A program made the position numbers and the translations under genes. Positions 1 to 64,000 of a stretch of DNA of 64,000 nucleotides are shown piece by piece (positions within the stretch are counted from its first letter, which is position 1; each line of letters opens with the position of its first letter). Under the pieces are notes generated by a model. The model was given only the letters and a program-made list of their open reading frames with translations, had not been told where the DNA came from and searched no databases. This DNA is from an uncultured bacterium (lineage in GTDB: Bacteria > Spirochaetota > B62-G9 > DRHN01), in NCBI GenBank assembly GCA_965603595.1, contig CBFDDP010000001.1, positions 17,751 to 81,750 on the forward strand. The letters run 5' to 3'.

Positions 1-563
1 TCCATGGTGCTGAACTTCACATCAGGAAGAAATATCTTCATACCCGGGCTCAGTTCATTGGAGCGAAGGTTGTTTACCTCCATGATGAAATCGGGCGCCA
101 CCTTGTACTTCGTTGAAAACTGGAAAATAGTATCGCCGTCCTGTACATTGACGAATATGCCCCTGATATTGGGAATGAGTATGACATCTCCCTCGTGTAT
201 GGCATGAACGTTGGTAAAAACATTGCAGCTGATAATACTGTCAGGGTCGACATCATACTTTCTTGCGATGTTCCAGATCGTATCCCCTTTCTCGATCGTG
301 TACTCGATGAGCCGGAGCCTGGGAACATAGTCCTCGATACCGCCCCGGCCGTTTTCCCTGAAGTCGCCGGCGGAAAGACGTACCGGTGCATCGGTCTGCC
401 AGGCAAAGTCTCCGTAAAAGGGAATGTCCTCTTTCGATGCAGCAAAGGGTGCCGGCACAAGTGCAAGTACCACCACGATACTGCAGGACAGGGCGCACAA
501 CTTCAGCGCATGCTGAAGTGGAATGAAATCAAAAGCTGTTATATGTTCCTTGAGCAGATGCAT
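1..563 (-). CDS. LysM-domain secreted protein, 3' end truncated by window edge. Not in the ORF track (no long Met-initiated ORF in that frame).
   Basis: Manual minus-strand translation gives a signal peptide (MHLLKEHITAFDFIPLQHALKLCALSCSIVVVLALVPAPFAASKE) followed by two LysM-like repeats (YTIEKGDTIWNIARKYDVDPDSIISCNV and VNVQDGDTIFQFSTKYKVAPDFIMEVNNL). It sits in tandem with the next LysM gene. Confidence 0.55.
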   Translation of the reverse strand, partial: MHLLKEHITAFDFIPLQHALKLCALSCSIVVVLALVPAPFAASKEDIPFYGDFAWQTDAPVRLSAGDFRENGRGGIEDYVPRLRLIEYTIEKGDTIWNIARKYDVDPDSIISCNVFTNVHAIHEGDVILIPNIRGIFVNVQDGDTIFQFSTKYKVAPDFIMEVNNLRSNELSPGMKIFLPDVKFSTM

Positions 564-768
564 ACATCTTCTCAAGCGTATGAAGCGAAGACGATACCTC
601 ACCTTGAGGGTCAGAAGCTTTATTGAAATGCTCAATCTCAATTGGCCTGGCTTTTTCATGGAACAGATCTCTCGGTAATGCCGTCAGTGATGATCAACCG
701 TCAGCGGTCAACCCCTATTATAGATACTTTGGATTTTTATACAAGTTTTTTACAAAACCTGCCCGGCT

Positions 769-1917
769 CTACCGGTGAAGCAGTTTCAGGGGATCGATGA
801 TCCTTCTGTAACGGTGAATTTCAAAATGAAGATGTGGGCCGGTCGAGCGCCCGGTATTCCCCACGGTCCCAATCTTATCCCCCTGCCTCACAACCTGCCC
901 CTTTTTGACCAGCATCTTATCCAGGTGTCCGTAAACCGTGGAATATCCCTGCTGATGAGAGAGTATCACCGTTTTACCATAGTGGCCCTTGTACCCGCTA
1001 AAGATGACTTTACCCGACTGCGAAGCATGTACAGGCGTCCCGATTCGATTGGCTATATCGATGCCCGCATGGTAGGCCCTTCGCTTCGTAAAAGGATCGA
1101 TGCGAAAACCCATTCTTGACGTCAGTCTCCCTCTTACAGGATATTTGAACAGCGTCCCGAGCGCTTCAGCGCGCTCCCACGCCGATAGAGCTGCACCCGG
1201 GATAAACAGTTTCTGTCCCACGTATATAACGGAGGATTCGAGCTCATTGACATCCACGAGCTTATTCATATCCACCCTGTACCTGGTAGTAATCGATGAA
1301 AGAGAATCCCCCTTCCGAACACTGTAATAGACTCCGTTCATGTTCGGTATTTTGAGGACGGTGCCGATACGCAGGATTGATGCATCCCTCATATTATTTA
1401 CAGAGAGGATTGCGTCGATGGAAATGTTGAACCTCTTGGCAATACTGAAGAGAGATTCCCCTTTCTTCACCACATAGGTTTTCATCCTCAGGGTCGGAAC
1501 GGTATATTCCCCCATGATTGCTTCAGGATCTCCCCCTTCGCTCCCGCCCATGAACTCCTCAATAACGAATAGATCGTAAAGGAGGTTTCCCTCCCCGATG
1601 AGCGCCCTGTGTCTCTCCCAAACATAGGACTTGAAGGCAACAGAAAGGGGCACGGCAGAAAGAATAATGGTGAATACCAGTAGAGCGATAATAAGGCTGC
1701 TCTTCTTTAGTTTGAAAATTTCATTAAATAGGGTAAAATTATGATGAGGTAAGGGTGAGTAACCCGGATTTTTCCTCATTCTCTTTCGCTGCAGAATCTT
1801 TTGATTATGTAGCGCCCGGGAGGAGGAATACGCGACCCTGTGGGTCCGGTGATATCTGTGAGAGGTATTCGTATTCTGATCAGCAAGACTTTTCACAGCC
1901 ATTGATCTGTTTCCCAT
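769..1917 (-). CDS. M23 family metallopeptidase with two LysM domains (peptidoglycan hydrolase)
   Basis: LysM repeats (YTVKKGESLFSIAKRFNISIDAILSVNNM and YSVRKGDSLSSITTRYRVDMNKLVDVNEL). M23 LytM motifs HAGIDIA ... HLHFEI. N-terminal membrane anchor. Confidence 0.85.
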   Translation of the reverse strand: MGNRSMAVKSLADQNTNTSHRYHRTHRVAYSSSRALHNQKILQRKRMRKNPGYSPLPHHNFTLFNEIFKLKKSSLIIALLVFTIILSAVPLSVAFKSYVWERHRALIGEGNLLYDLFVIEEFMGGSEGGDPEAIMGEYTVPTLRMKTYVVKKGESLFSIAKRFNISIDAILSVNNMRDASILRIGTVLKIPNMNGVYYSVRKGDSLSSITTRYRVDMNKLVDVNELESSVIYVGQKLFIPGAALSAWERAEALGTLFKYPVRGRLTSRMGFRIDPFTKRRAYHAGIDIANRIGTPVHASQSGKVIFSGYKGHYGKTVILSHQQGYSTVYGHLDKMLVKKGQVVRQGDKIGTVGNTGRSTGPHLHFEIHRYRRIIDPLKLLHR

Positions 1918-1984
1918 ACAACCTATTTTTCGACAGAAACAAAGGTCTTATGTAGTGTTTTTAATGTGAGGACAAGAGAGCGGG

Positions 1985-3709
1985 ATGGGCGAAAATATTG
2001 ACAAGCTGAGAGAAAAAACTGGTATCGATAAACTCGATCCAGATCAGAGGAAAAAGCTCTTCAGGGATTTCGTCGATCATGGCGGAGAAATCGTCACGGA
2101 GGAAAAACGAAAGGTGGCCTTGGGGTCCGCCAAAACCCCAATCGAGCGAAAACCTTCCGACAGGGGGGAGGAGAGGGAAAGACAGAGGCCGTCGACCGGA
2201 AAAACAACAGACAAGGTTACCCCGGGAACAGCTTCACGTACCATGGCTAAAAAAACGCTATGGGAAAAGAGGCCCAAGAAGAAAAACAGCCTTAAAATCT
2301 ATGTACATGGCATGCTGCTGCGGGTATTTGCCCTGAACGGCAACAAGTTCAGAGATAAATTTCTCGATGATTTCAGGGACACGGTTAAAAACCACCTTAT
2401 GAACCTCCACCTCCTCGTGAAATCATTTCTCAAGGGCTCGTCATCAATAAAAAAAACGATCATGACCCTTTCAACGGGCGAAAACAGCCTGTTCTACGAG
2501 ATCCTCTACAGGATGTCCATACTCTATGACGAACAGGAGTTCGAGGCGATCAGCAAGTCATTTTCCAACAAAACCATACCCAGCGGTCCCTACGTCGATA
2601 TCTACAAGCAATTTTTCAAGAAACTGTATATCCTTGGCCAGTACACCGATTTGTGTAAATTCTTCATTCAAAAATCGGTGGACCTGCAGCTCCAGGGAAA
2701 GAAAGTCGAAAAGCGCCTCGCGGGCCAGATGAAACCAAAGCTCAAAGCCGCTGTAAATGCGGTATTCATTGACTATCTTCCCCGATTGCACATCATTCTC
2801 TGTCAAATGGCCCGTGTCTATCTCCCACTCTACTCCCAGCAGCTCGACGATTATCTCAACTTTACCGAGCAGGACCGAATCGGTTACATAACCCGAATCG
2901 AGAAGAAGAAACGAATCGAAGAGCTGAGACGCATGAAGGAGTATATGAAACGAAAGCAGATGGAAGGACACGAGGAGGAGAAGGAGGAAGTGAAAGTTCC
3001 ACGACATGTGGAGCGGGGTTTTCGCTTAATCGATGAAGCAATCGATCGATTCGAAAAAAACTACACTGATGACGACGAGAAAAAAGTATACAGCCTCATG
3101 GAAAAAGACGACAAGCTCTACAGGACCGCGCTTCTCCTCGAGAGTTTCGACAAGGAATACTCTTTCATATTAACGACCGGCAAGATCTCCTTCAATATCG
3201 ATTATCAGGAGCAGAGGAAAATAGATGTCAAGGAAGAGCTGAATCATGCCTATCTCCTTCTCAGCGAAGCACGCCACGAGGTGAAGGACTACCTGGAAAC
3301 GATGGAGGAGGTTCACAAAACCGAACGCAATATACGGCTGACTATCCATCAGAAGTCTGAAATGCTCAGCACCCTTCAAAAAAAGAGGTCGGTACTCAGT
3401 AAAAACTCACGGAATAAAGTAGCAGAGACAATGGATGCCACTCATGACATCCTTTCAACAGTCATAAATGACTATAAGGGCCAACGTCGGCTTTTACAGA
3501 ACCCCGACGATCACCTTGACTTCACGAAAGACCTCGATTCAGCGAAGAAACTGCACGGCAGGAAAATCATTGAAGCAATTGTTGAGGCATTTCTCTTCTC
3601 ATCCGCCTTTCACTTCCTTCTCACCTACGGAGAGCTTGCAGGCAGCGGTCTCAACATCGAAGCCCAGCCCTCCGGTCAGGAGGATGATGTCCCTCAGACG
3701 CAAACCTGA
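1985..3709 (+). CDS. hypothetical protein, highly charged (K/E/R-rich), predicted coiled-coil, no TM segment
   Basis: Long ORF in a gap otherwise free of alternatives. No recognisable catalytic motif. Confidence 0.5.
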   Translation: MGENIDKLREKTGIDKLDPDQRKKLFRDFVDHGGEIVTEEKRKVALGSAKTPIERKPSDRGEERERQRPSTGKTTDKVTPGTASRTMAKKTLWEKRPKKKNSLKIYVHGMLLRVFALNGNKFRDKFLDDFRDTVKNHLMNLHLLVKSFLKGSSSIKKTIMTLSTGENSLFYEILYRMSILYDEQEFEAISKSFSNKTIPSGPYVDIYKQFFKKLYILGQYTDLCKFFIQKSVDLQLQGKKVEKRLAGQMKPKLKAAVNAVFIDYLPRLHIILCQMARVYLPLYSQQLDDYLNFTEQDRIGYITRIEKKKRIEELRRMKEYMKRKQMEGHEEEKEEVKVPRHVERGFRLIDEAIDRFEKNYTDDDEKKVYSLMEKDDKLYRTALLLESFDKEYSFILTTGKISFNIDYQEQRKIDVKEELNHAYLLLSEARHEVKDYLETMEEVHKTERNIRLTIHQKSEMLSTLQKKRSVLSKNSRNKVAETMDATHDILSTVINDYKGQRRLLQNPDDHLDFTKDLDSAKKLHGRKIIEAIVEAFLFSSAFHFLLTYGELAGSGLNIEAQPSGQEDDVPQTQT

Positions 3710-3807
3710 CCGAAAAACTGTTTTAACTTTTCAGCATTCATGGCTAAATTCGGTACACCGCCTGATAGGGAGTAAACCAAGCTGCATGAACGAGCGGAGA
3801 ACTATAG

Positions 3808-4896
3808 ATGAATAACAGCCGTGGTTTCGCCAGTGACAACAATTCGGGGATACACCCCGATGTTCTGCAAGCGATCACAGGCGCCAATAGAGGCCACTGC
3901 AGGGGATATGGGGATGATCCATACACCGCGGAGGCATTGAAGACATTCAAGGCAGTGTTTGGTGAAGATGTGGTGGTGTTTTTCGTGTGCACGGGCACGG
4001 GGGCCAATGTGCTCGGTTTGCGTGCGGCTGCTCAGTCATACCATGCAATCATCTGTGCTCAGTCTTCTCATCTTCACACCGATGAGTGCGGTGCACCTGA
4101 AAACTATGCAGGCTGCAAGGTAATAACCCTTCCCAGCGATGATGGAAAGATTGCCCCCCGACAGATAGAACCTCTACTCGAAAGCCGCGGAGATGAACAT
4201 CACTCCCAGCCCAAATTCATCTCTATCTCGCAACCCACGGAGTTCGGAACATTGTACACCGTCGAGGAAATCACCAATCTTGCGGATTTTGCGCATGCCA
4301 ACGACCTGATGCTCCATATGGACGGTGCTCGGTTGAGCAACGCTGCAGTGAGCCTGGGCTGCAGTCTGCGTGCAGTTTCAGGAGATGCGGGAGTTGATAT
4401 ACTCTCATTTGGCGGAACTAAAAACGGAATGATGATCGGTGAGGCGGTCGTGTTCTTTGACCCGGAAGTTGCCAATCATTTCAAGTACATCCGAAAACAG
4501 GGCATGCATCTGGTATCGAAGATGCGCTTCTTATCTGCCCAATTTACAGCCTATTTCAAGAATGACCTCTGGCTTCACAACGCCCGTCATGCAAACAGAA
4601 TGGCAGCACTGCTTGCACAGGAACTTGAAAATGTGCCCCAGTGCCGTATAACGCAGAAGGTCCATACGAACGCGGTATTCGTGGCTATGCCGTCAGAAAT
4701 TGTTGCAGAGCTGCAGAACCGCTGCTTCTTCTCTGTATACGACAGCACTAATACCGTTACCCGCCTCATGACCTCCTTTGACACCACAGAAGATGACATA
4801 CACGGTTTCATTTCTGACTTGCAGGAACTCCTCTCGAAAAGCAGTGTAGCAGATAAAAAAATAGCTAAAGGGAAGCACCATGAGCCCACCCAGTAA
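3808..4896 (+). CDS. ltaE: low-specificity L-threonine aldolase (PLP-dependent, beta-eliminating lyase fold)
   Basis: N-terminal [17 protein letters not shown] and the conserved [11 protein letters not shown]-lysine region typical of threonine aldolases. Confidence 0.75.
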
Positions 4897-6436
4897 TAGG
4901 CCTGACATACGGCAGGAGATAAATGAACTTTCTCTCCTGTTCGAGATCAGCCAGATACTTGAATCCAATATGGACCTCAGGGATGTGGTGGTGCCGGTTC
5001 TCAGGACAATATCGAACTATACAGGTACAGCCAGGGGTGTCATTACCCTGCTGAATCGTAAAACAGGCGAAATTTCTATCGAAGAGGCCGTGGGACTCTC
5101 CACCCATCAGCAGAAAAGGGGCCGGTACAGGCTCGGTGAGGGTATAACCGGAAAGGTTGTTCAATCCGGGCGTCCTGCAATTATTCCCCGCATATCGGAC
5201 GAGCCTCTGTTTCTTGACAAGACAAGAGCGAGGGAGAACATCGACTGGGAGGATGTATCATTTCTCTGTGTGCCCATCAAGATCGGCAACGAGGTAATCG
5301 GCACGCTGAGTGTGGACCGCCTCTTTAGCGATGCGGCGTCGCTCAACGAGGATGTGCGTCTCTTCTCGGTCATCGCCTCCATGATTTCACAGGCTGTGAA
5401 GATCAGACAGGAGGCACAGGAGGAACGTCAGAAGCTTCTGGAGGAGAATATACGACTGCAGGAGGAGCTGAAACACCGCTACCATCCCGCGAATATCATC
5501 GGCAACTCCAACGAGATGCAGGAAGTGTACGACCTCATACGACAGGTCGCTGACAGCGATACAACCGTCCTTCTCAGGGGGGAGAGCGGCACGGGTAAAG
5601 AGTTGGTTGCCCACGCCATCCATTACGCAAGCTCCAGGTCGCACAAGCCTCTTATCAAGGTCAATTGTGCCGCCCTGCCGGAAACAATTATCGAGAGTGA
5701 GCTCTTCGGTCACGAAAAGGGAGCATTCACAGGTGCACTCCATCAAAGGAAGGGGCGATTCGAGATCGCCCACGGCGGGACACTCTTCCTCGATGAGATC
5801 GGCGACCTGAGCATGATGACACAGATCAAGCTGCTTCGTGTACTGCAGGAAAGGGAGTTTGAACGGGTCGGCGGCGTGGAGACCATCAAAACGGACGTAC
5901 GTATCATTGCAGCAACCAATAGAAACCTCGAAGAGCTTATTGCCAAGAACCATTACCGGGAAGACCTCTACTACCGCCTGAACGTGTTTCCCATGCACAT
6001 ACCTCCCCTCAGAGAGAGGAAGACTGACATCCTGTTGCTCGCAGATTACTTTATTGAAAAGTACAGCAGGGCAGCGGGGAAAAACATTCGAAGGATCTCC
6101 ACGCCTGCCATTGATATGCTCATGGCCTATCATTGGCCGGGGAATGTCCGTGAGCTGGAGAACTGTATCGAGCGGGCTGTTGTTATGAGTAATGATGATG
6201 TCATTCACGGGCATCACCTTCCGCCTACTCTGCAAACTGCGGAGGCGAGCGGTACGACCATTAGGGGAACATTCGACGAGGCCCTTGAGAGTATCGAACG
6301 GGAACTGCTCATCGAGGCATTGAAATCTTCCCGGGGCAACATGGCAAAAGCGGCGCGGTCCCTCAATATCTCAGAACGCAGAATGGGCCTCAGAATCAAT
6401 AAATACGGTATTGATCCCAAGAGGTTTCATACATAA
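4880..6436 (+). CDS. sigma-54-dependent transcriptional activator with N-terminal GAF domain and C-terminal Fis-type HTH (NifA/NtrC-like, no receiver domain)
   Basis: AAA+ sigma-54 interaction motifs [15 protein letters not shown] and GAFTGA. GAF-like N-terminus. C-terminal [29 protein letters not shown]. Sits immediately upstream of glnB-amt-glnA. Confidence 0.85.
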
Positions 6437-6465
6437 ATGGTTCAGTGAACGTTTTATCCTACATA

Positions 6466-6506
6466 TATGTAGTCTTAAATCGTATATTCCTACATAAATG
6501 TAGCCC
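6466..6506. promoter_or_regulatory. pair of 14-bp palindromes (CTACATATATGTAG and CTACATAAATGTAG, centres ~25 bp apart): candidate upstream activator site
   Basis: Read directly in the intergenic region, about 80-120 bp upstream of the sigma-54 promoter. Confidence 0.4.
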
Positions 6507-6586
6507 TTCCTTGTCTGTAAAACTGTTCTCTCATGATTCATCTCTCTAACTCCTTATATATCATTAATTAAATTCTGTTTTATAAA

Positions 6587-6601
6587 TGGCACGGCACTTG
6601 C
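6587..6601 (+). promoter_or_regulatory. sigma-54 (-24/-12) promoter TGGCAC-N5-TTGC
   Basis: TGGCACggcacTTGCt matches the consensus TGGCAC-N5-TTGCA/T. It lies ~110 bp upstream of the glnB start and downstream of the palindromes. Confidence 0.6.
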
Positions 6602-6709
6602 TTAAATATTCGCTATGAATAGGTATTTCGGTGAGCATGGCATCGAAGTTCGCGGCAATTTTCTGATGATCAGAAATACGTAAGCCAATATTACCAAGGA
6701 GCCGAAACC

Positions 6710-7051
6710 GTGAAACTTATTACTGCATATATACAACCCCATAAACTGAACGATGTGAAGCAGGAACTATACAAGCAAGAGGTCTACAAGATCTCTGTTA
6801 CCAATGCACTCGGCTGTGGACAGCAAAAAGGCTACCACGAATCCTATAGGGGCGTCGACATTGAAGTGAATCTCCTGAAGAAGATCAGACTCGAGATAGC
6901 GGTCAACGAAAACTTCGTGCAGCGCACGATCGATGCCATCATACATGGTGCACACACGGGTGAAATCGGTAACGGCAAAATTTTCGTCACAGACCTTGTC
7001 GAGTGTGTCCGGATAAGAAGCGGTGAAACGGGGAATGTTGCCATTGGATAG
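6710..7051 (+). CDS. glnB: nitrogen regulatory protein P-II
   Basis: 113 aa, typical P-II sequence throughout ([19 protein letters not shown] ... GKIFVTDL). GTG start. Confidence 0.9.
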
Positions 7052-7189
7052 ATTACACCATGTCCGATTTTCTCACCCCAAAGTTTTACCTGTGACCGTA
7101 AAGGGTGTGGTTTTGAAATAAGTATTACTCTGTGTTCATTTCCTTTATAGAGAACAAAACCAGTAATCGGGGAGAGAAGATGAGAGGAA

Positions 7190-8529
7190 AAGCCTTCATC
7201 AGAAAAGTAGTATTAATGGCAACCAGTTCACTCGCCGTGATTTTACTGATCTGCCCGTGGGCACTGGCTGAGTCCACCGTGGAATTTACGGTGACAAGGG
7301 GGCTTGACACCGTCTGGGTCCTCTTTGCCGCAGTACTGGTTTTCTTCATGCAGGCGGGCTTCGGGATGGTGGAGGCCGGCTTCATCAGGGCAAAGAATGC
7401 ATGCAACATTCTCACAAAGAATTTTCTCGACTTCTGCATGGCATCATTCGGATTTTTTCTGTTTGGCTATGCAATCATGTTCGGTTCGGGCAACGGATTC
7501 ATCGGCCTGACGGGATGGTTCATGTATGGAGCTGAATCGGGTGCAGATATCCCCCTATTCGCATTCTGGCTTTTTCAAGCCGCATTCTGCGGTGCAGCAG
7601 CAACTATCGTTGCAGGCGGTATGGCCGAGAGGATGAAGTTTCCAGCCTATCTGGTCTACTCCTTCGTAATCTCGGCGTTTATCTACCCCATCGTCGGACA
7701 CTGGATCTGGGGAGGCGGATGGCTTGCGCAGCTCGGTTTTACCGATTTCGCCGGTTCAACAGTTGTACATTCGGTCGGCGGATTCGCGGCTCTTATCGGG
7801 ACTATACTCCTGAAACCCCGCATCGGCAAGTACGGTCCCGATGGAAAGGCAAACGCAATCACCGGTCACAACATTCCCATAGCATCGCTGGGTGTGTTCA
7901 TACTCTGGTTTGGCTGGTTCGGATTCAACGCAGGTTCGACCCTCAGCGTGGGAAACGGTGATCTCATTGCCCGTATTGCCATCAACACCAATCTAGCCGC
8001 TGCCCTCGGCGGTATCTTCGCTATGATCACTGTTTGGACTATGTTCGGTAAGCCCGACCTCTCAATGGCCATGAACGGGGCTCTGGCCGGACTTGTCGGC
8101 ATTACTGCACCCTGCGCCTTTGTGGACCCCTGGGCAGCCCTCGTTATTGGAGCCGTTTCAGGGGTCCTGGTGGTTTTCGGCGTCCTGCTGCTCGACAGGC
8201 TCCATATCGATGATCCTGTGGGCGCAGTCCCGGTACATGGATTTAATGGGATTTGGGGGACCATTGCGGTCGGACTCTTCGGCAGGGAAGCTCTCGGTCT
8301 TGCCCATAACGGCCTGTTCTACGGAGGAGGTGTTACACAACTCGGCACACAGGCGCTGGGAGTCATGATAGTGGTGTTATTCATGCTCGCTGCAATGGGC
8401 ATCGTGTTCAAACTCATCGATGTGACGATCGGCCTCAGGGTCAGCCGTGATGAAGAGCTCAGGGGACTCGACATCGGCGAGCACGGTATGGAATCCTATA
8501 CCGGATTTCAGATTTTTGCTACCAAATAA
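7190..8529 (+). CDS. amt: ammonium transporter Amt. The ORF-track start 7132 is GTG; the ATG at 7190 (MRGKAF, preceded by GGGGAGAG) is the more likely start.
   Basis: Signal-like N-terminus and Amt family motifs (DTVWVLFAAVLVFFMQAGFGMVEAGFIRAKN; DFAGSTVVH). Multiple TM segments. Confidence 0.88.
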
Positions 8530-8571
8530 ACAATCAGCATATTACCTTACAATATCTTTGGAGGTGTGACA

Positions 8572-9906
8572 ATGGCGCAGAAAGACATTGATTATGTCAT
8601 GAAAATGGTGAAGGAAAAGGAAGTGAAGTTCATACGCCTCTGGTTTACCGACGTACTCGGATTTCTTAAAAGTTTTGCAATAACTCAGGACGAGTTTGAA
8701 GGAGCCCTGCACGAGGGGATGGGTTTCGATGGTTCATCCATTGAGGGGTATGCACGGATCGAAGAGAGCGACATGATGGCAATGCCCGATCCCTCGACAT
8801 TTACCATCCTCCCCTTCTCAGGTGGTGAGGACACGGTGGTTGCACGGATGTTCTGTGACATTCAGGAACCGGACGGAAAACCCTACTGTGGCGATCCAAG
8901 GTACGCACTGCGGCAGAACCTGGCAAAGGCCAAGGAGATGGGCTACACCTTGTATGTGGGGCCGGAGCTCGAATTCTTCTACTTTGCCGATTCGACCCCA
9001 GCCACTAAAACCCTGGATGCAGGCGGCTACTTCGACCTGACACCCCTCGACGTGGCAAGCAACCTCAGAAGGGACACTATCCTTTCCCTGCAGAAAATGG
9101 AGATTCCGGTCGAATTCAGTCATCATGAGGTGGCCCCCTCACAGCACGAGATCGATCTCAGGTATGCAGAGGCGCTGCATATGGCAGATTCGGCAATGAC
9201 CTACCGCCTCACGGTTAAGGAAATTGCCATGAAACACGGAGTGTATGCTTCGTTTATGCCCAAGCCGCTCTTCGCACAGAACGGCTCAGGCATGCACACC
9301 CATCAGTCGCTGTTCGAGGGCAGCAAGAACGCGTTCTTTGATGCCAACGACGAGTATCATCTGTCGAAGATCGCAAAATCCTATATCGCCGGTCTTCTCA
9401 CACATGCGAGAGAGATCTGTCTCGTGGTTGCACAGTGGGTGAACTCTTACAAACGCCTTGTCCCCGGTTACGAAGCTCCCGTGTACGTCTCCTGGGCACG
9501 ACGAAACCGCTCCGCCCTCGTCAGGGTTCCCATGTACAAGGTCGGTAAGGAGAAGGCGACGAGAGCCGAGTTCCGCTGCCCTGACCCGGCATGCAACCCC
9601 TATCTCGCATTCTCCGTGATGCTTGCCGCAGGCCTGAAGGGAATAAGGGAAGGGTATGAGCTTCCGGAACCGGTTGAGGAGGACATATTCCACATGACAG
9701 AAGTTGAGAGGCAGAAGAGAGGGATCATCTCCCTTCCCGGAAGCCTCGGTGAGGCAATCGCTGAGACTGAAAAAAGCGATCTGGTTCGTGAATCTCTCGG
9801 TGACCACATATTCGAAAAGTTTATCGACAACAAGAAGATTGAGTGGGACAATTACCGTGTGCATGTGAGCCAGTTCGAGCTCGAGAAGTACCTACCCATT
9901 CTGTAA
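8572..9906 (+). CDS. glnA: glutamine synthetase, type I (short GSI-alpha-like, ~444 aa). The ATG at 8572 is 7 nt after GGAGG; the ORF-track GTG start is at 8566.
   Basis: GS beta-grasp and catalytic regions (FTDVLGFLKSF; GPELEFFYF; NGSGMHTHQSLF). Last gene of the glnB-amt-glnA operon. Confidence 0.88.
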   Translation: MAQKDIDYVMKMVKEKEVKFIRLWFTDVLGFLKSFAITQDEFEGALHEGMGFDGSSIEGYARIEESDMMAMPDPSTFTILPFSGGEDTVVARMFCDIQEPDGKPYCGDPRYALRQNLAKAKEMGYTLYVGPELEFFYFADSTPATKTLDAGGYFDLTPLDVASNLRRDTILSLQKMEIPVEFSHHEVAPSQHEIDLRYAEALHMADSAMTYRLTVKEIAMKHGVYASFMPKPLFAQNGSGMHTHQSLFEGSKNAFFDANDEYHLSKIAKSYIAGLLTHAREICLVVAQWVNSYKRLVPGYEAPVYVSWARRNRSALVRVPMYKVGKEKATRAEFRCPDPACNPYLAFSVMLAAGLKGIREGYELPEPVEEDIFHMTEVERQKRGIISLPGSLGEAIAETEKSDLVRESLGDHIFEKFIDNKKIEWDNYRVHVSQFELEKYLPIL

Positions 9907-10062
9907 GGGAGTTTATGCAATTTATGTTGGAGTGAGGAGGGTCCGGATCGTACCGAAGCGCCGGCAATGACAGCAGCGGCCCGCCTTCCACGTACATTAT
10001 GAGAGATCAGGTGCACAAGTTTTTTAGAAAATGAAATTGATGCGTGTACAGGAATAATACTC

Positions 10063-12099
10063 TCAAAATGAAATCATCGTATTGATGCCAAAGGAATCTA
10101 TTGGCCGCCACTGTTGGGCTGCATCGTCAAACTGATAGGTCCGTTTGACCCTGAGAGAAAGGGTGAGAAGCGGTGCCGCCTGATAGAAGATATCAGCCTT
10201 GAACAGGGTACTCTCATCAAAGGGCTCCTTGAAAATACTGCTGAAGTTGTCGCTCCGGTCATAGGTTATCTGTCCCCAGGTTTTTGGAAGGAGGCCCTCT
10301 TCCATCCTCAGGTAAATCTGACCCTCTTCGATGTTTTCTGTGCTGGTGCCGGTGTAGCGATTATACTGTCCATACCCGAGACCCATTGCAAGTTTCATAT
10401 CGAAGAGCCGCACACCACCTGACAGATAGAATCCGGAACTATCTGCACTTGTGTAGGAAGGATCATTCTGTGCGAGAATCAGGTTGAGAAGTTCCTGCTG
10501 ATAGGTCAGACGGTTGTTGTCCCAGTTGAAATCGATGATTCCCGGCTCGTAATAATCACGGATAAATCGGTATTCTGCACGGTAATCCACCATGGATATG
10601 ACTGTACCGGTCAGACCCAGTGCAATTCCAAACCCATCGAGAAACTCTATCTTACCCTCATTTACGCCGGTATCGGCAAGAGCCGGATGCAGCTCATTGT
10701 ACTGATAGCCCAGTTTCGCAGCATCCGCGTAGATCTCCATGGTGAAGGAGTCGAGCTGGGTAATTGGAAATCCCACGTCCAGGCCCACGATGAATATGCG
10801 GGGAAGCTGGTTTTCATCGGTTGTACCCGGAGGCCACGAGGCGCTGTTCGGCTTGGGCCAGTCGTGAAATATCGTTCCGCCAATGGAAAGGGGTACCTTG
10901 CCCCCCAGCGGTCGCAGGTACAATCTGGCCGCGGAAGTCTGAAGCCCCCTGTCGACATGCGCGACGAGGGTTTCGACGCCTACAATCGAGAGATCGGCAC
11001 CCAGCACTGCGCCGGTGCTCACCTCCTTCGGGAAGTAGAGCATGTTGGTGTAGTCGTTCACGATGAATCCCTGATGCAGCTTCACCCGCTCGAGGCCGCC
11101 CATTCTGAAGTAGAGGGGGTCGCCTTCCTCGCCATACCGCATATAGTAGATCTTGACGAGAAGATCATGAATTATGTCTTCAAAGTCTGTAAAATCCCAC
11201 TCATTCTTGTTGTGCCACTTGTTGAATGAGAAGAGGCCATTTTCCGGTAAGAATATGGCTGGAAGATAGAGTCCGACCCCGAACCTGCCCCTGTTGTACT
11301 CAGTCAAAAAGGCCCATCGATTGTAAAAAGCATCTTCGATTGTCAGGCTTCCAAAGGTCGCACCGAGACTGATTTTCCTTTCTCCCTTGTCAAAGGTGGT
11401 TTCAGGCTTCTCCTCAGGCTGTTCCTCCACGATCTCCTCCGCCTCTTCAGAAAAAGGGCTGAACTCCTCGTCCCACTCCTGCCATACTTTCTTGGGGATT
11501 CTGGTTGCCGATTCTGCAAGGCCGTCTGAAAGTACCGTGCTGAATTGCCCCTTTTTAATGACCTGGGGTTCGAAGGCACCTGTTATACTCTCGAGTGATA
11601 CAGAACCGTCGAATACAAGAACCTGCGCCTGTACGCCGTCAAAGAATATTCCGTAGGTGGTCCCGCGGACCCCTGCCAGTGCCGTTCCTGATCGAACATC
11701 AAATTCGGAATCCGATGTAGTGAGCTTGGCCACTGTTGCCTTCATCTTGCCAAACATGAGTTTGAATTTGCTGCGCTTTTTACCCGAATCCTCGTTGTAG
11801 GATATGTCCTCAATCTTGAAGACAGAGGTATGTGAGATCTTAACTATGCTTCCATCGTGGAGTGACAGCTCACACTGCCCGTCCCTCCCGGTCCTCACGA
11901 TGGTACCCTGAGGGAGCTGCATATCGAGCTCGGCAATCTGGAAATCTTCCACGTTGTTGTCCGGAGGGTTGTCGACATCCACGTTTCCCACAAGGTAGGT
12001 GATAACAGCGGGAATCTGCGTCATGCTCTCCTGTGCAAACCCGTACCCGAAAGAGAGGATACTCAAGAGAGCTACACCTATGTATAAAACCTTCCTCAT
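10063..12099 (-). CDS. predicted outer-membrane protein with N-terminal FecR-like domain. Likely start MRKVLYIGVALLSILSF at 12099 (RBS GGGGAGGAAG); ORF-track start is 12141.
   Basis: Signal peptide, FecR-like segment (VGNVDVDNPPDN ... IVRTGRDGQCELSLHDGSIVKISHTSVFKI). Y/N/D/G-rich C-terminal region ending in an aromatic residue (..NTMISF), as in beta-barrel OMPs. Confidence 0.6.
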   Translation of the reverse strand: MRKVLYIGVALLSILSFGYGFAQESMTQIPAVITYLVGNVDVDNPPDNNVEDFQIAELDMQLPQGTIVRTGRDGQCELSLHDGSIVKISHTSVFKIEDISYNEDSGKKRSKFKLMFGKMKATVAKLTTSDSEFDVRSGTALAGVRGTTYGIFFDGVQAQVLVFDGSVSLESITGAFEPQVIKKGQFSTVLSDGLAESATRIPKKVWQEWDEEFSPFSEEAEEIVEEQPEEKPETTFDKGERKISLGATFGSLTIEDAFYNRWAFLTEYNRGRFGVGLYLPAIFLPENGLFSFNKWHNKNEWDFTDFEDIIHDLLVKIYYMRYGEEGDPLYFRMGGLERVKLHQGFIVNDYTNMLYFPKEVSTGAVLGADLSIVGVETLVAHVDRGLQTSAARLYLRPLGGKVPLSIGGTIFHDWPKPNSASWPPGTTDENQLPRIFIVGLDVGFPITQLDSFTMEIYADAAKLGYQYNELHPALADTGVNEGKIEFLDGFGIALGLTGTVISMVDYRAEYRFIRDYYEPGIIDFNWDNNRLTYQQELLNLILAQNDPSYTSADSSGFYLSGGVRLFDMKLAMGLGYGQYNRYTGTSTENIEEGQIYLRMEEGLLPKTWGQITYDRSDNFSSIFKEPFDESTLFKADIFYQAAPLLTLSLRVKRTYQFDDAAQQWRPIDSFGINTMISF

Positions 12100-12118
12100 G
12101 GCATCTTCCTCCCCTGCG

Positions 12119-13453
12119 CTAAAATAGGAAACGTGTTTCAATGAAAGTCTGACTCACCGACTTTGCTATGGGTGTCACAGAATTTGGAGGATTAAAGGAG
12201 TGCTGTTGTATGAAAACGAGGCTCGCAAAATCGGTGACCCTGTATTCGAAAAGGGCTTCGAAGAGGCTGTTGTCGAGATCTGCGAAATCCTTGAAGCTCC
12301 CTATACCCTTTTTATCATAGGTGATGTGAAATCCTATCTTTTTCCATGCGTCTTCGGAAAGAACGAGGCCCGTCAAGATGCGGGGATCAACATCATCGGC
12401 AAGGCCGTCCTCCCAGTGAAAGTACAAGGTGAAAACGTTCCACAGGTTCAGGTCTGTGCCCACCAGGTACCCGAAATAACCGTCGGTGAATTGGTTGAGG
12501 TAGTCATATTTACCGGGCCGATCAACCCAGTAGAAGGGATCGAAATAGTGCGGTACAAATTGTTTGCCCAGATAGCGCAGTTCGGCAAGCAGGCTGAACC
12601 AGGTATACCGAAAATCAGCCCCGGCTGAAATACCGTTGCCCCTGCCCACAATGATACCCCAGTCAACGTAAGTCACCAGGTCCATGTCTTCTGATTGTAT
12701 GATGGGGAGTCCTGCATCGAGGCCAAAGGTAGTCACCGTATCACTGGCCGAATTGTCCTTGGGAGGACGGTTGTTCTTTGAGTCATACTCCTGCTGCGGA
12801 TCGAGATCTGCCACAACCGTACCGCCTAGCTCGAGCTGGCTTATCAGGGGATTGCTCATTCCGGCGAGAGGCCTGACAAACAGTCGGGCAGCAAGAACGT
12901 CCCAATCGAGCACATCATTGGCCACCGCTTCGATACCGAGGTATGGAAAATTAATAGCCTCTGCACCGAAGTCGAAGAGTAGGCCGCGCTGCAGAACGTA
13001 GGGATAGAAGAGGTTGTTGTTGAAGTTTTTCATGAGCATACCATACCCCATATAGTAACTGTCGAACTCGCCGATTCGCCCATATATGGGATCACCCTTG
13101 TGCGCATATTCCACGTACTGCACCTTGTACAGCCAGTCGGAAAAAGTAGTCCAGGTGTCCGCCTTGCCGTCCTTGTCCAGGTCCCTGAGGTTGAAATTGC
13201 CGTCGAACTCAAGGGTAAAATCAAAACCAAGCCGCCACTGGCCCCGGGAGAATTGCGGATAAAAACCGAGCTTCTGATAGCCCTCCTGTACCCCAACTAT
13301 GTCCTCGTAACTCGTCAGTCCTATAATGATACCCATGTCAAAATTCAATTTCTGCTCTTCCTCTTTCCGAGGGGTTTCATCTGCTGACTGCCCGTAGAGC
13401 AGTGAGACTGCCATACAGACAAGGAAAACGGTGATGAGTATCCTTTTTAACAT
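12119..13453 (-). CDS. predicted outer-membrane beta-barrel protein (hypothetical)
   Basis: Signal peptide MLKRILITVFLVCMAVSLLYGQSA. Amphipathic Y/F/D/N-rich composition. C-terminal F (..ETRFLF). Stop codon lies 20 nt upstream of the next gene's start, so it is co-operonic. Confidence 0.6.
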   Translation of the reverse strand: MLKRILITVFLVCMAVSLLYGQSADETPRKEEEQKLNFDMGIIIGLTSYEDIVGVQEGYQKLGFYPQFSRGQWRLGFDFTLEFDGNFNLRDLDKDGKADTWTTFSDWLYKVQYVEYAHKGDPIYGRIGEFDSYYMGYGMLMKNFNNNLFYPYVLQRGLLFDFGAEAINFPYLGIEAVANDVLDWDVLAARLFVRPLAGMSNPLISQLELGGTVVADLDPQQEYDSKNNRPPKDNSASDTVTTFGLDAGLPIIQSEDMDLVTYVDWGIIVGRGNGISAGADFRYTWFSLLAELRYLGKQFVPHYFDPFYWVDRPGKYDYLNQFTDGYFGYLVGTDLNLWNVFTLYFHWEDGLADDVDPRILTGLVLSEDAWKKIGFHITYDKKGIGSFKDFADLDNSLFEALFEYRVTDFASLVFIQQHSFNPPNSVTPIAKSVSQTFIETRFLF

Positions 13454-13581
13454 ACAATCCTCCCGGAGACCCTTATGAGTCTAGTATACAGCAGTAGATA
13501 AACGAATTCAATCAGTTACATGGAACCATGCGTGTTCGTCCCTGATAGAATAGGGATCATAAACATTAATATTATCGGTAT

Positions 13582-16500
13582 TTAGAAATAGATCTCCATC
13601 TTGAGGCCAAGCTCGAAACCAAGGGACGTCAGCAGGTTTCCGCTGCTGTAGTCGGGGGTTACCTTCTCTTCAACACCAAACTGGAACCTGGAAAAGGCGG
13701 TGAATATAAGGCTGTCGGTGATTTCATACTCCGTTTCATGTTCCAGGGTCAGGCGCAGGGGGATATTACTGAATCCTTCCGACTGCTCCCTCTCAGTAAT
13801 GGTATAAACATTCTCAATCGTCAGAACCTCCAGATTCTTGATTGAACTTTTGAACTCCGGATCCGGTTTCACAAAGAGAAATCCCTTTTTCGGGAATACC
13901 TCCCAGAGATAACTCAGCCTGAATTCGTTTTCGATCGTATCCGATGGCGGTACGAGAGCTACACTGGAATCGCTATCGGGAACACCAGGAATGAGTGCAT
14001 AGTCCGAGTCACCTTTATGCTGCCTCGTTCTGGTATACTCGACCTGGTCATATATCTTCAGGCCCTGAAACTCGGTACGCAGGGAGTTGTACTCGGTTGT
14101 CAGGGAGAAGCTGTTATTCAGTACTTTGGTATCAAACTGCCTTTCACCCTCATAATCAAAGGTCATCACTATGTTGTTCTTGAAGTATTTCTCGGCATGG
14201 GAGAGGGGTACGTTGTACTGGATGGAGGCTGTCCAGCCCCTGCTCTGCCTGTATGATTCCCCCTCCCTGCGTGTTTCCCCGTTTATGCCAAGGGTAACCC
14301 AACCTGGTATAAACCAACGGTCATACCCAAAGGCCACATCGAGAATATAACTGTTGAAGAGGGAGTTCACAGAGTTACCTGATATTTCAGAGCTGCCCTT
14401 GTAAATGTTCACGGCATCGTAATCCTTATCCCTTCCCCCGGGATGCATATAGTAAAAGGGGGGCATGAACATATACCTGTAGCTCTCCAGATACATATCT
14501 CTCCGGGTGAGAGATTCCGATACAGTCTTATAGTCACCCCTGAACTCGCGGCGCATCAGGGGAGTGACCTCGATCCTATCGATTCCAAGAAAGTAAAAGG
14601 GAATGGCCATCTCGAAATCGTGATTGTACACCGTATCCCGGTCTGCTTCATCAAAGGAGAAGTTCTTCTGAGAGTAATCAGTATCAAAGATCAGGTTGAA
14701 TCCCACAATCTTCATGAGGGGTATACTGATGTCCAACCCGTATCCGTCGGTTGTGGAAGCAAGTGTGCCGTTTTCGATGGTCTCGCCCACAGGCGTGAAA
14801 AGTGTGCTCAGGCGGTTGATATATGCACTGCCCCAGCTCTCAGCTTCAGGAACAGAGAGTCCGGTGTACTGCTGGTTCCGTAATAAATAGGTTGCTATGA
14901 TGTTACTGTTCCAGCTGAAGGATAGATCAAACCGGTCCTGCTGGTCCACAACGGCATCCTGCTCCCGCGTGGGATCCAGTGATTGCGAGGGTATGGTCTC
15001 ATAGGTGTCAGTGTAGAGCCAGAAACGATTGAAGGTGTACGCCTGGGACAAACCGAAGGGAAAATCGACCTGTTCTGAGAAAAGCAGCGAATCGTCATAG
15101 GCGGTCTGGTCATAGTGCTGATAATCGGTGGGATTGAGATCTATCTCTTTGCTGTTCGTTACATATCTGTCATAGGAATGTCTGATAGAGGGTATGTATG
15201 CATTATCGAATGCGAGCTCCAGGGTATGGGACTGCTGTGTACGATAGTCATCGGTGCTCAAATCGCCGGGTAAATCCTCCTCGTTTCTAATGGTGGTGAT
15301 GTCCTCCCGGCTCAGGTACACCTCTGTACCGAGCACTTTCAACAGATCAATGTCCAGACCCGTATAGAGACGGTCGTTCCGCTCATCAGTACTGGTATAG
15401 AACTTCCCCTCCTGTCGTTCAAATCCAAGCAGCAGCGATGGATTGCTTATGAGGGGAAACTCTGCAACCGAGAGCACATCTCCCTTATAGCCGAAGGTCC
15501 CCTCAGTGATAAAGGCCGTGTCAAAATACCCTTCACTGTTTCGCACGAACCATTCATCGAGCCAGATTTCCAGGGGCTGAGTTACATCACCGCTGTTGGC
15601 ATAGAAACCGAACTGAATCTCGGCGAGCCTGTTAAAAATTCGGAGATCACCCGATTTCGTCATGTTGATAACATCCTGGCCATTCAACTCTACCGTATAG
15701 GGCGATTTCAGATGGACATCGATGCGATTCCATCCCTGTACGATCTGTGATCCCGGGATGACAGTACGAAGCTCCTCATTCTGGCTGCTCACGAACGAGA
15801 GTGTGAAGTCCAAATTGGACGGCACCGTCTCGGATTCCGGAAGGTAGAGAAACATGGAGTAGTCGCCGTAGAAAGAGATATCCATTGGAATGGCGAAACG
15901 GCGGGCGACCGCTGCTTCCTCTCCCTGATCGAGCTGCGTCATTGCAGTGGGGTCAAAATAGACCTTCAGCACCTTCTCGACGAGATTGTTTCGGCTGCGG
16001 TAGGAAGCGTCCCCGTGGAGCTCGTCGTAGAGACCCGGATAATCCTTAGACAGTGCATGGTCATCAACATCGGGGTTCTCGTCCACAGATACTTCGCTGA
16101 TGTTGAGATAATCCTTGGATTCGTTCACCAGGCTCGAACCCGAAAACCAGATCCTGTTGATGACGACCTTACCTGTTACATCCTGAGCAGGAGGCGGATT
16201 AACCGTTGTGACGGTCAGCCGGAGAGCTGCAGCGCTCTGAAATACCTCCGGTTTACTCTCGATCAGGGAGAGTATGTCCACCGATAGATACCTCCAGCCA
16301 CTATTCCCGGTTGAAAACTGTTGTATATAGTCGGTCGTGTCACCCCGTATCAGCACGCCTGTATCAGGGCCTGTATCGAGTATGCCGTTCTTGTTCAGGT
16401 CCTCCGAATCTATGCGGCCGTTACTCGATCCCTCCCTGTCAGTACCGATGACTGTTGGATTCCCGTTCCAGGGTGTGATTGGAAAACCGGCATCATTGAT

Positions 16501-18909
16501 GGTATTCTCACCATCGGGCATGGGGTTCTGTGGGCGGTTATTGTTCAGGTCCTCGTCATACTCCTGAAGAAGCTCGACATAGATCTGTATACTGTCACCA
16601 GAAATATCCATTCCCTCGATGCTCATGTTGAACCGCTCATAGGCGGAGTAATTTGCATTGCTCAGGGGTATGGCAACCGACGCGTAGGGCTCGGTGCTGC
16701 CGGCGGTGAACTCGTAATCAATGACCAGCGAAGTGTCGGTACCACCAGTCGGCTTATCCGCCGCGTTGTAGGGTCCAGCCTTCTCACTGTAGCTGAACAC
16801 CTGATCTGAAGGGATATTCCAGGAAAGGGTCTTGAGCTCCGCGCTCCCAAAGGTTTTGTCTTCCCAGTAGTTCCTGTATAAAACATCGCCACGATCGCTC
16901 AAGCTGAGATCTATAGGAAATGCAGGTAATGATGTTTTAGTTGCCACTATCCAGTCCTGATCGTACAGGCTGATGTCGATTGTGAAATCGTCCCGCTCCA
17001 TGTCTGCGATGATGGCACTGCCGTACACGTTGTTGTTCGTCTGAGAAAAGGCAAACTCCCCATCGAAAATCGCGTAGAGACCCTCCTCATCCTCATCGGT
17101 AGCACCCAGGTTTACCATCACGCTTGTAGCGTTCGTCAGTGCTGCGGTATCCTCGCTTCCCACATCGGGCGCCTCGCGTCCCTTCAAGCCGGTCTCATAG
17201 GCTGTCAGGTTCTGTGCATAGAAAGGACCGTTTTCGTAATAAAATCCCAAAGCAGTGAAGAGGCCCTGCTCACCGGACCCGAAGCCGGTGTACCGGTATG
17301 TCGTGACAATTCTATCCGACGATTTGATCAGGCCAGGGTCAAAGGTGAGCATGCCGAACTCGTAATCGACCGTATAGTACTTCGGATCGAGGAGTACACC
17401 GTTCAGGTAGACCTCCACGCTTCCCGGAACGAGGTTGAAATCGAGGAAGTATATGTCCGTGTTGTAGCTGTATGAGATATGCAGTGTATTGATCGAATCT
17501 TCCGGTAGGGGATCCCCTACCCCACCATATATGGGATTCAAAGGATCAAAGGGATTGTAGACTGGATAGGGTTCAGGACCGGGAAATGGTCTGGGATAGA
17601 ATCCAACTGTGTCCTGGAAGTTGAAAAACAGCACACCCGCACTGGTATCGACCTCAAACTGATCCAATATGCTGTCGTAGTTCCTGTTTATGCCCTTATT
17701 TGCCGTTGCACGCAGCTCAATGTTCACATTGAACAGGGCCTCGCCCTCATACTCGTCCAGAAAATAACCGTTTCTGAGCTCCCAGTAGGAGTTAAAATTG
17801 TTTTTCTGCAGATAGAGGTAGGTGGTGCTTGTGCTTACGTCGAAATAGAAATATTCCGGATAGTTGTTGCTGTTAAAATTGTCTCGAGCCCCAGAGGTAT
17901 CGATGATCGCATCTTGACCGAGTGCAATGGCTCCCACACTCACCCCGCTTTTTTCGTAAGAGATGATAAGCTCCTCGTCATTCAGAAGAGCATTCAACAG
18001 GTAGATGCGGCCGCGTGTGTTGTCGAAGGTGTAATCTCGGCCCCGCGTGAGGAGTGCAAAGTTTTTCTCATCCACCATTACATCAAAAGATCCCGTTGCA
18101 GTCTTATACAACTCCAGCGTATCTTCGTCGATACCGATATCCGGTATAATGAAGAATTGATTTCTCACATATTCCACATCGAGAGCAGCAAACGCGACAT
18201 CGTTTCGCGAACCGCTGAACTCCTTTCTCCCCGACAGTGCATCGTTGAATCGGAGGAGGCCCTCCATGTGCAATTTCTCCCATCCCGCATTTCCCTTCAG
18301 GGCGAAGGAATCGGCATTCCCCTCATCAATCTTCAGGTACCTGCTGTCCTTGATGGCGAGTTCCTTGTTACCGACACTGACTTCCTTGATGAACTCGTCC
18401 TCCTTACCCCTGTACGATACCAAATAGGTATTCCGGTCTCCGCCGAGTTCCTCCTTTTTTCGCTCTGAGTCATAGTCGAATTCAATAAACAGACGGTCGG
18501 CAACAGACCCGGTGAGGAGAATGCGCGATATGAAATCATACCCGAAGCCGTCTGAAATTCCAGCTGTCCCAGCACCTGTGGTGCTACTGTTTCCAAGTGC
18601 AAAATCCTTTCCATAGAACATGTTCAGCTCGAGCTGTCCCTCGAGATTTACCTGTACATAACTGTCATCCTGAAGTTCACCATTGGCGAAGAGACCAGGT
18701 ATTGCAGGTTCATGGTCCCGGTAGGCATTGTACAGTAGAGGGCTCGTGTCCCTGTCCGTTACAAAGGGCAACGTATCCCCTGCATAGGGGCTGTACACGA
18801 TGTTGTAGTAGTCTTCCAGAATGTAGAACCTGGCAGCGGAGAGAGGTGTGGCAATGGTGAGTGTAATGATAAGAAGGGCTAATGCTGTGCCGATCCTGTA
18901 TTTACCCAC
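13582..18909 (-). CDS. giant (1775 aa) secreted protein, predicted outer-membrane beta-barrel/translocon-like, function unknown
   Basis: Signal peptide MGKYRIGTALALLIITLTIATPLSAA. Extremely Y/D/N/T/G/S-rich. No enzymatic motif. C-terminus ..GLKMEIYF with terminal Phe. First gene of a three-gene OMP operon. Confidence 0.65.
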   Translation of the reverse strand: MGKYRIGTALALLIITLTIATPLSAARFYILEDYYNIVYSPYAGDTLPFVTDRDTSPLLYNAYRDHEPAIPGLFANGELQDDSYVQVNLEGQLELNMFYGKDFALGNSSTTGAGTAGISDGFGYDFISRILLTGSVADRLFIEFDYDSERKKEELGGDRNTYLVSYRGKEDEFIKEVSVGNKELAIKDSRYLKIDEGNADSFALKGNAGWEKLHMEGLLRFNDALSGRKEFSGSRNDVAFAALDVEYVRNQFFIIPDIGIDEDTLELYKTATGSFDVMVDEKNFALLTRGRDYTFDNTRGRIYLLNALLNDEELIISYEKSGVSVGAIALGQDAIIDTSGARDNFNSNNYPEYFYFDVSTSTTYLYLQKNNFNSYWELRNGYFLDEYEGEALFNVNIELRATANKGINRNYDSILDQFEVDTSAGVLFFNFQDTVGFYPRPFPGPEPYPVYNPFDPLNPIYGGVGDPLPEDSINTLHISYSYNTDIYFLDFNLVPGSVEVYLNGVLLDPKYYTVDYEFGMLTFDPGLIKSSDRIVTTYRYTGFGSGEQGLFTALGFYYENGPFYAQNLTAYETGLKGREAPDVGSEDTAALTNATSVMVNLGATDEDEEGLYAIFDGEFAFSQTNNNVYGSAIIADMERDDFTIDISLYDQDWIVATKTSLPAFPIDLSLSDRGDVLYRNYWEDKTFGSAELKTLSWNIPSDQVFSYSEKAGPYNAADKPTGGTDTSLVIDYEFTAGSTEPYASVAIPLSNANYSAYERFNMSIEGMDISGDSIQIYVELLQEYDEDLNNNRPQNPMPDGENTINDAGFPITPWNGNPTVIGTDREGSSNGRIDSEDLNKNGILDTGPDTGVLIRGDTTDYIQQFSTGNSGWRYLSVDILSLIESKPEVFQSAAALRLTVTTVNPPPAQDVTGKVVINRIWFSGSSLVNESKDYLNISEVSVDENPDVDDHALSKDYPGLYDELHGDASYRSRNNLVEKVLKVYFDPTAMTQLDQGEEAAVARRFAIPMDISFYGDYSMFLYLPESETVPSNLDFTLSFVSSQNEELRTVIPGSQIVQGWNRIDVHLKSPYTVELNGQDVINMTKSGDLRIFNRLAEIQFGFYANSGDVTQPLEIWLDEWFVRNSEGYFDTAFITEGTFGYKGDVLSVAEFPLISNPSLLLGFERQEGKFYTSTDERNDRLYTGLDIDLLKVLGTEVYLSREDITTIRNEEDLPGDLSTDDYRTQQSHTLELAFDNAYIPSIRHSYDRYVTNSKEIDLNPTDYQHYDQTAYDDSLLFSEQVDFPFGLSQAYTFNRFWLYTDTYETIPSQSLDPTREQDAVVDQQDRFDLSFSWNSNIIATYLLRNQQYTGLSVPEAESWGSAYINRLSTLFTPVGETIENGTLASTTDGYGLDISIPLMKIVGFNLIFDTDYSQKNFSFDEADRDTVYNHDFEMAIPFYFLGIDRIEVTPLMRREFRGDYKTVSESLTRRDMYLESYRYMFMPPFYYMHPGGRDKDYDAVNIYKGSSEISGNSVNSLFNSYILDVAFGYDRWFIPGWVTLGINGETRREGESYRQSRGWTASIQYNVPLSHAEKYFKNNIVMTFDYEGERQFDTKVLNNSFSLTTEYNSLRTEFQGLKIYDQVEYTRTRQHKGDSDYALIPGVPDSDSSVALVPPSDTIENEFRLSYLWEVFPKKGFLFVKPDPEFKSSIKNLEVLTIENVYTITEREQSEGFSNIPLRLTLEHETEYEITDSLIFTAFSRFQFGVEEKVTPDYSSGNLLTSLGFELGLKMEIYF

Positions 18910-19148
18910 GTAACTATCTGCACTTCCGGCGCGCTATTCCAAATCGATCGGTTTTGCCATTGTGCTGGCATATTCAACTATATAGCATATCACTAGTTAC
19001 ACCTGTTCACAACCATTCTATATCGTTATGCACATCTTTGGAGACACTAAAAAAGGGGATAGCTCTCTTTATTCAAGCATAGTGGGGACACATCACTTAA
19101 TTCCACAAAAAAGGGGATACATCGCTTAAGGCGAGAGTAAAGGGGAAG

Positions 19149-19535
19149 TTATCCACGCAATTGGGTGTATATCTGACGGGCGAGTCCAAAGGCATCACTC
19201 TTCGCCATAACCTTGGCATACTCATCATACAGCATATCATTGAAGATATCCTTGGCCATGCTCTTACCGAAGAAATTGGTCTCCATGACCGTCTTCCGCA
19301 TGGTTTTCAGCATCTGCCCGACGAAGATCGATTCCATTTCGTAGCAGACGTCGAGCAGTTCCTTGTCAGGCATCCCCCCATGCCTTTCTGACTGTGCGGT
19401 TTCTGCCCCTTCGCCCCTCTTCATTTCAGCCTGAAGTATTCGCTCGAACTCTCCTGCCCTTCTGACCGGGTCCTCCCGGTTCTGCAGCTGGAAGATATCG
19501 ACGTTTACGGGTGTGAAATCCTGGATCTGAAGCAT
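19149..19535 (-). CDS. flagellar rod-binding (FlgJ N-terminal-like) protein
   Basis: 128 aa with a Rod_binding-type region (ESIFVGQMLKTMRKT ... FGKSMAKDIFNDMLYDEYAKVMAK). Directly downstream of flgG. Confidence 0.65.
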   Translation of the reverse strand: MLQIQDFTPVNVDIFQLQNREDPVRRAGEFERILQAEMKRGEGAETAQSERHGGMPDKELLDVCYEMESIFVGQMLKTMRKTVMETNFFGKSMAKDIFNDMLYDEYAKVMAKSDAFGLARQIYTQLRG

Positions 19536-19542
19536 ATAGCTA

Positions 19543-20337
19543 TTACCTCTTCAGTGCATTTGCCGTGGCAAGCATGGAATCAGACGTAATAATGGCCTTT
19601 GAGTTGAGTTCATAGGCACGCTGGGCAACGATCATATTCACCATCTCTTCGACGATCTGCACGTTTGACATTTCGAGAAATCCCTGCTGCAGCCTACCCA
19701 TCCCTGAGAAACCCGGTCTTCCCTCGATGGGAGGACCCGAGGCTGCACTTATCTTGACCAGGTTCTGACCGATGTTTTTGAGGCCGGCAGGGTTGACGAA
19801 ACGGTACATCTGTATCTGACCCACTTCTATGATTGCGTCATCACCGAAGCGCTTTACAGTCACGAGCCCGTCCTGGCTGATCGAAATATCAGAGTAGACG
19901 AATCCCTCAGGCATGATGATCTCCGGGCTCAGCTTATAGCCATTACTGGTTAACAGTTGCCCGTTTGAATCGATTTTAAAGGTCCCGTCCCGTGTGTAGC
20001 CGAAGCTACCGTCATAGAGCTGCACCCTGAAAAATCCCTCTCCCTCAATCGCGAGGTCGAGTTTGTTTCCGGTATTCTGTAGGCTGCCCTGGGAGTACAT
20101 CTTCTGCGTAGCCGCGGGCCGTACTCCGTGCCCCACCTGAACACCCGTGGGAACGAGTGTGTCACGGGTTGCAGGTGTACCTGCAGCCCGTATGGTCTGA
20201 TAGAGCAGGTCCTCAAAATCAGGCCTCCCCTTCTTGTAGCCTGTGGTATTTACATTTGAAAGGTTGTGTGAAATCGTATCTATGTTGAATTGCTGCCCTA
20301 TCATGCCGCTTGCGGCTGTCCAGAGGGATCTCATCAT
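19543..20337 (-). CDS. flgG: flagellar basal-body rod protein FlgG
   Basis: MMRSLWTAASGMIGQQFNIDTISHNLSNVNTTGYKKGRPDFEDLLYQ is a canonical distal-rod N-terminus. Conserved C-terminal AYELNSKAI region. Confidence 0.88.
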   Translation of the reverse strand: MMRSLWTAASGMIGQQFNIDTISHNLSNVNTTGYKKGRPDFEDLLYQTIRAAGTPATRDTLVPTGVQVGHGVRPAATQKMYSQGSLQNTGNKLDLAIEGEGFFRVQLYDGSFGYTRDGTFKIDSNGQLLTSNGYKLSPEIIMPEGFVYSDISISQDGLVTVKRFGDDAIIEVGQIQMYRFVNPAGLKNIGQNLVKISAASGPPIEGRPGFSGMGRLQQGFLEMSNVQIVEEMVNMIVAQRAYELNSKAIITSDSMLATANALKR

Positions 20338-20391
20338 TTTCTTAACTCCTTCCGGTATGCTGGGGGCTCACACTGCCCACAGAATCTCCCC

Positions 20392-21237
20392 TTAAATCCT
20401 GCCAACTTCATTGATTGCCCTTCCGAGCGCTCCGTCATGGGCCTGAATCATCCGCTGATTTGCCTCATAGTTACGATGCACCTCGATAAGGTTCACCATC
20501 TCAGTTACAGGGTTTACATTTGATGCTTCCAGAAAGCCCTGAAAGACCTTGGGCCGTTCCTCTTCAATCACGAAGGCGGGCTCTGAATATTCAGTTTCCT
20601 GGTAGAGGCTGTCACCGACTTTCTTGATATGCCGCACTTTGGGGAAATTAACGATCTTCAGCCTGTCCACAAGTACTGTGTCATTCCACTCGTTCTCCTC
20701 CATGCTGACGAGTCTCTGTGGATCGTCCGTGTACTCATCATTGACAAAAACGTTCCCGTCTTCATCAACCAGAAAGTTGTTTTTCTTTATCTGAATCGTT
20801 CCATTCTCACCGAGAACCTTGTGGCCATCCTTGGTGACCAGATAACCGTCACTGTCAATAAGAAAGCTCCCGTTTCTCGTATACCGCTCACCTTCCACAG
20901 TCATAACGCTGAAAAACCCATCCCCATCAAGGGCCAGATCGAAATCATTTTCCGTCTGTTTCAAAGATCCCTGTATGAACCGCGTGTACACCTCATTGAC
21001 CTCGACACCTGTGCCCATTTTGCCAACCACAGGCATGAGATCGTATGACCCGATGGGAATGACCCTGACCCCGTCATCATTGATGCGCCTGATGAGCATT
21101 TCCGGAAACGCCTTCATAAGAGTGGAATCCCTCTTGAAGGAAGGAGTGTTCACATTCGCAAGATTGTTGGAAAGCACATCGATTCGCCGCATCTGGGCAA
21201 TCATCGCCGATGCACCTGTGTACAGTCCCCTGACCAT
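20392..21237 (-). CDS. flgF: flagellar basal-body rod protein FlgF (or second FlgG-type rod paralogue)
   Basis: MVRGLYTGASAMIAQMRRIDVLSNNLANVNTPSFKRD N-terminal rod/hook signature. C-terminal NVNPVTEMVNLIEVHRNYEAN. Confidence 0.8.
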   Translation of the reverse strand: MVRGLYTGASAMIAQMRRIDVLSNNLANVNTPSFKRDSTLMKAFPEMLIRRINDDGVRVIPIGSYDLMPVVGKMGTGVEVNEVYTRFIQGSLKQTENDFDLALDGDGFFSVMTVEGERYTRNGSFLIDSDGYLVTKDGHKVLGENGTIQIKKNNFLVDEDGNVFVNDEYTDDPQRLVSMEENEWNDTVLVDRLKIVNFPKVRHIKKVGDSLYQETEYSEPAFVIEEERPKVFQGFLEASNVNPVTEMVNLIEVHRNYEANQRMIQAHDGALGRAINEVGRI

Positions 21238-21395
21238 TGCACGATCTTCCTTAGCTTAATAAATACACCGCTCACCATTCATGACCGGTTCATCTACTGT
21301 ATCGACCAGTTAGAAAAATCTATTACCCCAACTTTTTATTGTCCCCCCAAAATGCGTATACTATATTTAAGGCAAAAAAATGATCCGGAGGGGAA

Positions 21396-21722
21396 ATGGC
21401 GGAGATATTGAACACAACGGATGCCGAGTTTTCAGATACGGTCAGTGAATCGGATAAGCTGGTAGTCGTCGATATGTGGGCCGAGTGGTGCGGCCCCTGC
21501 AAGATGATGGAACCTGTTCTCGAGGAGATTGCAGAAGAATACAGTGACAAACTCAAGGTTGTGAAGCTCAATATTGATCAGAATCAGGATACCCCACTCA
21601 AATTCGGTGTAATGAATATACCTACACTCATATTCTTCCAGAATGGAAAGGAAATCGATCGGGTTATAGGCGCATTCCCCAAAAAGCAGCTCTTAAACAG
21701 AATTAAACCTCACCTCACCTAG
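21396..21722 (+). CDS. trxA: thioredoxin
   Basis: 108 aa with WCGPC active site (WAEWCGPCKMM). Confidence 0.92.
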   Translation: MAEILNTTDAEFSDTVSESDKLVVVDMWAEWCGPCKMMEPVLEEIAEEYSDKLKVVKLNIDQNQDTPLKFGVMNIPTLIFFQNGKEIDRVIGAFPKKQLLNRIKPHLT

Positions 21723-21838
21723 CCCTGCATGTGCTGTAGATGGGATATGAAGACAGGGTCACATGGGTCTACTACCTCATACCAACGTGGGCCCGACTAA
21801 CCCTTGCATTACAGACAGTAACCTTGTATCTTCATAGT

Positions 21839-24800
21839 ATGTTTGCCCTCGGACTCGACGTCGGTTCCACAACAGTAAAAGCGGTGCTGTTGGATGATGA
21901 AAATATGATTCGTTGGCAGCGGTACGAGCGGCACCGAACGAGGCAACTCGACAAGGTCATGGATTTTTTCGCTCTAATCCGTGAAAACCTTGGAGACCCG
22001 GACTTACATGTATTCACAACCGGGTCCGGTGGAAAACAGGTGGCCAGGCTCATGGGTGTCCGTCACTACCAGGAAGTAAATGCCCTCGGTACCGCTGTCG
22101 AGCACCTGCACCAAAACATTGCGTCTGTATTTGAGCTGGGCGGTCAGGACTCCAAGTATATCACGTGGCGAGGAAGTAACGGCAGGTTCGTCGCCATGAA
22201 CGACCGCTGTGCAGGAGGAACGGGTGCAACGATCGACCGAATACTCCTGAAACTTTGCATCACCCAAAGGAGTCTTCTCGACATAGCATATGATCCGCAG
22301 ATGCTATACCCCGTTGCCGGTAAATGCGGTGTCTTCGCAGAAACAGACCTCAACAGCCTCCAGAAGCAGGGAGTAGCGACCGAAGCTTTACTGCTCTCTC
22401 TCTTCCAAGCTATTGTCGAGCAGAACCTCACCGTCCTTGCACGGGGGCATATGCCTGTACCACCCCTGCTGCTCCTGGGCGGTCCCAATGTCTTTTTTCC
22501 CGCACTGCGGGGAACATGGCAGGCCCGTCTTGAATCCCTCTGGCAAGAGCGGGATATAGCGTTCGATAGAGACGCAGTACGCGTCCCTCACAATGCCCTG
22601 TATTACGGTGCCCTGGGTACAGCGCTTCTTGGCGCATCCATAGAATCCGGGGAACCAGCAATAGGATGCAGTACCTTCATGGATCGAATCGCAGAAAGCA
22701 GAGAAAAGGGAAATCCTGAAGGAACGCTAAAATCCGGCGGCCCGCCTCTGTTGCACACAGAAGAGGAGAGAAGGCATTTCTCAGGAACATACATGAGCAG
22801 GCCCCATAGCGGCACATACCCTCCTGCCGGGAAGGAGCTGCACGTCTACATGGGAATTGACGGTGGTTCCACTTCCACAAAGGGCGTCATTCTCGACACG
22901 CGTGAGAACGTGATGGAGACGGCATACCTGATATCGCAGGGCAATCCGGTCGACGATACTCGGTCCATACTTAAAGAGCTGCACGAAAAGGTCCGGCAGC
23001 GGGGCGTGAAACTCAATGTACGAGGTATCGGTTTTACCGGTTATGCCAAGGACCTCCTGAGCGCCGTTTTTGGCGGTGATACTGCCGTGGTGGAAACCGT
23101 AGCCCACACGCTGGGAGCACTCAAATACTACCCGGGGTGCGACGTTGTCTGTGATGTAGGCGGGCAGGATATTAAGATCATACTTCTTAAAAACGGTGCA
23201 ATCAGAGACTTCAGGCTCAACACCCAGTGTTCGGCGGGAAACGGATACTATCTGCAGTCAACGGCCGAACGGTTCGGGTACACAGTCGACGAGTATGCTG
23301 AGGCGGCCTTCACAGCCGGTACCATACCTGAGTTCAATTTCGGGTGTGCCGTGTTTCTCGAGGCTGATATCGTGAACTTCCAGCAGCTTGGCTGGAAGCC
23401 CGAAGAAATCATGGCGGGCCTTGCACAGGTGCTCCCCCTCAACGTGTGGCTGTATGTGGTGCGGGAACCCAATCTGAGCAGATTGGGAAGGCATTTCGTG
23501 CTCCAGGGCGGCACGCACAACAACCTCGCTGTCGTTAAAGCGCAGCAGGACTTTATCAAATCAAGGGTGCGAGACGCACAGATACACCTACATCCCTACA
23601 AGGAAGCTGCCGGTGCCATTGGCGCTGCAATTGAAGCGAGAAGGACCCTCTCATCAAAAATCTATACCGAATCGGGGAAGATGACCTCTCATATACCCGC
23701 ATCCAGCTTTATTGGTTTCGATTCCATCGACCTCGTTCAATACAGTGTCGAGAAGAACGAAGATACCAGGTGCACACGCTGCGGGAATCGATGTATGAGA
23801 ACCTTCATATCCGTTAGTGCGGGTGATTACAGAAACAGCCATATCATTGCAAACTGCGAGCGGGGAGCAGAGACTGATGAGAATAGAAAGTCTGCAGCGG
23901 GAAGCCCCAGCTCTCGTGAGGATGCACCTCATTTTGTGCATCTCTCGAACAGGATGATGTTCGCTACCCGTCCAGACAGGACACCGGCAGAGAGATCTTC
24001 ATCTTCATATCACATCAGGCGAAACAAACTGCTCGAGAAAGCCGTCATTGGCATACCGCGTGTGCTTGGCATATATTCCACAGGCCTCTTCTTCAGAAGT
24101 TACTTTGAAGCCCTTGGGGCGGGAAAAATTCTGTTTTCCGGGTATACGACACCAGAACTGTACAGGAAAACTGCAGGGAGGGGTTCAATTGACCCCTGCT
24201 TCCCTTCAAAGATCGCCATTGCCCATGTATATGACCTTATGAGCAGGGATGCTGTTACCCATATTTTCTTTCCCTGTATCCGCATGACAAGGGGCGAAAT
24301 ATATGGGGCACCCTATCACTGGGCCTGTACGGCACTCGCCGCGACACCGGAATCGGTCAAGGCAGCATTCACCCTGAATGGAAACGAGTTTCATGATCGA
24401 GGCATTCACTATGTCGACCCTGTCTGTGATATGGCCGAATGGGATGTATTCGAACGGCAGCTATACAGTTCGCTGCACCCCCTCTTCCGCATATCGAAGG
24501 GTGAGAACCGCAGGGCCATGGACACTGCCTTGCGCCTATGGGAAAGCTCTCTCGCAAACCTGCAGGCAAGGGCCGAGCGCGTTATTCTCGACCTCGAACA
24601 GAAATCCGGGATCGGGATCGTACTTCTCGGAAGACCCTATCACAATGACCCCGGAGTTAACCACGGTATCCTTGATGCCCTGAACAGTCATGGCTATCCC
24701 CTGTTCACCATCGAGAGCCTTCCGAGGTCCGGGCAGCTGGTAGAACGGATTTTTGAGCAGGAGTCTGAAAGGGGACATCCCATGGATATCCGTGACCTGT

Positions 24801-25114
24801 GGATGAAGTGCTACAGCGAGAACACCTCTCTGAAGATATGGGCGGCCAAATTCGTGTCACGCCACCCCAATCTCATTGCCCTTGATCTCTCTTCATTCCG
24901 CTGCGGACACGACGCCCCGCTCTACTCACTACTCGACGACCTGTTCAGCCAGTCGGCCTCACCGTATTTTACCTTTCATGAGATCGACGAAAACAGACCG
25001 GAGAGCTCTATCAGACTGCGTGTGGAAAGCATTCACTACTTTCTGCAGCGCTATCGGGAAGAGCTGTCGCAGAGAGCGGAGGGTTCATGGCAACGGTCAT
25101 TGTCAGTGGTTTGA
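21839..25114 (+). CDS. CoA-substrate-specific enzyme activase-type protein: two BadF/BadG/BcrA/BcrD (ASKHA) ATPase modules plus a conserved C-terminal domain. Likely start MFALGLDVGST at 21839; ORF-track start is 21740.
   Basis: Two DxGST ATPase phosphate-1 motifs (LGLDVGSTTVKAV and MGIDGGSTSTKGV). Each is followed by a GGQD box (ELGGQDSKYI; DVGGQDIKII). C-terminal 400 aa conserved in the activase-of-unknown-substrate family. Confidence 0.75.
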   Translation: MFALGLDVGSTTVKAVLLDDENMIRWQRYERHRTRQLDKVMDFFALIRENLGDPDLHVFTTGSGGKQVARLMGVRHYQEVNALGTAVEHLHQNIASVFELGGQDSKYITWRGSNGRFVAMNDRCAGGTGATIDRILLKLCITQRSLLDIAYDPQMLYPVAGKCGVFAETDLNSLQKQGVATEALLLSLFQAIVEQNLTVLARGHMPVPPLLLLGGPNVFFPALRGTWQARLESLWQERDIAFDRDAVRVPHNALYYGALGTALLGASIESGEPAIGCSTFMDRIAESREKGNPEGTLKSGGPPLLHTEEERRHFSGTYMSRPHSGTYPPAGKELHVYMGIDGGSTSTKGVILDTRENVMETAYLISQGNPVDDTRSILKELHEKVRQRGVKLNVRGIGFTGYAKDLLSAVFGGDTAVVETVAHTLGALKYYPGCDVVCDVGGQDIKIILLKNGAIRDFRLNTQCSAGNGYYLQSTAERFGYTVDEYAEAAFTAGTIPEFNFGCAVFLEADIVNFQQLGWKPEEIMAGLAQVLPLNVWLYVVREPNLSRLGRHFVLQGGTHNNLAVVKAQQDFIKSRVRDAQIHLHPYKEAAGAIGAAIEARRTLSSKIYTESGKMTSHIPASSFIGFDSIDLVQYSVEKNEDTRCTRCGNRCMRTFISVSAGDYRNSHIIANCERGAETDENRKSAAGSPSSREDAPHFVHLSNRMMFATRPDRTPAERSSSSYHIRRNKLLEKAVIGIPRVLGIYSTGLFFRSYFEALGAGKILFSGYTTPELYRKTAGRGSIDPCFPSKIAIAHVYDLMSRDAVTHIFFPCIRMTRGEIYGAPYHWACTALAATPESVKAAFTLNGNEFHDRGIHYVDPVCDMAEWDVFERQLYSSLHPLFRISKGENRRAMDTALRLWESSLANLQARAERVILDLEQKSGIGIVLLGRPYHNDPGVNHGILDALNSHGYPLFTIESLPRSGQLVERIFEQESERGHPMDIRDLWMKCYSENTSLKIWAAKFVSRHPNLIALDLSSFRCGHDAPLYSLLDDLFSQSASPYFTFHEIDENRPESSIRLRVESIHYFLQRYREELSQRAEGSWQRSLSVV

Positions 25115-26466
25115 CCAGAGCCCACGAAACCCTTTTAGAGGGCCTGTTCAGGTTTCTCGGCCAGGACGTTGTTCGTCTCCCCGAGCCTGACGGTGAAGCA
25201 CTCAAGATAGGCAGGATATACTGCAACAGGGGACAGTGCAACCCTGTGTACTACACTGCCGGCAATCTCATCCGATTCCTCCAGTGTCTCAGGACTTCCG
25301 GGGAGAAGGATATAGAGAAGAAATATTACTACCTGACAGCCGGAGCCTGTGGCCCCTGCAGATTCGGCATGTATGAGATTGAATACCGCAAGGCTCTCCA
25401 CGATGCCGGGTTTCCAGGGTTTAAAGTTGTGGGTGTACAGCAGAATGCGGCCCTGGTACAGGACCTGCACAATCTGGGATTCCGCTTCGAAAAGAGGCAT
25501 TTGAGCCGGTTCATCAACGCCATCATTCTCGCAGACCTGCTGAACAACCTCTACTATAAAATTAAACCCTATGAAGTCATACCTGAAAGTGTCGACCGAT
25601 GGCGAAACAGCACACTCGACCTGCTATACGCTGTATTCAGATACAACAGATCCATCACCCCATCACTGAAACAGATCCGAGATACATTCAACAGCCTCGA
25701 GCTCGATTATTTGAGACCGAAACCGAAGGTCAAGATAATCGGAGAAATTTTTTCACACCTCCATGAAGGCGACGCGAGCTACGGCCTACCCTCATGGCTC
25801 GTCGAGGAGGGCGCAGAGCCTGTGGTTGAGCCCCTCAGCAACTGGCTTGAGTACCTCTTCTGGGAAAAGATACAGTTTACCCGGGACCGGGCATTTCGAG
25901 GTAGGCTTAAAGCCCTAAGGAAGATACTTCCTGCCTGGCTGCTTAAGACAAGTATACGTCTGCATTTCGCCTATTTCAGATTCATTCTGAAAAACAGACC
26001 CGATAAACTCGCCCGTCAGCGACAGCTTGCACGATACGCTGCCCCATACTACCATGTCAGGCTTATAGGCGGCGAAGGGCACATGGAGGCAGGAAAGCAT
26101 ATATATGCGGTACGCAAACATCAGGCACACATGGTAATATCCATCAAGCCCTTCAGCTGTATGCCCTCGACGCAGAGTGATGGTGTGCAAACGAAAATTG
26201 CCGAGGACATGAAGGGAAGCCTCTTCGTTTCGGTGGACACCACAGGAGATGCGGAGGTGAATGTGAAGAGCCGCATCCTCATGAAGCTTCAGGTCGCACA
26301 GAAGAGAGCTGAATCCGAGTTCAGAGAAGTCCTGGAGAGGAAAAAACTGACCGAAGCGAGACTGAAGGTGTTGAGGGAGAGGACCCGTCTGCAGTCATTA
26401 CCCATGCGTAAACATCGGCGCAGATACATCGCTACAGCCACACGAGTTCTTACCACACTGGTCTGA
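25087..26466 (+). CDS. 2-hydroxyacyl-CoA dehydratase (HgdB/D-component)-like partner of the activase
   Basis: 459 aa. Cys motif AGACGPCRFG. Overlaps the end of the activase gene, consistent with translational coupling. Confidence 0.6.
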   Translation: MATVIVSGLTRAHETLLEGLFRFLGQDVVRLPEPDGEALKIGRIYCNRGQCNPVYYTAGNLIRFLQCLRTSGEKDIEKKYYYLTAGACGPCRFGMYEIEYRKALHDAGFPGFKVVGVQQNAALVQDLHNLGFRFEKRHLSRFINAIILADLLNNLYYKIKPYEVIPESVDRWRNSTLDLLYAVFRYNRSITPSLKQIRDTFNSLELDYLRPKPKVKIIGEIFSHLHEGDASYGLPSWLVEEGAEPVVEPLSNWLEYLFWEKIQFTRDRAFRGRLKALRKILPAWLLKTSIRLHFAYFRFILKNRPDKLARQRQLARYAAPYYHVRLIGGEGHMEAGKHIYAVRKHQAHMVISIKPFSCMPSTQSDGVQTKIAEDMKGSLFVSVDTTGDAEVNVKSRILMKLQVAQKRAESEFREVLERKKLTEARLKVLRERTRLQSLPMRKHRRRYIATATRVLTTLV

Positions 26467-26488
26467 AATGTGATCCGCGCTATAGTTT

Positions 26489-28078
26489 TCATTGGAAAGA
26501 TCTGTACATGGCGCCCTCAAGCTGAAATTCACCATGCTTCATATCTTTCTTCCTTATGGTCGCACCATCGCGCATCATGTGATGCAGCGTCATAAACTCA
26601 CGATCCCGTCCTATACCACACACTGCGCAAAGCCTGCTGCCTCGATAATAGGTTGCGGTGAATTCACCCTTTTCCACATCACCCCTGTACACCACCTTTT
26701 TCACCTTCGGGACATACCCGGCGAATCGTATCAACGTATCATACTGTGTGGTCCAGAAAAAAGGAATTTCGTGGTACGGCTCCATCGAGCCCATCATACA
26801 GCGTGCCGCATGCCGCCCCTGCTGCATGGCCTCAGTCCAGTGCTCGACGCGTCTCCTACCCCCTGTTACAAGATCCTGAACCTGTGCAATGTCGCCTGCC
26901 GCATAGATCCCCTCTGCACTGGTGCACATCTGCTCATTGACCGGGATTGCCCCATTGTCGACAATGCCCGCGTCCTCTAGAAAGTGGACCGCAGGCACGA
27001 TCCCTATGCCGGCAACCACCATGTCCACCTCCAGGGTGCTCTCATCTGAAAGCTCGGCACCCTGCACCCTGCCTTCTCCTCTTAAAGCGGTCACCGACCT
27101 TCCTAGATGAAAGTGTACCCCCCTCTCCTCATGGAGTTTCCGTATCCGCTCCCCGATCCTCTTACCAAACACATCTGCCATCGGAACCTTTTCAGGCGCA
27201 ACAATATATACCTCGATACCCTGCTCCCGTAGGACCACAGCTGTCTCGAGACCGATGAATCCGGCGCCGATGATGAGGGCGCTTTCGACACTCTTTACTG
27301 ATGCAGCGATGGTATCTGCATCTCTGAGGCTGCGAAGGAGGAAGAAATTCTTTAAATCAGTACCGGGTATGACCGGTGTGCGCGGTATTCCCCCCGTGGC
27401 TATGAGCAGTTTATCGTACAGGAGATAATCTCCATCCATAAAGACAATCTGCCGCTCTTCGGGATCTACCTGAGCCACCTGCCGTCCCATCAGCAGTTCA
27501 ATCCTCGTCTGCCTGAAATACTCCTCAAAGGGCAGAAATATGCTGTTTCGGTCAGACTCGCCTGAGAGATAGTCTTTCGACAGCCGGGGCCTGTCATAGG
27601 GCATGTACATTTCTGCGGTGACAATGATCAGACGGCCGTCAAAGCCCTCGCGCCGAAGGGTGACAGCTGCGGCCAATCCTGCAGCACCATTTCCGATGAT
27701 AAGATAAGTACCGCTTTCCCTCCGAAGATGCACTGAGACATCTTCGCGTTTCTTTCTCTTGAGAAGCAGCATACCGTCCTTTGTCTTAGTGTCAAACTGA
27801 AGCAAGTCATGCAGCGCCGGGGGAGATTTACAGGAAGCCGCCCTAAGGTCAAACTGGGAACCATGCCACGGACAGGTCAGTACATGATCAAGAAGCATTC
27901 CCTCCTCGAGAGCCCCACTGTGATGGGTGCATTCCGCCAGCACTGCCGTAACTGCGTCTCCCGAACGATACACAAGCACCCTGTCCTGACCATACACGAA
28001 AAGTCGGGATATTCCCTCTTCGATCTCGGTAAGGGGTGCAATCTCTACCCACTTATTTGCAGGGATCTTTTTCGGCAT
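26489..28078 (-). CDS. FAD/NAD(P)-dependent pyridine nucleotide-disulfide family oxidoreductase with N-terminal Rieske [2Fe-2S] domain
   Basis: Rieske boxes CTHHSGAL ... CPWHGSQF in the first 100 aa. Then GxGxxG Rossmann motifs (LIIGNGAAGLAAA; ALIIGAGFIGLE). Confidence 0.8.
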   Translation of the reverse strand: MPKKIPANKWVEIAPLTEIEEGISRLFVYGQDRVLVYRSGDAVTAVLAECTHHSGALEEGMLLDHVLTCPWHGSQFDLRAASCKSPPALHDLLQFDTKTKDGMLLLKRKKREDVSVHLRRESGTYLIIGNGAAGLAAAVTLRREGFDGRLIIVTAEMYMPYDRPRLSKDYLSGESDRNSIFLPFEEYFRQTRIELLMGRQVAQVDPEERQIVFMDGDYLLYDKLLIATGGIPRTPVIPGTDLKNFFLLRSLRDADTIAASVKSVESALIIGAGFIGLETAVVLREQGIEVYIVAPEKVPMADVFGKRIGERIRKLHEERGVHFHLGRSVTALRGEGRVQGAELSDESTLEVDMVVAGIGIVPAVHFLEDAGIVDNGAIPVNEQMCTSAEGIYAAGDIAQVQDLVTGGRRRVEHWTEAMQQGRHAARCMMGSMEPYHEIPFFWTTQYDTLIRFAGYVPKVKKVVYRGDVEKGEFTATYYRGSRLCAVCGIGRDREFMTLHHMMRDGATIRKKDMKHGEFQLEGAMYRSFQ

Positions 28079-28123
28079 TTCACTCCCCTCCCAGGTTTTC
28101 AGCTCAAGTGGGAGATAGGCAAT

Positions 28124-29785
28124 TCAAACCTCAATGATAAAGGGTACTATAACCGGTGAACGGGAAACCTCTTTCCTGAAGAAACGCTTCAGCGCATTGA
28201 TCACCGCCGATTTCAGTTGATCCTGCTGCAGGTTACCTCTCTTCAGGTGCTGCCGTACCTCAGAAAAAACTATATCCTTTGCACTCTCCAGAACACTCTC
28301 CGCATCCTGCAGGCATATGAAACCCCTGGAGTAGATTTCAGGATGCATCACCCCATGATTGTTCATGGAAAGCGGAATGACGATGATGACGACACCTTCC
28401 TCTGCAAGGCGATGCCGGTCCCTAATCACCGCACTCCCGATATCACCGGTGTTCTTACCATCAGTGTATACGCTCCCCGTCTCCACCACACCCGTTGCAC
28501 GCACACCATCCTCATCCACGATAATCACATCACCGTTCTGAGCAATCAGTATGTTCTTTTCCTCGATGCCCATCTCCTTCGCCAGGTCTGCATGATGGAT
28601 CAAATGTTTGAACTCTCCATGAATGGGGATGAAGTAGCGCGGCTTGAGAATTGCCATGAGGAGTTTCAGCTCCTCCCGTGATGCATGCCCCGAGACATGC
28701 AGGTCCGCGAAGCCCTCGTAAAAGACATGTGCCCCCTTTCTGAAGAGGCTGTTCACCACCCGGGACACTGTTCTTTCATTTCCAGGGATAATCGATGCGG
28801 ATAGAATAACCGTATCTCCCTTCTCGATGGTGAGCTGCTTGTGCCTGCTGCCGGCGATACGCGACAGGCCGGACATGGGTTCGCCCTGGGAACCCGTTGT
28901 GAGGAGCAGCACACTGTTCCGTTTGTAGTTGTTTATCTTCTCCGGCGCCACAACGAGACCCTCATCGAACTCAAGATACCCCAGGTCCCTGGCCATGGTT
29001 ACATTCTTCTCCATGCTCCTACCCAGGATGGAAACACGCTTCCCCGCTTTTCTGCACACATCAAATATCTGCTGTATCCGGTGAATATTCGAGGCGAAGG
29101 TAGCGATGATGATCCTGCCGGTTGCACTGGTGATCGTGTCGAAGAAGCTGTTGTTCAGCTCACGCTCCGAGGGTGTGTAGCCCTTGTGCTCAGCGTTGGT
29201 GGAGTCGGAGAGTAGCAGAAGTACCCCTTTCTCACCAAACTCGGCGATCTTAAAAAAATCGAAGTGATGATCGTAGATGGGAGTGAAGTCGAACTTAAAA
29301 TCACCCGAATGCACTATAATACCGAAGGGAGTATGAAAAGCCACACCCACACCGTCTGCCACTGAGTGACAGACACGGAAGAACTCTGCAGTAATGGCAC
29401 CGAACCTCACACTCTCGCGCGGTTCGATCTCGATGAATTCGGGTTCATAACCCAGCGAGTATTCCTCGAGCCTGTTGCGTGCGAATCCAATGGTGAGTCT
29501 TGTTCCGTAGATGGGAACCCGAAGATCTTGGAGCAGATAGGGAAGAGCACCGATATGGTCTTCATGACCGTGGGTCAGAATAATTGCCTCGATCCTGTCA
29601 CGGTTTTGCTGCACATAGGTCAGGTCAGGGATGATGAAGTCTATACCCGGCAGGTCCCCATTGGGGAACATCATACCCGCATCAATGATGAGTATGGAAT
29701 CCTCATGTTCCACGAGCATCATGTTCTTACCGATTTCACCAAGGCCGCCAATCGGTATGATCCGAATGCCCCTACTATCCGACAT
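28124..29785 (-). CDS. rnj: ribonuclease J (metallo-beta-lactamase/beta-CASP)
   Basis: IIPIGGLGEIGKNM start and HGHEDHIGALPYL motif. ~555 aa, typical RNase J length. Confidence 0.85.
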   Translation of the reverse strand: MSDSRGIRIIPIGGLGEIGKNMMLVEHEDSILIIDAGMMFPNGDLPGIDFIIPDLTYVQQNRDRIEAIILTHGHEDHIGALPYLLQDLRVPIYGTRLTIGFARNRLEEYSLGYEPEFIEIEPRESVRFGAITAEFFRVCHSVADGVGVAFHTPFGIIVHSGDFKFDFTPIYDHHFDFFKIAEFGEKGVLLLLSDSTNAEHKGYTPSERELNNSFFDTITSATGRIIIATFASNIHRIQQIFDVCRKAGKRVSILGRSMEKNVTMARDLGYLEFDEGLVVAPEKINNYKRNSVLLLTTGSQGEPMSGLSRIAGSRHKQLTIEKGDTVILSASIIPGNERTVSRVVNSLFRKGAHVFYEGFADLHVSGHASREELKLLMAILKPRYFIPIHGEFKHLIHHADLAKEMGIEEKNILIAQNGDVIIVDEDGVRATGVVETGSVYTDGKNTGDIGSAVIRDRHRLAEEGVVIIVIPLSMNNHGVMHPEIYSRGFICLQDAESVLESAKDIVFSEVRQHLKRGNLQQDQLKSAVINALKRFFRKEVSRSPVIVPFIIEV

Positions 29786-29787
29786 AT

Positions 29788-30243
29788 CTATACCCCTGTG
29801 TGCCCAAAACCACCACTGTCCCTTTCCGTCTTTTCCAGCTCTTCAATACTCACCGCTTCCTCGATACGAGTACTGTCGACACGGGCGATGACCATCTGAG
29901 CAATCCTCATGCCGTTTGTAACGGTAAAGTTCTCTTTTCCGTGGTTTATGAGTATTATGCCGACCTCACCCCGATAGTCTGTATCTATGGTACCGGGAGC
30001 ATTGAGCACGGTCACCCCGTGCTTGGAGGCGAGTCCGCTGCGCGGCCTTATCTGTGCTTCGTATCCCCTGGGTATGGAAACGATGATTCCAGTCGAAATA
30101 CTGGTAAACTCACCCGGTTCCATCTCAACCGGACTTTCGAGGGAGGCCATGAGGTCGATACCGCTTGCGTCTTCAGTCATATAACGCGGAAGAGGGTTCT
30201 TCTTGCTGATACGATAAATCTTGAGTACCATGGACAGGATCAA
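29788..30243 (-). CDS. dut: dUTP diphosphatase
   Basis: 151 aa with dUTPase motifs (RSGLASKHGV; GTIDTDYRGEVGIILINHG). Confidence 0.9.
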   Translation of the reverse strand: MILSMVLKIYRISKKNPLPRYMTEDASGIDLMASLESPVEMEPGEFTSISTGIIVSIPRGYEAQIRPRSGLASKHGVTVLNAPGTIDTDYRGEVGIILINHGKENFTVTNGMRIAQMVIARVDSTRIEEAVSIEELEKTERDSGGFGHTGV

Positions 30244-30350
30244 TATTTCAGTTTCAGCTATTTTATGGAATATCTAGAACTTTGCAACCTTTTTTTACAC
30301 TCGTGCCAAAGTATGCCCATAGTCACATGTGCAGCCCTTCTTACCTTTTG

Positions 30351-31628
30351 CTAGGGTGAGAAGGAAAATCGGAAATCCTTCACATGAGCCTCATGTATCG
30401 GCGGGCCCACGGAAGCGAAACTGAAGCTTCGTTCCCTGAACAGTGTGTGCACAACTTCTTCGATATCTTCGGATGTAACAGCTTCGATACGGCTGAGCGT
30501 TTCATCGTAGGGAATGAGCTTTCCGTACAGCATCTCCTGCATGGCCATCCTGATCATCTTCCATTCGATGCTTTCCTTGGCGAGTATAAAATTTCCCCTG
30601 AACTTGTCTTTTGCAAGTTCCAGTTCCTTCCTCCGTATACCCCTCTTCACCACATCCATCAGTTCACTGTCGATTTCATCGAGCACCACGGGGAGGTTTT
30701 CAGGACTTGTGGAAAAACCTATGCTGAACTCGCCGCAGTCCGAGTAGTTGATTGCCATCGAGGAGACAGAATAACAGAGGCCCTTCTCCTCCCGAATCCT
30801 CTGAAAGAGGCGCGAGCTGAAACTGCTACCCAGGACTATGTTCAGGAGTGTCAGGGGAAACCGTGATTCATCTGCATACCCAAATGCCTCTACACCACAG
30901 AGAACATGTACCTGAGTGATGTCTCTCAATTCCGTAAAGTTCTTATCCCATGCCCGTGGTTTGTTGCATTTAGGCCTTTCCGTTATCTCACCGTTGAGGT
31001 ATCCCCTCTTCTGAAACAAACTTTCAACCCCCTTCTTAAATGTTCCTGCAGTTATGTTTCCGGCAACAGAAAGTATCAAACCTCGACGGCCGTAGTGACG
31101 ACGGTGAAACCTTACCACTTCTTCCAGCGACACCGAACCAATACTCTCACGGTCCCCCAAAACAGGCAGGCCAAGCGGATTTTCGCCCCACATTGCACGG
31201 GAGAAGAGCTCACCCACATAGTCCTCAGGGTCATCGATAGCCATGTTTATTTCATCGAGAATGACGAGCCGCTCCCGTTCAAACTCAGCCTTCCTAAAAG
31301 AGGATTTGAAATACATGTCAAGTAGAATATCAAGTGCATCGGGCCAGTGCCCGGCTGCCACATTCACGAAGTAGTAGGTGTTTTCCTTGGAGGTCGATCC
31401 ATTGATTTCACCGCCGAATGAATCGATCTGCGCTGCGATGTCATAGGCACTTCGTTTCCCTGTTCCCTTGAAGAGCATATGCTCGATCATATGTGCATAT
31501 CCGCGCTCACTGTCACTCTCGTCCCGCGACCCAAGGTCAATCCAGGCTCCGAGGGACACGGCACCACTGGTCGATATTTCATCGACAAGCAAGGTGACGC
31601 CATTATCAAGAACCATCTTTTTCGACAT
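30351..31628 (-). CDS. M16 family (pitrilysin/insulinase-like) zinc peptidase. Probable start MSKKMVLDNG at 31628; ORF-track start 31772 would overlap mdh by 89 nt.
   Basis: Inverted zincin motif HMIEHMLFKGT (HxxEH). Confidence 0.8.
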   Translation of the reverse strand: MSKKMVLDNGVTLLVDEISTSGAVSLGAWIDLGSRDESDSERGYAHMIEHMLFKGTGKRSAYDIAAQIDSFGGEINGSTSKENTYYFVNVAAGHWPDALDILLDMYFKSSFRKAEFERERLVILDEINMAIDDPEDYVGELFSRAMWGENPLGLPVLGDRESIGSVSLEEVVRFHRRHYGRRGLILSVAGNITAGTFKKGVESLFQKRGYLNGEITERPKCNKPRAWDKNFTELRDITQVHVLCGVEAFGYADESRFPLTLLNIVLGSSFSSRLFQRIREEKGLCYSVSSMAINYSDCGEFSIGFSTSPENLPVVLDEIDSELMDVVKRGIRRKELELAKDKFRGNFILAKESIEWKMIRMAMQEMLYGKLIPYDETLSRIEAVTSEDIEEVVHTLFRERSFSFASVGPPIHEAHVKDFRFSFSP

Positions 31629-31683
31629 GTGTGTATTGACCTTGCAATTAAAATCGGTGCAGATACCTGAGGAGTGGGCAAAG

Positions 31684-32628
31684 TTACAGTATTTTCTGCT
31701 CGTAAAGTGACTCCAGAGTCTCCACTCCCTCCTCGACTGCCCGAGCAGAATTGTCCAGTGCTCTTTTCTCATCCCCGGACAGGGGTAGCTCGAGAATCTT
31801 CCTTACCCCCCCGGCACCGAGAAAGACAGGCACACCCAGAAAGATGTTTTTATAACCATACTCGCCGTTCAGATAAACCGATGCAGGCAGCAGCCTTCGC
31901 TCATCCCTGATGATCGATTCCACCATCTTCACCGTAGAGGCTGCCGGTGCATAGAAGGCGCTCCCCGTCTTCAGGTAATTTATAACCTCAGCCCCTCCCT
32001 TTCTCGTACGCTCGACGAGACGCTCCACGCTCTCCTCGTCGAGAAGTTCATCGATGGGAAAACCGTTTACCGAAGTATACTGTCTCAGGGGGACCATGCT
32101 GTCGCCGTGCCCTCCGAGAACCATGGCCGTCACATCGCCGGTCCACAATCCCAATTCCTCCGCAATGAAGTACCTGAACCTGGTGGAATCGAGAACACCG
32201 GCCTGACCCACAACCCGTGCCGGTTCGAACCCCGTCTCTTTCAGCACCACCATACAGATAACATCCAGGGGATTGGTTACCACAACCACCACAGCGTCGG
32301 GAGCATAGGTGGCGATTGCCGCTGAAGCCTCCTGTGCAATCTTTGCATTGATTTTCAGCAGGTCCATCCGGTCCATACCCGGTTTTCGAGCGACCCCGGC
32401 GGTGAACACGATGACATCCGATCCTGCAATCTCCTTGATATTATTAGTGCCGAATATCCTGACATTGTACTCCCTGAGCGGGGCGGCATGCAGAAAATCT
32501 AGCCCCTTGCTCTGCGGGAACCCCTCCACCACATCCACCATAACGACATCCGCCAGGTTCTTCTCTGCAATATAGTAAACCGCGGTGGCACCCACATTAC
32601 CCGCGCCGATAACCGATACCTTGTTCAT
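31684..32628 (-). CDS. mdh: malate dehydrogenase (LDH-like MDH family)
   Basis: VIGAGNVGATAVYY Rossmann motif. Substrate-loop Arg (GVARKPGMDRMDL) indicates malate specificity. Catalytic GGHGDSM. Confidence 0.85.
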   Translation of the reverse strand: MNKVSVIGAGNVGATAVYYIAEKNLADVVMVDVVEGFPQSKGLDFLHAAPLREYNVRIFGTNNIKEIAGSDVIVFTAGVARKPGMDRMDLLKINAKIAQEASAAIATYAPDAVVVVVTNPLDVICMVVLKETGFEPARVVGQAGVLDSTRFRYFIAEELGLWTGDVTAMVLGGHGDSMVPLRQYTSVNGFPIDELLDEESVERLVERTRKGGAEVINYLKTGSAFYAPAASTVKMVESIIRDERRLLPASVYLNGEYGYKNIFLGVPVFLGAGGVRKILELPLSGDEKRALDNSARAVEEGVETLESLYEQKIL

Positions 32629-33548
32629 CCTGCTCTCTTTTCGAGGAAATCCTTCATCTTTCGCGCCGATTTCCGAAACTGCTCGAGCTCTGACTCCTCC
32701 AGCCTGGGGAGATACACTCTCAGAACGCCCTCTCTGCCGATCATACCCGGTATGCTCATCGCCACATCCTCGACATCATATTCTCCCTGCAACAGCAGGG
32801 AAACGGGAAGCAGGCGTCTCGTATCCCGCACCATGGCGTCCACGAGTTCTGCAACGGATGCGGAAGGAGCGTAGTATGCGGTGGAGCGTCCTGCCATACC
32901 GGCAATGAAATCTCCAGCCCTGCGCGTCTCATCCATAATAGATCCGAACTGCTCGGGAATCATGAGGTTGAGTACAGGGACCCCGGAGACAGTGCAATAG
33001 CGCGGAAGGCCTATCATCTCCTCGTTATGTCTGCCCATAACCAGGGCCGACACGTCCTCAACCGAGACATCGAGGTCGCGGGCCACGGCGTAGCGAAGCC
33101 TGGTCGAGTCGAGAAGTCCGCCGAGCCCAAGCACCGCCTCTCTCGGCAGCCCAGACTCAAGGGTGAACACCGTGGTGAGAAGGTCCACCGGCTCTGTGAC
33201 GATGATGACCTTTACATCGTCCTTCCGCCCCTTCAGGGCCCCCGCAAGCTCCCGTAACACGGTCACATTGTCATTGAGGAGCTCTTCACGCTTCATGCCG
33301 GGTTTTCGAACCGAACCTGCCGAGATAACAATGATGGGGGAGCGGAGCACTTCGTCGAGAGAGTCGGTGCCTGTGATCTTCGTCCGATAAGTCCTCACCG
33401 GTGAAGCTTCCATGAGGTCGAGGGCCTTGCCTGTTGACAGCCCTTCTCTGACATCGTGGAGCAGCACATTGGCTATTCCCTTCTCGGCTATGAAGAATGC
33501 CGTATTCGCCCCGGTATTTCCGCTACCTATGATTCCGACCGTCACCAT
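32625..33548 (-). CDS. second LDH/MDH-family dehydrogenase paralogue with a divergent catalytic loop. ATG at 33548 is 5 nt after the RBS AAGAGGAAG; ORF-track GTG start is at 33569.
   Basis: IIGSGNTGANTAFF Rossmann motif. Substrate-loop Arg (GSVRKPGMKREEL). Catalytic-His region reads MGRHNEEM instead of GGHGDSM. 4-nt overlap with the downstream mdh. Confidence 0.75.
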   Translation of the reverse strand: MVTVGIIGSGNTGANTAFFIAEKGIANVLLHDVREGLSTGKALDLMEASPVRTYRTKITGTDSLDEVLRSPIIVISAGSVRKPGMKREELLNDNVTVLRELAGALKGRKDDVKVIIVTEPVDLLTTVFTLESGLPREAVLGLGGLLDSTRLRYAVARDLDVSVEDVSALVMGRHNEEMIGLPRYCTVSGVPVLNLMIPEQFGSIMDETRRAGDFIAGMAGRSTAYYAPSASVAELVDAMVRDTRRLLPVSLLLQGEYDVEDVAMSIPGMIGREGVLRVYLPRLEESELEQFRKSARKMKDFLEKRAG

Positions 33549-33652
33549 ACTGCTTCCTCTTACTTTCACTATTTAGCTGTTACTCTTAACATACCTCCAG
33601 GCGGATCACATGTGAATTCGCATTATACCTATAATTTCCCCTAATGAGAATT

Positions 33653-33682
33653 AAAAAACCGGAACGCGTGGTTCCGGTTTTA
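33653..33682. terminator. bidirectional rho-independent terminator AAAAAACCGGAACgcgtgGTTCCGGTTTT
   Basis: Perfect 8-bp GC-rich stem flanked by an A-run and a T-run. Lies between the SOR gene stop and the mdh-paralogue start. Confidence 0.7.
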
Positions 33683-33738
33683 TGTTATTGCTGTGTACCC
33701 CCGTACAGATATGTACCGGGATCAAAGGCTTTACACGG

Positions 33739-34134
33739 CTATCTCAACTTGAGCTCCTTGCTGCTCTCCCACAGGCCGTGAATGTTACAGTAGGATGCAG
33801 CGAGCAGTGTACCAGGCTTGTCCGTCTTCATGGAGGTAACCACACAGCTGTTCGTATAGACAGGGCCCTGATTCGCACCCTCAGTTGACTCACCATGCGC
33901 ATCAAACTCGTAGCGTCCCACCTGAAAGGGTGCCTTCGCTCCTTCCGGTTGGAAGTACAGGATAACCCACCGTATGTGGTGCTCAGTGGTGTTGGGATGG
34001 GCCACCTCCTTGCCGACGGTAACCTCAACATTGAAATATTCCCCTGCCTTCACGCTGTCGGGTGCACCTATGGCAGGCACATGTTTCTCTGACTTCCAGT
34101 CGGCACTTTGCATAACGTCCTTAAATGCAGACAT
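33739..34134 (-). CDS. superoxide reductase (1Fe-SOR, neelaredoxin type)
   Basis: 131 aa with EKHVP ... H..H ... C..H ligand pattern (SEKHVPAIG; HPNTTEHHIRW; CNIHGLW). Strong RBS GGAGAGGAGG. Confidence 0.85.
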   Translation of the reverse strand: MSAFKDVMQSADWKSEKHVPAIGAPDSVKAGEYFNVEVTVGKEVAHPNTTEHHIRWVILYFQPEGAKAPFQVGRYEFDAHGESTEGANQGPVYTNSCVVTSMKTDKPGTLLAASYCNIHGLWESSKELKLR

Positions 34135-34350
34135 ATATCGATCCTCCTCTCCTGTTTGTAATTATAATCACATTACGTCTGTGGGTTCTGAGAGTCAATA
34201 GAAAGAGAGGGATGATTGATACGGTTGACAATACATGAAGACTCATCATCATTAAACATATACACCTTGGGGTAAATTTTTTGTTTTGAACATGATTTTT
34301 CACGAAAATATGATATACTGTAGGATGATAACATATATGATTGGGTAACC

Positions 34351-35226
34351 ATGTTAAAAGTGTTTTGGAAGATTGTACTGTGTTTTCTACTCTTCCTTCT
34401 CGTCGCAACCTTCTCGTTCTCTGCAACCATATATCTCAAGGATGGGACTGTATTAAACGGGATTATCGTTGAAGCAACCGAGGAGCAAATAGTCATCGAC
34501 ACAACGGTCGGCCTCATCGAAGTGCCCAGGTACAAGATAGAGGACATACTCTATGAGGGGGAGCAACCCGAGCCCAACTCTGGAAACATCTCAAAAAATA
34601 TAATCATCCAGCCGCAGACAGATGAGGGCGAGCAGCTCTTCTCCGAGATGGAGCAGCGGTACAAAGAGATCGAGGAGAAGAAGATTCGCCTCTACTTTAT
34701 GCTCCACGAGGAAGAGTTTCTCGATAAAATGGGCATCTATGAGGTGCAGCGCCTCGCGGGTGAGATTCCCTATTCTGAACGCCTCGCCATGTACTCAGCC
34801 TATGAAAGACGGGACCAGGGCCTTGGTGTAGGTCTCAACTTCTTCGCACCGAGCCTCGGCAGCTGGATGCAGGGTGATATAACGGGTGCGCTCATTCAGG
34901 ATGGTTTACTGCTCGTGGGAGTCGGCCTGCTCTACTGGAACAACAACTTTGACTATGAGAACAGCAATTTCTATAACGAAGAGAATGGTCAGACCGATAT
35001 GATGATGTATGCGGGCATTACCGTGCTTGCAGGCAACTGGGTATTCGGTCTCATACGCCCCTTCACCTATGTGAGGAAGTGGAATAAAAAATTGGCAGCA
35101 TCGCTACGGATCTCAGTCGACACCCTTCAGCAGGGTTATACACCCGGACCACACAACCCCTACGCCGAATATAAGGCGGATAACGAAACTCAGCTCAGGG
35201 TCGACCTCCTCGAAATCGAGTATTAA
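34351..35226 (+). CDS. hypothetical secreted/membrane protein
   Basis: Signal peptide MLKVFWKIVLCFLLFLLVATFSFSA. Hydrophobic C-terminal segments. No known motif. Confidence 0.5.
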   Translation: MLKVFWKIVLCFLLFLLVATFSFSATIYLKDGTVLNGIIVEATEEQIVIDTTVGLIEVPRYKIEDILYEGEQPEPNSGNISKNIIIQPQTDEGEQLFSEMEQRYKEIEEKKIRLYFMLHEEEFLDKMGIYEVQRLAGEIPYSERLAMYSAYERRDQGLGVGLNFFAPSLGSWMQGDITGALIQDGLLLVGVGLLYWNNNFDYENSNFYNEENGQTDMMMYAGITVLAGNWVFGLIRPFTYVRKWNKKLAASLRISVDTLQQGYTPGPHNPYAEYKADNETQLRVDLLEIEY

Positions 35227-35243
35227 TCTCCACCCTCACAATT

Positions 35244-36533
35244 TCATGTCATGTCCCTGGGCTGGCCCGTGGCAGCCAGCACATGGTTCCAGAGCCGTCC
35301 AGCAGGGTCTATGCACTTGCGTTCAGATACGGCAAGGCGGATGGGAACATGCGTGAACTCCCGTTTCCAGTATCCCACAACGGTATTCGTCCTGCCCGCC
35401 ATACCTGCGTGCACCGCGTTCTGACCGAACAGCAGGCAGAATGCCGAATCGTGGGCATTGGCCGGTATGCTTCTGATGATGTAGCTGGGATCGATATATT
35501 TGAGCGTCAAATCCATATTAATCTTCTTGAAATGGGCCTTTATCTCATCTCTAAGATACACCCCAATATCGCCGTAACGTATGTTACCCGAATCATCACA
35601 CTCAGTGACCTTTTGCAACAAATCCTGCCCGGCCCCCTCGGCCACAACCACAACTGCATGGCTGCGGCTTTCAAGACGATCCTTTAAGGATTCGAGGAAG
35701 GGCTTCATCTTAAAAGGAACTTCCGGTATGAGGCAAAAGTTGACGTCCCCTGAGACCAGTGCCGCATAGGCCGCAATGAAACCTGAATCCCGCCCCATCA
35801 GTTTCACGAGACCAACACCATTGCGCGCGCCCTCGGCCTCGGTATGCGCAGCATATGTGGCCTTCTGGGCCTCCTGAATTGCGGTTTCGAAACCGAAAGA
35901 CCGGTCCACATAGGAAATGTCGTTGTCGATGGTTTTGGGAACCCCGATGACACCGATCTTCACCTTCCTCTTTTTGATCTCCTCGGAAATCGCCTGAGCC
36001 CCGCGCAGTGTCCCGTCACCGCCGATGGCAAAGAGGAGCCCGATACTCATGCGCTCCAGTGTATCGACCATCTCTGAAACATCCTGCGGTCCGCGTGAGG
36101 AACCAAGTATGGTACCGCCCTTCTTGTGAATATCACCCACCTCGTCGGGATTAAGCTCGATGGGCTCATGACCATGTGTAAGGGTGAGGCCCTCATAACC
36201 GTACCTGAACCCGAACACGTTCCTCACTTCGTAGTGGTGATAGAGGGCAAGCACTATTGCACGTATTACATCGTCGAGTCCCGGACAGATACCGCCGCAG
36301 GTGACGATCCCGCACTTGAGTTTTGATGCATCGAAGTATATCTTCTCCCGGGGACCGGCCAGCTCGAACACCGGGACTTTTTCCTTGTCCCTGATCAGCT
36401 TCTCGATTTCCGGCAGGCTCGAATGGTAGAGCACATGCTCATCGTCGCCGACATACCGTTCACCCGTCATTGGGGAAGGGATCTTGCATTCACCGAGTCT
36501 GTCGACAGAAAGGTCAGGATTACCGTTACCCAT
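35244..36533 (-). CDS. pfp: 6-phosphofructokinase, pyrophosphate-dependent type (Pfp/PFK group II-like)
   Basis: PFK motifs GGICPGLDDVIRAIV and AIGGDGTLRGAQ. 429 aa is the size typical of PPi-PFKs. Confidence 0.75.
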   Translation of the reverse strand: MGNGNPDLSVDRLGECKIPSPMTGERYVGDDEHVLYHSSLPEIEKLIRDKEKVPVFELAGPREKIYFDASKLKCGIVTCGGICPGLDDVIRAIVLALYHHYEVRNVFGFRYGYEGLTLTHGHEPIELNPDEVGDIHKKGGTILGSSRGPQDVSEMVDTLERMSIGLLFAIGGDGTLRGAQAISEEIKKRKVKIGVIGVPKTIDNDISYVDRSFGFETAIQEAQKATYAAHTEAEGARNGVGLVKLMGRDSGFIAAYAALVSGDVNFCLIPEVPFKMKPFLESLKDRLESRSHAVVVVAEGAGQDLLQKVTECDDSGNIRYGDIGVYLRDEIKAHFKKINMDLTLKYIDPSYIIRSIPANAHDSAFCLLFGQNAVHAGMAGRTNTVVGYWKREFTHVPIRLAVSERKCIDPAGRLWNHVLAATGQPRDMT

Positions 36534-36697
36534 GCATACACCTCCCCTATTCCCCGTTCATTCTTACACATAATGTAACGATAGTTGTCCTTTAATTTCA
36601 AACTATTATGAGTTGCAGCGTGAGGATGGATTGTTCACCCGGGGGTATCCTTCACCGAACCAGACCCGCCAACCTGTAGTAATAGTTCAGGTTATGT

Positions 36698-38557
36698 CTA
36701 TTCTTCCTCTTCCCAGATCATGACATCCTTCATTTGAGACATGTTAGCAGCTCGTGTTGCATCATCGCCTGCTAAATCCAGATATGCATATTCCACAGCC
36801 AAATCAGGATCTATCTTCTTTAATTTGTTATAAGTTTTTTTTGCAGATCCATAATTTTCTAGTTCGTGGTTTGCGCGAGTAACACAAAGCAATACCTTCG
36901 GATTTTTAGGCTGTATCCTGGTTGCTCGCTCATATAATTCGAGTGCCCTCTCCATTTCATCATTGAGATAGTAAATATTTCCAAGGTTCATTAATGCGGG
37001 CATATACTTACTATTCATGCTCAACGACTTGGTGAACTCCATCTCAGCCTTGTCATTCACTCCATATCGAGCATATAAAACGCCACGTTTATTGACAAGC
37101 TTTGCAGTTTCTCCACTTTTTGTTATATCATCCTCAATCTTTACCAGCTGTGAATATATTTCCCTATCGATATACTTTATTAATTCTGTCAAGTACACAC
37201 TCACCAGCGTATCACTGCTGGGAAGAGTCAAAGTTGCAATATCTCCAGGCAACCCCACAGGTTCATACAGGCTCCAGGAACTATGCATTGGATAGAATCC
37301 CTCTTTCTGTTTTAAAACGGCTTCTCTCCACTCCTGAGCCCCTGTCTGCCATGCTTTAAGAAATCCTCCACCGATTTCTGTTACTTCAACGGGTATCCAG
37401 ACCTTCTCATCCCTGAATATCAACTCATCCTGCCTTGAAAACCTCTTCCTTGCTTGTTCAGGATCCATGGCAACTGCAAAGGCCATAAAGATATGGCCAG
37501 GTATTGTAATAAATGATGTTTCAACTCCCACTGACTCAAGGAGAGCACTGTACAGAATAGAGAGATCATCACAGTCACCAGCCCTGTAGTCCAGAGTCTG
37601 CTTGGGGAACTGCAGGAAGTCGACTGCTTGTTTATTTGCCGAAAATTCTGCATACGGTGTTGTCGGGTCTATAACATAGCTCATACCGTATAACGATATC
37701 GCCTCGTGGAGAGCCATCGCCATAAGTAGATTCTTGTCCACGGCTTTGCTTCCCTTATCTTTGATCATCCCTGCGACATTTTTTGAAAACCTGAGCACAA
37801 CCGGATCCTTTGCCGTTACAAATGCCGCGGCTTTTCTGTCGTCATCCCAATTTATCGCATTTCTATCAAATATTCGTATTGTCTCACTGTATTTGCTTTC
37901 GTATACCGTCCCCTTATGGGTGTACTCGACAATTATTTCAGCAGCCACCTTGGTGCCTTCAGTAATCTCAAGAACCTTGTTGTTAAACAGGGCAGTCAAC
38001 TCTATCTCGGCCTCTTCGCCAGCTTCAAGTGTACCGGGTGTCTTGCACTCTTTTGGTATATCCATATACTGCCGCACAAATACAGTTACGTTTATATCCG
38101 TCGTTGGGATCTTTTCCCAGTTGTGAATAACAGCTATACCCAATGGATTTTCATCATAGTACTTGTAAAACACCGGAAATATATCGTAGAACTGTGCTTT
38201 TACTATCTCTAGCCCTTCACCTGTCGTAATAACCTCCTTTTCCTCGGCTGGCTTCGATTTCTGAAAATCCTCCTTCCTGGGTTTCTGAAGTTTTTCCCTC
38301 TCTGGTTCTTCAACACCTTCTTTCCCAGGCTTCACAAGTTGTTCTGTTTCCGTTTTTTGAGTTTCTTCTTGGCCAGGTTTTACAAGCTTTTCCTCTTTTC
38401 CTGGTTTTTCGAGCTCTTTATCTCCAGAAACCGGAGATTCATCTTTTCCAGGCTTTTCGAGCTTCTCTCCCCCTCCTCCAAAGAGACCATTTGTAACAAG
38501 AGCAAATGAAATTATCAAACAGAAGAAAATGGTAAAAAAATTGAATTTATATTTCAT
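36698..38557 (-). CDS. transglutaminase-like cysteine-protease-domain protein with N-terminal KPGKE tandem repeats and C-terminal TPR repeats
   Basis: Signal/anchor MKYKFNFFTIFFCLIISFALV. Repeats EKPGKDE/EKPGKEE/VKPGQEE/VKPGKEG/QKPRKED. Transglutaminase-like Cys/His (AGDCDDLSILYSALLESVG ... IPGHIFMAF). C-terminal TPR-like helices. The gene is ~40% GC versus ~52% in flanking DNA. Confidence 0.7.
   Translation of the reverse strand: MKYKFNFFTIFFCLIISFALVTNGLFGGGGEKLEKPGKDESPVSGDKELEKPGKEEKLVKPGQEETQKTETEQLVKPGKEGVEEPEREKLQKPRKEDFQKSKPAEEKEVITTGEGLEIVKAQFYDIFPVFYKYYDENPLGIAVIHNWEKIPTTDINVTVFVRQYMDIPKECKTPGTLEAGEEAEIELTALFNNKVLEITEGTKVAAEIIVEYTHKGTVYESKYSETIRIFDRNAINWDDDRKAAAFVTAKDPVVLRFSKNVAGMIKDKGSKAVDKNLLMAMALHEAISLYGMSYVIDPTTPYAEFSANKQAVDFLQFPKQTLDYRAGDCDDLSILYSALLESVGVETSFITIPGHIFMAFAVAMDPEQARKRFSRQDELIFRDEKVWIPVEVTEIGGGFLKAWQTGAQEWREAVLKQKEGFYPMHSSWSLYEPVGLPGDIATLTLPSSDTLVSVYLTELIKYIDREIYSQLVKIEDDITKSGETAKLVNKRGVLYARYGVNDKAEMEFTKSLSMNSKYMPALMNLGNIYYLNDEMERALELYERATRIQPKNPKVLLCVTRANHELENYGSAKKTYNKLKKIDPDLAVEYAYLDLAGDDATRAANMSQMKDVMIWEEEE
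38275..38480 (-). repeat. imperfect in-frame tandem DNA repeats (CCAGGNTTTNCNAGCT-type unit) encoding the KPGKE peptide repeats
   Basis: Four to five copies of the unit visible in the 5' part of the 36698..38557 gene. Confidence 0.5.
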
Positions 38558-38787
38558 GGCCGCGTACCTCCACAGTTCATTGATCTAAACAACAGTGCAA
38601 GTATAATTAAGAGTGCTTAATTTTTAACTCCTTATATTAATCTTTACCACACATCAGGAAAATTTTAAAGATTTTTATAGAAAAAAAACGTCGTTTTTGA
38701 ATTACCTGTATATATAGAATTATATTGACATTAAAATAAGAAAATTTATAATTAAAATAATTTCATGCCATTTTAAGGAGTTCGACA

Positions 38788-39501
38788 ATGAAAAAATTTA
38801 TCATCATTACTGCTTTAATTTTGGGTGTCCTTTTTATATTTTCAGCTACCTCTGTTTTTGCTCAGTACGCATATTTTGGAGTGAAAGGAGGAATAAATTT
38901 AGCAAATGTTTGGGGTGAGGATACTGATCCAGATGGTGCTCTCTTTATTGGTTGGGATGACAAAAAAATAAAAATAGGCTTTGCAGCGGGGGGTTATTCA
39001 ACAATTGTACTAACAAATTGGTTTGCATTACAGCCAGAACTGCTTTTTACTATGCAGGGCACCTCATATGAATATTCGGAGGAATTACCAGGCTACTCTT
39101 TCTGGGTTAAAGAGACTTTAAAATTGGGTTATATTCAACTTCCAGTTCTGCTCAAATTTTACATTCCGATGGAAGGCAATGTAAAGATCAACGCTTTTGC
39201 TGGACCATATGTTGCCTATAACGTATATGCGAAAGCTAGAGTGCAGGTAGAGGAAACTGGCTTTGAGGATTATGATGAAATAGAAGATATAGAGGATGAT
39301 TGGGGATGGGGAGTCCGAAAATTTGATTATGGGGCTGTTGCTGGTGCAGGTGTTGACTTTATCATAAAAGGTAGGCAGCTCACTGTTGACGCGAGGTATA
39401 CCATAGGATTTGCAAATATCTTCCAAGATTTAACGGGATGGCCCGAAGATCCTGTTTTTAGAAATGGTACAATTTCAGTAATGGTTGGGATTGGATTTTA
39501 A
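38788..39501 (+). CDS. small outer-membrane beta-barrel protein (OmpA-like N-terminal-domain / porin_2-type)
   Basis: Signal peptide MKKFIIITALILGVLFIFSATSVFAQ. Alternating aromatic beta-strands. C-terminal F (..MVGIGF). Low GC, preceded by a very AT-rich 230-bp promoter region. Confidence 0.65.
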   Translation: MKKFIIITALILGVLFIFSATSVFAQYAYFGVKGGINLANVWGEDTDPDGALFIGWDDKKIKIGFAAGGYSTIVLTNWFALQPELLFTMQGTSYEYSEELPGYSFWVKETLKLGYIQLPVLLKFYIPMEGNVKINAFAGPYVAYNVYAKARVQVEETGFEDYDEIEDIEDDWGWGVRKFDYGAVAGAGVDFIIKGRQLTVDARYTIGFANIFQDLTGWPEDPVFRNGTISVMVGIGF

Positions 39502-39722
39502 ACTTACAACAATCATGCAAAATCCAGGATCATCGGATTTATGAGTATTCTTCAAATATGACAGAAACCTCTTCGAAGAAGCTTCAAAAATCATATTTTC
39601 GATCATACACGATTTCCATACAGAACCAGTACAAACGGCCATAAAGACAGGGGCTGTCATCTCCTATCAGTCCTTTGGCGACCTGTTCTATTAAAAACAT
39701 CATCGTGGGGAGAGTAAAAACA

Positions 39723-39932
39723 ATGAAGGAGAAGAGATCTGATAAAGATCGAAGGGGTGTTAATGACCGGCGGAATGGGGAGGACGGACGTTCGGGTCTT
39801 GACAGAAGGGTAGAAAACGTTGCTGTCGAGCTCGATCTACGCTGTTCTTCCAATCGAAGATCGGGTAGCGAAAGAAGAACGAATCGGGAAAGGCGTATAC
39901 AGACGGACAGGAGGAAGGTGAAAACTGTCTAA
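39723..39932 (+). CDS. small (69 aa) highly basic protein with repeated DRR/ERR motifs (hypothetical)
   Basis: RBS GGGGAGAG 8 nt upstream of the ATG at 39723. Sequence MKEKRSDKDRRGVNDRRNGEDGRSGLDRRVEN ... SNRRSGSERRTNRERRIQTDRRKV. The ORF-track form (85 aa, from 39675) has no RBS. Confidence 0.35.
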   Translation: MKEKRSDKDRRGVNDRRNGEDGRSGLDRRVENVAVELDLRCSSNRRSGSERRTNRERRIQTDRRKVKTV

Positions 39933-40221
39933 TCCTTATTCTATGTTCATTGGATTGAACCTACCCGACTCTACCTTGAACACGAACTCATCCCCTCTGT
40001 AGCATGAGTAAACTATTGAAAGAAATAGTAAATACAGGTATGAATTGATTTTCACCGAAATGGAAACAAGGTCAAGGCAAAAATCAAAGAAGATTTTTTT
40101 CCGAGAATTGCTGTCAGAGAAGGCTGCCAGATATGTACACATCGGTACAACAGTGACACTGCATCCTATATCACAAAGTCCGGCATACCATGAGATAACA
40201 ATGTCTACTTTTCTGCACAAG

Positions 40222-41652
40222 TTAGAACTTGTATTCGAAACGTATCTCTAGAAAATCCTTATCATCGAACTGGCCGAAGTAGGTCTCGGCGTCACCGCCG
40301 TACTCCAGGTACATGACCGACATGACCATGTCATCACGAAGAGAGAACTCGATCTCAGGCCAGATGATATAATCTCCCTTTTCGATCGTATACGCCACGG
40401 ACACGACCGGCCTTATCTTATCCCGATGATAGCTGTCACGCAGCGCCAGTATCAGTATGTCATCGGTATACTTACCTTTCGAATTGTACTCCGTGTCGCC
40501 TGGGCCAATCTTATCGCTGTGCATGATATAGTTTCCCCTGAGTTGAAACTCGAAGTTGAGACTGCTTATGCCCAGGTCCCGATCAAAGCCGAAGAGAAGT
40601 ACCAGGCGATGGTTGTGCACGAGTGGGTCATCGCCGGCCCAGTCCTCCGTGAAGTAATACCCCGCCTCCAGCCAGGTGTTGAAACCCCACAGCACAGTGC
40701 CCAGATCACCGCCCAGAAAATGCACACGGTCCCAGGAGATATAGGCTTTGTTTTCCAGCATGAGCCGCTGATAATTGATGGAGGGTTCCCTGAAATAGCC
40801 GTAGTAGTAGAGCATACCCAGGTCGAGTCGACCAGGTGCCTTGCTCCATCGAGCCGCGAATTGCCCGTATTCCAAGCTATTTGTGATAGGATAAATGATG
40901 TCATCCGCTCCATTGGGCAATGTGTCTATTAATTGCTCGAGATTGTAGGGGACCCAAGGACCTTCTAGCGGAAAGGTATCGGGCGTAAACACCGGTTCAT
41001 AGACCAGCTCGAGCAAAGAACCGCCCGTGAACTTCCAATTGATCTTGAATATGGCCTCTGCTTCCTTCCGGTCCAGGTAGTCCTGGTTTACAAAATCCGT
41101 GTAGTCCATGGGAGTGAGCAGGTCTATAACATGGGTCTCATCCCCCGGTCCCCACACCACCTTCATGTACCCGATCTCCAGGTCAAAGCGTTTGTAGTAA
41201 AGCCGCGCATAGGCCTCATCAATGATATTGTCCAGGTCATTAAAAAGGATGTTCTTGGTAAAATCCAGGGCGAGAAAGAGATCGGAGTTTTTGTTCTGAT
41301 AGAGGAAGTCCAGCGTAACCCAGGGATATACACTGACTGGGCTGTCCTTGAATGAGTCTTTATTCGCATAGTAACGGGTATCGAACCTGAATCTGCCGCC
41401 TATGTTGAGCTTCTGTTCTTTATCTGACCCTGTATCGAATGAGGACAACCCCTCTCCTTCATCCTCAGCGATGATCTCGTCGATGTCGCCAAAATTGGAG
41501 AAATCATCGCCCCCCGCACCCTCATCAAACTCACCCTCACTATCCCCTGTGCCGGTTTCCCCTTCAGCGAAATCCTCCTGCGTCATTCCCGTTGACACGA
41601 AGAACAGGAGCAAGAAGAATGCAATGGCGGCCACTGTTGGTATCCTCTTCAT
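40222..41652 (-). CDS. predicted outer-membrane beta-barrel protein with N-terminal acidic low-complexity region
   Basis: Signal peptide MKRIPTVAAIAFFLLLFFVSTGMTQ. D/E/G-rich stretch (res ~26-75). Y/W/F-rich body ending ..RFEYKF. Confidence 0.6.
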   Translation of the reverse strand: MKRIPTVAAIAFFLLLFFVSTGMTQEDFAEGETGTGDSEGEFDEGAGGDDFSNFGDIDEIIAEDEGEGLSSFDTGSDKEQKLNIGGRFRFDTRYYANKDSFKDSPVSVYPWVTLDFLYQNKNSDLFLALDFTKNILFNDLDNIIDEAYARLYYKRFDLEIGYMKVVWGPGDETHVIDLLTPMDYTDFVNQDYLDRKEAEAIFKINWKFTGGSLLELVYEPVFTPDTFPLEGPWVPYNLEQLIDTLPNGADDIIYPITNSLEYGQFAARWSKAPGRLDLGMLYYYGYFREPSINYQRLMLENKAYISWDRVHFLGGDLGTVLWGFNTWLEAGYYFTEDWAGDDPLVHNHRLVLLFGFDRDLGISSLNFEFQLRGNYIMHSDKIGPGDTEYNSKGKYTDDILILALRDSYHRDKIRPVVSVAYTIEKGDYIIWPEIEFSLRDDMVMSVMYLEYGGDAETYFGQFDDKDFLEIRFEYKF

Positions 41653-41689
41653 GATAAGACCCTCGCCGAATTTTTTTAGTGCGCCCCTG

Positions 41690-42487
41690 TTACGGCCTTC
41701 CCGTTTTCAGAAACTGTGTGGTAAAAAACCCTTCATTCACAGCCTCATCATATGCAAGCTTCTTGAACTCGAGTGAAGTTCTGTGCTCAGTCTTCATATT
41801 CTTCATCTCCGAGTAGAGCGCAGTCCAGTAGCCCTGTACCTGCTTGAGGCTCTTCGACACACCCACCTTCTCGAGCTCACCCCTCTTATTATACAGCTCA
41901 ACCTTGATAGGCACCCATATATCCCTGGGGACCCAGCGCAGCAGGTATGCGTAGTCGGAATCGGAAGGATCTTTTGCCCACATCTTTATGACATAACAGT
42001 CATACCCATCGAGTTTCTCCTCCCGTAAAACCTCGTAGTGATACTTCTCCACCTTGCGTCTCTTCATGTCATCATAAGAAAAATCTGTACCCATAAAGGA
42101 CTTGCCCCCCTCCTGGGCAGCAATCCTCCTCACCTTCTTCAGTGCCGGAAGATAAATCCACTGATCGTCGTCGCGGTCACCGTACTCGACCTGCAGGAAA
42201 CGTGTACCCTTGATCGATGCCGGTGCGTGAAACACGACCACGTTCTTCTCCAGCTCGCCGTCATACTTGTACGACCACTGCTCCACGTATCGCGTGCTTA
42301 TGGTTCCGTCTTTATCGATAAGGTCCATCTTGACCAGAGAGTGCATGGTCCGCTGCGTTTCGCTGTTGTAGACCTCCCAGGCAATCTCTTCAGCAGTCAG
42401 GGCATAGAGGCTTTGAAGGCCAACGGAAGACTGCAAACAAAATAGCAGCGCTGATGTAATAAGTGTGACAAGGATTACCCGCCTCAT
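41690..42487 (-). CDS. LolA-like outer-membrane lipoprotein-sorting family protein (periplasmic partner frequently encoded with MMPL exporters)
   Basis: Signal peptide. ~265 aa. Located immediately downstream of the MMPL gene. Assignment is by architecture and context rather than a sharp motif. Confidence 0.5.
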   Translation of the reverse strand: MRRVILVTLITSALLFCLQSSVGLQSLYALTAEEIAWEVYNSETQRTMHSLVKMDLIDKDGTISTRYVEQWSYKYDGELEKNVVVFHAPASIKGTRFLQVEYGDRDDDQWIYLPALKKVRRIAAQEGGKSFMGTDFSYDDMKRRKVEKYHYEVLREEKLDGYDCYVIKMWAKDPSDSDYAYLLRWVPRDIWVPIKVELYNKRGELEKVGVSKSLKQVQGYWTALYSEMKNMKTEHRTSLEFKKLAYDEAVNEGFFTTQFLKTGRP

Positions 42488-42538
42488 ATCCTTTCCTCCA
42501 AACTCCCAAAATATTTCGCTCTAAAGTTCAAACCCCTT

Positions 42539-45184
42539 CTATTTCAATAAAAACTTTGGCTTTAGCATGTTCAGCAATACAGGAAGTACGGTCATTGCGG
42601 CAAGGGACGTGGTTATCATGGTGAGTGCAATGAGAAGCCCTGCCGTGGCAATGGGTATGAAATTCGAGAACATGAGTACCGCGAATCCCGCACCAACGGT
42701 GATCGCATTGATGATAATCGCCTTGCCCGTTGTGAAGAGTGTGTTCTTCGTGACCCTGCTCAGGTTATCCGTATTTTTCCGCTCACGATAGTAGCGCGAG
42801 AGAAAGTGAATCGAGTAGTCTATGCCGATGCCGATTGCAACAGAGGCGACCAGTGAGGTAACGATATCGAGTAGATACCCGGCAAATCCCATAACACCGA
42901 ATATGATGATGATCGCAACGGACAGCGGAATGATCCCGTATAGCCCGGCGACTGCCGATCTGAATGATACCGCGATGATGATGAATACGACCACCAGTGC
43001 GACGAATATACTCATGATCTGTGAGCGAACTATAAGATCGGTAAATGCCGCCTCGATATCCGCATGACCCGCGATCTCCACTTCATAACCCTCTGGAAAC
43101 CGCTCATCCACATACCGCATAATGTCCCTGGTTATCTCTTTGGTGAAGTGATTGCCCGTTGTCGTGAGTTGCACATGCATACGCGCCTGCGAGGGTTCGA
43201 GTGCATCATCGGTAAAATCGTCCAGGTTGCCCGAGAAGAGAAGCAGATACTGGGTTATGAGGTTCTGGAGCTCCTCTCTGCTCGAGACCGGGTATTTTTC
43301 AGGATCATAGGGGATTTCATTGTACGCCTCCCCTTCAATATTGAACTCCCGCATGAACAGGCTGATATACTCGTCTGCAGGCAGGTTCATGTCACGGGCG
43401 TCAAGGTACACATCGTTCATGAGTGCGGCAATTTCACTACGGGAAAAATTCACATCGTACTTCACGGGAGGAAAGGTGGAGCCTCCTGCCGGGATCTCAT
43501 CTTCAACCTGATCGGCAAACTCTTCCGTGAAGAAACTCTCGAAGGCTGAATCATCATCGCTTCCCACATCCTCAGAAGCCATGAACTCCTCGGTGAAGAA
43601 GCTTCCCTCCACTCCTCCGTTATCTGCATGTGCGTACTCCTCTTCCGGTTCCGTATAGTTCATGACCTTGTTCATGCGCTTGATATAGTCGGTAAACGAA
43701 ATAACCTTACCCACCTGTACGTATTCGGCCTGCAGGTACAGGCTCAAATCATCCATTGCCTTGAGTATCTCAGGGTTGGTCAGGTCACCACGCTTCTTTC
43801 CCCGTACGACGATGCTGAAATCCTTGGTACCCCCGAAATTCTCACGCAGAAAATCATCGGCATCCCGTATCTCGGTACCCCTGCGAAAGTACTCCACCAT
43901 TGAGTTGTCAATAACGATCCTGGACATGCCGTACACCGAAATCGGCAAAATAATCGCCAAACTCAGAATCACTCCCATCCCGCGTCTTGTCACAATGAAG
44001 TTGTAGAATTTCAAAATGGCAAGGAGCAGGCCCCCCGACTGTTTCCTCTGTGAATGTGCGGCAAGCCGTTCGAAACCCCTTCTCCTTGACAGCAGGAGTG
44101 CAGGGATAAAGGTCAGTGCAACGATCAGTGCAATGAGCACGCCGATGGCGGTAAATATTCCGAAATGGCGCATGGGAAGCACCGAACTCACGGAGAGTGA
44201 TCCAAACCCGGCAATGGTGGTCAGTCCTGCCAGCAATACCGGTTTCCCGACCTTGCGCACTGTGTCGAATACGATCTCCCTGTTTTCATCCGTGCCCGAA
44301 ACCCTGCGCAAATTATCATAGTAGTGACTTATGATGTGAATGCCGTAGGCACTTCCTACTGCAATGAGCAGTACGGGGATCGCCGTGGCCAGCATGGTGA
44401 GTGAGAGACCGATCAATGCCATGAGCCCCACTGTCCAGATCGTACTGATGGACACGGTAATAATGGGGAGCAGCACACCCCCGGTGTTCCTGAAGGAGAG
44501 ATAGAGAAAGATAAACACTACGATGAGTACAAAGGGGATGAGGTTACGGAGGTCGCCCCGTACACTCGTCCCCATGAGCGCAGTCATCACGGGATTCCCG
44601 GCCACATGTGCCCGCAATCCGAACTCCCCACTGTCCTTCACAATCTCCTTTATCTCATAGTAGGCCCGCTCCCAGACCTCCACGTCGAGGTCTAATTCCA
44701 GGGTTGCGATGATCTGAGCTGACTGGAAATCATCGGAGAAGAGAAGTTTCTGGTACGCGTCCCATGAGATGAGTCTTTCTTTCAGTTCCTGGATTTCATC
44801 CTCAGTACCGCCGAATCCGTCCACAATGGGTGTAACCTTCATGCCCTCTTCTGTTCCGGAGATATAGTCTGAATTGGTAAGGGAGTTTACCTCCTGCACA
44901 TATTCAAGGTCTTCAATCTCACCGGTAATCCCATCGAGGTAGGCAATCGCCTCTTTCGTGAAGATGGTTCCATGCTCAGCATGAAAGGCAATAGACACGT
45001 GGTCCTGGCTACCAAAGGTCTCCTCAACCTCATCAAAGGCCAGTCTCGACGGGTACCGCTCAGGTACGAATTTGGTGATGTCGTTATCAATCCTCGTTCG
45101 AGGAAGCTGGAGGCTGAAAAAGAAGGTGCCGGCGAGGATAACGGATATGATGATCCAGGGGTGCCGAAACAGTTTTTGGAGCAT
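42539..45184 (-). CDS. MMPL/RND-superfamily exporter (two 6-TM bundles, each preceded by a large periplasmic loop)
   Basis: 881 aa. N-terminal TM, large soluble domain, TM cluster (res ~200-370), second large soluble domain, second TM cluster (res ~700-870). This is the typical MMPL topology. Confidence 0.8.
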   Translation of the reverse strand: MLQKLFRHPWIIISVILAGTFFFSLQLPRTRIDNDITKFVPERYPSRLAFDEVEETFGSQDHVSIAFHAEHGTIFTKEAIAYLDGITGEIEDLEYVQEVNSLTNSDYISGTEEGMKVTPIVDGFGGTEDEIQELKERLISWDAYQKLLFSDDFQSAQIIATLELDLDVEVWERAYYEIKEIVKDSGEFGLRAHVAGNPVMTALMGTSVRGDLRNLIPFVLIVVFIFLYLSFRNTGGVLLPIITVSISTIWTVGLMALIGLSLTMLATAIPVLLIAVGSAYGIHIISHYYDNLRRVSGTDENREIVFDTVRKVGKPVLLAGLTTIAGFGSLSVSSVLPMRHFGIFTAIGVLIALIVALTFIPALLLSRRRGFERLAAHSQRKQSGGLLLAILKFYNFIVTRRGMGVILSLAIILPISVYGMSRIVIDNSMVEYFRRGTEIRDADDFLRENFGGTKDFSIVVRGKKRGDLTNPEILKAMDDLSLYLQAEYVQVGKVISFTDYIKRMNKVMNYTEPEEEYAHADNGGVEGSFFTEEFMASEDVGSDDDSAFESFFTEEFADQVEDEIPAGGSTFPPVKYDVNFSRSEIAALMNDVYLDARDMNLPADEYISLFMREFNIEGEAYNEIPYDPEKYPVSSREELQNLITQYLLLFSGNLDDFTDDALEPSQARMHVQLTTTGNHFTKEITRDIMRYVDERFPEGYEVEIAGHADIEAAFTDLIVRSQIMSIFVALVVVFIIIAVSFRSAVAGLYGIIPLSVAIIIIFGVMGFAGYLLDIVTSLVASVAIGIGIDYSIHFLSRYYRERKNTDNLSRVTKNTLFTTGKAIIINAITVGAGFAVLMFSNFIPIATAGLLIALTMITTSLAAMTVLPVLLNMLKPKFLLK

Positions 45185-45207
45185 ATGAGTAACTCCCCTG
45201 TGCAGGC

Positions 45208-45837
45208 CTACAGTGACCGGACCATGAGCTCGAGCATGTGCTCGAGCAGCTCCCGGGGCTCATACTGACCACGCTGATTGATGATATCGCCCAAGACCGA
45301 CAGCTGCTTCATGAAGGACGTCACGATATTCGCATACAGGATGGCCATCTTCTCGGGTTCTATGTCGTCCCGTATGGTGCCGTCCTCCTTTCCTTCCTGG
45401 AGTACCTCAATGAGCATGTCGATGATTTCATCGATGATGCGCATACACTGGGCGGCCATGTTGCTCTCTTCCACCTGCGAGGTAATTTTATAATCGATGT
45501 TACTGGCGAATTCAAAGTATTCGGCATAGTCTGTATAGTATTGTGGGATAATCCCGACAATGCGTTTGATCTTCTCAATTCCCGAACCGCCATCCCGAAT
45601 AGCCCCTTCCATCATCCCCTTCAGCATCTTGAAGGACTCGAACATGATTGCATGGGCAAGATCTTCCTTGTTTTTAAAGTAGATGTAGAGGGTACCCTTG
45701 CTCAGTTCGGCGACGCGTGCAATGTCATCCATGGTGGTGTCGTTAAAGCCCTTGGTGAAGAAGACTCCCTTTGCAGCCTCGAGAATCTCTCCGTACCGCT
45801 GCTCGCGCTCACGCTGCCGCCGCTCTTCCGTTCCCAT
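45208..45837 (-). CDS. TetR/AcrR family transcriptional regulator
   Basis: N-terminal HTH (ILEAAKGVFFTKGFNDTTMDDIARVAELSKGTLYIYFKNKEDL). Confidence 0.88.
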   Translation of the reverse strand: MGTEERRQREREQRYGEILEAAKGVFFTKGFNDTTMDDIARVAELSKGTLYIYFKNKEDLAHAIMFESFKMLKGMMEGAIRDGGSGIEKIKRIVGIIPQYYTDYAEYFEFASNIDYKITSQVEESNMAAQCMRIIDEIIDMLIEVLQEGKEDGTIRDDIEPEKMAILYANIVTSFMKQLSVLGDIINQRGQYEPRELLEHMLELMVRSL

Positions 45838-45852
45838 ATTGCTAACCCCGGG

Positions 45853-45881
45853 TTATATTATGACTGCAAGTCATAATATAA
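45853..45881. promoter_or_regulatory. perfect 13-bp inverted repeat TTATATTATGACT-gca-AGTCATAATATAA: candidate TetR operator
   Basis: Read directly ~15 bp upstream of the tetR start codon, the classic position for an autoregulatory TetR operator. Confidence 0.6.
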
Positions 45882-46045
45882 CTATAATTCATTATAAAAA
45901 TATGTCAAGCAATTATGAAAAACAGAAAAGAGGACAGCTCACTTTTCGAAAAAAGGTGACAGCTCACGTAATTCAATCATGAGAAGGGATATTACCCACC
46001 CCTATTGAAGAGGAACAAAGGGGGATTGCCGATATGACCATTGGT

Positions 46046-46708
46046 TTATGGTATGGATGTTCGATCCTGCTGCGTACTCTGTTCGGCCCGCTTGGCAGCG
46101 AGCATGTCCTTCACCTTCATGAGGCGGGTCAAATTTGCCCGTTCCATCTCTGCGAGCTTCATGGTGATATACTTGATGGTGTCGATTATGTTGGGGACGA
46201 TTATATACTCGAGCGCGTTGACCCGCCTGCGGGTCTTCTCGATCTCTTCGGCAAGGAGAATGGAAGCCTTCTCGAGCTCCGCGAGCTTGAGAAGGGTCTG
46301 CAGCATCTCACCGTACTTTCGAACGCTCCGGTCCACGAGCACCGAGCTCCGGGCATCGCCGTAATCGAAGGGGTCACCGATGATCTCCACCTCGAATTCA
46401 GGGACCTTGAGGTTCATGATCTGCTTGGTCCTGGACTTCACATCCGTGTGCGCACCTGGCATGGAGAAGAGGCTTTCTATACTGGCACCGCCCACAACAC
46501 CCTCGGCAAGGGAGAAGCTCTGATACACGGCCTGAATATCCCTGTCAGCCTGTATACGGAGTTCCTTTGTGTCCTCAATAATTTCCAGGAAGTTCCGTAC
46601 GAGCTCGTCCTGCTTGTCCTTGAGAAGCTTGTGGCCCTTCTGGGCAAGCACGAGCCGCTTCTTCAACCGCTGCAGCTCCTGCCTCGTGGGGTTGATAGCA
46701 AGAATCAT
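46046..46708 (-). CDS. atpD: V/A-type ATP synthase subunit D. Start MILAINPTRQ at 46708 with RBS GAGAGGG; the ORF-track 5' extension to 46894 is probably spurious.
   Basis: Subunit D N-terminus and coiled-coil. Last gene of the operon. Confidence 0.8.
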   Translation of the reverse strand: MILAINPTRQELQRLKKRLVLAQKGHKLLKDKQDELVRNFLEIIEDTKELRIQADRDIQAVYQSFSLAEGVVGGASIESLFSMPGAHTDVKSRTKQIMNLKVPEFEVEIIGDPFDYGDARSSVLVDRSVRKYGEMLQTLLKLAELEKASILLAEEIEKTRRRVNALEYIIVPNIIDTIKYITMKLAEMERANLTRLMKVKDMLAAKRAEQSTQQDRTSIP

Positions 46709-46790
46709 GAAACCCTCTCTGATATCGGGGATACATAACGTAACTTTTATAAGTACGGTGTCCCCGTAATTAAGTGAGCTGTCACCATAA

Positions 46791-48179
46791 TTACTGGGCC
46801 GCTTTTTTGAAGCGGGGTAGATACTTATCCAGAAACTCGGGACGAATACGCTTGAGCTCCACCGTGGGCAGCACGGAGAGAAGCTCCCACCCAAGGTTCA
46901 ATGTGAATTCAATGTCCCGGTCTTCCATCTCCCCCTGCGCAATGTACTTGCGCTCGAAATTCTCTGCAAAATTGTAGAATATGCGGTCGATATCCGACAA
47001 CGCAGCCTCGCCGAGTATAACTTCGAGCTCCCGTGCCTCGAGACCCCGCGCATAGGCGGCAAAGAGCTGGTTAAACACATCTGCGTGGTCCTCACGGGTT
47101 TTTCCCTCTCCGATTCCCTTGTCCTTGAGTCTGGACAGGGACTGCAGTACGTCCACCGGCGGGTAGATGCCGCGGCGGTGCAGTGCCCTTGAAAACACGA
47201 TCTGTCCCTCTGTGATATAGCCAGTCAAGTCTGGGATGGGATGGGTCTTGTCGTCCTCCGGCATGGTCAGCACCGGGATCTGGGTGATGGACCCGGGTTT
47301 GCCCTTGATACGCCCCGCCCTCTCATATATGCTTGCCAGGTCGGTGTACAGGTAGCCGGGGTATCCCCGTCGTCCCGGGACCTCCTGGCGTGCCGCCGAC
47401 ACCTCGCGCAGTGCCTCGCAGTAGTTGGTCATGTCCGTGAGGATGACGAGCACGTGCATGTCTTTCTCGAATGCCAGATACTCCGCAGCCGTGAGAGCAA
47501 GCCGCGGGGTTGCTAACCGCTCGACGGCCGGGTCGTCAGCAAGGTTGATGAAAAGCACTGTACGCTCTATGGCCCCGGTGCGCTGAAAGTCATTTCTGAA
47601 AAACTGTGCCTCTTCGAAGGTGATGCCCATGGCCGCAAACACCACGGCAAACTCCCCCTCGGTTCCAAGCACCTTCGCCTGACGCGCAATCTGCGCAGCC
47701 ATCCGGGCATGGGGCAGGCCGGTCACCGAAAAGATGGGAAGCTTCTGCCCGCGCACCAGAGTGTTGAGACCGTCAATGGTCGAAAATCCGGTCTGTATGA
47801 ACTCGGAAGGATAGTCGCGCGCATAGGGGTTGATGGGCGAGGAGTTGATGTCGAGCCTTTTCTCGGGAATGATCCTGGGGCCATCGTCGATGGGGCGCCC
47901 CTGTCCGTCAAACACCCTGCCGAGTATGTCGTCGGACACGTCGAGCTCCATACCCTTACCCTTGAAGCGCACCTTGGTGTTGAATACATTGACCCCCACC
48001 ACGCCTTCAAAGAGCTGAATGAGCGCCAGGTCCCTGTTTACCTCCAGCACGCGCCCGTTCCTGATCTCACCACTCGGCAGTTCGATCTCAACGAGCTCCT
48101 CATACTTGACGCCCTCCACCTCCTCGACAAGCATGAGCGGACCGGCAACTTCTCTGATGGTACTGTACTCTTTTATCAT
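46791..48179 (-). CDS. atpB: V/A-type ATP synthase subunit B
   Basis: 462 aa, regulatory B-subunit signature throughout. Confidence 0.9.
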
Positions 48180-49952
48180 TTACGCCTCCTGGGCCACCTT
48201 CTCCTTGAGTCCCTTGTAACCCTTCTGGATCTCATCCTTAATCTTGTCGATATCCCCCACCTTGTCCTCGTGGATGAACTTCGCGCGTGCAATGGTTTCC
48301 CTTACGGGCAGAGCTGCAATATCATGAATATTCACACCCTGCTCCAGTGCGTCCTTGCCGAGCTGATGGAAGAACTTAATGAGCTCCATCAACTTCGACA
48401 TCTTCTGAAAGGAAGTGTAGGTATCGATCTCGTGAAATGCGTTCTGATGGAGAAAATCCTCGCGTATGGAGCGCGCCGTTTCCATGATGAGGCGGTTGTC
48501 CGATGAGAGAGCGTCGAGACCCACAAGGCGCACGATCTCCTCGAGCTCCGCTTCCTGCTGCAGAATGGACATGGCATCGTCGATGGATTGCACCCACTCC
48601 TCACCATACTGTTTCAGGAAAAAGTCCCGCAGGTTTGTGTTGTAGAGCGAGTAGCTTGTAAGCCAGCTGATAGCCGGGAAGTGCCTCCTGTATGCGAGCT
48701 TGTCCTCCAGGCTCCAGAACACCCTTACCACACGCAGTGTGGCCTGAACGACCGGGTCCGACAGGTCGCCGCCCGGGGGCGATACCGCACCAATCGCGCT
48801 CAGGGCTCCAATCCGCTCGTCAGAGCCGAGACACACCACCTTGCCTGCACGCTCGTAGAACTCCGCGATACGTGTACCCAGATAGGCCGGATACCCCTCC
48901 TCACCGGGCATCTCCTCGAGACGTCCTGACATTTCACGCATGGCCTCGGCCCACCGTGACGTGGAATCAGCCATGAGCGCCACCGAGTAGCCCATGTCCC
49001 GAAAGTACTCGGCGATGGTGATACCCGTGTACACCGAAGCCTCGCGAGCCGCCACCGGCATGTTTGAGGTATTGGCAATGAGTATGGTCCGCTTCATGAG
49101 CGGCTCCCCTGTATGGGGGTCGATGAGTTCGGGAAACTCGAGAAGCACATCGGTCATCTCATTGCCGCGCTCGCCGCATCCCACGTACACGATGATCTGT
49201 GCATCGGCATACTTGGCAAGCTGATGCTGCACCACCGTCTTCCCGCTGCCGAAGGGCCCCGGAACACAGGCCGTACCCCCCTTGCTGATGGGGAAGAAGG
49301 CGTCGATGACCCGCTGGCCCGTAGAGAGGGGCTCATCGGGGTCGAGCTTTCGTTTGTAGGGACGAGCAAGCCTGACCGGCCATTTCTGCATCATGGTAAT
49401 ATCCACGTCGCCCTTTTCAGTACTGATGACTGCGACCTTGTCGGTGATGTTAAACTCCCCGGCATCTATCTTCTTCACCCTACCGCTCACCCCGGGGGGA
49501 ACCATGATGCGGTGCTTGACAAGAATGGTCTCATCCACCGTACCGAGTATGTCCCCCTCAGCTACAACATCACCGGACTTCACGCCGGGATCGAATTTCC
49601 ACTTCTTTTCCCTGTTCAGGCCGGGGATGTCGATGCCCCTGGTAATAAAGTCACCCGCCTGCTCTCTGATAATGTCGAGCGGTCGCTGCACGCCGTCGTA
49701 TATGGATTCTATGAGCCCGGGACCCAGCTCGACTGAAAGAGGCACACCGGTAGGATATACCGGCTCGCCCACACCGAGCCCGCCCGTCTCCTCATAGACC
49801 TGGATGGAAGCCTCGTCGCGTCGCATCTCGATGACCTCACCCATGAGGCGGTGTTCACTGACCCGTACCACGTCATAGATCTTTGCACTGCGTATATTGG
49901 ATGCAATGACAAGCGGTCCGGCTACCTTGACGATCTTGCCAACTTCCTCCAT
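48180..49952 (-). CDS. atpA: V/A-type ATP synthase catalytic subunit A
   Basis: Walker A GPFGSGKT. 590 aa with the non-homologous insert typical of A subunits. Confidence 0.92.
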
Positions 49953-49953
49953 C

Positions 49954-50274
49954 CTAATTCTCCTTTAATAGGTCTGTACCAATTGCCTTGATGACAAGGC
50001 TTCTCAGCCGATCGAAGGCCGCACTGGAGGTTTCCCCGAGCCCGCTGATGGTCAGCACCACGGGAAAATCCTTCTTCCAGAGGGCCTGTATCTGTTCCCT
50101 GAGCTTTACCGCCACTGTTTCGGTGATCAGAATGAGCTTGTATTCCTTTCTGACAATCGACCTGAACCAGTCTTCGGTGTCTTCACCACTCTCATGGGAC
50201 AGGTACACGTCGACACCAAAGGGCCTGAAACCGATGACGTTTCTCTCCTCGCCTACCACTGCAATATTAGCCAT
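49954..50274 (-). CDS. atpF: V/A-type ATP synthase subunit F
   Basis: 106 aa with position and size of subunit F ([22 protein letters not shown]). Confidence 0.75.
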
Positions 50275-51283
50275 AGAGTCCTCTTAAACATGTACGTATC
50301 TCATCATGGGGAATGCCGCTCATCTTGGCGAGGAAAATGGTGCGCAGGTTGTTCAGCTCACGCTCCCTGGTCCACAGGTAGGCAAGCAGAGGCTCGATAC
50401 CGAAGGAGATGAAAACGCTTTCCTTCAGGTAGGTTGCCTGCGCAGCATCGAGCCGCCGCTCGACCTGCGCAACCTGCTCCTCCGGATCAATGCTCTTGTC
50501 AACCTCCCTGAGATGCTGTCCGAAGGGAGAAAACTGTATTCTCCCCGCAAATCCCTCCAGGTTTATATCAAATCCCTCCTCCAGATAGGAGATATCTATG
50601 GAACCCAGTGGTATGTAGCGCTCCCGCATAACACCCCGTTTTTTACCCTGTAGCTTCAGTCTGAGTACAGTCGAAATGTTGACTGCATCGATTTCTCTTA
50701 TGAAGTAGTCCTGAATAAAGGGATTGTTCCTCTCGTCGAGAAGCTGGAAGAGCTCATTATAGTATGCACGGTCACAGGAGATATCGATCAGTGTGCTCGA
50801 AATCTCCTTCCTGTCCAGCAAATCCCTGAAGGTTCTGAACATGGTCTCACCCGTCTCCAGGGCTTTCCCCTCCGCAAGCAGGGTTTTCAGTAACCCGTGA
50901 CCATAGTTTGAGCGCTCGATCAGTAAAAGAGGGATACGTAAGACTTCGCCCTTCTCCTCCTTCACGATAAACTTGAGAAGCTCGTAGTCATAACGCAGAC
51001 CGATGAGCCGCTTCATCTCTTCTTCCAGAATGAGAGACTGTACGAGCCGGAAGGTCTCGCTGAACGACTCCTCGAGATCATCCAGGATACGGGTAACATC
51101 CACGGATGCTCCGCTTCGAATGCCCGTTACTTCTGAAAAATGGGCTACAAAGCGCTCACCGTCTGATGAGAGAAGTGTATTCAGGGTGACCTCGTCGATG
51201 TACCTCGTCTCCAGCGCACGTACCCTGGCAACGGCGAATGCGTATTCAGTGTCTTCAACAAACTCTGGACTATACGTCAGCAT
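50267..51283 (-). CDS. atpC: V/A-type ATP synthase subunit C (eukaryotic d-like)
   Basis: 338 aa helical protein between E and F. Confidence 0.7.
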   Translation of the reverse strand: MLTYSPEFVEDTEYAFAVARVRALETRYIDEVTLNTLLSSDGERFVAHFSEVTGIRSGASVDVTRILDDLEESFSETFRLVQSLILEEEMKRLIGLRYDYELLKFIVKEEKGEVLRIPLLLIERSNYGHGLLKTLLAEGKALETGETMFRTFRDLLDRKEISSTLIDISCDRAYYNELFQLLDERNNPFIQDYFIREIDAVNISTVLRLKLQGKKRGVMRERYIPLGSIDISYLEEGFDINLEGFAGRIQFSPFGQHLREVDKSIDPEEQVAQVERRLDAAQATYLKESVFISFGIEPLLAYLWTRERELNNLRTIFLAKMSGIPHDEIRTCLRGLYG

Positions 51284-51857
51284 CGAAGAGCTCCCACGCC
51301 TTCTGCTCGAGATCGTTCCGCTTGTACTTGAACAGGCTCTCTATGGACATATTCGTCTCAACCTTACCCTTCAGGAGTATGAACCCCCAGGGGAAATCGC
51401 CCCGCACATCCGCAAGGGTGAACTTACCGCCCGTCTCTTTGTTCAGCTCGCTGAGAATCGACCCCAACTCTTTTTCGCCACCCTTTGAGCCAAACTGGAC
51501 CTCCTCATCCCTGGCAGAAGAGACGGTCGAAATGAGCTGCTTCATAAGCTGCTGATACTCCTTCATGGGCTGATCAACAAGCCTGCTCCGGGCCTCCTCA
51601 AATGCCCTGTCCATCCAGGTCTGGCGGGTCATCAGCAGGCTCTTGCGCTCTTGGAGACGCCTGTTCAGGATTGCCCGCTCCTTGTCCTTGCGGTACTTCT
51701 CGTCGAGCAGCTCCCTCTGCCGGTCATAATGCTCCTGTGCTTCCCGCTCATTGTTATCCTGGATGGCCTTTGCCTGACGCCGGGTCTCACTGAGTATACT
51801 CTCCACTTCTCCCTTCGCATCAGTCATAATGCGATCGATAATTCCCTCTACGGACAT
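51270..51857 (-). CDS. atpE: V/A-type ATP synthase subunit E
   Basis: 195 aa, N-terminal charged coiled-coil, operon position. Confidence 0.7.
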   Translation of the reverse strand: MSVEGIIDRIMTDAKGEVESILSETRRQAKAIQDNNEREAQEHYDRQRELLDEKYRKDKERAILNRRLQERKSLLMTRQTWMDRAFEEARSRLVDQPMKEYQQLMKQLISTVSSARDEEVQFGSKGGEKELGSILSELNKETGGKFTLADVRGDFPWGFILLKGKVETNMSIESLFKYKRNDLEQKAWELFDADV

Positions 51858-51882
51858 AACCTTTCTCCGTTCATCGGTGAGG

Positions 51883-52356
51883 TTAAATGGTCAGGAACTG
51901 CCAGATGAAGATCGAGACGAGCAGACCAAGAACCGCGTAGAATTCGACGAGAACACCCATAACGAGGGCCTTGCCCATTTCGCCTTCCTGCTTCGAGACG
52001 AGATTGACTCCCGCCGCACACACCTTACCTTGATGAATGGCCGAAAAGAGCCCGGCTAATGCGATGGGCACGTTCATGAATAATATCTCGAGCCCCTGCG
52101 TGAAGCTGAGCTGCGCCACATTTCCCGTCAGCAGGCCGATCTTCTGAATCGTTAAAAACCCCATGACAAAACCGTAGATGCCCTGTGTACCGGGCAGTGC
52201 CACCAGCAGGATGAACTTACCGAACTTCTTCGGATCTTCGCTCAACGCACCGCACGCTGCAGTACCGACGATCCCGATTCCCTTTGCAGAACCAGTTCCC
52301 GCAAGACCCACCGCAAACGCCGCACCTGCTATGGCAAGCCAAAGTCCTACATTCAT
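51883..52356 (-). CDS. atpK: V/A-type ATP synthase proteolipid subunit K (c)
   Basis: 157 aa, four hydrophobic helices, glycine zipper GLAGTGSAKGIGIVG. Confidence 0.85.
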   Translation of the reverse strand: MNVGLWLAIAGAAFAVGLAGTGSAKGIGIVGTAACGALSEDPKKFGKFILLVALPGTQGIYGFVMGFLTIQKIGLLTGNVAQLSFTQGLEILFMNVPIALAGLFSAIHQGKVCAAGVNLVSKQEGEMGKALVMGVLVEFYAVLGLLVSIFIWQFLTI

Positions 52357-52400
52357 ACTCTCCTCCTGTCAATTCCTCATTAATCAGTATCTTATGGGCG

Positions 52401-54395
52401 CTAGGCCCCACGCATGTACGTATACTTTCTCTTTTCTGAAAACTCAGTGATCAGTTCACCGCCGCCGGTGTAAAACTTGGTGAAAAACTCCATGAACTGC
52501 AGCCTGATGGAGTGGACAAAGGCACTCAGGCCGCTGATAAACAGATTGAACATGTGTCCGACCAGGAGCACAACGAAGAAACCCACGATTCCCACAATGG
52601 GCATGTCCTTCACCATAATGGCAAGGGTATTCATGACACCGGCTATGACGCCCGTTGCAAGCCCGAGCGCCAGGAGACGCGAGTAGGAAAGCACATCGGA
52701 AAGTACACCGGAAACGCCGTACAGGGTGAACAGTCCCTTACCGATCCGCTTGATGGGGTTCCATGAGCTCCGCTCCGAGAAGAAGAGCAGAATACCGGCC
52801 CAGAGTCCAAGCAGTACGTAGAATATGATATTCAACATTTTTGCATGTTCAGGCATGAAACTTGATAACATCTTGGGCACAGGGGCGAGAAGCAGAATCA
52901 CCCAGGGCAGGTGATCGCATACCGCCTCCGCCCATTCGCCCTCTCGAACGAGCATATATATCTTGATCAGATATCCCACTATGAGGTGGAGCACGCCGAG
53001 TCCGAGGGAGAGGCCGAAGAACTTGAGTATATCCTTCCCCGAATCAAAGAGCATGACCCTGTACCTCACCTCCCGAAGCCATGCCCACTTTTCCGGCAGC
53101 GCGTTGAAGTCTATGCCGAACACCGTACCGATGAGAGACCCAATTATAAACGTGGCAATACCAAGGATGAAAAACATGGTCAGGAATTTGCGAAAGGGCG
53201 TCTTCTGCTTGATCAGAATCATGCCCACCAGCGCGATGAGCGCTATGATCAGGCCGTACCCCGCATCGGTGAGACAGACACCGAAGAATACCGTGTAAAA
53301 GGGCATGAGAATGGGTGTCGGGTCAACCTCTTTGTGATGTGGGGGTGAGTAGAGATTCACGATGATCTCGAAGGGAGAGACAATGGGGTTGTTGCGGTAG
53401 GCAACCGGCGGCACTTCGTCTTCCCCTATCTCCACTTCGGTGACATAGGCTTCACCGTACCTCTCCACCACTTCCTTGAGCTGGGGAAGGTCACGCTTCT
53501 TTGCCCAGCCATTAATGACAAATACCTTTTCCGTGTAGAAGAACTTCTCCTTTGAAAGCTGTTTTTCCAGCTCAGTCTGCAGATAGTCCGCGTAGAACTT
53601 CAGTGCTTTGAGACACTTTGCCGTCTCCCGGCTTTTGGCCACCAGCTCCTCTCTCGATCTCTTCAGCTCATCTATTTCACCTGCATACTCATCCATGAGC
53701 TGAACCGGTGTTTTATCGACCGCGTTCAGGGACACCGGTTCCAGTCTGAAATCCCGTTCGATCTGCTGCACCTGCTCAGTTGCGTCCCTGTGAAAGACAA
53801 TGACAAAATACACCGTGTCCCTCGTATGCTCACCACCGGATATCTTCTCCACATGTACAAGTTCACTGTCCATAGCTTCAAGCAGCTGGTTGTATATTTC
53901 AAGGTCAAGCTTTGAAACGAGTGTGGCAGTGTTTCCTGCAGATGGGAGCAGGTTGAGCGGTGTTTCGAGCTGCACAAAGGGCTCAAGCTCCTGCCTGAGC
54001 TGTCCGAGCTCCCTTATCTTCGCATCGATATTAGAGAGCTCTCGCCCGCAGTCAAGGGCCTTTACCTTGACATCGGCTGCATGATGCTCTTCCGAATACT
54101 CTTTCAAATCTTTTTTAGATACCACATCGGGCGGGGTGTTGAGCTTCTCGAGAATGGGCACACGTGGTTTGTATGCCTCGAGAAATCTCAGCGCCACTTC
54201 GACATCAAGTGACTCTCTTCGCAGCTCTGAAATCCGATCGCCTGTCTCGTGAATAAGTGTTTTCTCACTCTCCCACTCTTCGATTCGATGGGGATCGATC
54301 TGTATGATTGAGAGCTGCTGCAACTCTTCGAGGAGTTCATCGATGATTGAGGTGTGTGCCGTGATCTCAACTTTGGTGACAGGATCGAGTGCCAT
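52401..54395 (-). CDS. atpI: V/A-type ATP synthase subunit I (a)
   Basis: 664 aa with a soluble N-terminal half and a C-terminal multi-TM half. Conserved Arg in the penultimate TM region. Confidence 0.85.
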   Translation of the reverse strand: MALDPVTKVEITAHTSIIDELLEELQQLSIIQIDPHRIEEWESEKTLIHETGDRISELRRESLDVEVALRFLEAYKPRVPILEKLNTPPDVVSKKDLKEYSEEHHAADVKVKALDCGRELSNIDAKIRELGQLRQELEPFVQLETPLNLLPSAGNTATLVSKLDLEIYNQLLEAMDSELVHVEKISGGEHTRDTVYFVIVFHRDATEQVQQIERDFRLEPVSLNAVDKTPVQLMDEYAGEIDELKRSREELVAKSRETAKCLKALKFYADYLQTELEKQLSKEKFFYTEKVFVINGWAKKRDLPQLKEVVERYGEAYVTEVEIGEDEVPPVAYRNNPIVSPFEIIVNLYSPPHHKEVDPTPILMPFYTVFFGVCLTDAGYGLIIALIALVGMILIKQKTPFRKFLTMFFILGIATFIIGSLIGTVFGIDFNALPEKWAWLREVRYRVMLFDSGKDILKFFGLSLGLGVLHLIVGYLIKIYMLVREGEWAEAVCDHLPWVILLLAPVPKMLSSFMPEHAKMLNIIFYVLLGLWAGILLFFSERSSWNPIKRIGKGLFTLYGVSGVLSDVLSYSRLLALGLATGVIAGVMNTLAIMVKDMPIVGIVGFFVVLLVGHMFNLFISGLSAFVHSIRLQFMEFFTKFYTGGGELITEFSEKRKYTYMRGA

Positions 54396-54397
54396 GG

Positions 54398-54718
54398 TTA
54401 TTCCTTTACGATTTCGCTGGAGATGAAATCAACAACCCTGCCTATATTCTTCTCGCAGGCGGTAGTGAGTTTCTGGACTGTTCTCTTCTCCTCCTCTTCG
54501 ATCTGTTTCACTATATCTGCAGTCTCCCCTGCATACTTCTCCCTGATTTTTTCCTCCTCCTTTTCAAGGAGATTGTTCTTTTTCTCAATAAGAACAGTCT
54601 TCTCGTCGCGCGTCCTTTCTAGAAGCTTCTTCGCATCTGCATGTGCCTCTGCGATGAGTTCAGACGCCTCGCTTTCCCTGTCCTTTATCTGTTTGATTAC
54701 TTCACCAGCCATACCCAT
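54398..54718 (-). CDS. atpH: V/A-type ATP synthase subunit H (G-like peripheral stalk)
   Basis: 106 aa charged coiled-coil. First gene of the operon. Confidence 0.65.
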   Translation of the reverse strand: MGMAGEVIKQIKDRESEASELIAEAHADAKKLLERTRDEKTVLIEKKNNLLEKEEEKIREKYAGETADIVKQIEEEEKRTVQKLTTACEKNIGRVVDFISSEIVKE

Positions 54719-54745
54719 CTCCCCTGAGCCAGAAACTTTTTAGTT

Positions 54746-54774
54746 ACTATACCCGAATTATGTAACTTGTAAAG
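54746..54774 (-). promoter_or_regulatory. sigma-70-type promoter for the ATPase operon, read on the minus strand: TTTACA-N17-TATAGT
   Basis: Reverse complement of the intergenic region gives TTTACAagttacataattcgggTATAGT. About 30 nt downstream is the RBS GGGGAGAT and then the atpH ATG. Confidence 0.5.
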
Positions 54775-54797
54775 TAAAAATGCAAAACTAGATCGAT

Positions 54798-55433
54798 TCA
54801 CAGAATAGCCAAGAGCTCATCGGGGTGATTGATCGTAAAATCCGGACTGAGCCCCGTCATGCTGCTGTCATGGCTGAAGCCCCAGCTCACATACACCGAC
54901 TGTAAACCGGCCTCAGCTGCCGTGAGAATATCGTTTCTCCCGTCGCCTATGAGCAGGGATTTCTCCCTGCCAACACCGGCTTTCTCGATAATGTAATTGA
55001 CGCCGTCCGGAAAAGGCTTCTTTCTCGGCAGCGTGTCACCCCCGACAAATATTTCAAAGTAACCGGTGAGCCCCAGGCCGTCGGTAATTGCCTTTGACGG
55101 GGCATAGGCCTTGTTGGTGAGGATTGCCTTTCGGTACACTTTGAGCTGTTTGAGAAGATCGACAATACTTGGATAGGGCCTTGTATTCTCGAGAAGGCGT
55201 GCTGTGTAAATCTTCTTGAATAGCAGGACTGCCTCATCGATATTCACGTCCTCATCGCCCATACAGCGCTCCACGAGCTTTGCGATCCCGTCTCCCACAT
55301 AGCCTGTCACTTCGTCCACGCCCTTCTGATCCAGGCCGTAGTGGGCGAGCATCTGATTTGCTGAATTGGTGATGTCCTGACGCGTGTCGATGAGGGTACC
55401 ATCAAGATCGAAGATGAGCAGTTCGTAGTTCAC
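54798..55433 (-). CDS. HAD-superfamily hydrolase (phosphoglycolate phosphatase-like)
   Basis: Motif I FDLDGTL at the N-terminus. Motif IV-like GDGRNDI. Confidence 0.8.
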   Translation of the reverse strand: MNYELLIFDLDGTLIDTRQDITNSANQMLAHYGLDQKGVDEVTGYVGDGIAKLVERCMGDEDVNIDEAVLLFKKIYTARLLENTRPYPSIVDLLKQLKVYRKAILTNKAYAPSKAITDGLGLTGYFEIFVGGDTLPRKKPFPDGVNYIIEKAGVGREKSLLIGDGRNDILTAAEAGLQSVYVSWGFSHDSSMTGLSPDFTINHPDELLAIL

Positions 55434-55576
55434 GCATCCAAATATAATCAGGCGGGTTGCTCAATGCAACTGAATGTCGGGATTTCGTGCAGAAATATGG
55501 TTGCAAAATCTGCCCATCCCATTTACGCTGTGAATGCCGCCTTTTCAGTGATACTGCTTCTAAGAGAGAATGGGCC

Positions 55577-56347
55577 ATGCCCCGGAGAGAGGATAGACAG
55601 GACCTGTACCGTATGGCATTACGCTGCGCAGAGCGGGCCGGTCAGTACATCAGGAAACGCTTTCACGACGATGACAGGCTGATCACCACCAACTACCGCC
55701 ACGATGTGAAACTCGATGTGGACCGTCAGACCGAAGAGCTCATTATCTCCATGATTCGACGGAAGTTTCCCAACACAGGGATCATTTCGGAGGAGATTGG
55801 CCGCGACCTGGAAAAGCCAGATTTTAACTGGGTCATCGACCCGCTTGACGGCAGCGTCAATTTCTCACGGGGCATACCCCACTTCTGTACCTCTATTGCC
55901 TACAGGGAAGGAGGGCGATACCTGGTTGGCGCGGTGTATGACCCCATGCGTGACGAGACCTTTTCCGCACTGAGGGGTGAGGGTGCGTTTTTAAACGGGA
56001 AGCCCATGAAACGCAGGAGCATCTCTGCGCTCGAGGAGGCGGTGGTGTCGGGAGGATTCTTTAAAATCGAGTCCCTTCGGGAGGGCGGAAGAATATTCGA
56101 GATAATTGCACACCGGGTCAAGAAGGTACGGTTCTTCGGGTCCGCTGCACTTGACCTCTGCTACCTTGCCTGCGGACGTGTGAACGGCTATATACAGCAT
56201 GCGGTGAACGAGTGGGACATTGCTGCAGCTTCCCTCATCACCGAAGAGCAGGACATACCGATTGAAATCATCGAACATAAGGGCAGGCTGAATGTGTTTG
56301 CCGCAGACAGCCACATATACGATGCATTGCGCGAGTGCTGTGCATGA
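55577..56347 (+). CDS. inositol monophosphatase family protein. Start MPRREDRQ at 55577; the ORF-track 5' extension to 55457 is likely spurious.
   Basis: IMPase motifs EEIG ... WVIDPLDGSVNF ... WDIAAASLI. Confidence 0.8.
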   Translation: MPRREDRQDLYRMALRCAERAGQYIRKRFHDDDRLITTNYRHDVKLDVDRQTEELIISMIRRKFPNTGIISEEIGRDLEKPDFNWVIDPLDGSVNFSRGIPHFCTSIAYREGGRYLVGAVYDPMRDETFSALRGEGAFLNGKPMKRRSISALEEAVVSGGFFKIESLREGGRIFEIIAHRVKKVRFFGSAALDLCYLACGRVNGYIQHAVNEWDIAAASLITEEQDIPIEIIEHKGRLNVFAADSHIYDALRECCA

Positions 56348-56631
56348 GAGTACTTCTGTCGAGAATTGAGATCCACATCCCCTATGCCACGTCACTCAAG
56401 GACAAGCGGCGTGTGATCAAGGGTCTCAAGGACAAGATCTGGTCCCGATTCAGAGCCTCAATATCGGAAGTGGATAGGCATGATTCCCGCCAGGTAGCCA
56501 TACTCGGCCTCTCTTATGTGTCAAACGACAGCACGCTCCTGGAGTCGATTATGAACAAGGTGGTCAATCTCATCGAGGACAGCTATCCGGGACACCTCCA
56601 TCATTACGAGTACCATGTTGAGCACTACTAA
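56344..56631 (+). CDS. DUF503 (YlxP-like) family protein
   Basis: ~95 aa (MRVLLSRIEIHIPYATSLKDKRRVIKGLKDKI). ATGA start/stop overlap with the IMPase gene. Confidence 0.7.
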   Translation: MRVLLSRIEIHIPYATSLKDKRRVIKGLKDKIWSRFRASISEVDRHDSRQVAILGLSYVSNDSTLLESIMNKVVNLIEDSYPGHLHHYEYHVEHY

Positions 56632-59600
56632 CGGTACCCCCTCCTGAGCAAGAGACCACGATACCCCTTCACGAATCCGAACTGTACAAAGTGATCCAGG
56701 AATGCACTTTCCAGAGCGGGTTTTTCGTTTATGCTGTCGACCCTGATCTGCGCCACTGGGTTGACCGGTCTGTTCAGCAGGGCATGAAAAACACGCAGAT
56801 AGACGGGAATGCCCTCATCTTCAGGCGGAACGTACACAGTGACCTCCCTTCCGCTCCGTCCCAGAGCAAGCACGAGGCGTTCACCGCGAAACACCAGATA
56901 GTTACTATTCACCCTTCTTGGAAGGGGCAGATCGATTCCCTCAATCCGTACTCCGCAGAGAGAGGCGGGGTCCGTTGCATTCATCCAGTACACCGCATCC
57001 GTGGGTACCGGCTGCCCGAACTCCTGAAATGCGGTGTGTGACGCAAACTGGAGTCCCGGTATATCCTCAAAGAAGTATCCTGCAAGCACCTCACCGGAGA
57101 GCTCCATGATTCTCAGGCTCCTGAAAACACGCCCCCATCGCAGCTGGGGAAGCTCATGTTGCAGAAGCTCCCTGAACAGCACGCCGTATCGGGCAAGGAG
57201 CTGACGAACCCGGTCACGCGACAGCTCCTCCTCGTGCATGAGGTCGGGAATGAGGGGGTCGGGGTTGAGCACATACCAGTTTCCTGAAAGGGGATGCGAC
57301 GCCTGCCATCGGTTGAATCGGTGACGCCGTCCGTGCCTGTTGCCGGGTGACGGCATCTCCAGGAAATCCGTGTATCCCGCTGTGATTCCCCTCCTGACTG
57401 GCTCGAACCTGTCGTTCGAGAGCAACCCCTTCCACACCAGGCCCCAGACATGCTCTGAAAGCTTCCGGTGGTCCATGCCCGCATATCTGTGCATGTCCCA
57501 GTACCCGTACTTGCCTGAACGGTCAGGAAAGATACGATTTATATCACCGCTCTCATCGGTATTGGGTTCCAGATACATCTCCCTGTCCGAGCTGAAACAG
57601 AAACTCAGCCGCTCACCGCCCGTCCCGAACCAGATGAGATCGCTCTGCTGAAACAGAAGATCGAGCTGCCCAGGCATATAGGATTTCATGCGGGCGGGAA
57701 AGATGTCATATTCCCACGATTCAGCCTTTGCAGGATAACCGAATAGAATCTCCAGGCATTGCTGGAGATGCCTTTGCTGATCAACGGGGTCATCCCCCCC
57801 AGTTTCCTCTGACTCCTCCACCCGGCTGCTCGGAATTAACTGTTGATGCCGGGCGAGAAAGAGCGGAAGCATTCGCAGGGGAAGCGCACTGAACTCCCTG
57901 CGGCCTTTCCTGCGCACCATTCGAAGAAGGCTCTCCATATTCTCGGCATCACAAACCTCAACTGTATCAGTCCCGTCACGAAAACGGTCTCGTACGATGC
58001 TCCGTTCCTCGAGCAGTGTCTCCACAATGACGCTGAGGCGCTGGAGACCCACGCCCCACACTTCGGCAAGGTAGGACTCATGCACCGGTCCGTAGTAGCG
58101 CAGCCATTCGGCTGCAAGGGGGCTCAGCCTGTCCTCTCCCTCCTCCCCGGGAATGAATAGTGCTTCCAGGACACGCTGCATGTTTTCAAGGGTCATGAGG
58201 GACCTGCAAGAAGCAGAGGGAAGATAAATCTCAACCACCCGGTCCGCGAGCTTCCCAAGCCATCCCGATGCATCTGTACCATGGTCACGCACCATAGCAG
58301 AGACGAGCCTTTCGGCCTCTTCCAGCGGAAGGAGGATTCGCTCCGTTACCCAATCGTAGAGGTCTTCCGCCGAATCGGGCGTATACCCCGGGGCAGTCCG
58401 GTCAAGCCTTCCTACGAAATAGTGGATCAGCTTCTCGGATATCCTTGGCCTGAGGCTGGAGGTAAAAACCGCATCCTTCAGAATATCCTCACGGAGCCCT
58501 GACTCAGTCATCAACCCGGGTGTGTCATCCTCATACATATGTGTGTGGGTCTGCCAGTGTATGATTTCAGCCGCAAAGGGCGAGGGAGACGCAGGGTACG
58601 CATCGACAATGCTGATATCATTCTGTTCGAGCTCCTGGAGGAGGGCTTTGAGATTCCCCATGTCAAACTCGTCCCACAGGCATGTCCTCCATGTCTCCGT
58701 GAGTACAGGGAAATCCGCATAGTCGTACACCGCATGGAGGAGTTTTCGTGCCCTGATGCGGTTGATCCAGAGCGGTGTTCTCCGGTTGAAGCCCCTTTTC
58801 GGAAGCAGGAGTGACCGCGCAGCATTCTGCCTGAACCGTGCACCGAATATACCGGTCCGCTCCAGTTTTTTTCGAAGGAGGCGCTCAACGTTGTCGGGGG
58901 TCACCAGAGTCAGTATACCCTGAAGGGGGTGTGTATCCGCTCCTGCTGGCAGGCTCATGAGAATGGTATCATTGTCATGATACATCCTGAGAGTGCTCCC
59001 GTACCTCTCCTCCCAGGCCTGTCCGAGGGCGATGACGTAGGGAACAATGACCTTCCCTCCCCATATTGCATGCACCACGACCTGCCTGCTGTCGGACCTG
59101 TCCTCAAGGCCTGCAATATGCTCGGCGATTATCTGATGCCGATGCGGAAGGCCTGTACCCGTTGCCCTCCTCTGGTCGCCCAGAAAATCGAGGAGCTTCC
59201 TGACCGATGCCTCGTCCATGAAGTAGCGGTCAGAGAGCATGCCGGCAGCATCCTCTAGATTTTTGTACCCGTCCATCTCCTCGAGGAACAGTGCGATTTT
59301 CTCAGAAAGGTGAAAGTCACGGCCGCTTAAATCCGCCTTCCAGAAGGGGGCCATGGAGGCCTGTCTCGAGGCGGGCACAACCTCCACGTTCTGATGATCA
59401 ATTTTTGTTACCCTCCACTGCTGTGTGCCGAAGGAAAAGACATCACCCACAGACCGCTCCCACACAAACTCCTCGTCCAGTTCACCGATCTTCGCTCCGG
59501 AGTCCTGCACCCTGAGCGAGTAATAGCCCCGATCAGGGATGGTGCCGCCGGCCATGTACAGAACTCCGAGAGACCCCTCTCTGCTCCTGATCACCCCTGA

Positions 59601-61163
59601 AAGGGGATCGATGGATATGCGGGGCCTGAGTTCCCTGATTCTCGTCTCCTCGTAGCGGCCGGCAAGCATCTGCAGGACCAGGTCGAACTGATCACGCCTG
59701 AGGTCACGATAGGAATAGCTCGTTCTGATGAAATCATACAGGTCCTCTGCACTGAGGGTCTCGACAGCGGTCATGGAAACAACGATTTGTGCGAGCACAT
59801 CGAGCGGGCACAGGGGAATGCGGGTCTCTTCAATATCGCCCTCCATGACCGCCCGGGCGATAACGGCACCGTTCAGATAATCCCTGCTGAAGAGAGGATA
59901 GAGCCGCGCTCTGCTCACCTCACGCACACCATGCCCCGCCCTTCCCACACGCTGTAGCGCGGATGACACGCTGTAGGGTGCCTGCACCAGAACCACCTCG
60001 TCGAGCTCACCGATGTCTATGCCGAGCTCGAGGGAGCTCGTTGCCACGATTGACCTGAGCTCCCCCCTTTTAAGCTTGTTCTCCACGAGATGCCTGATCT
60101 CCCTGGAGAGAGAGCCGTGGTGCGAGTAGGCAGTACGCACATCGCCCCTATCCTCAGCATTGATGAGACGTGTGAGCTTTTCAGTGAATCGTCTGCTGTT
60201 TGCAAAGAGGAGGGTTGCGCGGTTTGCGTCGATTCTGCCCCTGAGTGCCGTCACGAAGCTCTGCCACCACGCATCGGGACCCTGCACACGCTCCGCATCT
60301 GCAGGCGAGCAGACCTGCATCTCATACCGCTTGCTTCCGGCGGCTTTCACAATCGATACCTCTCGGTTTCGGTACAGGGCTTTACCGTCCCCCTCCCTCG
60401 TAAAGCCACCGATGAAATCAGCAATGGCCCTGAAGGGTTTGATCGTAGCGGAAAGCGCGATACGCTGGAACTCACCCGAGAGTGGTACGAGCCTTTCAAC
60501 GGCTGTGATGAGATGGGTACCACGCTTGTTCGATGCCACTGCGTGTATCTCATCCAGGATAACGGTTTCGATATGGTTGAGCACTGCTCTCCCGCCCATA
60601 GAGCTCAGAAGAATGTTGAGGCTCTCGGGTGTGGTGATGAGTATCTCGGGAGGCCGCCTCAGCATTCGCTGGCGTTCGGCAGGCGGTGTGTCACCACTTC
60701 GCGTCTGCACCCCGATCTCAGGGAAGGGTTCTCCCGTATGGAGAAACTGCTCCCTGAGATCGGACAGGGGGCCCCGCAGGTTGATACGAATATCGTTGTT
60801 CAGTGCCCTGAGTGGTGAGATGTAGAGTATCCTGACCCTGCCGGTTGTCCATCTCTCTGTTATGAGTTGATTGAGCCCCCAGAGGAAAGCAGAGAGGGTC
60901 TTGCCGGAGCCTGTGGGAGCAGTCATGAGAATATGGCGGCCCTCGGCGATGACAGGCCACGCTTTTCGCTGTACTTCGGTGGGTTCCCCGTATCGCCGCT
61001 GGAACCATTCTCTGATCAGTGGATGAAAGAGAGAGAGAACGTTCTCGGTGGGTACCATGCAATACAATGTAAGCCAAATGGATATCCCTGTAAACTCACT
61101 ATTGATCGGGTTTGTTTCGTATTTTACACTCCGCTGCGTCGTAATTTCATTATTGTTGTACAT
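56628..61163 (-). CDS. lhr: Lhr-type large ATP-dependent helicase (superfamily 2, DEAD/DEAH). True start possibly the internal Met at 61058 (MVPTENVLSLFHP).
   Basis: 1511 aa. Walker A MTAPTGSGKTL. DExH box ILDEIH. Lhr-size C-terminal extension. Confidence 0.8.
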   Translation of the reverse strand: MYNNNEITTQRSVKYETNPINSEFTGISIWLTLYCMVPTENVLSLFHPLIREWFQRRYGEPTEVQRKAWPVIAEGRHILMTAPTGSGKTLSAFLWGLNQLITERWTTGRVRILYISPLRALNNDIRINLRGPLSDLREQFLHTGEPFPEIGVQTRSGDTPPAERQRMLRRPPEILITTPESLNILLSSMGGRAVLNHIETVILDEIHAVASNKRGTHLITAVERLVPLSGEFQRIALSATIKPFRAIADFIGGFTREGDGKALYRNREVSIVKAAGSKRYEMQVCSPADAERVQGPDAWWQSFVTALRGRIDANRATLLFANSRRFTEKLTRLINAEDRGDVRTAYSHHGSLSREIRHLVENKLKRGELRSIVATSSLELGIDIGELDEVVLVQAPYSVSSALQRVGRAGHGVREVSRARLYPLFSRDYLNGAVIARAVMEGDIEETRIPLCPLDVLAQIVVSMTAVETLSAEDLYDFIRTSYSYRDLRRDQFDLVLQMLAGRYEETRIRELRPRISIDPLSGVIRSREGSLGVLYMAGGTIPDRGYYSLRVQDSGAKIGELDEEFVWERSVGDVFSFGTQQWRVTKIDHQNVEVVPASRQASMAPFWKADLSGRDFHLSEKIALFLEEMDGYKNLEDAAGMLSDRYFMDEASVRKLLDFLGDQRRATGTGLPHRHQIIAEHIAGLEDRSDSRQVVVHAIWGGKVIVPYVIALGQAWEERYGSTLRMYHDNDTILMSLPAGADTHPLQGILTLVTPDNVERLLRKKLERTGIFGARFRQNAARSLLLPKRGFNRRTPLWINRIRARKLLHAVYDYADFPVLTETWRTCLWDEFDMGNLKALLQELEQNDISIVDAYPASPSPFAAEIIHWQTHTHMYEDDTPGLMTESGLREDILKDAVFTSSLRPRISEKLIHYFVGRLDRTAPGYTPDSAEDLYDWVTERILLPLEEAERLVSAMVRDHGTDASGWLGKLADRVVEIYLPSASCRSLMTLENMQRVLEALFIPGEEGEDRLSPLAAEWLRYYGPVHESYLAEVWGVGLQRLSVIVETLLEERSIVRDRFRDGTDTVEVCDAENMESLLRMVRRKGRREFSALPLRMLPLFLARHQQLIPSSRVEESEETGGDDPVDQQRHLQQCLEILFGYPAKAESWEYDIFPARMKSYMPGQLDLLFQQSDLIWFGTGGERLSFCFSSDREMYLEPNTDESGDINRIFPDRSGKYGYWDMHRYAGMDHRKLSEHVWGLVWKGLLSNDRFEPVRRGITAGYTDFLEMPSPGNRHGRRHRFNRWQASHPLSGNWYVLNPDPLIPDLMHEEELSRDRVRQLLARYGVLFRELLQHELPQLRWGRVFRSLRIMELSGEVLAGYFFEDIPGLQFASHTAFQEFGQPVPTDAVYWMNATDPASLCGVRIEGIDLPLPRRVNSNYLVFRGERLVLALGRSGREVTVYVPPEDEGIPVYLRVFHALLNRPVNPVAQIRVDSINEKPALESAFLDHFVQFGFVKGYRGLLLRRGYR

Positions 61164-61316
61164 ACCTCCATATAAATATCAAGAAGGAAAGGTCATCATG
61201 GAACGATTAAACCAAATCAGATGATGTCCCGTACCGTGAAGATGCAGGACATCATCCTTTCTCTATGCTGTTCCTTTGCTTCTGCTTCTATACATCTCAA
61301 CACTGTTCTTACACTT

Positions 61317-62588
61317 CTATTTCTGCAAACCGGCGCGTTTTGCCAGTTTGTTCAGCTCCCGTGCTGCAGTGTCGAGACCCTTCTTCACATCCTTTCCCCC
61401 GATCATGAGCGAAAGCTCGCGGCCGACGACCTCGATCATCTGCGTGGAGTAGGTGAACTCGGGAACGGGCTTTGCCGATGCGAGTATGTCGCTCACCAGC
61501 GGATACCAGGGATACTTGGCAGCGACTTCGGGATCCAGGAACACGTCCTTTCTCGTAGGTGCTCCTCCGGCGAGAGCACGCTTCTTCGCTATGGGATAGG
61601 ACTCGACCCAGGAGATGAATTTCCAGGCTGCCTCCTTGTTGGGTGAGCTCTTGGGAATCGCCCATCCCCAGCCTCCGTTCAGGTTCGCACCGCCGGGCAT
61701 GCGGGAGAGGCCCACCTTGCCGGCAATTCCTGAACTTTCCGGGTTCTGCATGTCGATGTAGAACATCCAGAAGGTCACGATCGAGAAGGCCTTGCCCTGA
61801 ATGAAGAGCTGAATGGCCTCGTCAAAGCCGTATCCCGGGGCCCCGGGTGGTGCGTTCTCGGTCATGTTCTTTACATAGAGCGAGGCGGCTTCCATACCGG
61901 CTCTGTTGTTCATGATGGAGTTCCAGTTCCGGTCGTAGTAGTCGCCTCCCAGGCTGAAGAGATAGTTCGACCACTCCATGCAGATCGGATCGGGCTTCAG
62001 GCCCATCATGGATGCGCCGTACATTTCACCCCGATTCATGAAGCTGCAGAGCTCGACATAGTCCTTCAGATTGTTCGGGATCTTGAGCTCGCGGCCATAC
62101 TTCCTCTTGTACTCCTGCTGCAGCTTCGGGTCCTCTATGAGGTCCGTACGATAGAACAGTAGCATGGTGTAGTTGTAGAAGGGAATCATGTACAGGGTTC
62201 CCTCGTAGTAGCCCACCATCTCGAGCATGGAGGGAACGTACTGGTCGAGCTCGACCGAATCGGTCGTGGCGGCAAGCTGGTCCAGGGGCTCAAGCCAGCC
62301 GCCTGCTGGAAACTCACCGGCCCAATAGTTATCGACCACGATTGCATCGTACGCGCCCCTCTTGCTCATCAGCTGCGGGAGGAGCTTGGCGTGCATCTGG
62401 GCGTAGTTGACGATCTCGAAATTCACCGTGATGCCCGTCTCCCGCTTGAACTCGGGGAGAATTTCCTGAATGATGAAGGTGTCGGGAACGCCCTCCATGA
62501 GAAGGTTGATCGTCTCTGCGAAGGAGAGCCCGCAGGTCAGAACAACAAGCAGTACAGCAAGACCTATGATCTTTCTTAGTTTCATCAC
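61317..62588 (-). CDS. ABC transporter extracellular solute-binding protein (family 1, carbohydrate-type)
   Basis: Signal peptide/lipobox MMKLRKIIGLAVLLVVLTCGLSFA. 423 aa. Follows two permease genes. Confidence 0.8.
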   Translation of the reverse strand: MMKLRKIIGLAVLLVVLTCGLSFAETINLLMEGVPDTFIIQEILPEFKRETGITVNFEIVNYAQMHAKLLPQLMSKRGAYDAIVVDNYWAGEFPAGGWLEPLDQLAATTDSVELDQYVPSMLEMVGYYEGTLYMIPFYNYTMLLFYRTDLIEDPKLQQEYKRKYGRELKIPNNLKDYVELCSFMNRGEMYGASMMGLKPDPICMEWSNYLFSLGGDYYDRNWNSIMNNRAGMEAASLYVKNMTENAPPGAPGYGFDEAIQLFIQGKAFSIVTFWMFYIDMQNPESSGIAGKVGLSRMPGGANLNGGWGWAIPKSSPNKEAAWKFISWVESYPIAKKRALAGGAPTRKDVFLDPEVAAKYPWYPLVSDILASAKPVPEFTYSTQMIEVVGRELSLMIGGKDVKKGLDTAARELNKLAKRAGLQK

Positions 62589-62720
62589 ATCCTCCTTATT
62601 AGTGTCACCTATTGATAGGGTCCCACCTCGATGGGTAGAACTGCCCTTTGAACTCTGAAACAGTCAGGTTATCACCTCCTTCCACAGCAATATGTATATC
62701 CTCTACCAGAACATGCACAC

Positions 62721-63563
62721 TCATTTCAACGCTCCGAAGGTCAGGCCCCGCACCAGATACTTCTGTATGCCCAGTGAGAGGATGAGCATGGGTATGATGG
62801 CAAAACACATTGCGGCAGCCAGAGTGCCGAGCATGACTCCCCGCTCTGTCTGCATGGCAGCAAGGGCGATGGGCACGGTGCTCGTCTTCTCCGCCGTGAG
62901 CATGAGGGCAAACAGGAACTCGTTCCAGCACAGTATGAAGCTCAATACGGCCGATGCCATCACCCCGGGTGTGGCGAGGGGAAACACGATGCGCATGACG
63001 GCCTGAAGCCTCGATGCACCGTCGATCATCGCCGCCTCCTCGAGCTCCTTGGGGATGCCATCGAGATACCCCATGAGCATCCATATCAGAAAGGGCAGGT
63101 TGAAGGAGAGATAGGCCGCAATCAGGGCGCCCCTCGTGTTCAACAGGTTCAGGGTCTGCATGAGAAAGAAAATCGGTATGCTCAGCACAATGGGAGGAAG
63201 CATCTGAAGGCCCAGTATACCGAACTGGAGCTTCGGTCCCCCGGTGTTGAATCGGTTGAATGCATAGGCGGCGAGCAGGGCGACTGGTACGGCGATGAGC
63301 GTCGAGCCGACCGCAACCCCGAGACTGTTGAAGAAGAACCGCGCGAACCCATAGTCGATGAACAGTGCACGGTAGTTGTCGAGTATGGGCCTGAAGAACC
63401 AGACAGGCGGTATCTTGTAGGCGATGTACTTTGTGGTGAAGGAGAGGCGTACGATCCACAGTACGGGAAGGAGTATGACGAGGGAAAAGATCGAGAGCAG
63501 TATATAGGTCGTCGTATCAGCCAGCAGCCTTCCTCTGCGCATGGATCGTGTTCTCGATTCCAC
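62721..63563 (-). CDS. ABC transporter permease (MalG/UgpE-like)
   Basis: Six TM segments. EAA loop ELEEAAMIDGASRLQAVMRIVFP. Confidence 0.85.
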   Translation of the reverse strand: MESRTRSMRRGRLLADTTTYILLSIFSLVILLPVLWIVRLSFTTKYIAYKIPPVWFFRPILDNYRALFIDYGFARFFFNSLGVAVGSTLIAVPVALLAAYAFNRFNTGGPKLQFGILGLQMLPPIVLSIPIFFLMQTLNLLNTRGALIAAYLSFNLPFLIWMLMGYLDGIPKELEEAAMIDGASRLQAVMRIVFPLATPGVMASAVLSFILCWNEFLFALMLTAEKTSTVPIALAAMQTERGVMLGTLAAAMCFAIIPMLILSLGIQKYLVRGLTFGALK

Positions 63564-63568
63564 TGGCC

Positions 63569-64000
63569 TTACACCTCCCTCTGCATTTTCAGTGCCCTGT
63601 AGAGAAACACCACGATGAACATGGTGACCAGAAGCAGTATATAGGATGCTGCCGAGGATTCAGATACGCTGAGCCCCATGAAGGTTCGCCGGTAGATGTA
63701 GTAGCTCATGACGTCGGTGGTCACGCCGGGCCCGCCGCGGGTCAGGATGTACACGAGGTCGAAGGTCCTGAACCCGAATATCACCCGCAGTAGCAGTGCG
63801 ACCACGATCACCGGCTTCATGAGCGGCAGCGTGATGAACCTGAACCGCTGGGATAGAGAGGCGCCGTCGATTTCAGCCGCTTCGTAGGGATCCTTGGGAA
63901 GGGACACCAGCCCTGCAAGCAGGATCAGGATCATGAACGATACCTGCTGCCATATGTCCACCATGACCACGGTCCAGAAGGCGACCTTCTCAGAGCCGAG
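63569..64000 (-). CDS. ABC transporter permease (MalF/UgpA-like), 5' end beyond window
   Basis: EAA loop YEAAEIDGASLSQRFRFITLP. The ORF continues to the window edge. Confidence 0.75.
   Translation of the reverse strand, partial: LGSEKVAFWTVVMVDIWQQVSFMILILLAGLVSLPKDPYEAAEIDGASLSQRFRFITLPLMKPVIVVALLLRVIFGFRTFDLVYILTRGGPGVTTDVMSYYIYRRTFMGLSVSESSAASYILLLVTMFIVVFLYRALKMQREV

Follow-up and report, generated by a model that had tools for sequence, protein, structure and literature searches.

A four-gene envelope transport operon with predicted repressor control from an uncultured spirochaete

Genes for a membrane pump, a periplasmic carrier and an outer-membrane barrel lie one after another behind a regulator gene in a 64-kb stretch of DNA from an uncultured spirochaete (hereafter the window, meaning the whole stretch analysed). 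This arrangement raises the question of what such a module would move across the envelope, in which direction, and how its expression would be controlled. The initial annotation had described a TetR repressor, an MMPL pump, a LolA-like protein and an outer-membrane protein encoded by four co-oriented genes. All four open reading frames are found on the minus strand in that order, and their identities, order and co-orientation survived Pfam, structure and promoter-region tests. The features of the locus are as follows.

45881..45908, minus strand: sigma-70-type promoter (TTGACA 45908-45903, 16-nt spacer, TATAGT 45886-45881)
45852..45882: 31-bp perfect palindrome, putative TetR operator, GTTATATTATGACT-tgc-AGTCATAATATAAC
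45861-45873: conserved operator core TGACTtgcAGTCA, 13 bp, TGACY-N3-RGTCA
45208-45837, minus strand: tetR, TetR-family regulator of 209 aa (Pfam PF00440, TetR_N, E=2.4e-16)
42539-45184, minus strand: MMPL pump gene, 881-aa inner-membrane RND-superfamily pump of the MMPL/HAE3 type
43475..43642, minus strand: low-complexity, acidic-aromatic insertion in the second periplasmic loop of the pump (~aa 515-570, GSFFTEEF ... ESFFTEEF)
41690-42487, minus strand: LolA-like gene, 265-aa soluble periplasmic LolA-fold protein (PF17131)
40222-41652, minus strand: OMP gene, 476-aa outer-membrane 18-strand beta-barrel, distant DUF1302 relative whose last residue is the invariant Phe
41413..41577, minus strand: N-terminal tail of the barrel (~aa 26-80), periplasmic, acidic-aromatic and disordered (pLDDT <50 for residues 20-77)

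The gaps between the four genes are 23, 51 and 37 nt, and terminator-like matches inside the operon are at chance level (6 against 5.0 expected). The locus is a real four-gene envelope transport operon with predicted repressor control. Its gene architecture is already known, because the barrel is a distant DUF1302 relative, which makes the cassette match the PG1181-PG1178 type of Porphyromonas gingivalis and relates it to AmeABCD-type cassettes. With a probability of roughly 0.6, we read the locus as a trans-envelope transport system that belongs to the MMPL(HAE3)-LolA3-DUF1302 family and is repressed by TetR.

The pump, the carrier and the barrel

The pump matches the Pfam MMPL family (PF03176, E=2.3e-61, 208 bits) and the sterol-sensing-domain-like helix bundle PF12349 (E=2.3e-11), and its top NCBIfam match is the HAE3 model TIGR00921 (E=1.6e-84), with 284 bits, below the curated cut-off of 352. 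The pump is likely active, since 67 orthologs show little or no variation in the GSAYGIH motif of TM4 and in the D789-Y790 pair within GxG(I/V)DY of TM10. Its solved relatives (MmpL4, HpnN, Dispatched and NPC1) are all distant, and the best of them by sequence, MmpL4 (E=4e-13), covers only the transmembrane bundle. The suggestion of an HpnN/hopanoid- or MmpL-like route holds only as an analogy and fails as a family assignment, NCBIfam scores being far under the cut-offs both for HpnN (TIGR03480, 120.6 bits against 751.85; NF052374, 79.3 against 1100) and for actinobacterial MmpL, or HAE2 (TIGR00833, 208.8 against 874.7; NF052608, 23.8 against 1400). An HAE1 tripartite pump of the AcrAB-TolC type was likewise rejected, ACR_tran scoring 18.6 bits against a cut-off of 28 and the cassette containing no adaptor or OMF gene; its partners, a LolA-fold protein and an 18-strand monomer-type barrel, also speak against this type.

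Mycobacterial MmpL systems combine an RND/MMPL lipid pump with a LolA-fold lipid carrier, such as MmpL7 with LppX for PDIM or LprG with Rv1410c, and move hydrophobic cargo toward the outer layer. The window has an RND/MMPL-type pump and a LolA-fold carrier in common with these, and the pump type with HpnN systems, without orthology (209 bits against 875 for the MMPL model, 121 against 752 for HpnN). The mycobacterial carriers are lipoproteins, whereas that of the window is soluble, and we know of no dedicated beta-barrel in the MmpL or HpnN systems.

The carrier has a PF17131 (LolA_like) match of 211 bits against a cut-off of 30 (E=1.4e-62); this family is now named TP_0789-like, and the protein is of the 'LolA3' type. 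Structure prediction bore out the LolA fold proposed for it: the AlphaFold2 model (pLDDT 87.5) places P. gingivalis LolA3 (PDB 9TP6) first in Foldseek (TM 0.79/0.87), followed by 3BK5 and 4Z48, while LppX and LprG are weak matches at ranks 39-47. By sequence, 9TP6 is matched with E=3.4e-42, and it is the closest solved structure. PF07044 (DUF1329) is matched over residues 55-142 only, at profile positions 103-208 of 368 (41 bits), and PF17131 accounts better for the protein. Orthologs do not retain Cys17; the cleavage site that they carry is of type I (AxA, then (I/L)(T/D)G), and the carrier is read as a soluble periplasmic protein, not a lipoprotein.

The carrier shares the unclosed LolA/LolB-type beta-barrel with the Lol pathway (LolCDE-LolA-LolB), but the donor here is an RND pump instead of the LolCDE ABC transporter, and the acceptor an 18-strand barrel instead of LolB. 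A Lol-pathway LolA was rejected: only PF17131 and PF07044 were among the Pfam matches returned and NCBIfam returned none, so that no LolA family model was found; the cassette holds no lolCDE or lolB; and LolA3 has neither the LolA arginine nor the LolB leucine and shows only very weak binding to LolB (PMC13103446). On the same model results and LolB binding, the lipoprotein cargo offered as one option by the initial annotation is unsupported.

The outer-membrane protein has no Pfam match of its own, falling short of the DUF1302 threshold, and is to judge from its sequence a distant DUF1302 relative. Its AlphaFold2 model shows a confident barrel, predicted to have 18 strands, after a disordered N-terminal tail, in agreement with both the barrel and the D/E/G-rich tail that had been proposed. 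Structurally it resembles the substrate-specific 18-strand channels OccD and OccAB, the benzoate porin BenP and chitoporin. Counted as one representative per 50%-identity cluster, the barrel family comprises 689 clusters at E<=1e-30 and 6955 at E<=1e-3.

The regulator and its putative operator

The best solved relatives of TetR are 3WHB and 1VI0, equally good (E=1.3e-10, residues 9-161) and both named by their depositors as fatty acid metabolism regulator proteins. The NCBIfam FadR model NF053878 gives 59.7 bits, under its cut-off of 200, and the regulator thus appears closest to the acyl-CoA-responsive FadR/YsiA-type branch by resemblance, short of membership.

The top promoter match within 39500-46200 is TTGACA-16-TATAGT, which agrees with the consensus at 11/12 positions. 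Just downstream lies the palindrome, which had been given as 29 bp; it is perfect, operator-like and upstream of tetR as claimed, but it measures 31 bp, and only its 13-bp core is conserved. Its arms (45852-45865 and 45869-45882) are 14 nt each, 100% complementary and separated by a 3-nt spacer, making it the longest perfect short-spacer inverted repeat of the window; arms of 14 nt were reached in 0/60 first-order Markov simulations (mean maximum 9.5, largest 13). The palindrome overlaps the last 2 nt of the promoter match, i.e., the -10 hexamer, and ends 15 nt before the tetR ATG.

Eight distinct related loci have the core upstream of their orthologous tetR. TGACY-N3-RGTCA occurs 12 times in 1.09 Mb of related loci, 11/12 of these occurrences being within ~110 bp upstream of an orthologous tetR, and the orthologous loci have a -10-like hexamer at the equivalent place, just 5′ of the core. 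We infer from this pattern that the palindrome is the operator bound by TetR. Because it overlaps the -10 hexamer and the predicted transcription start, binding would repress the operon.

Conservation and relation to known cassettes

The four genes had been expected to be conserved as a unit. This proves true of pump, carrier and barrel, whose order and shared strand are kept in about 72/76 interpretable genome loci, but not of tetR, which adjoins the trio in just 19/65 evaluable loci. Loci with the trio are mostly from Spirochaetota, in the sampled members of which it is near-universal, and also from Halanaerobiales and Fusobacteriota; it is present in Orenia (L017), Hypnocyclicus (L086) and two further contigs, and among cultured treponemes in T. 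socranskii, T. berlinense and Treponema sp. JC4. In most of 80 loci the spacing leaves little room for an extra gene in the trio, with gaps of 0.3-0.7 kb in some Treponema loci. As TetR is absent from 46/65 loci, including every evaluable Treponema or Sphaerochaeta locus (0 with an adjacent tetR), regulation is not intrinsic to the module, and TetR is a lineage-specific addition outside the conserved core.

Such a distribution could point to a housekeeping route, in which the module would constitutively supply the outer membrane with lipoproteins or an endogenous envelope lipid and so give spirochaetes an alternative to Lol/Lpt. Near-universality without a dedicated repressor in Treponema or Sphaerochaeta would fit this, as would the LolA fold of the carrier, the listing of TP0789, the T. 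pallidum homolog, as a high-abundance protein (PMC5015957) and the proposal by Price et al. that proteobacterial relatives export a cell-wall component (bioRxiv 10.1101/072470). However, the operon stands behind a TetR repressor here and in 18 other loci, and iron limitation raises expression of the P. gingivalis unit 13- to 136-fold (PMC10434189), a strong induction that is ill-suited to housekeeping. [quoted passage not shown] A housekeeping role appears rather unlikely on this evidence.

The closest known counterpart in gene types and order is PG1181-PG1178 of P. gingivalis (TetR, MMPL membrane protein, LolA3/PGN0947 and 'porin'), together with the paralogous operons of Prevotella intermedia. 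Homology, assessed on a P. macacae ortholog (L090) and a P. gingivalis fragment (L089), extends over all four genes, with blastp E-values of 1e-28 to 3e-32 for MMPL and about 1e-50 for LolA3, a profile match of 6e-31 for the barrel, and a TetR match confined to the HTH region (4e-7). The window has the carrier, the upstream pump and the downstream DUF1302-type barrel of this type. PG1181-PG1178 is a single autoregulated transcription unit (PMC11018363); the window has a tetR gene with a conserved palindromic core at its promoter, for which autoregulation is putative. The two also differ: the Bacteroidota operons have two extra ABC exporter genes, to which P. macacae adds a methyltransferase and a 136-aa membrane protein, all absent here; and the Bacteroidota pump is ~80 aa shorter and only about 23% identical to that of the window.

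NO stress and a shortage of iron or haem induce PG1181-PG1178 (PMC11018363, PMC10434189, PMC13096392), a response known for P. gingivalis and P. intermedia only. It has to be considered, then, that the module could answer iron or haem stress by exporting a lipophilic metallophore or haem-related molecule, much as MmpL4 and MmpL5 export siderophores in mycobacteria. The homologous Porphyromonas and Prevotella operons rank with the most strongly induced genes when iron or haem is limiting and in a hemH mutant (PMC10434189, PMC13096392), and MmpL4 is the best solved-structure match of the pump. Yet that match is restricted to the transmembrane bundle, the extra ABC exporter and methyltransferase genes are missing, TetR resembles fatty-acid-type rather than iron regulators, and no iron-related genes are found among the adjoining genes of the window. 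We consider an iron or haem function very improbable.

A second group of relatives comprises AmeABCD of Castellaniella defragrans and the proteobacterial DUF1302-DUF1329-BNR(COG4447)-RND cassettes, such as Shewanella Sama_1588-1591 and P. putida PP_0765/0766 with PP_2018/2019. They likewise encode an RND pump, in their case of the HAE3 type, next to a periplasmic protein of the LolA superfamily and an 18-strand barrel of the DUF1302 type. In these cassettes the periplasmic protein is a ~450-aa DUF1329 protein, the barrel has about 600 aa and the regulator is of the LuxR or AraC type, whereas the window has a 265-aa single-domain PF17131 carrier, a 476-aa barrel under the Pfam DUF1302 threshold and TetR. 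The BNR/Ycf48-like (COG4447) component is absent both from the window, with its gaps of 23-51 nt, and from the called-gene tables of related loci. The four genes of the proteobacterial cassette are cofit (bioRxiv 10.1101/072470), and AlphaFold-Multimer predicts a DUF1302-DUF1329 complex with an ipTM of 0.84 (PMC13499233).

These cassettes bear on the direction of transport. The barrel could be an entry channel and the LolA-like protein a periplasmic ferry to the inner membrane, the whole serving to take up or assimilate hydrophobic nutrients, for instance fatty esters, hydrocarbons or terpenes. The likeness of the barrel to substrate-specific channels would agree with this, and a FadR-like TetR would suit lipid nutrient control; against it, the characterised RND-superfamily pumps, to our knowledge, move substrates outward. 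P. putida DUF1302/DUF1329 and BNR/RND mutants are less fit on Tween 20 and butyl stearate (bioRxiv 10.1101/2020.07.04.188060), and DUF1329 and DUF1302 genes occur within aromatic and steroid catabolic clusters (bioRxiv 10.1101/072470). [quoted passage not shown] Uptake thus appears quite unlikely.

The Treponema pallidum protein TP0789 is the namesake of the carrier's family. TP0790, numbered next to it, is an RND-type transporter that has been modelled as an AcrB ortholog with the MacA-like adaptor TP0965 and the TolC-like factors TP0966-0969 (PMC8407342). By analogy with the present locus, the partners of TP0790 may instead be the LolA-like carrier TP0789 and a DUF1302-like barrel. If so, this would bear on how spirochaetes move lipids to the outer membrane.

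A proposed transport route and the paired acidic-aromatic repeats

In the repressor-controlled transport module that we favour, a TetR dimer on the palindrome, over the -10 hexamer and the transcription start, would repress tetR and the three downstream genes until freed by a lipid-like ligand, as its nearness to acyl-CoA-sensing FadR-type TetRs suggests. The proton-driven MMPL pump would then draw an amphiphilic or lipidic cargo out of the inner membrane and pass it to the soluble LolA-fold carrier in the periplasm, which would dock on the DUF1302-like barrel; the barrel would then insert the cargo into the outer membrane or release it there. We favour a hydrophobic molecule whose export is conditional over bulk outer-membrane biogenesis because the module is predicted to be under repressor control here. 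Two published observations count against this account: lolA3 deletion in F. johnsoniae leaves gliding motility and type IX (amylase) secretion unaffected (PMC11885536), and the fitness results from P. putida can be explained by assimilation of fatty esters no less well than by export (bioRxiv 10.1101/2020.07.04.188060). The pump-carrier-barrel module is widespread, is present in host-associated treponemes and has a homologous unit among the most strongly stress-induced in P. gingivalis. The defined operator core and the FadR-like TetR, with a ligand that is expected to indicate the cargo, offer a handle on it, as do the confident structural models of carrier and barrel.

What is new in this locus is a matching pair of repeat segments on the pump and the barrel. 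The pump insertion is placed between the hydrophobic segments at ~397-420 and 723-741, and most pump orthologs carry it as DFG, DWG, SFF or SFSSFG repeats; barrel orthologs have repeats of the D-F-G, D-W-G or S-F-F type at the position of the N-terminal tail. Repeat flavour co-varies between the two proteins. Among 19 clade representatives, the sharing of aromatic 3-mers between pump insertion and barrel tail is 0.24 within a locus against 0.11 across loci (permutation p=1.5e-4), and the Trp fractions of tail and insertion correlate with a rho of 0.83 over 41 loci, which drops to 0.28 and loses significance when 18 clade representatives are compared. In the window itself, tail and insertion are alike in composition but have no exact aromatic 3-mer in common. 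At the DNA level, sharing is mostly near the cross-locus background, with six loci above its 95th percentile, so that recent gene conversion between the segments is unlikely.

It is possible, if doubtful, that the repeats constitute a short linear motif shared by two disordered periplasmic segments, which would act as an FG-repeat-like multivalent tether that recruits the carrier at the donor and acceptor ends or links pump and barrel directly. More speculatively still for the route as a whole, the repeats on the pump loop and the barrel tail could thereby tether the carrier, or the two machines, together, and their co-variation suggests how the inner- and outer-membrane parts find each other. 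Simple charge attraction between the carrier and the acidic tails is unsupported, because the carrier is not generally basic (median pI 6.4 across orthologs). Paired acidic-aromatic repeat tails were not found described in the literature; if the tether is real, it would represent a way of organising periplasmic lipid hand-off for which the literature likewise yielded no description. The repeats are specific to the spirochaete, fusobacterial and Halanaerobiales branch and are absent from the Bacteroidota branch, where the pump lacks the insertion and the barrel the acidic tail. Of the reading frames of 120 aa or more in the window, just three contain an acidic-aromatic segment of this kind, that of the pump among them.

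Operon architecture and a putative export relay

The initial annotation had described four co-oriented genes for a TetR regulator, an MMPL exporter, a LolA-like protein and an outer-membrane barrel. All four ORFs are present on the minus strand, and the description is essentially correct overall.

Genes of the operon
45208-45837, minus strand: tetR, 209 aa; Pfam TetR_N, E = 2.4e-16
42539-45184, minus strand: MMPL-type pump, 881 aa; Pfam MMPL, E = 2.3e-61, with sterol-sensing-domain and Patched matches
41690-42487, minus strand: LolA-like carrier, 265 aa; Pfam LolA_like PF17131, E = 1.4e-62
40222-41652, minus strand: barrel, 476 aa; no match in a Pfam search

Successive genes are separated by 23, 51 and 37 nt, terminator-like matches inside the operon stay at chance level (6 vs 5.0 expected), and an Rfam search of 39400-46200 found no RNA elements. 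The best-supported reading, to which we give a probability of about 0.6, is that the operon encodes an export relay, under TetR repression, whose cargo is hydrophobic or lipid-like. TetR would repress the operon, while the proton-driven MMPL pump would hand its cargo to the soluble LolA-fold carrier, which would bring it to the DUF1302-like barrel.

The pump is related only distantly to the solved RND lipid transporters MmpL4, HpnN, Dispatched and NPC1, and its nearest NCBIfam model is HAE3, under whose cut-off it scores. In 67 pump orthologs, little or no variation is seen at GSAYGIH (TM4) and D789-Y790 (TM10); by analogy with MmpL3, these residues would fit a working proton relay. The LolA-like fold initially proposed for the 265-aa protein is borne out by its predicted structure, which matches 9TP6 with TM scores of 0.79/0.87. 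Among solved LolA-superfamily structures, 9TP6 is also the first sequence match (3.4e-42), followed by 3BK5 and 4Z48. This structure is that of P. gingivalis LolA3, which binds LolB very weakly (PMC13103446, PMC11885536). The carrier was considered as a lipoprotein on account of Cys17, a possible lipobox cysteine, and this was rejected: because this cysteine is not conserved and the orthologs carry a type-I signal-peptide cleavage site, the carrier is soluble and periplasmic. Its C-terminus (window 41690-41730) reads F(T/S)xxFLxTGRP, a motif that is nearly invariant among 30 aligned orthologs and is a candidate docking element.

The AlphaFold2 model of the barrel (pLDDT 82.9) is confident from residue ~80 onward and disordered at residues 20-77. 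Barrel homologs come from Spirochaetota metagenomes and genomes, and 13 of 50 match Pfam DUF1302; a search with the family profile retrieved 6955 representative clusters at E<=1e-3, of which 689 also pass E<=1e-30. An independent description of DUF1302 from 2026 gives it an 18-strand barrel fold, places it closest to Occ channels and AlgE, and predicts a complex with DUF1329 at an ipTM of 0.84 (PMC13499233).

A conserved trio and its known relatives

A genome scan by barrel alignment returned 80 loci, 76 of which have enough upstream sequence for gene order to be judged; the best genome match of the barrel, among the matches listed, has 38% identity, so the source spirochaete has no near relative at species level among them. 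The order and orientation of pump, carrier and barrel are kept in about 72 of the 76. Conservation of the four genes together, which had been proposed as a check on the operon, holds for this trio; a TetR gene is adjacent in only 19 of 65 evaluable loci, none of them from Treponema or Sphaerochaeta. What is conserved is therefore the trio, to which the repressor has been added in particular lineages. Represented among the loci are Marispirochaeta, Sediminispirochaeta, Oceanispirochaeta, Sphaerochaeta and many Treponema, including T. socranskii, T. berlinense and Treponema sp. JC4. A rival reading, that the module serves routine traffic of lipids to the outer membrane as a housekeeping function, seems unlikely. 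One further scan locus belongs to Orenia metallireducens (Halanaerobiales, L017), and Hypnocyclicus thermotrophus (Fusobacteriota, L086) and two further contigs carry the trio plus TetR. That this diderm Firmicute and this fusobacterium carry the cassette, together with the twin repeats described below, suggests either an ancient inheritance in diderms outside the Proteobacteria or horizontal transfer.

The pump/carrier/barrel architecture has been described before in Bacteroidota and, with four components, in Proteobacteria. In P. gingivalis, PG1181 (TetR), PG1180 (MMPL), PG1179 (LolA3) and PG1178 ('porin') form a single autoregulated transcription unit (PMC11018363). Compared with the P. macacae ortholog (L090) and a P. 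gingivalis fragment (L089), all four window proteins prove homologous, with E-values of 1e-28 to 3e-32 for the pump, about 1e-50 for the carrier, 6e-31 for the barrel profile and 4e-7 for the TetR HTH. Iron limitation induces the PG1181-PG1178 unit 13- to 136-fold (PMC10434189), and its expression is higher in a hemH mutant (PMC13096392). An 84-fold induction of PG1181 under NO stress is quoted from Boutrin et al. 2016 in PMC11018363. An export function linked to iron or haem is another rival reading, which we regard as highly improbable for the spirochaetal module.

The proteobacterial DUF1302-DUF1329-BNR-RND cassettes are more distant relatives than the P. gingivalis unit. In comparison with them, the window operon is devoid of a BNR component, its carrier consists of one short domain, and its barrel is smaller. 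One of these cassettes, AmeABCD, provides tolerance to monoterpenes and efflux of dye (PMC6394551); the four cassette genes are cofit (bioRxiv 10.1101/072470), and P. putida mutants show a fitness drop on fatty esters (bioRxiv 10.1101/2020.07.04.188060). Uptake of hydrophobic nutrients is a further rival reading, which we consider very unlikely. The export relay remains the preferred reading. Membership tests ruled out assigning the operon to the Lol, HpnN, actinobacterial MmpL or AcrAB-TolC systems. In T. pallidum, TP0790 has been modelled as an AcrB ortholog that pairs with factors of TolC type (PMC8407342). From the gene context in the present loci, TP0790 may instead work with the abundant LolA-like protein TP0789.

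A putative TetR operator and the upstream region

The perfect 29-bp palindrome of the initial annotation is real and slightly longer than stated: it occupies 45852-45882, two arms of 14 nt around a spacer of 3 nt, and stops 15 nt short of the tetR start codon. In the 64-kb window no other perfect inverted repeat with a short spacer is as long, and arms of 14 nt were reached in none of 60 first-order Markov simulations. The best promoter match of the region, TTGACA-16-TATAGT (11/12 positions), shares its last two bases with the palindrome. The 13-bp centre of the palindrome, the core TGACY-N3-RGTCA, is also found upstream of orthologous tetR genes in the comparison loci L001, L003 (duplicate L004), L009, L011, L014, L016, L026 and L082, twice in both L009 and L082, and lies directly 3′ of a -10-like hexamer in these upstream regions. 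The fetched loci total 1.09 Mb and contain 12 copies of the core, of which 11 lie within ~110 bp upstream of an orthologous tetR. Such conservation amounts to a phylogenetic footprint, and no other available evidence argues as strongly that TetR would bind the palindrome as its operator. More distant TetRs are encoded at the same position in L006-L008, where the palindromes differ.

A regulon within the window was considered and rejected. A search of the window for the full half-site with <=2 mismatches gave no further occurrence, and the single other exact match to the core, at 29565-29577 (TGACCGTGGGTCA), is intragenic; it is probably due to chance, because about 0.4 (0.38) matches are expected per window and the site lies inside the RNase J gene (28124-29785). 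The nearest relatives of TetR itself are regulators of FadR/YsiA type (150 residues matched, E = 1.3e-10), and it scores under every NCBIfam cut-off. Directly upstream of the operon, the minus strand carries the genes for V-type ATPase subunits D, B and A (46046-49952 and beyond), a synteny with the tetR operon that is also found in L001 and L003/L004. The stretch from ntpD to the tetR promoter showed no terminator-like site, so read-through into the operon is possible.

Twin acidic-aromatic repeats and neighbouring genes

The presence of twin acidic-aromatic repeats in the barrel and the pump is a new observation. Between the signal peptide and strand 1 of the barrel (41413-41577 in the window), nearly all spirochaetal, fusobacterial and Orenia orthologs have a tail made of a run of such repeats, typically DFGDDFGSDFG, DDWGSDDWG, DSFFGSFDEG or DDFSSFG. 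The second large periplasmic loop of the pump contains an insertion of like repeats (43475-43642), which reads GSFFTEEF...ESFFTEEF in the window and elsewhere, for example, DDWGDSGDDWGDS, DFGADDFADFGSDFG or (GDESFSSF)x7. Across the tails and insertions of L001-L088, the repeat types are DFG, DWG, SFF and SFSSFG. From RND and beta-barrel topology, we take both segments to face the periplasm. Among the 85 ORFs of the window, acidic-aromatic segments are limited to the pump and the barrel and, marginally, a third ORF (13582-18909, minus strand, 1775 aa), in which the segment lies in a seemingly folded region.

The flavour of the repeats tends to match between the pump and the barrel of one locus, as judged from their sequences. 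Over 19 clade representatives, the sharing of aromatic 3-mers is 0.24 within a locus vs 0.11 across loci (permutation p=1.5e-4), which is stronger evidence than the suggestive correlation in Trp/Phe flavour: the Trp fractions of tail and insertion correlate with a rho of 0.83 over 41 loci, and with a rho of 0.28, not significant, over 18 clade representatives. The window's own tail and insertion have a common composition and share no exact aromatic 3-mer. Both segments are missing in L011, L014 and Porphyromonas, while the clade of L030, L042, L049 and L064 has kept the tail and lacks the insertion. L042 carries tandem MMPL genes (334-3198 and 3236-6037) upstream of the carrier and barrel genes, and only the first encodes DFDFG repeats, which match the barrel tail; a tandem pump of this kind may be the reason why proximal pumps in this clade are without an insertion.

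Gene conversion between the tail- and insertion-coding DNA was weighed as a cause of the covariation. The longest substrings common to the two regions measure 8-14 nt, for a cross-locus mean of 8.1, a 95th percentile of 11 and a maximum of 16. Most of this sharing is close to the background across loci, which makes recent gene conversion unlikely, though six loci exceed the 95th percentile. A search of the window found no DNA tandem repeats underlying the protein repeats. The median pI of the carrier orthologs is 6.4, which gives no support to a basic carrier drawn electrostatically to the acidic tails. Our hypothesis is that the repeats dock or tether the carrier, or tether the pump and barrel machines to each other, and this lineage-specific feature of the operon is worth testing.

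Several further features lie downstream of the operon. In the 720-bp gap that follows it, an 85-aa plus-strand ORF (39675-39932) rich in (D/E/N)RR repeats (DKDRRGVNDRRNGEDGRSGLDRR...SERRTNRERRIQTDRRK) has no Pfam match and is a candidate gene. Convergent with the operon, the gene at 38788-39501 (plus strand) encodes a small beta-barrel protein of the outer membrane, 237 aa long (PF13568 OMP_b-brl_2, 7e-25), whose adjacency is not kept in relatives. On the minus strand, 36698-38557 encodes a 619-aa protein whose N-terminus bears a run of (L)EKPGKE-like repeats; it also has a weak transglutaminase-like match, and TPR repeats at the C-terminus. A second palindrome, with 11-nt arms (AAAACCGGAAC-gcgtg-GTTCCGGTTTT, 33655-33681), lies in an intergenic gap with A and T runs on either side and looks like an ordinary bidirectional intrinsic terminator.
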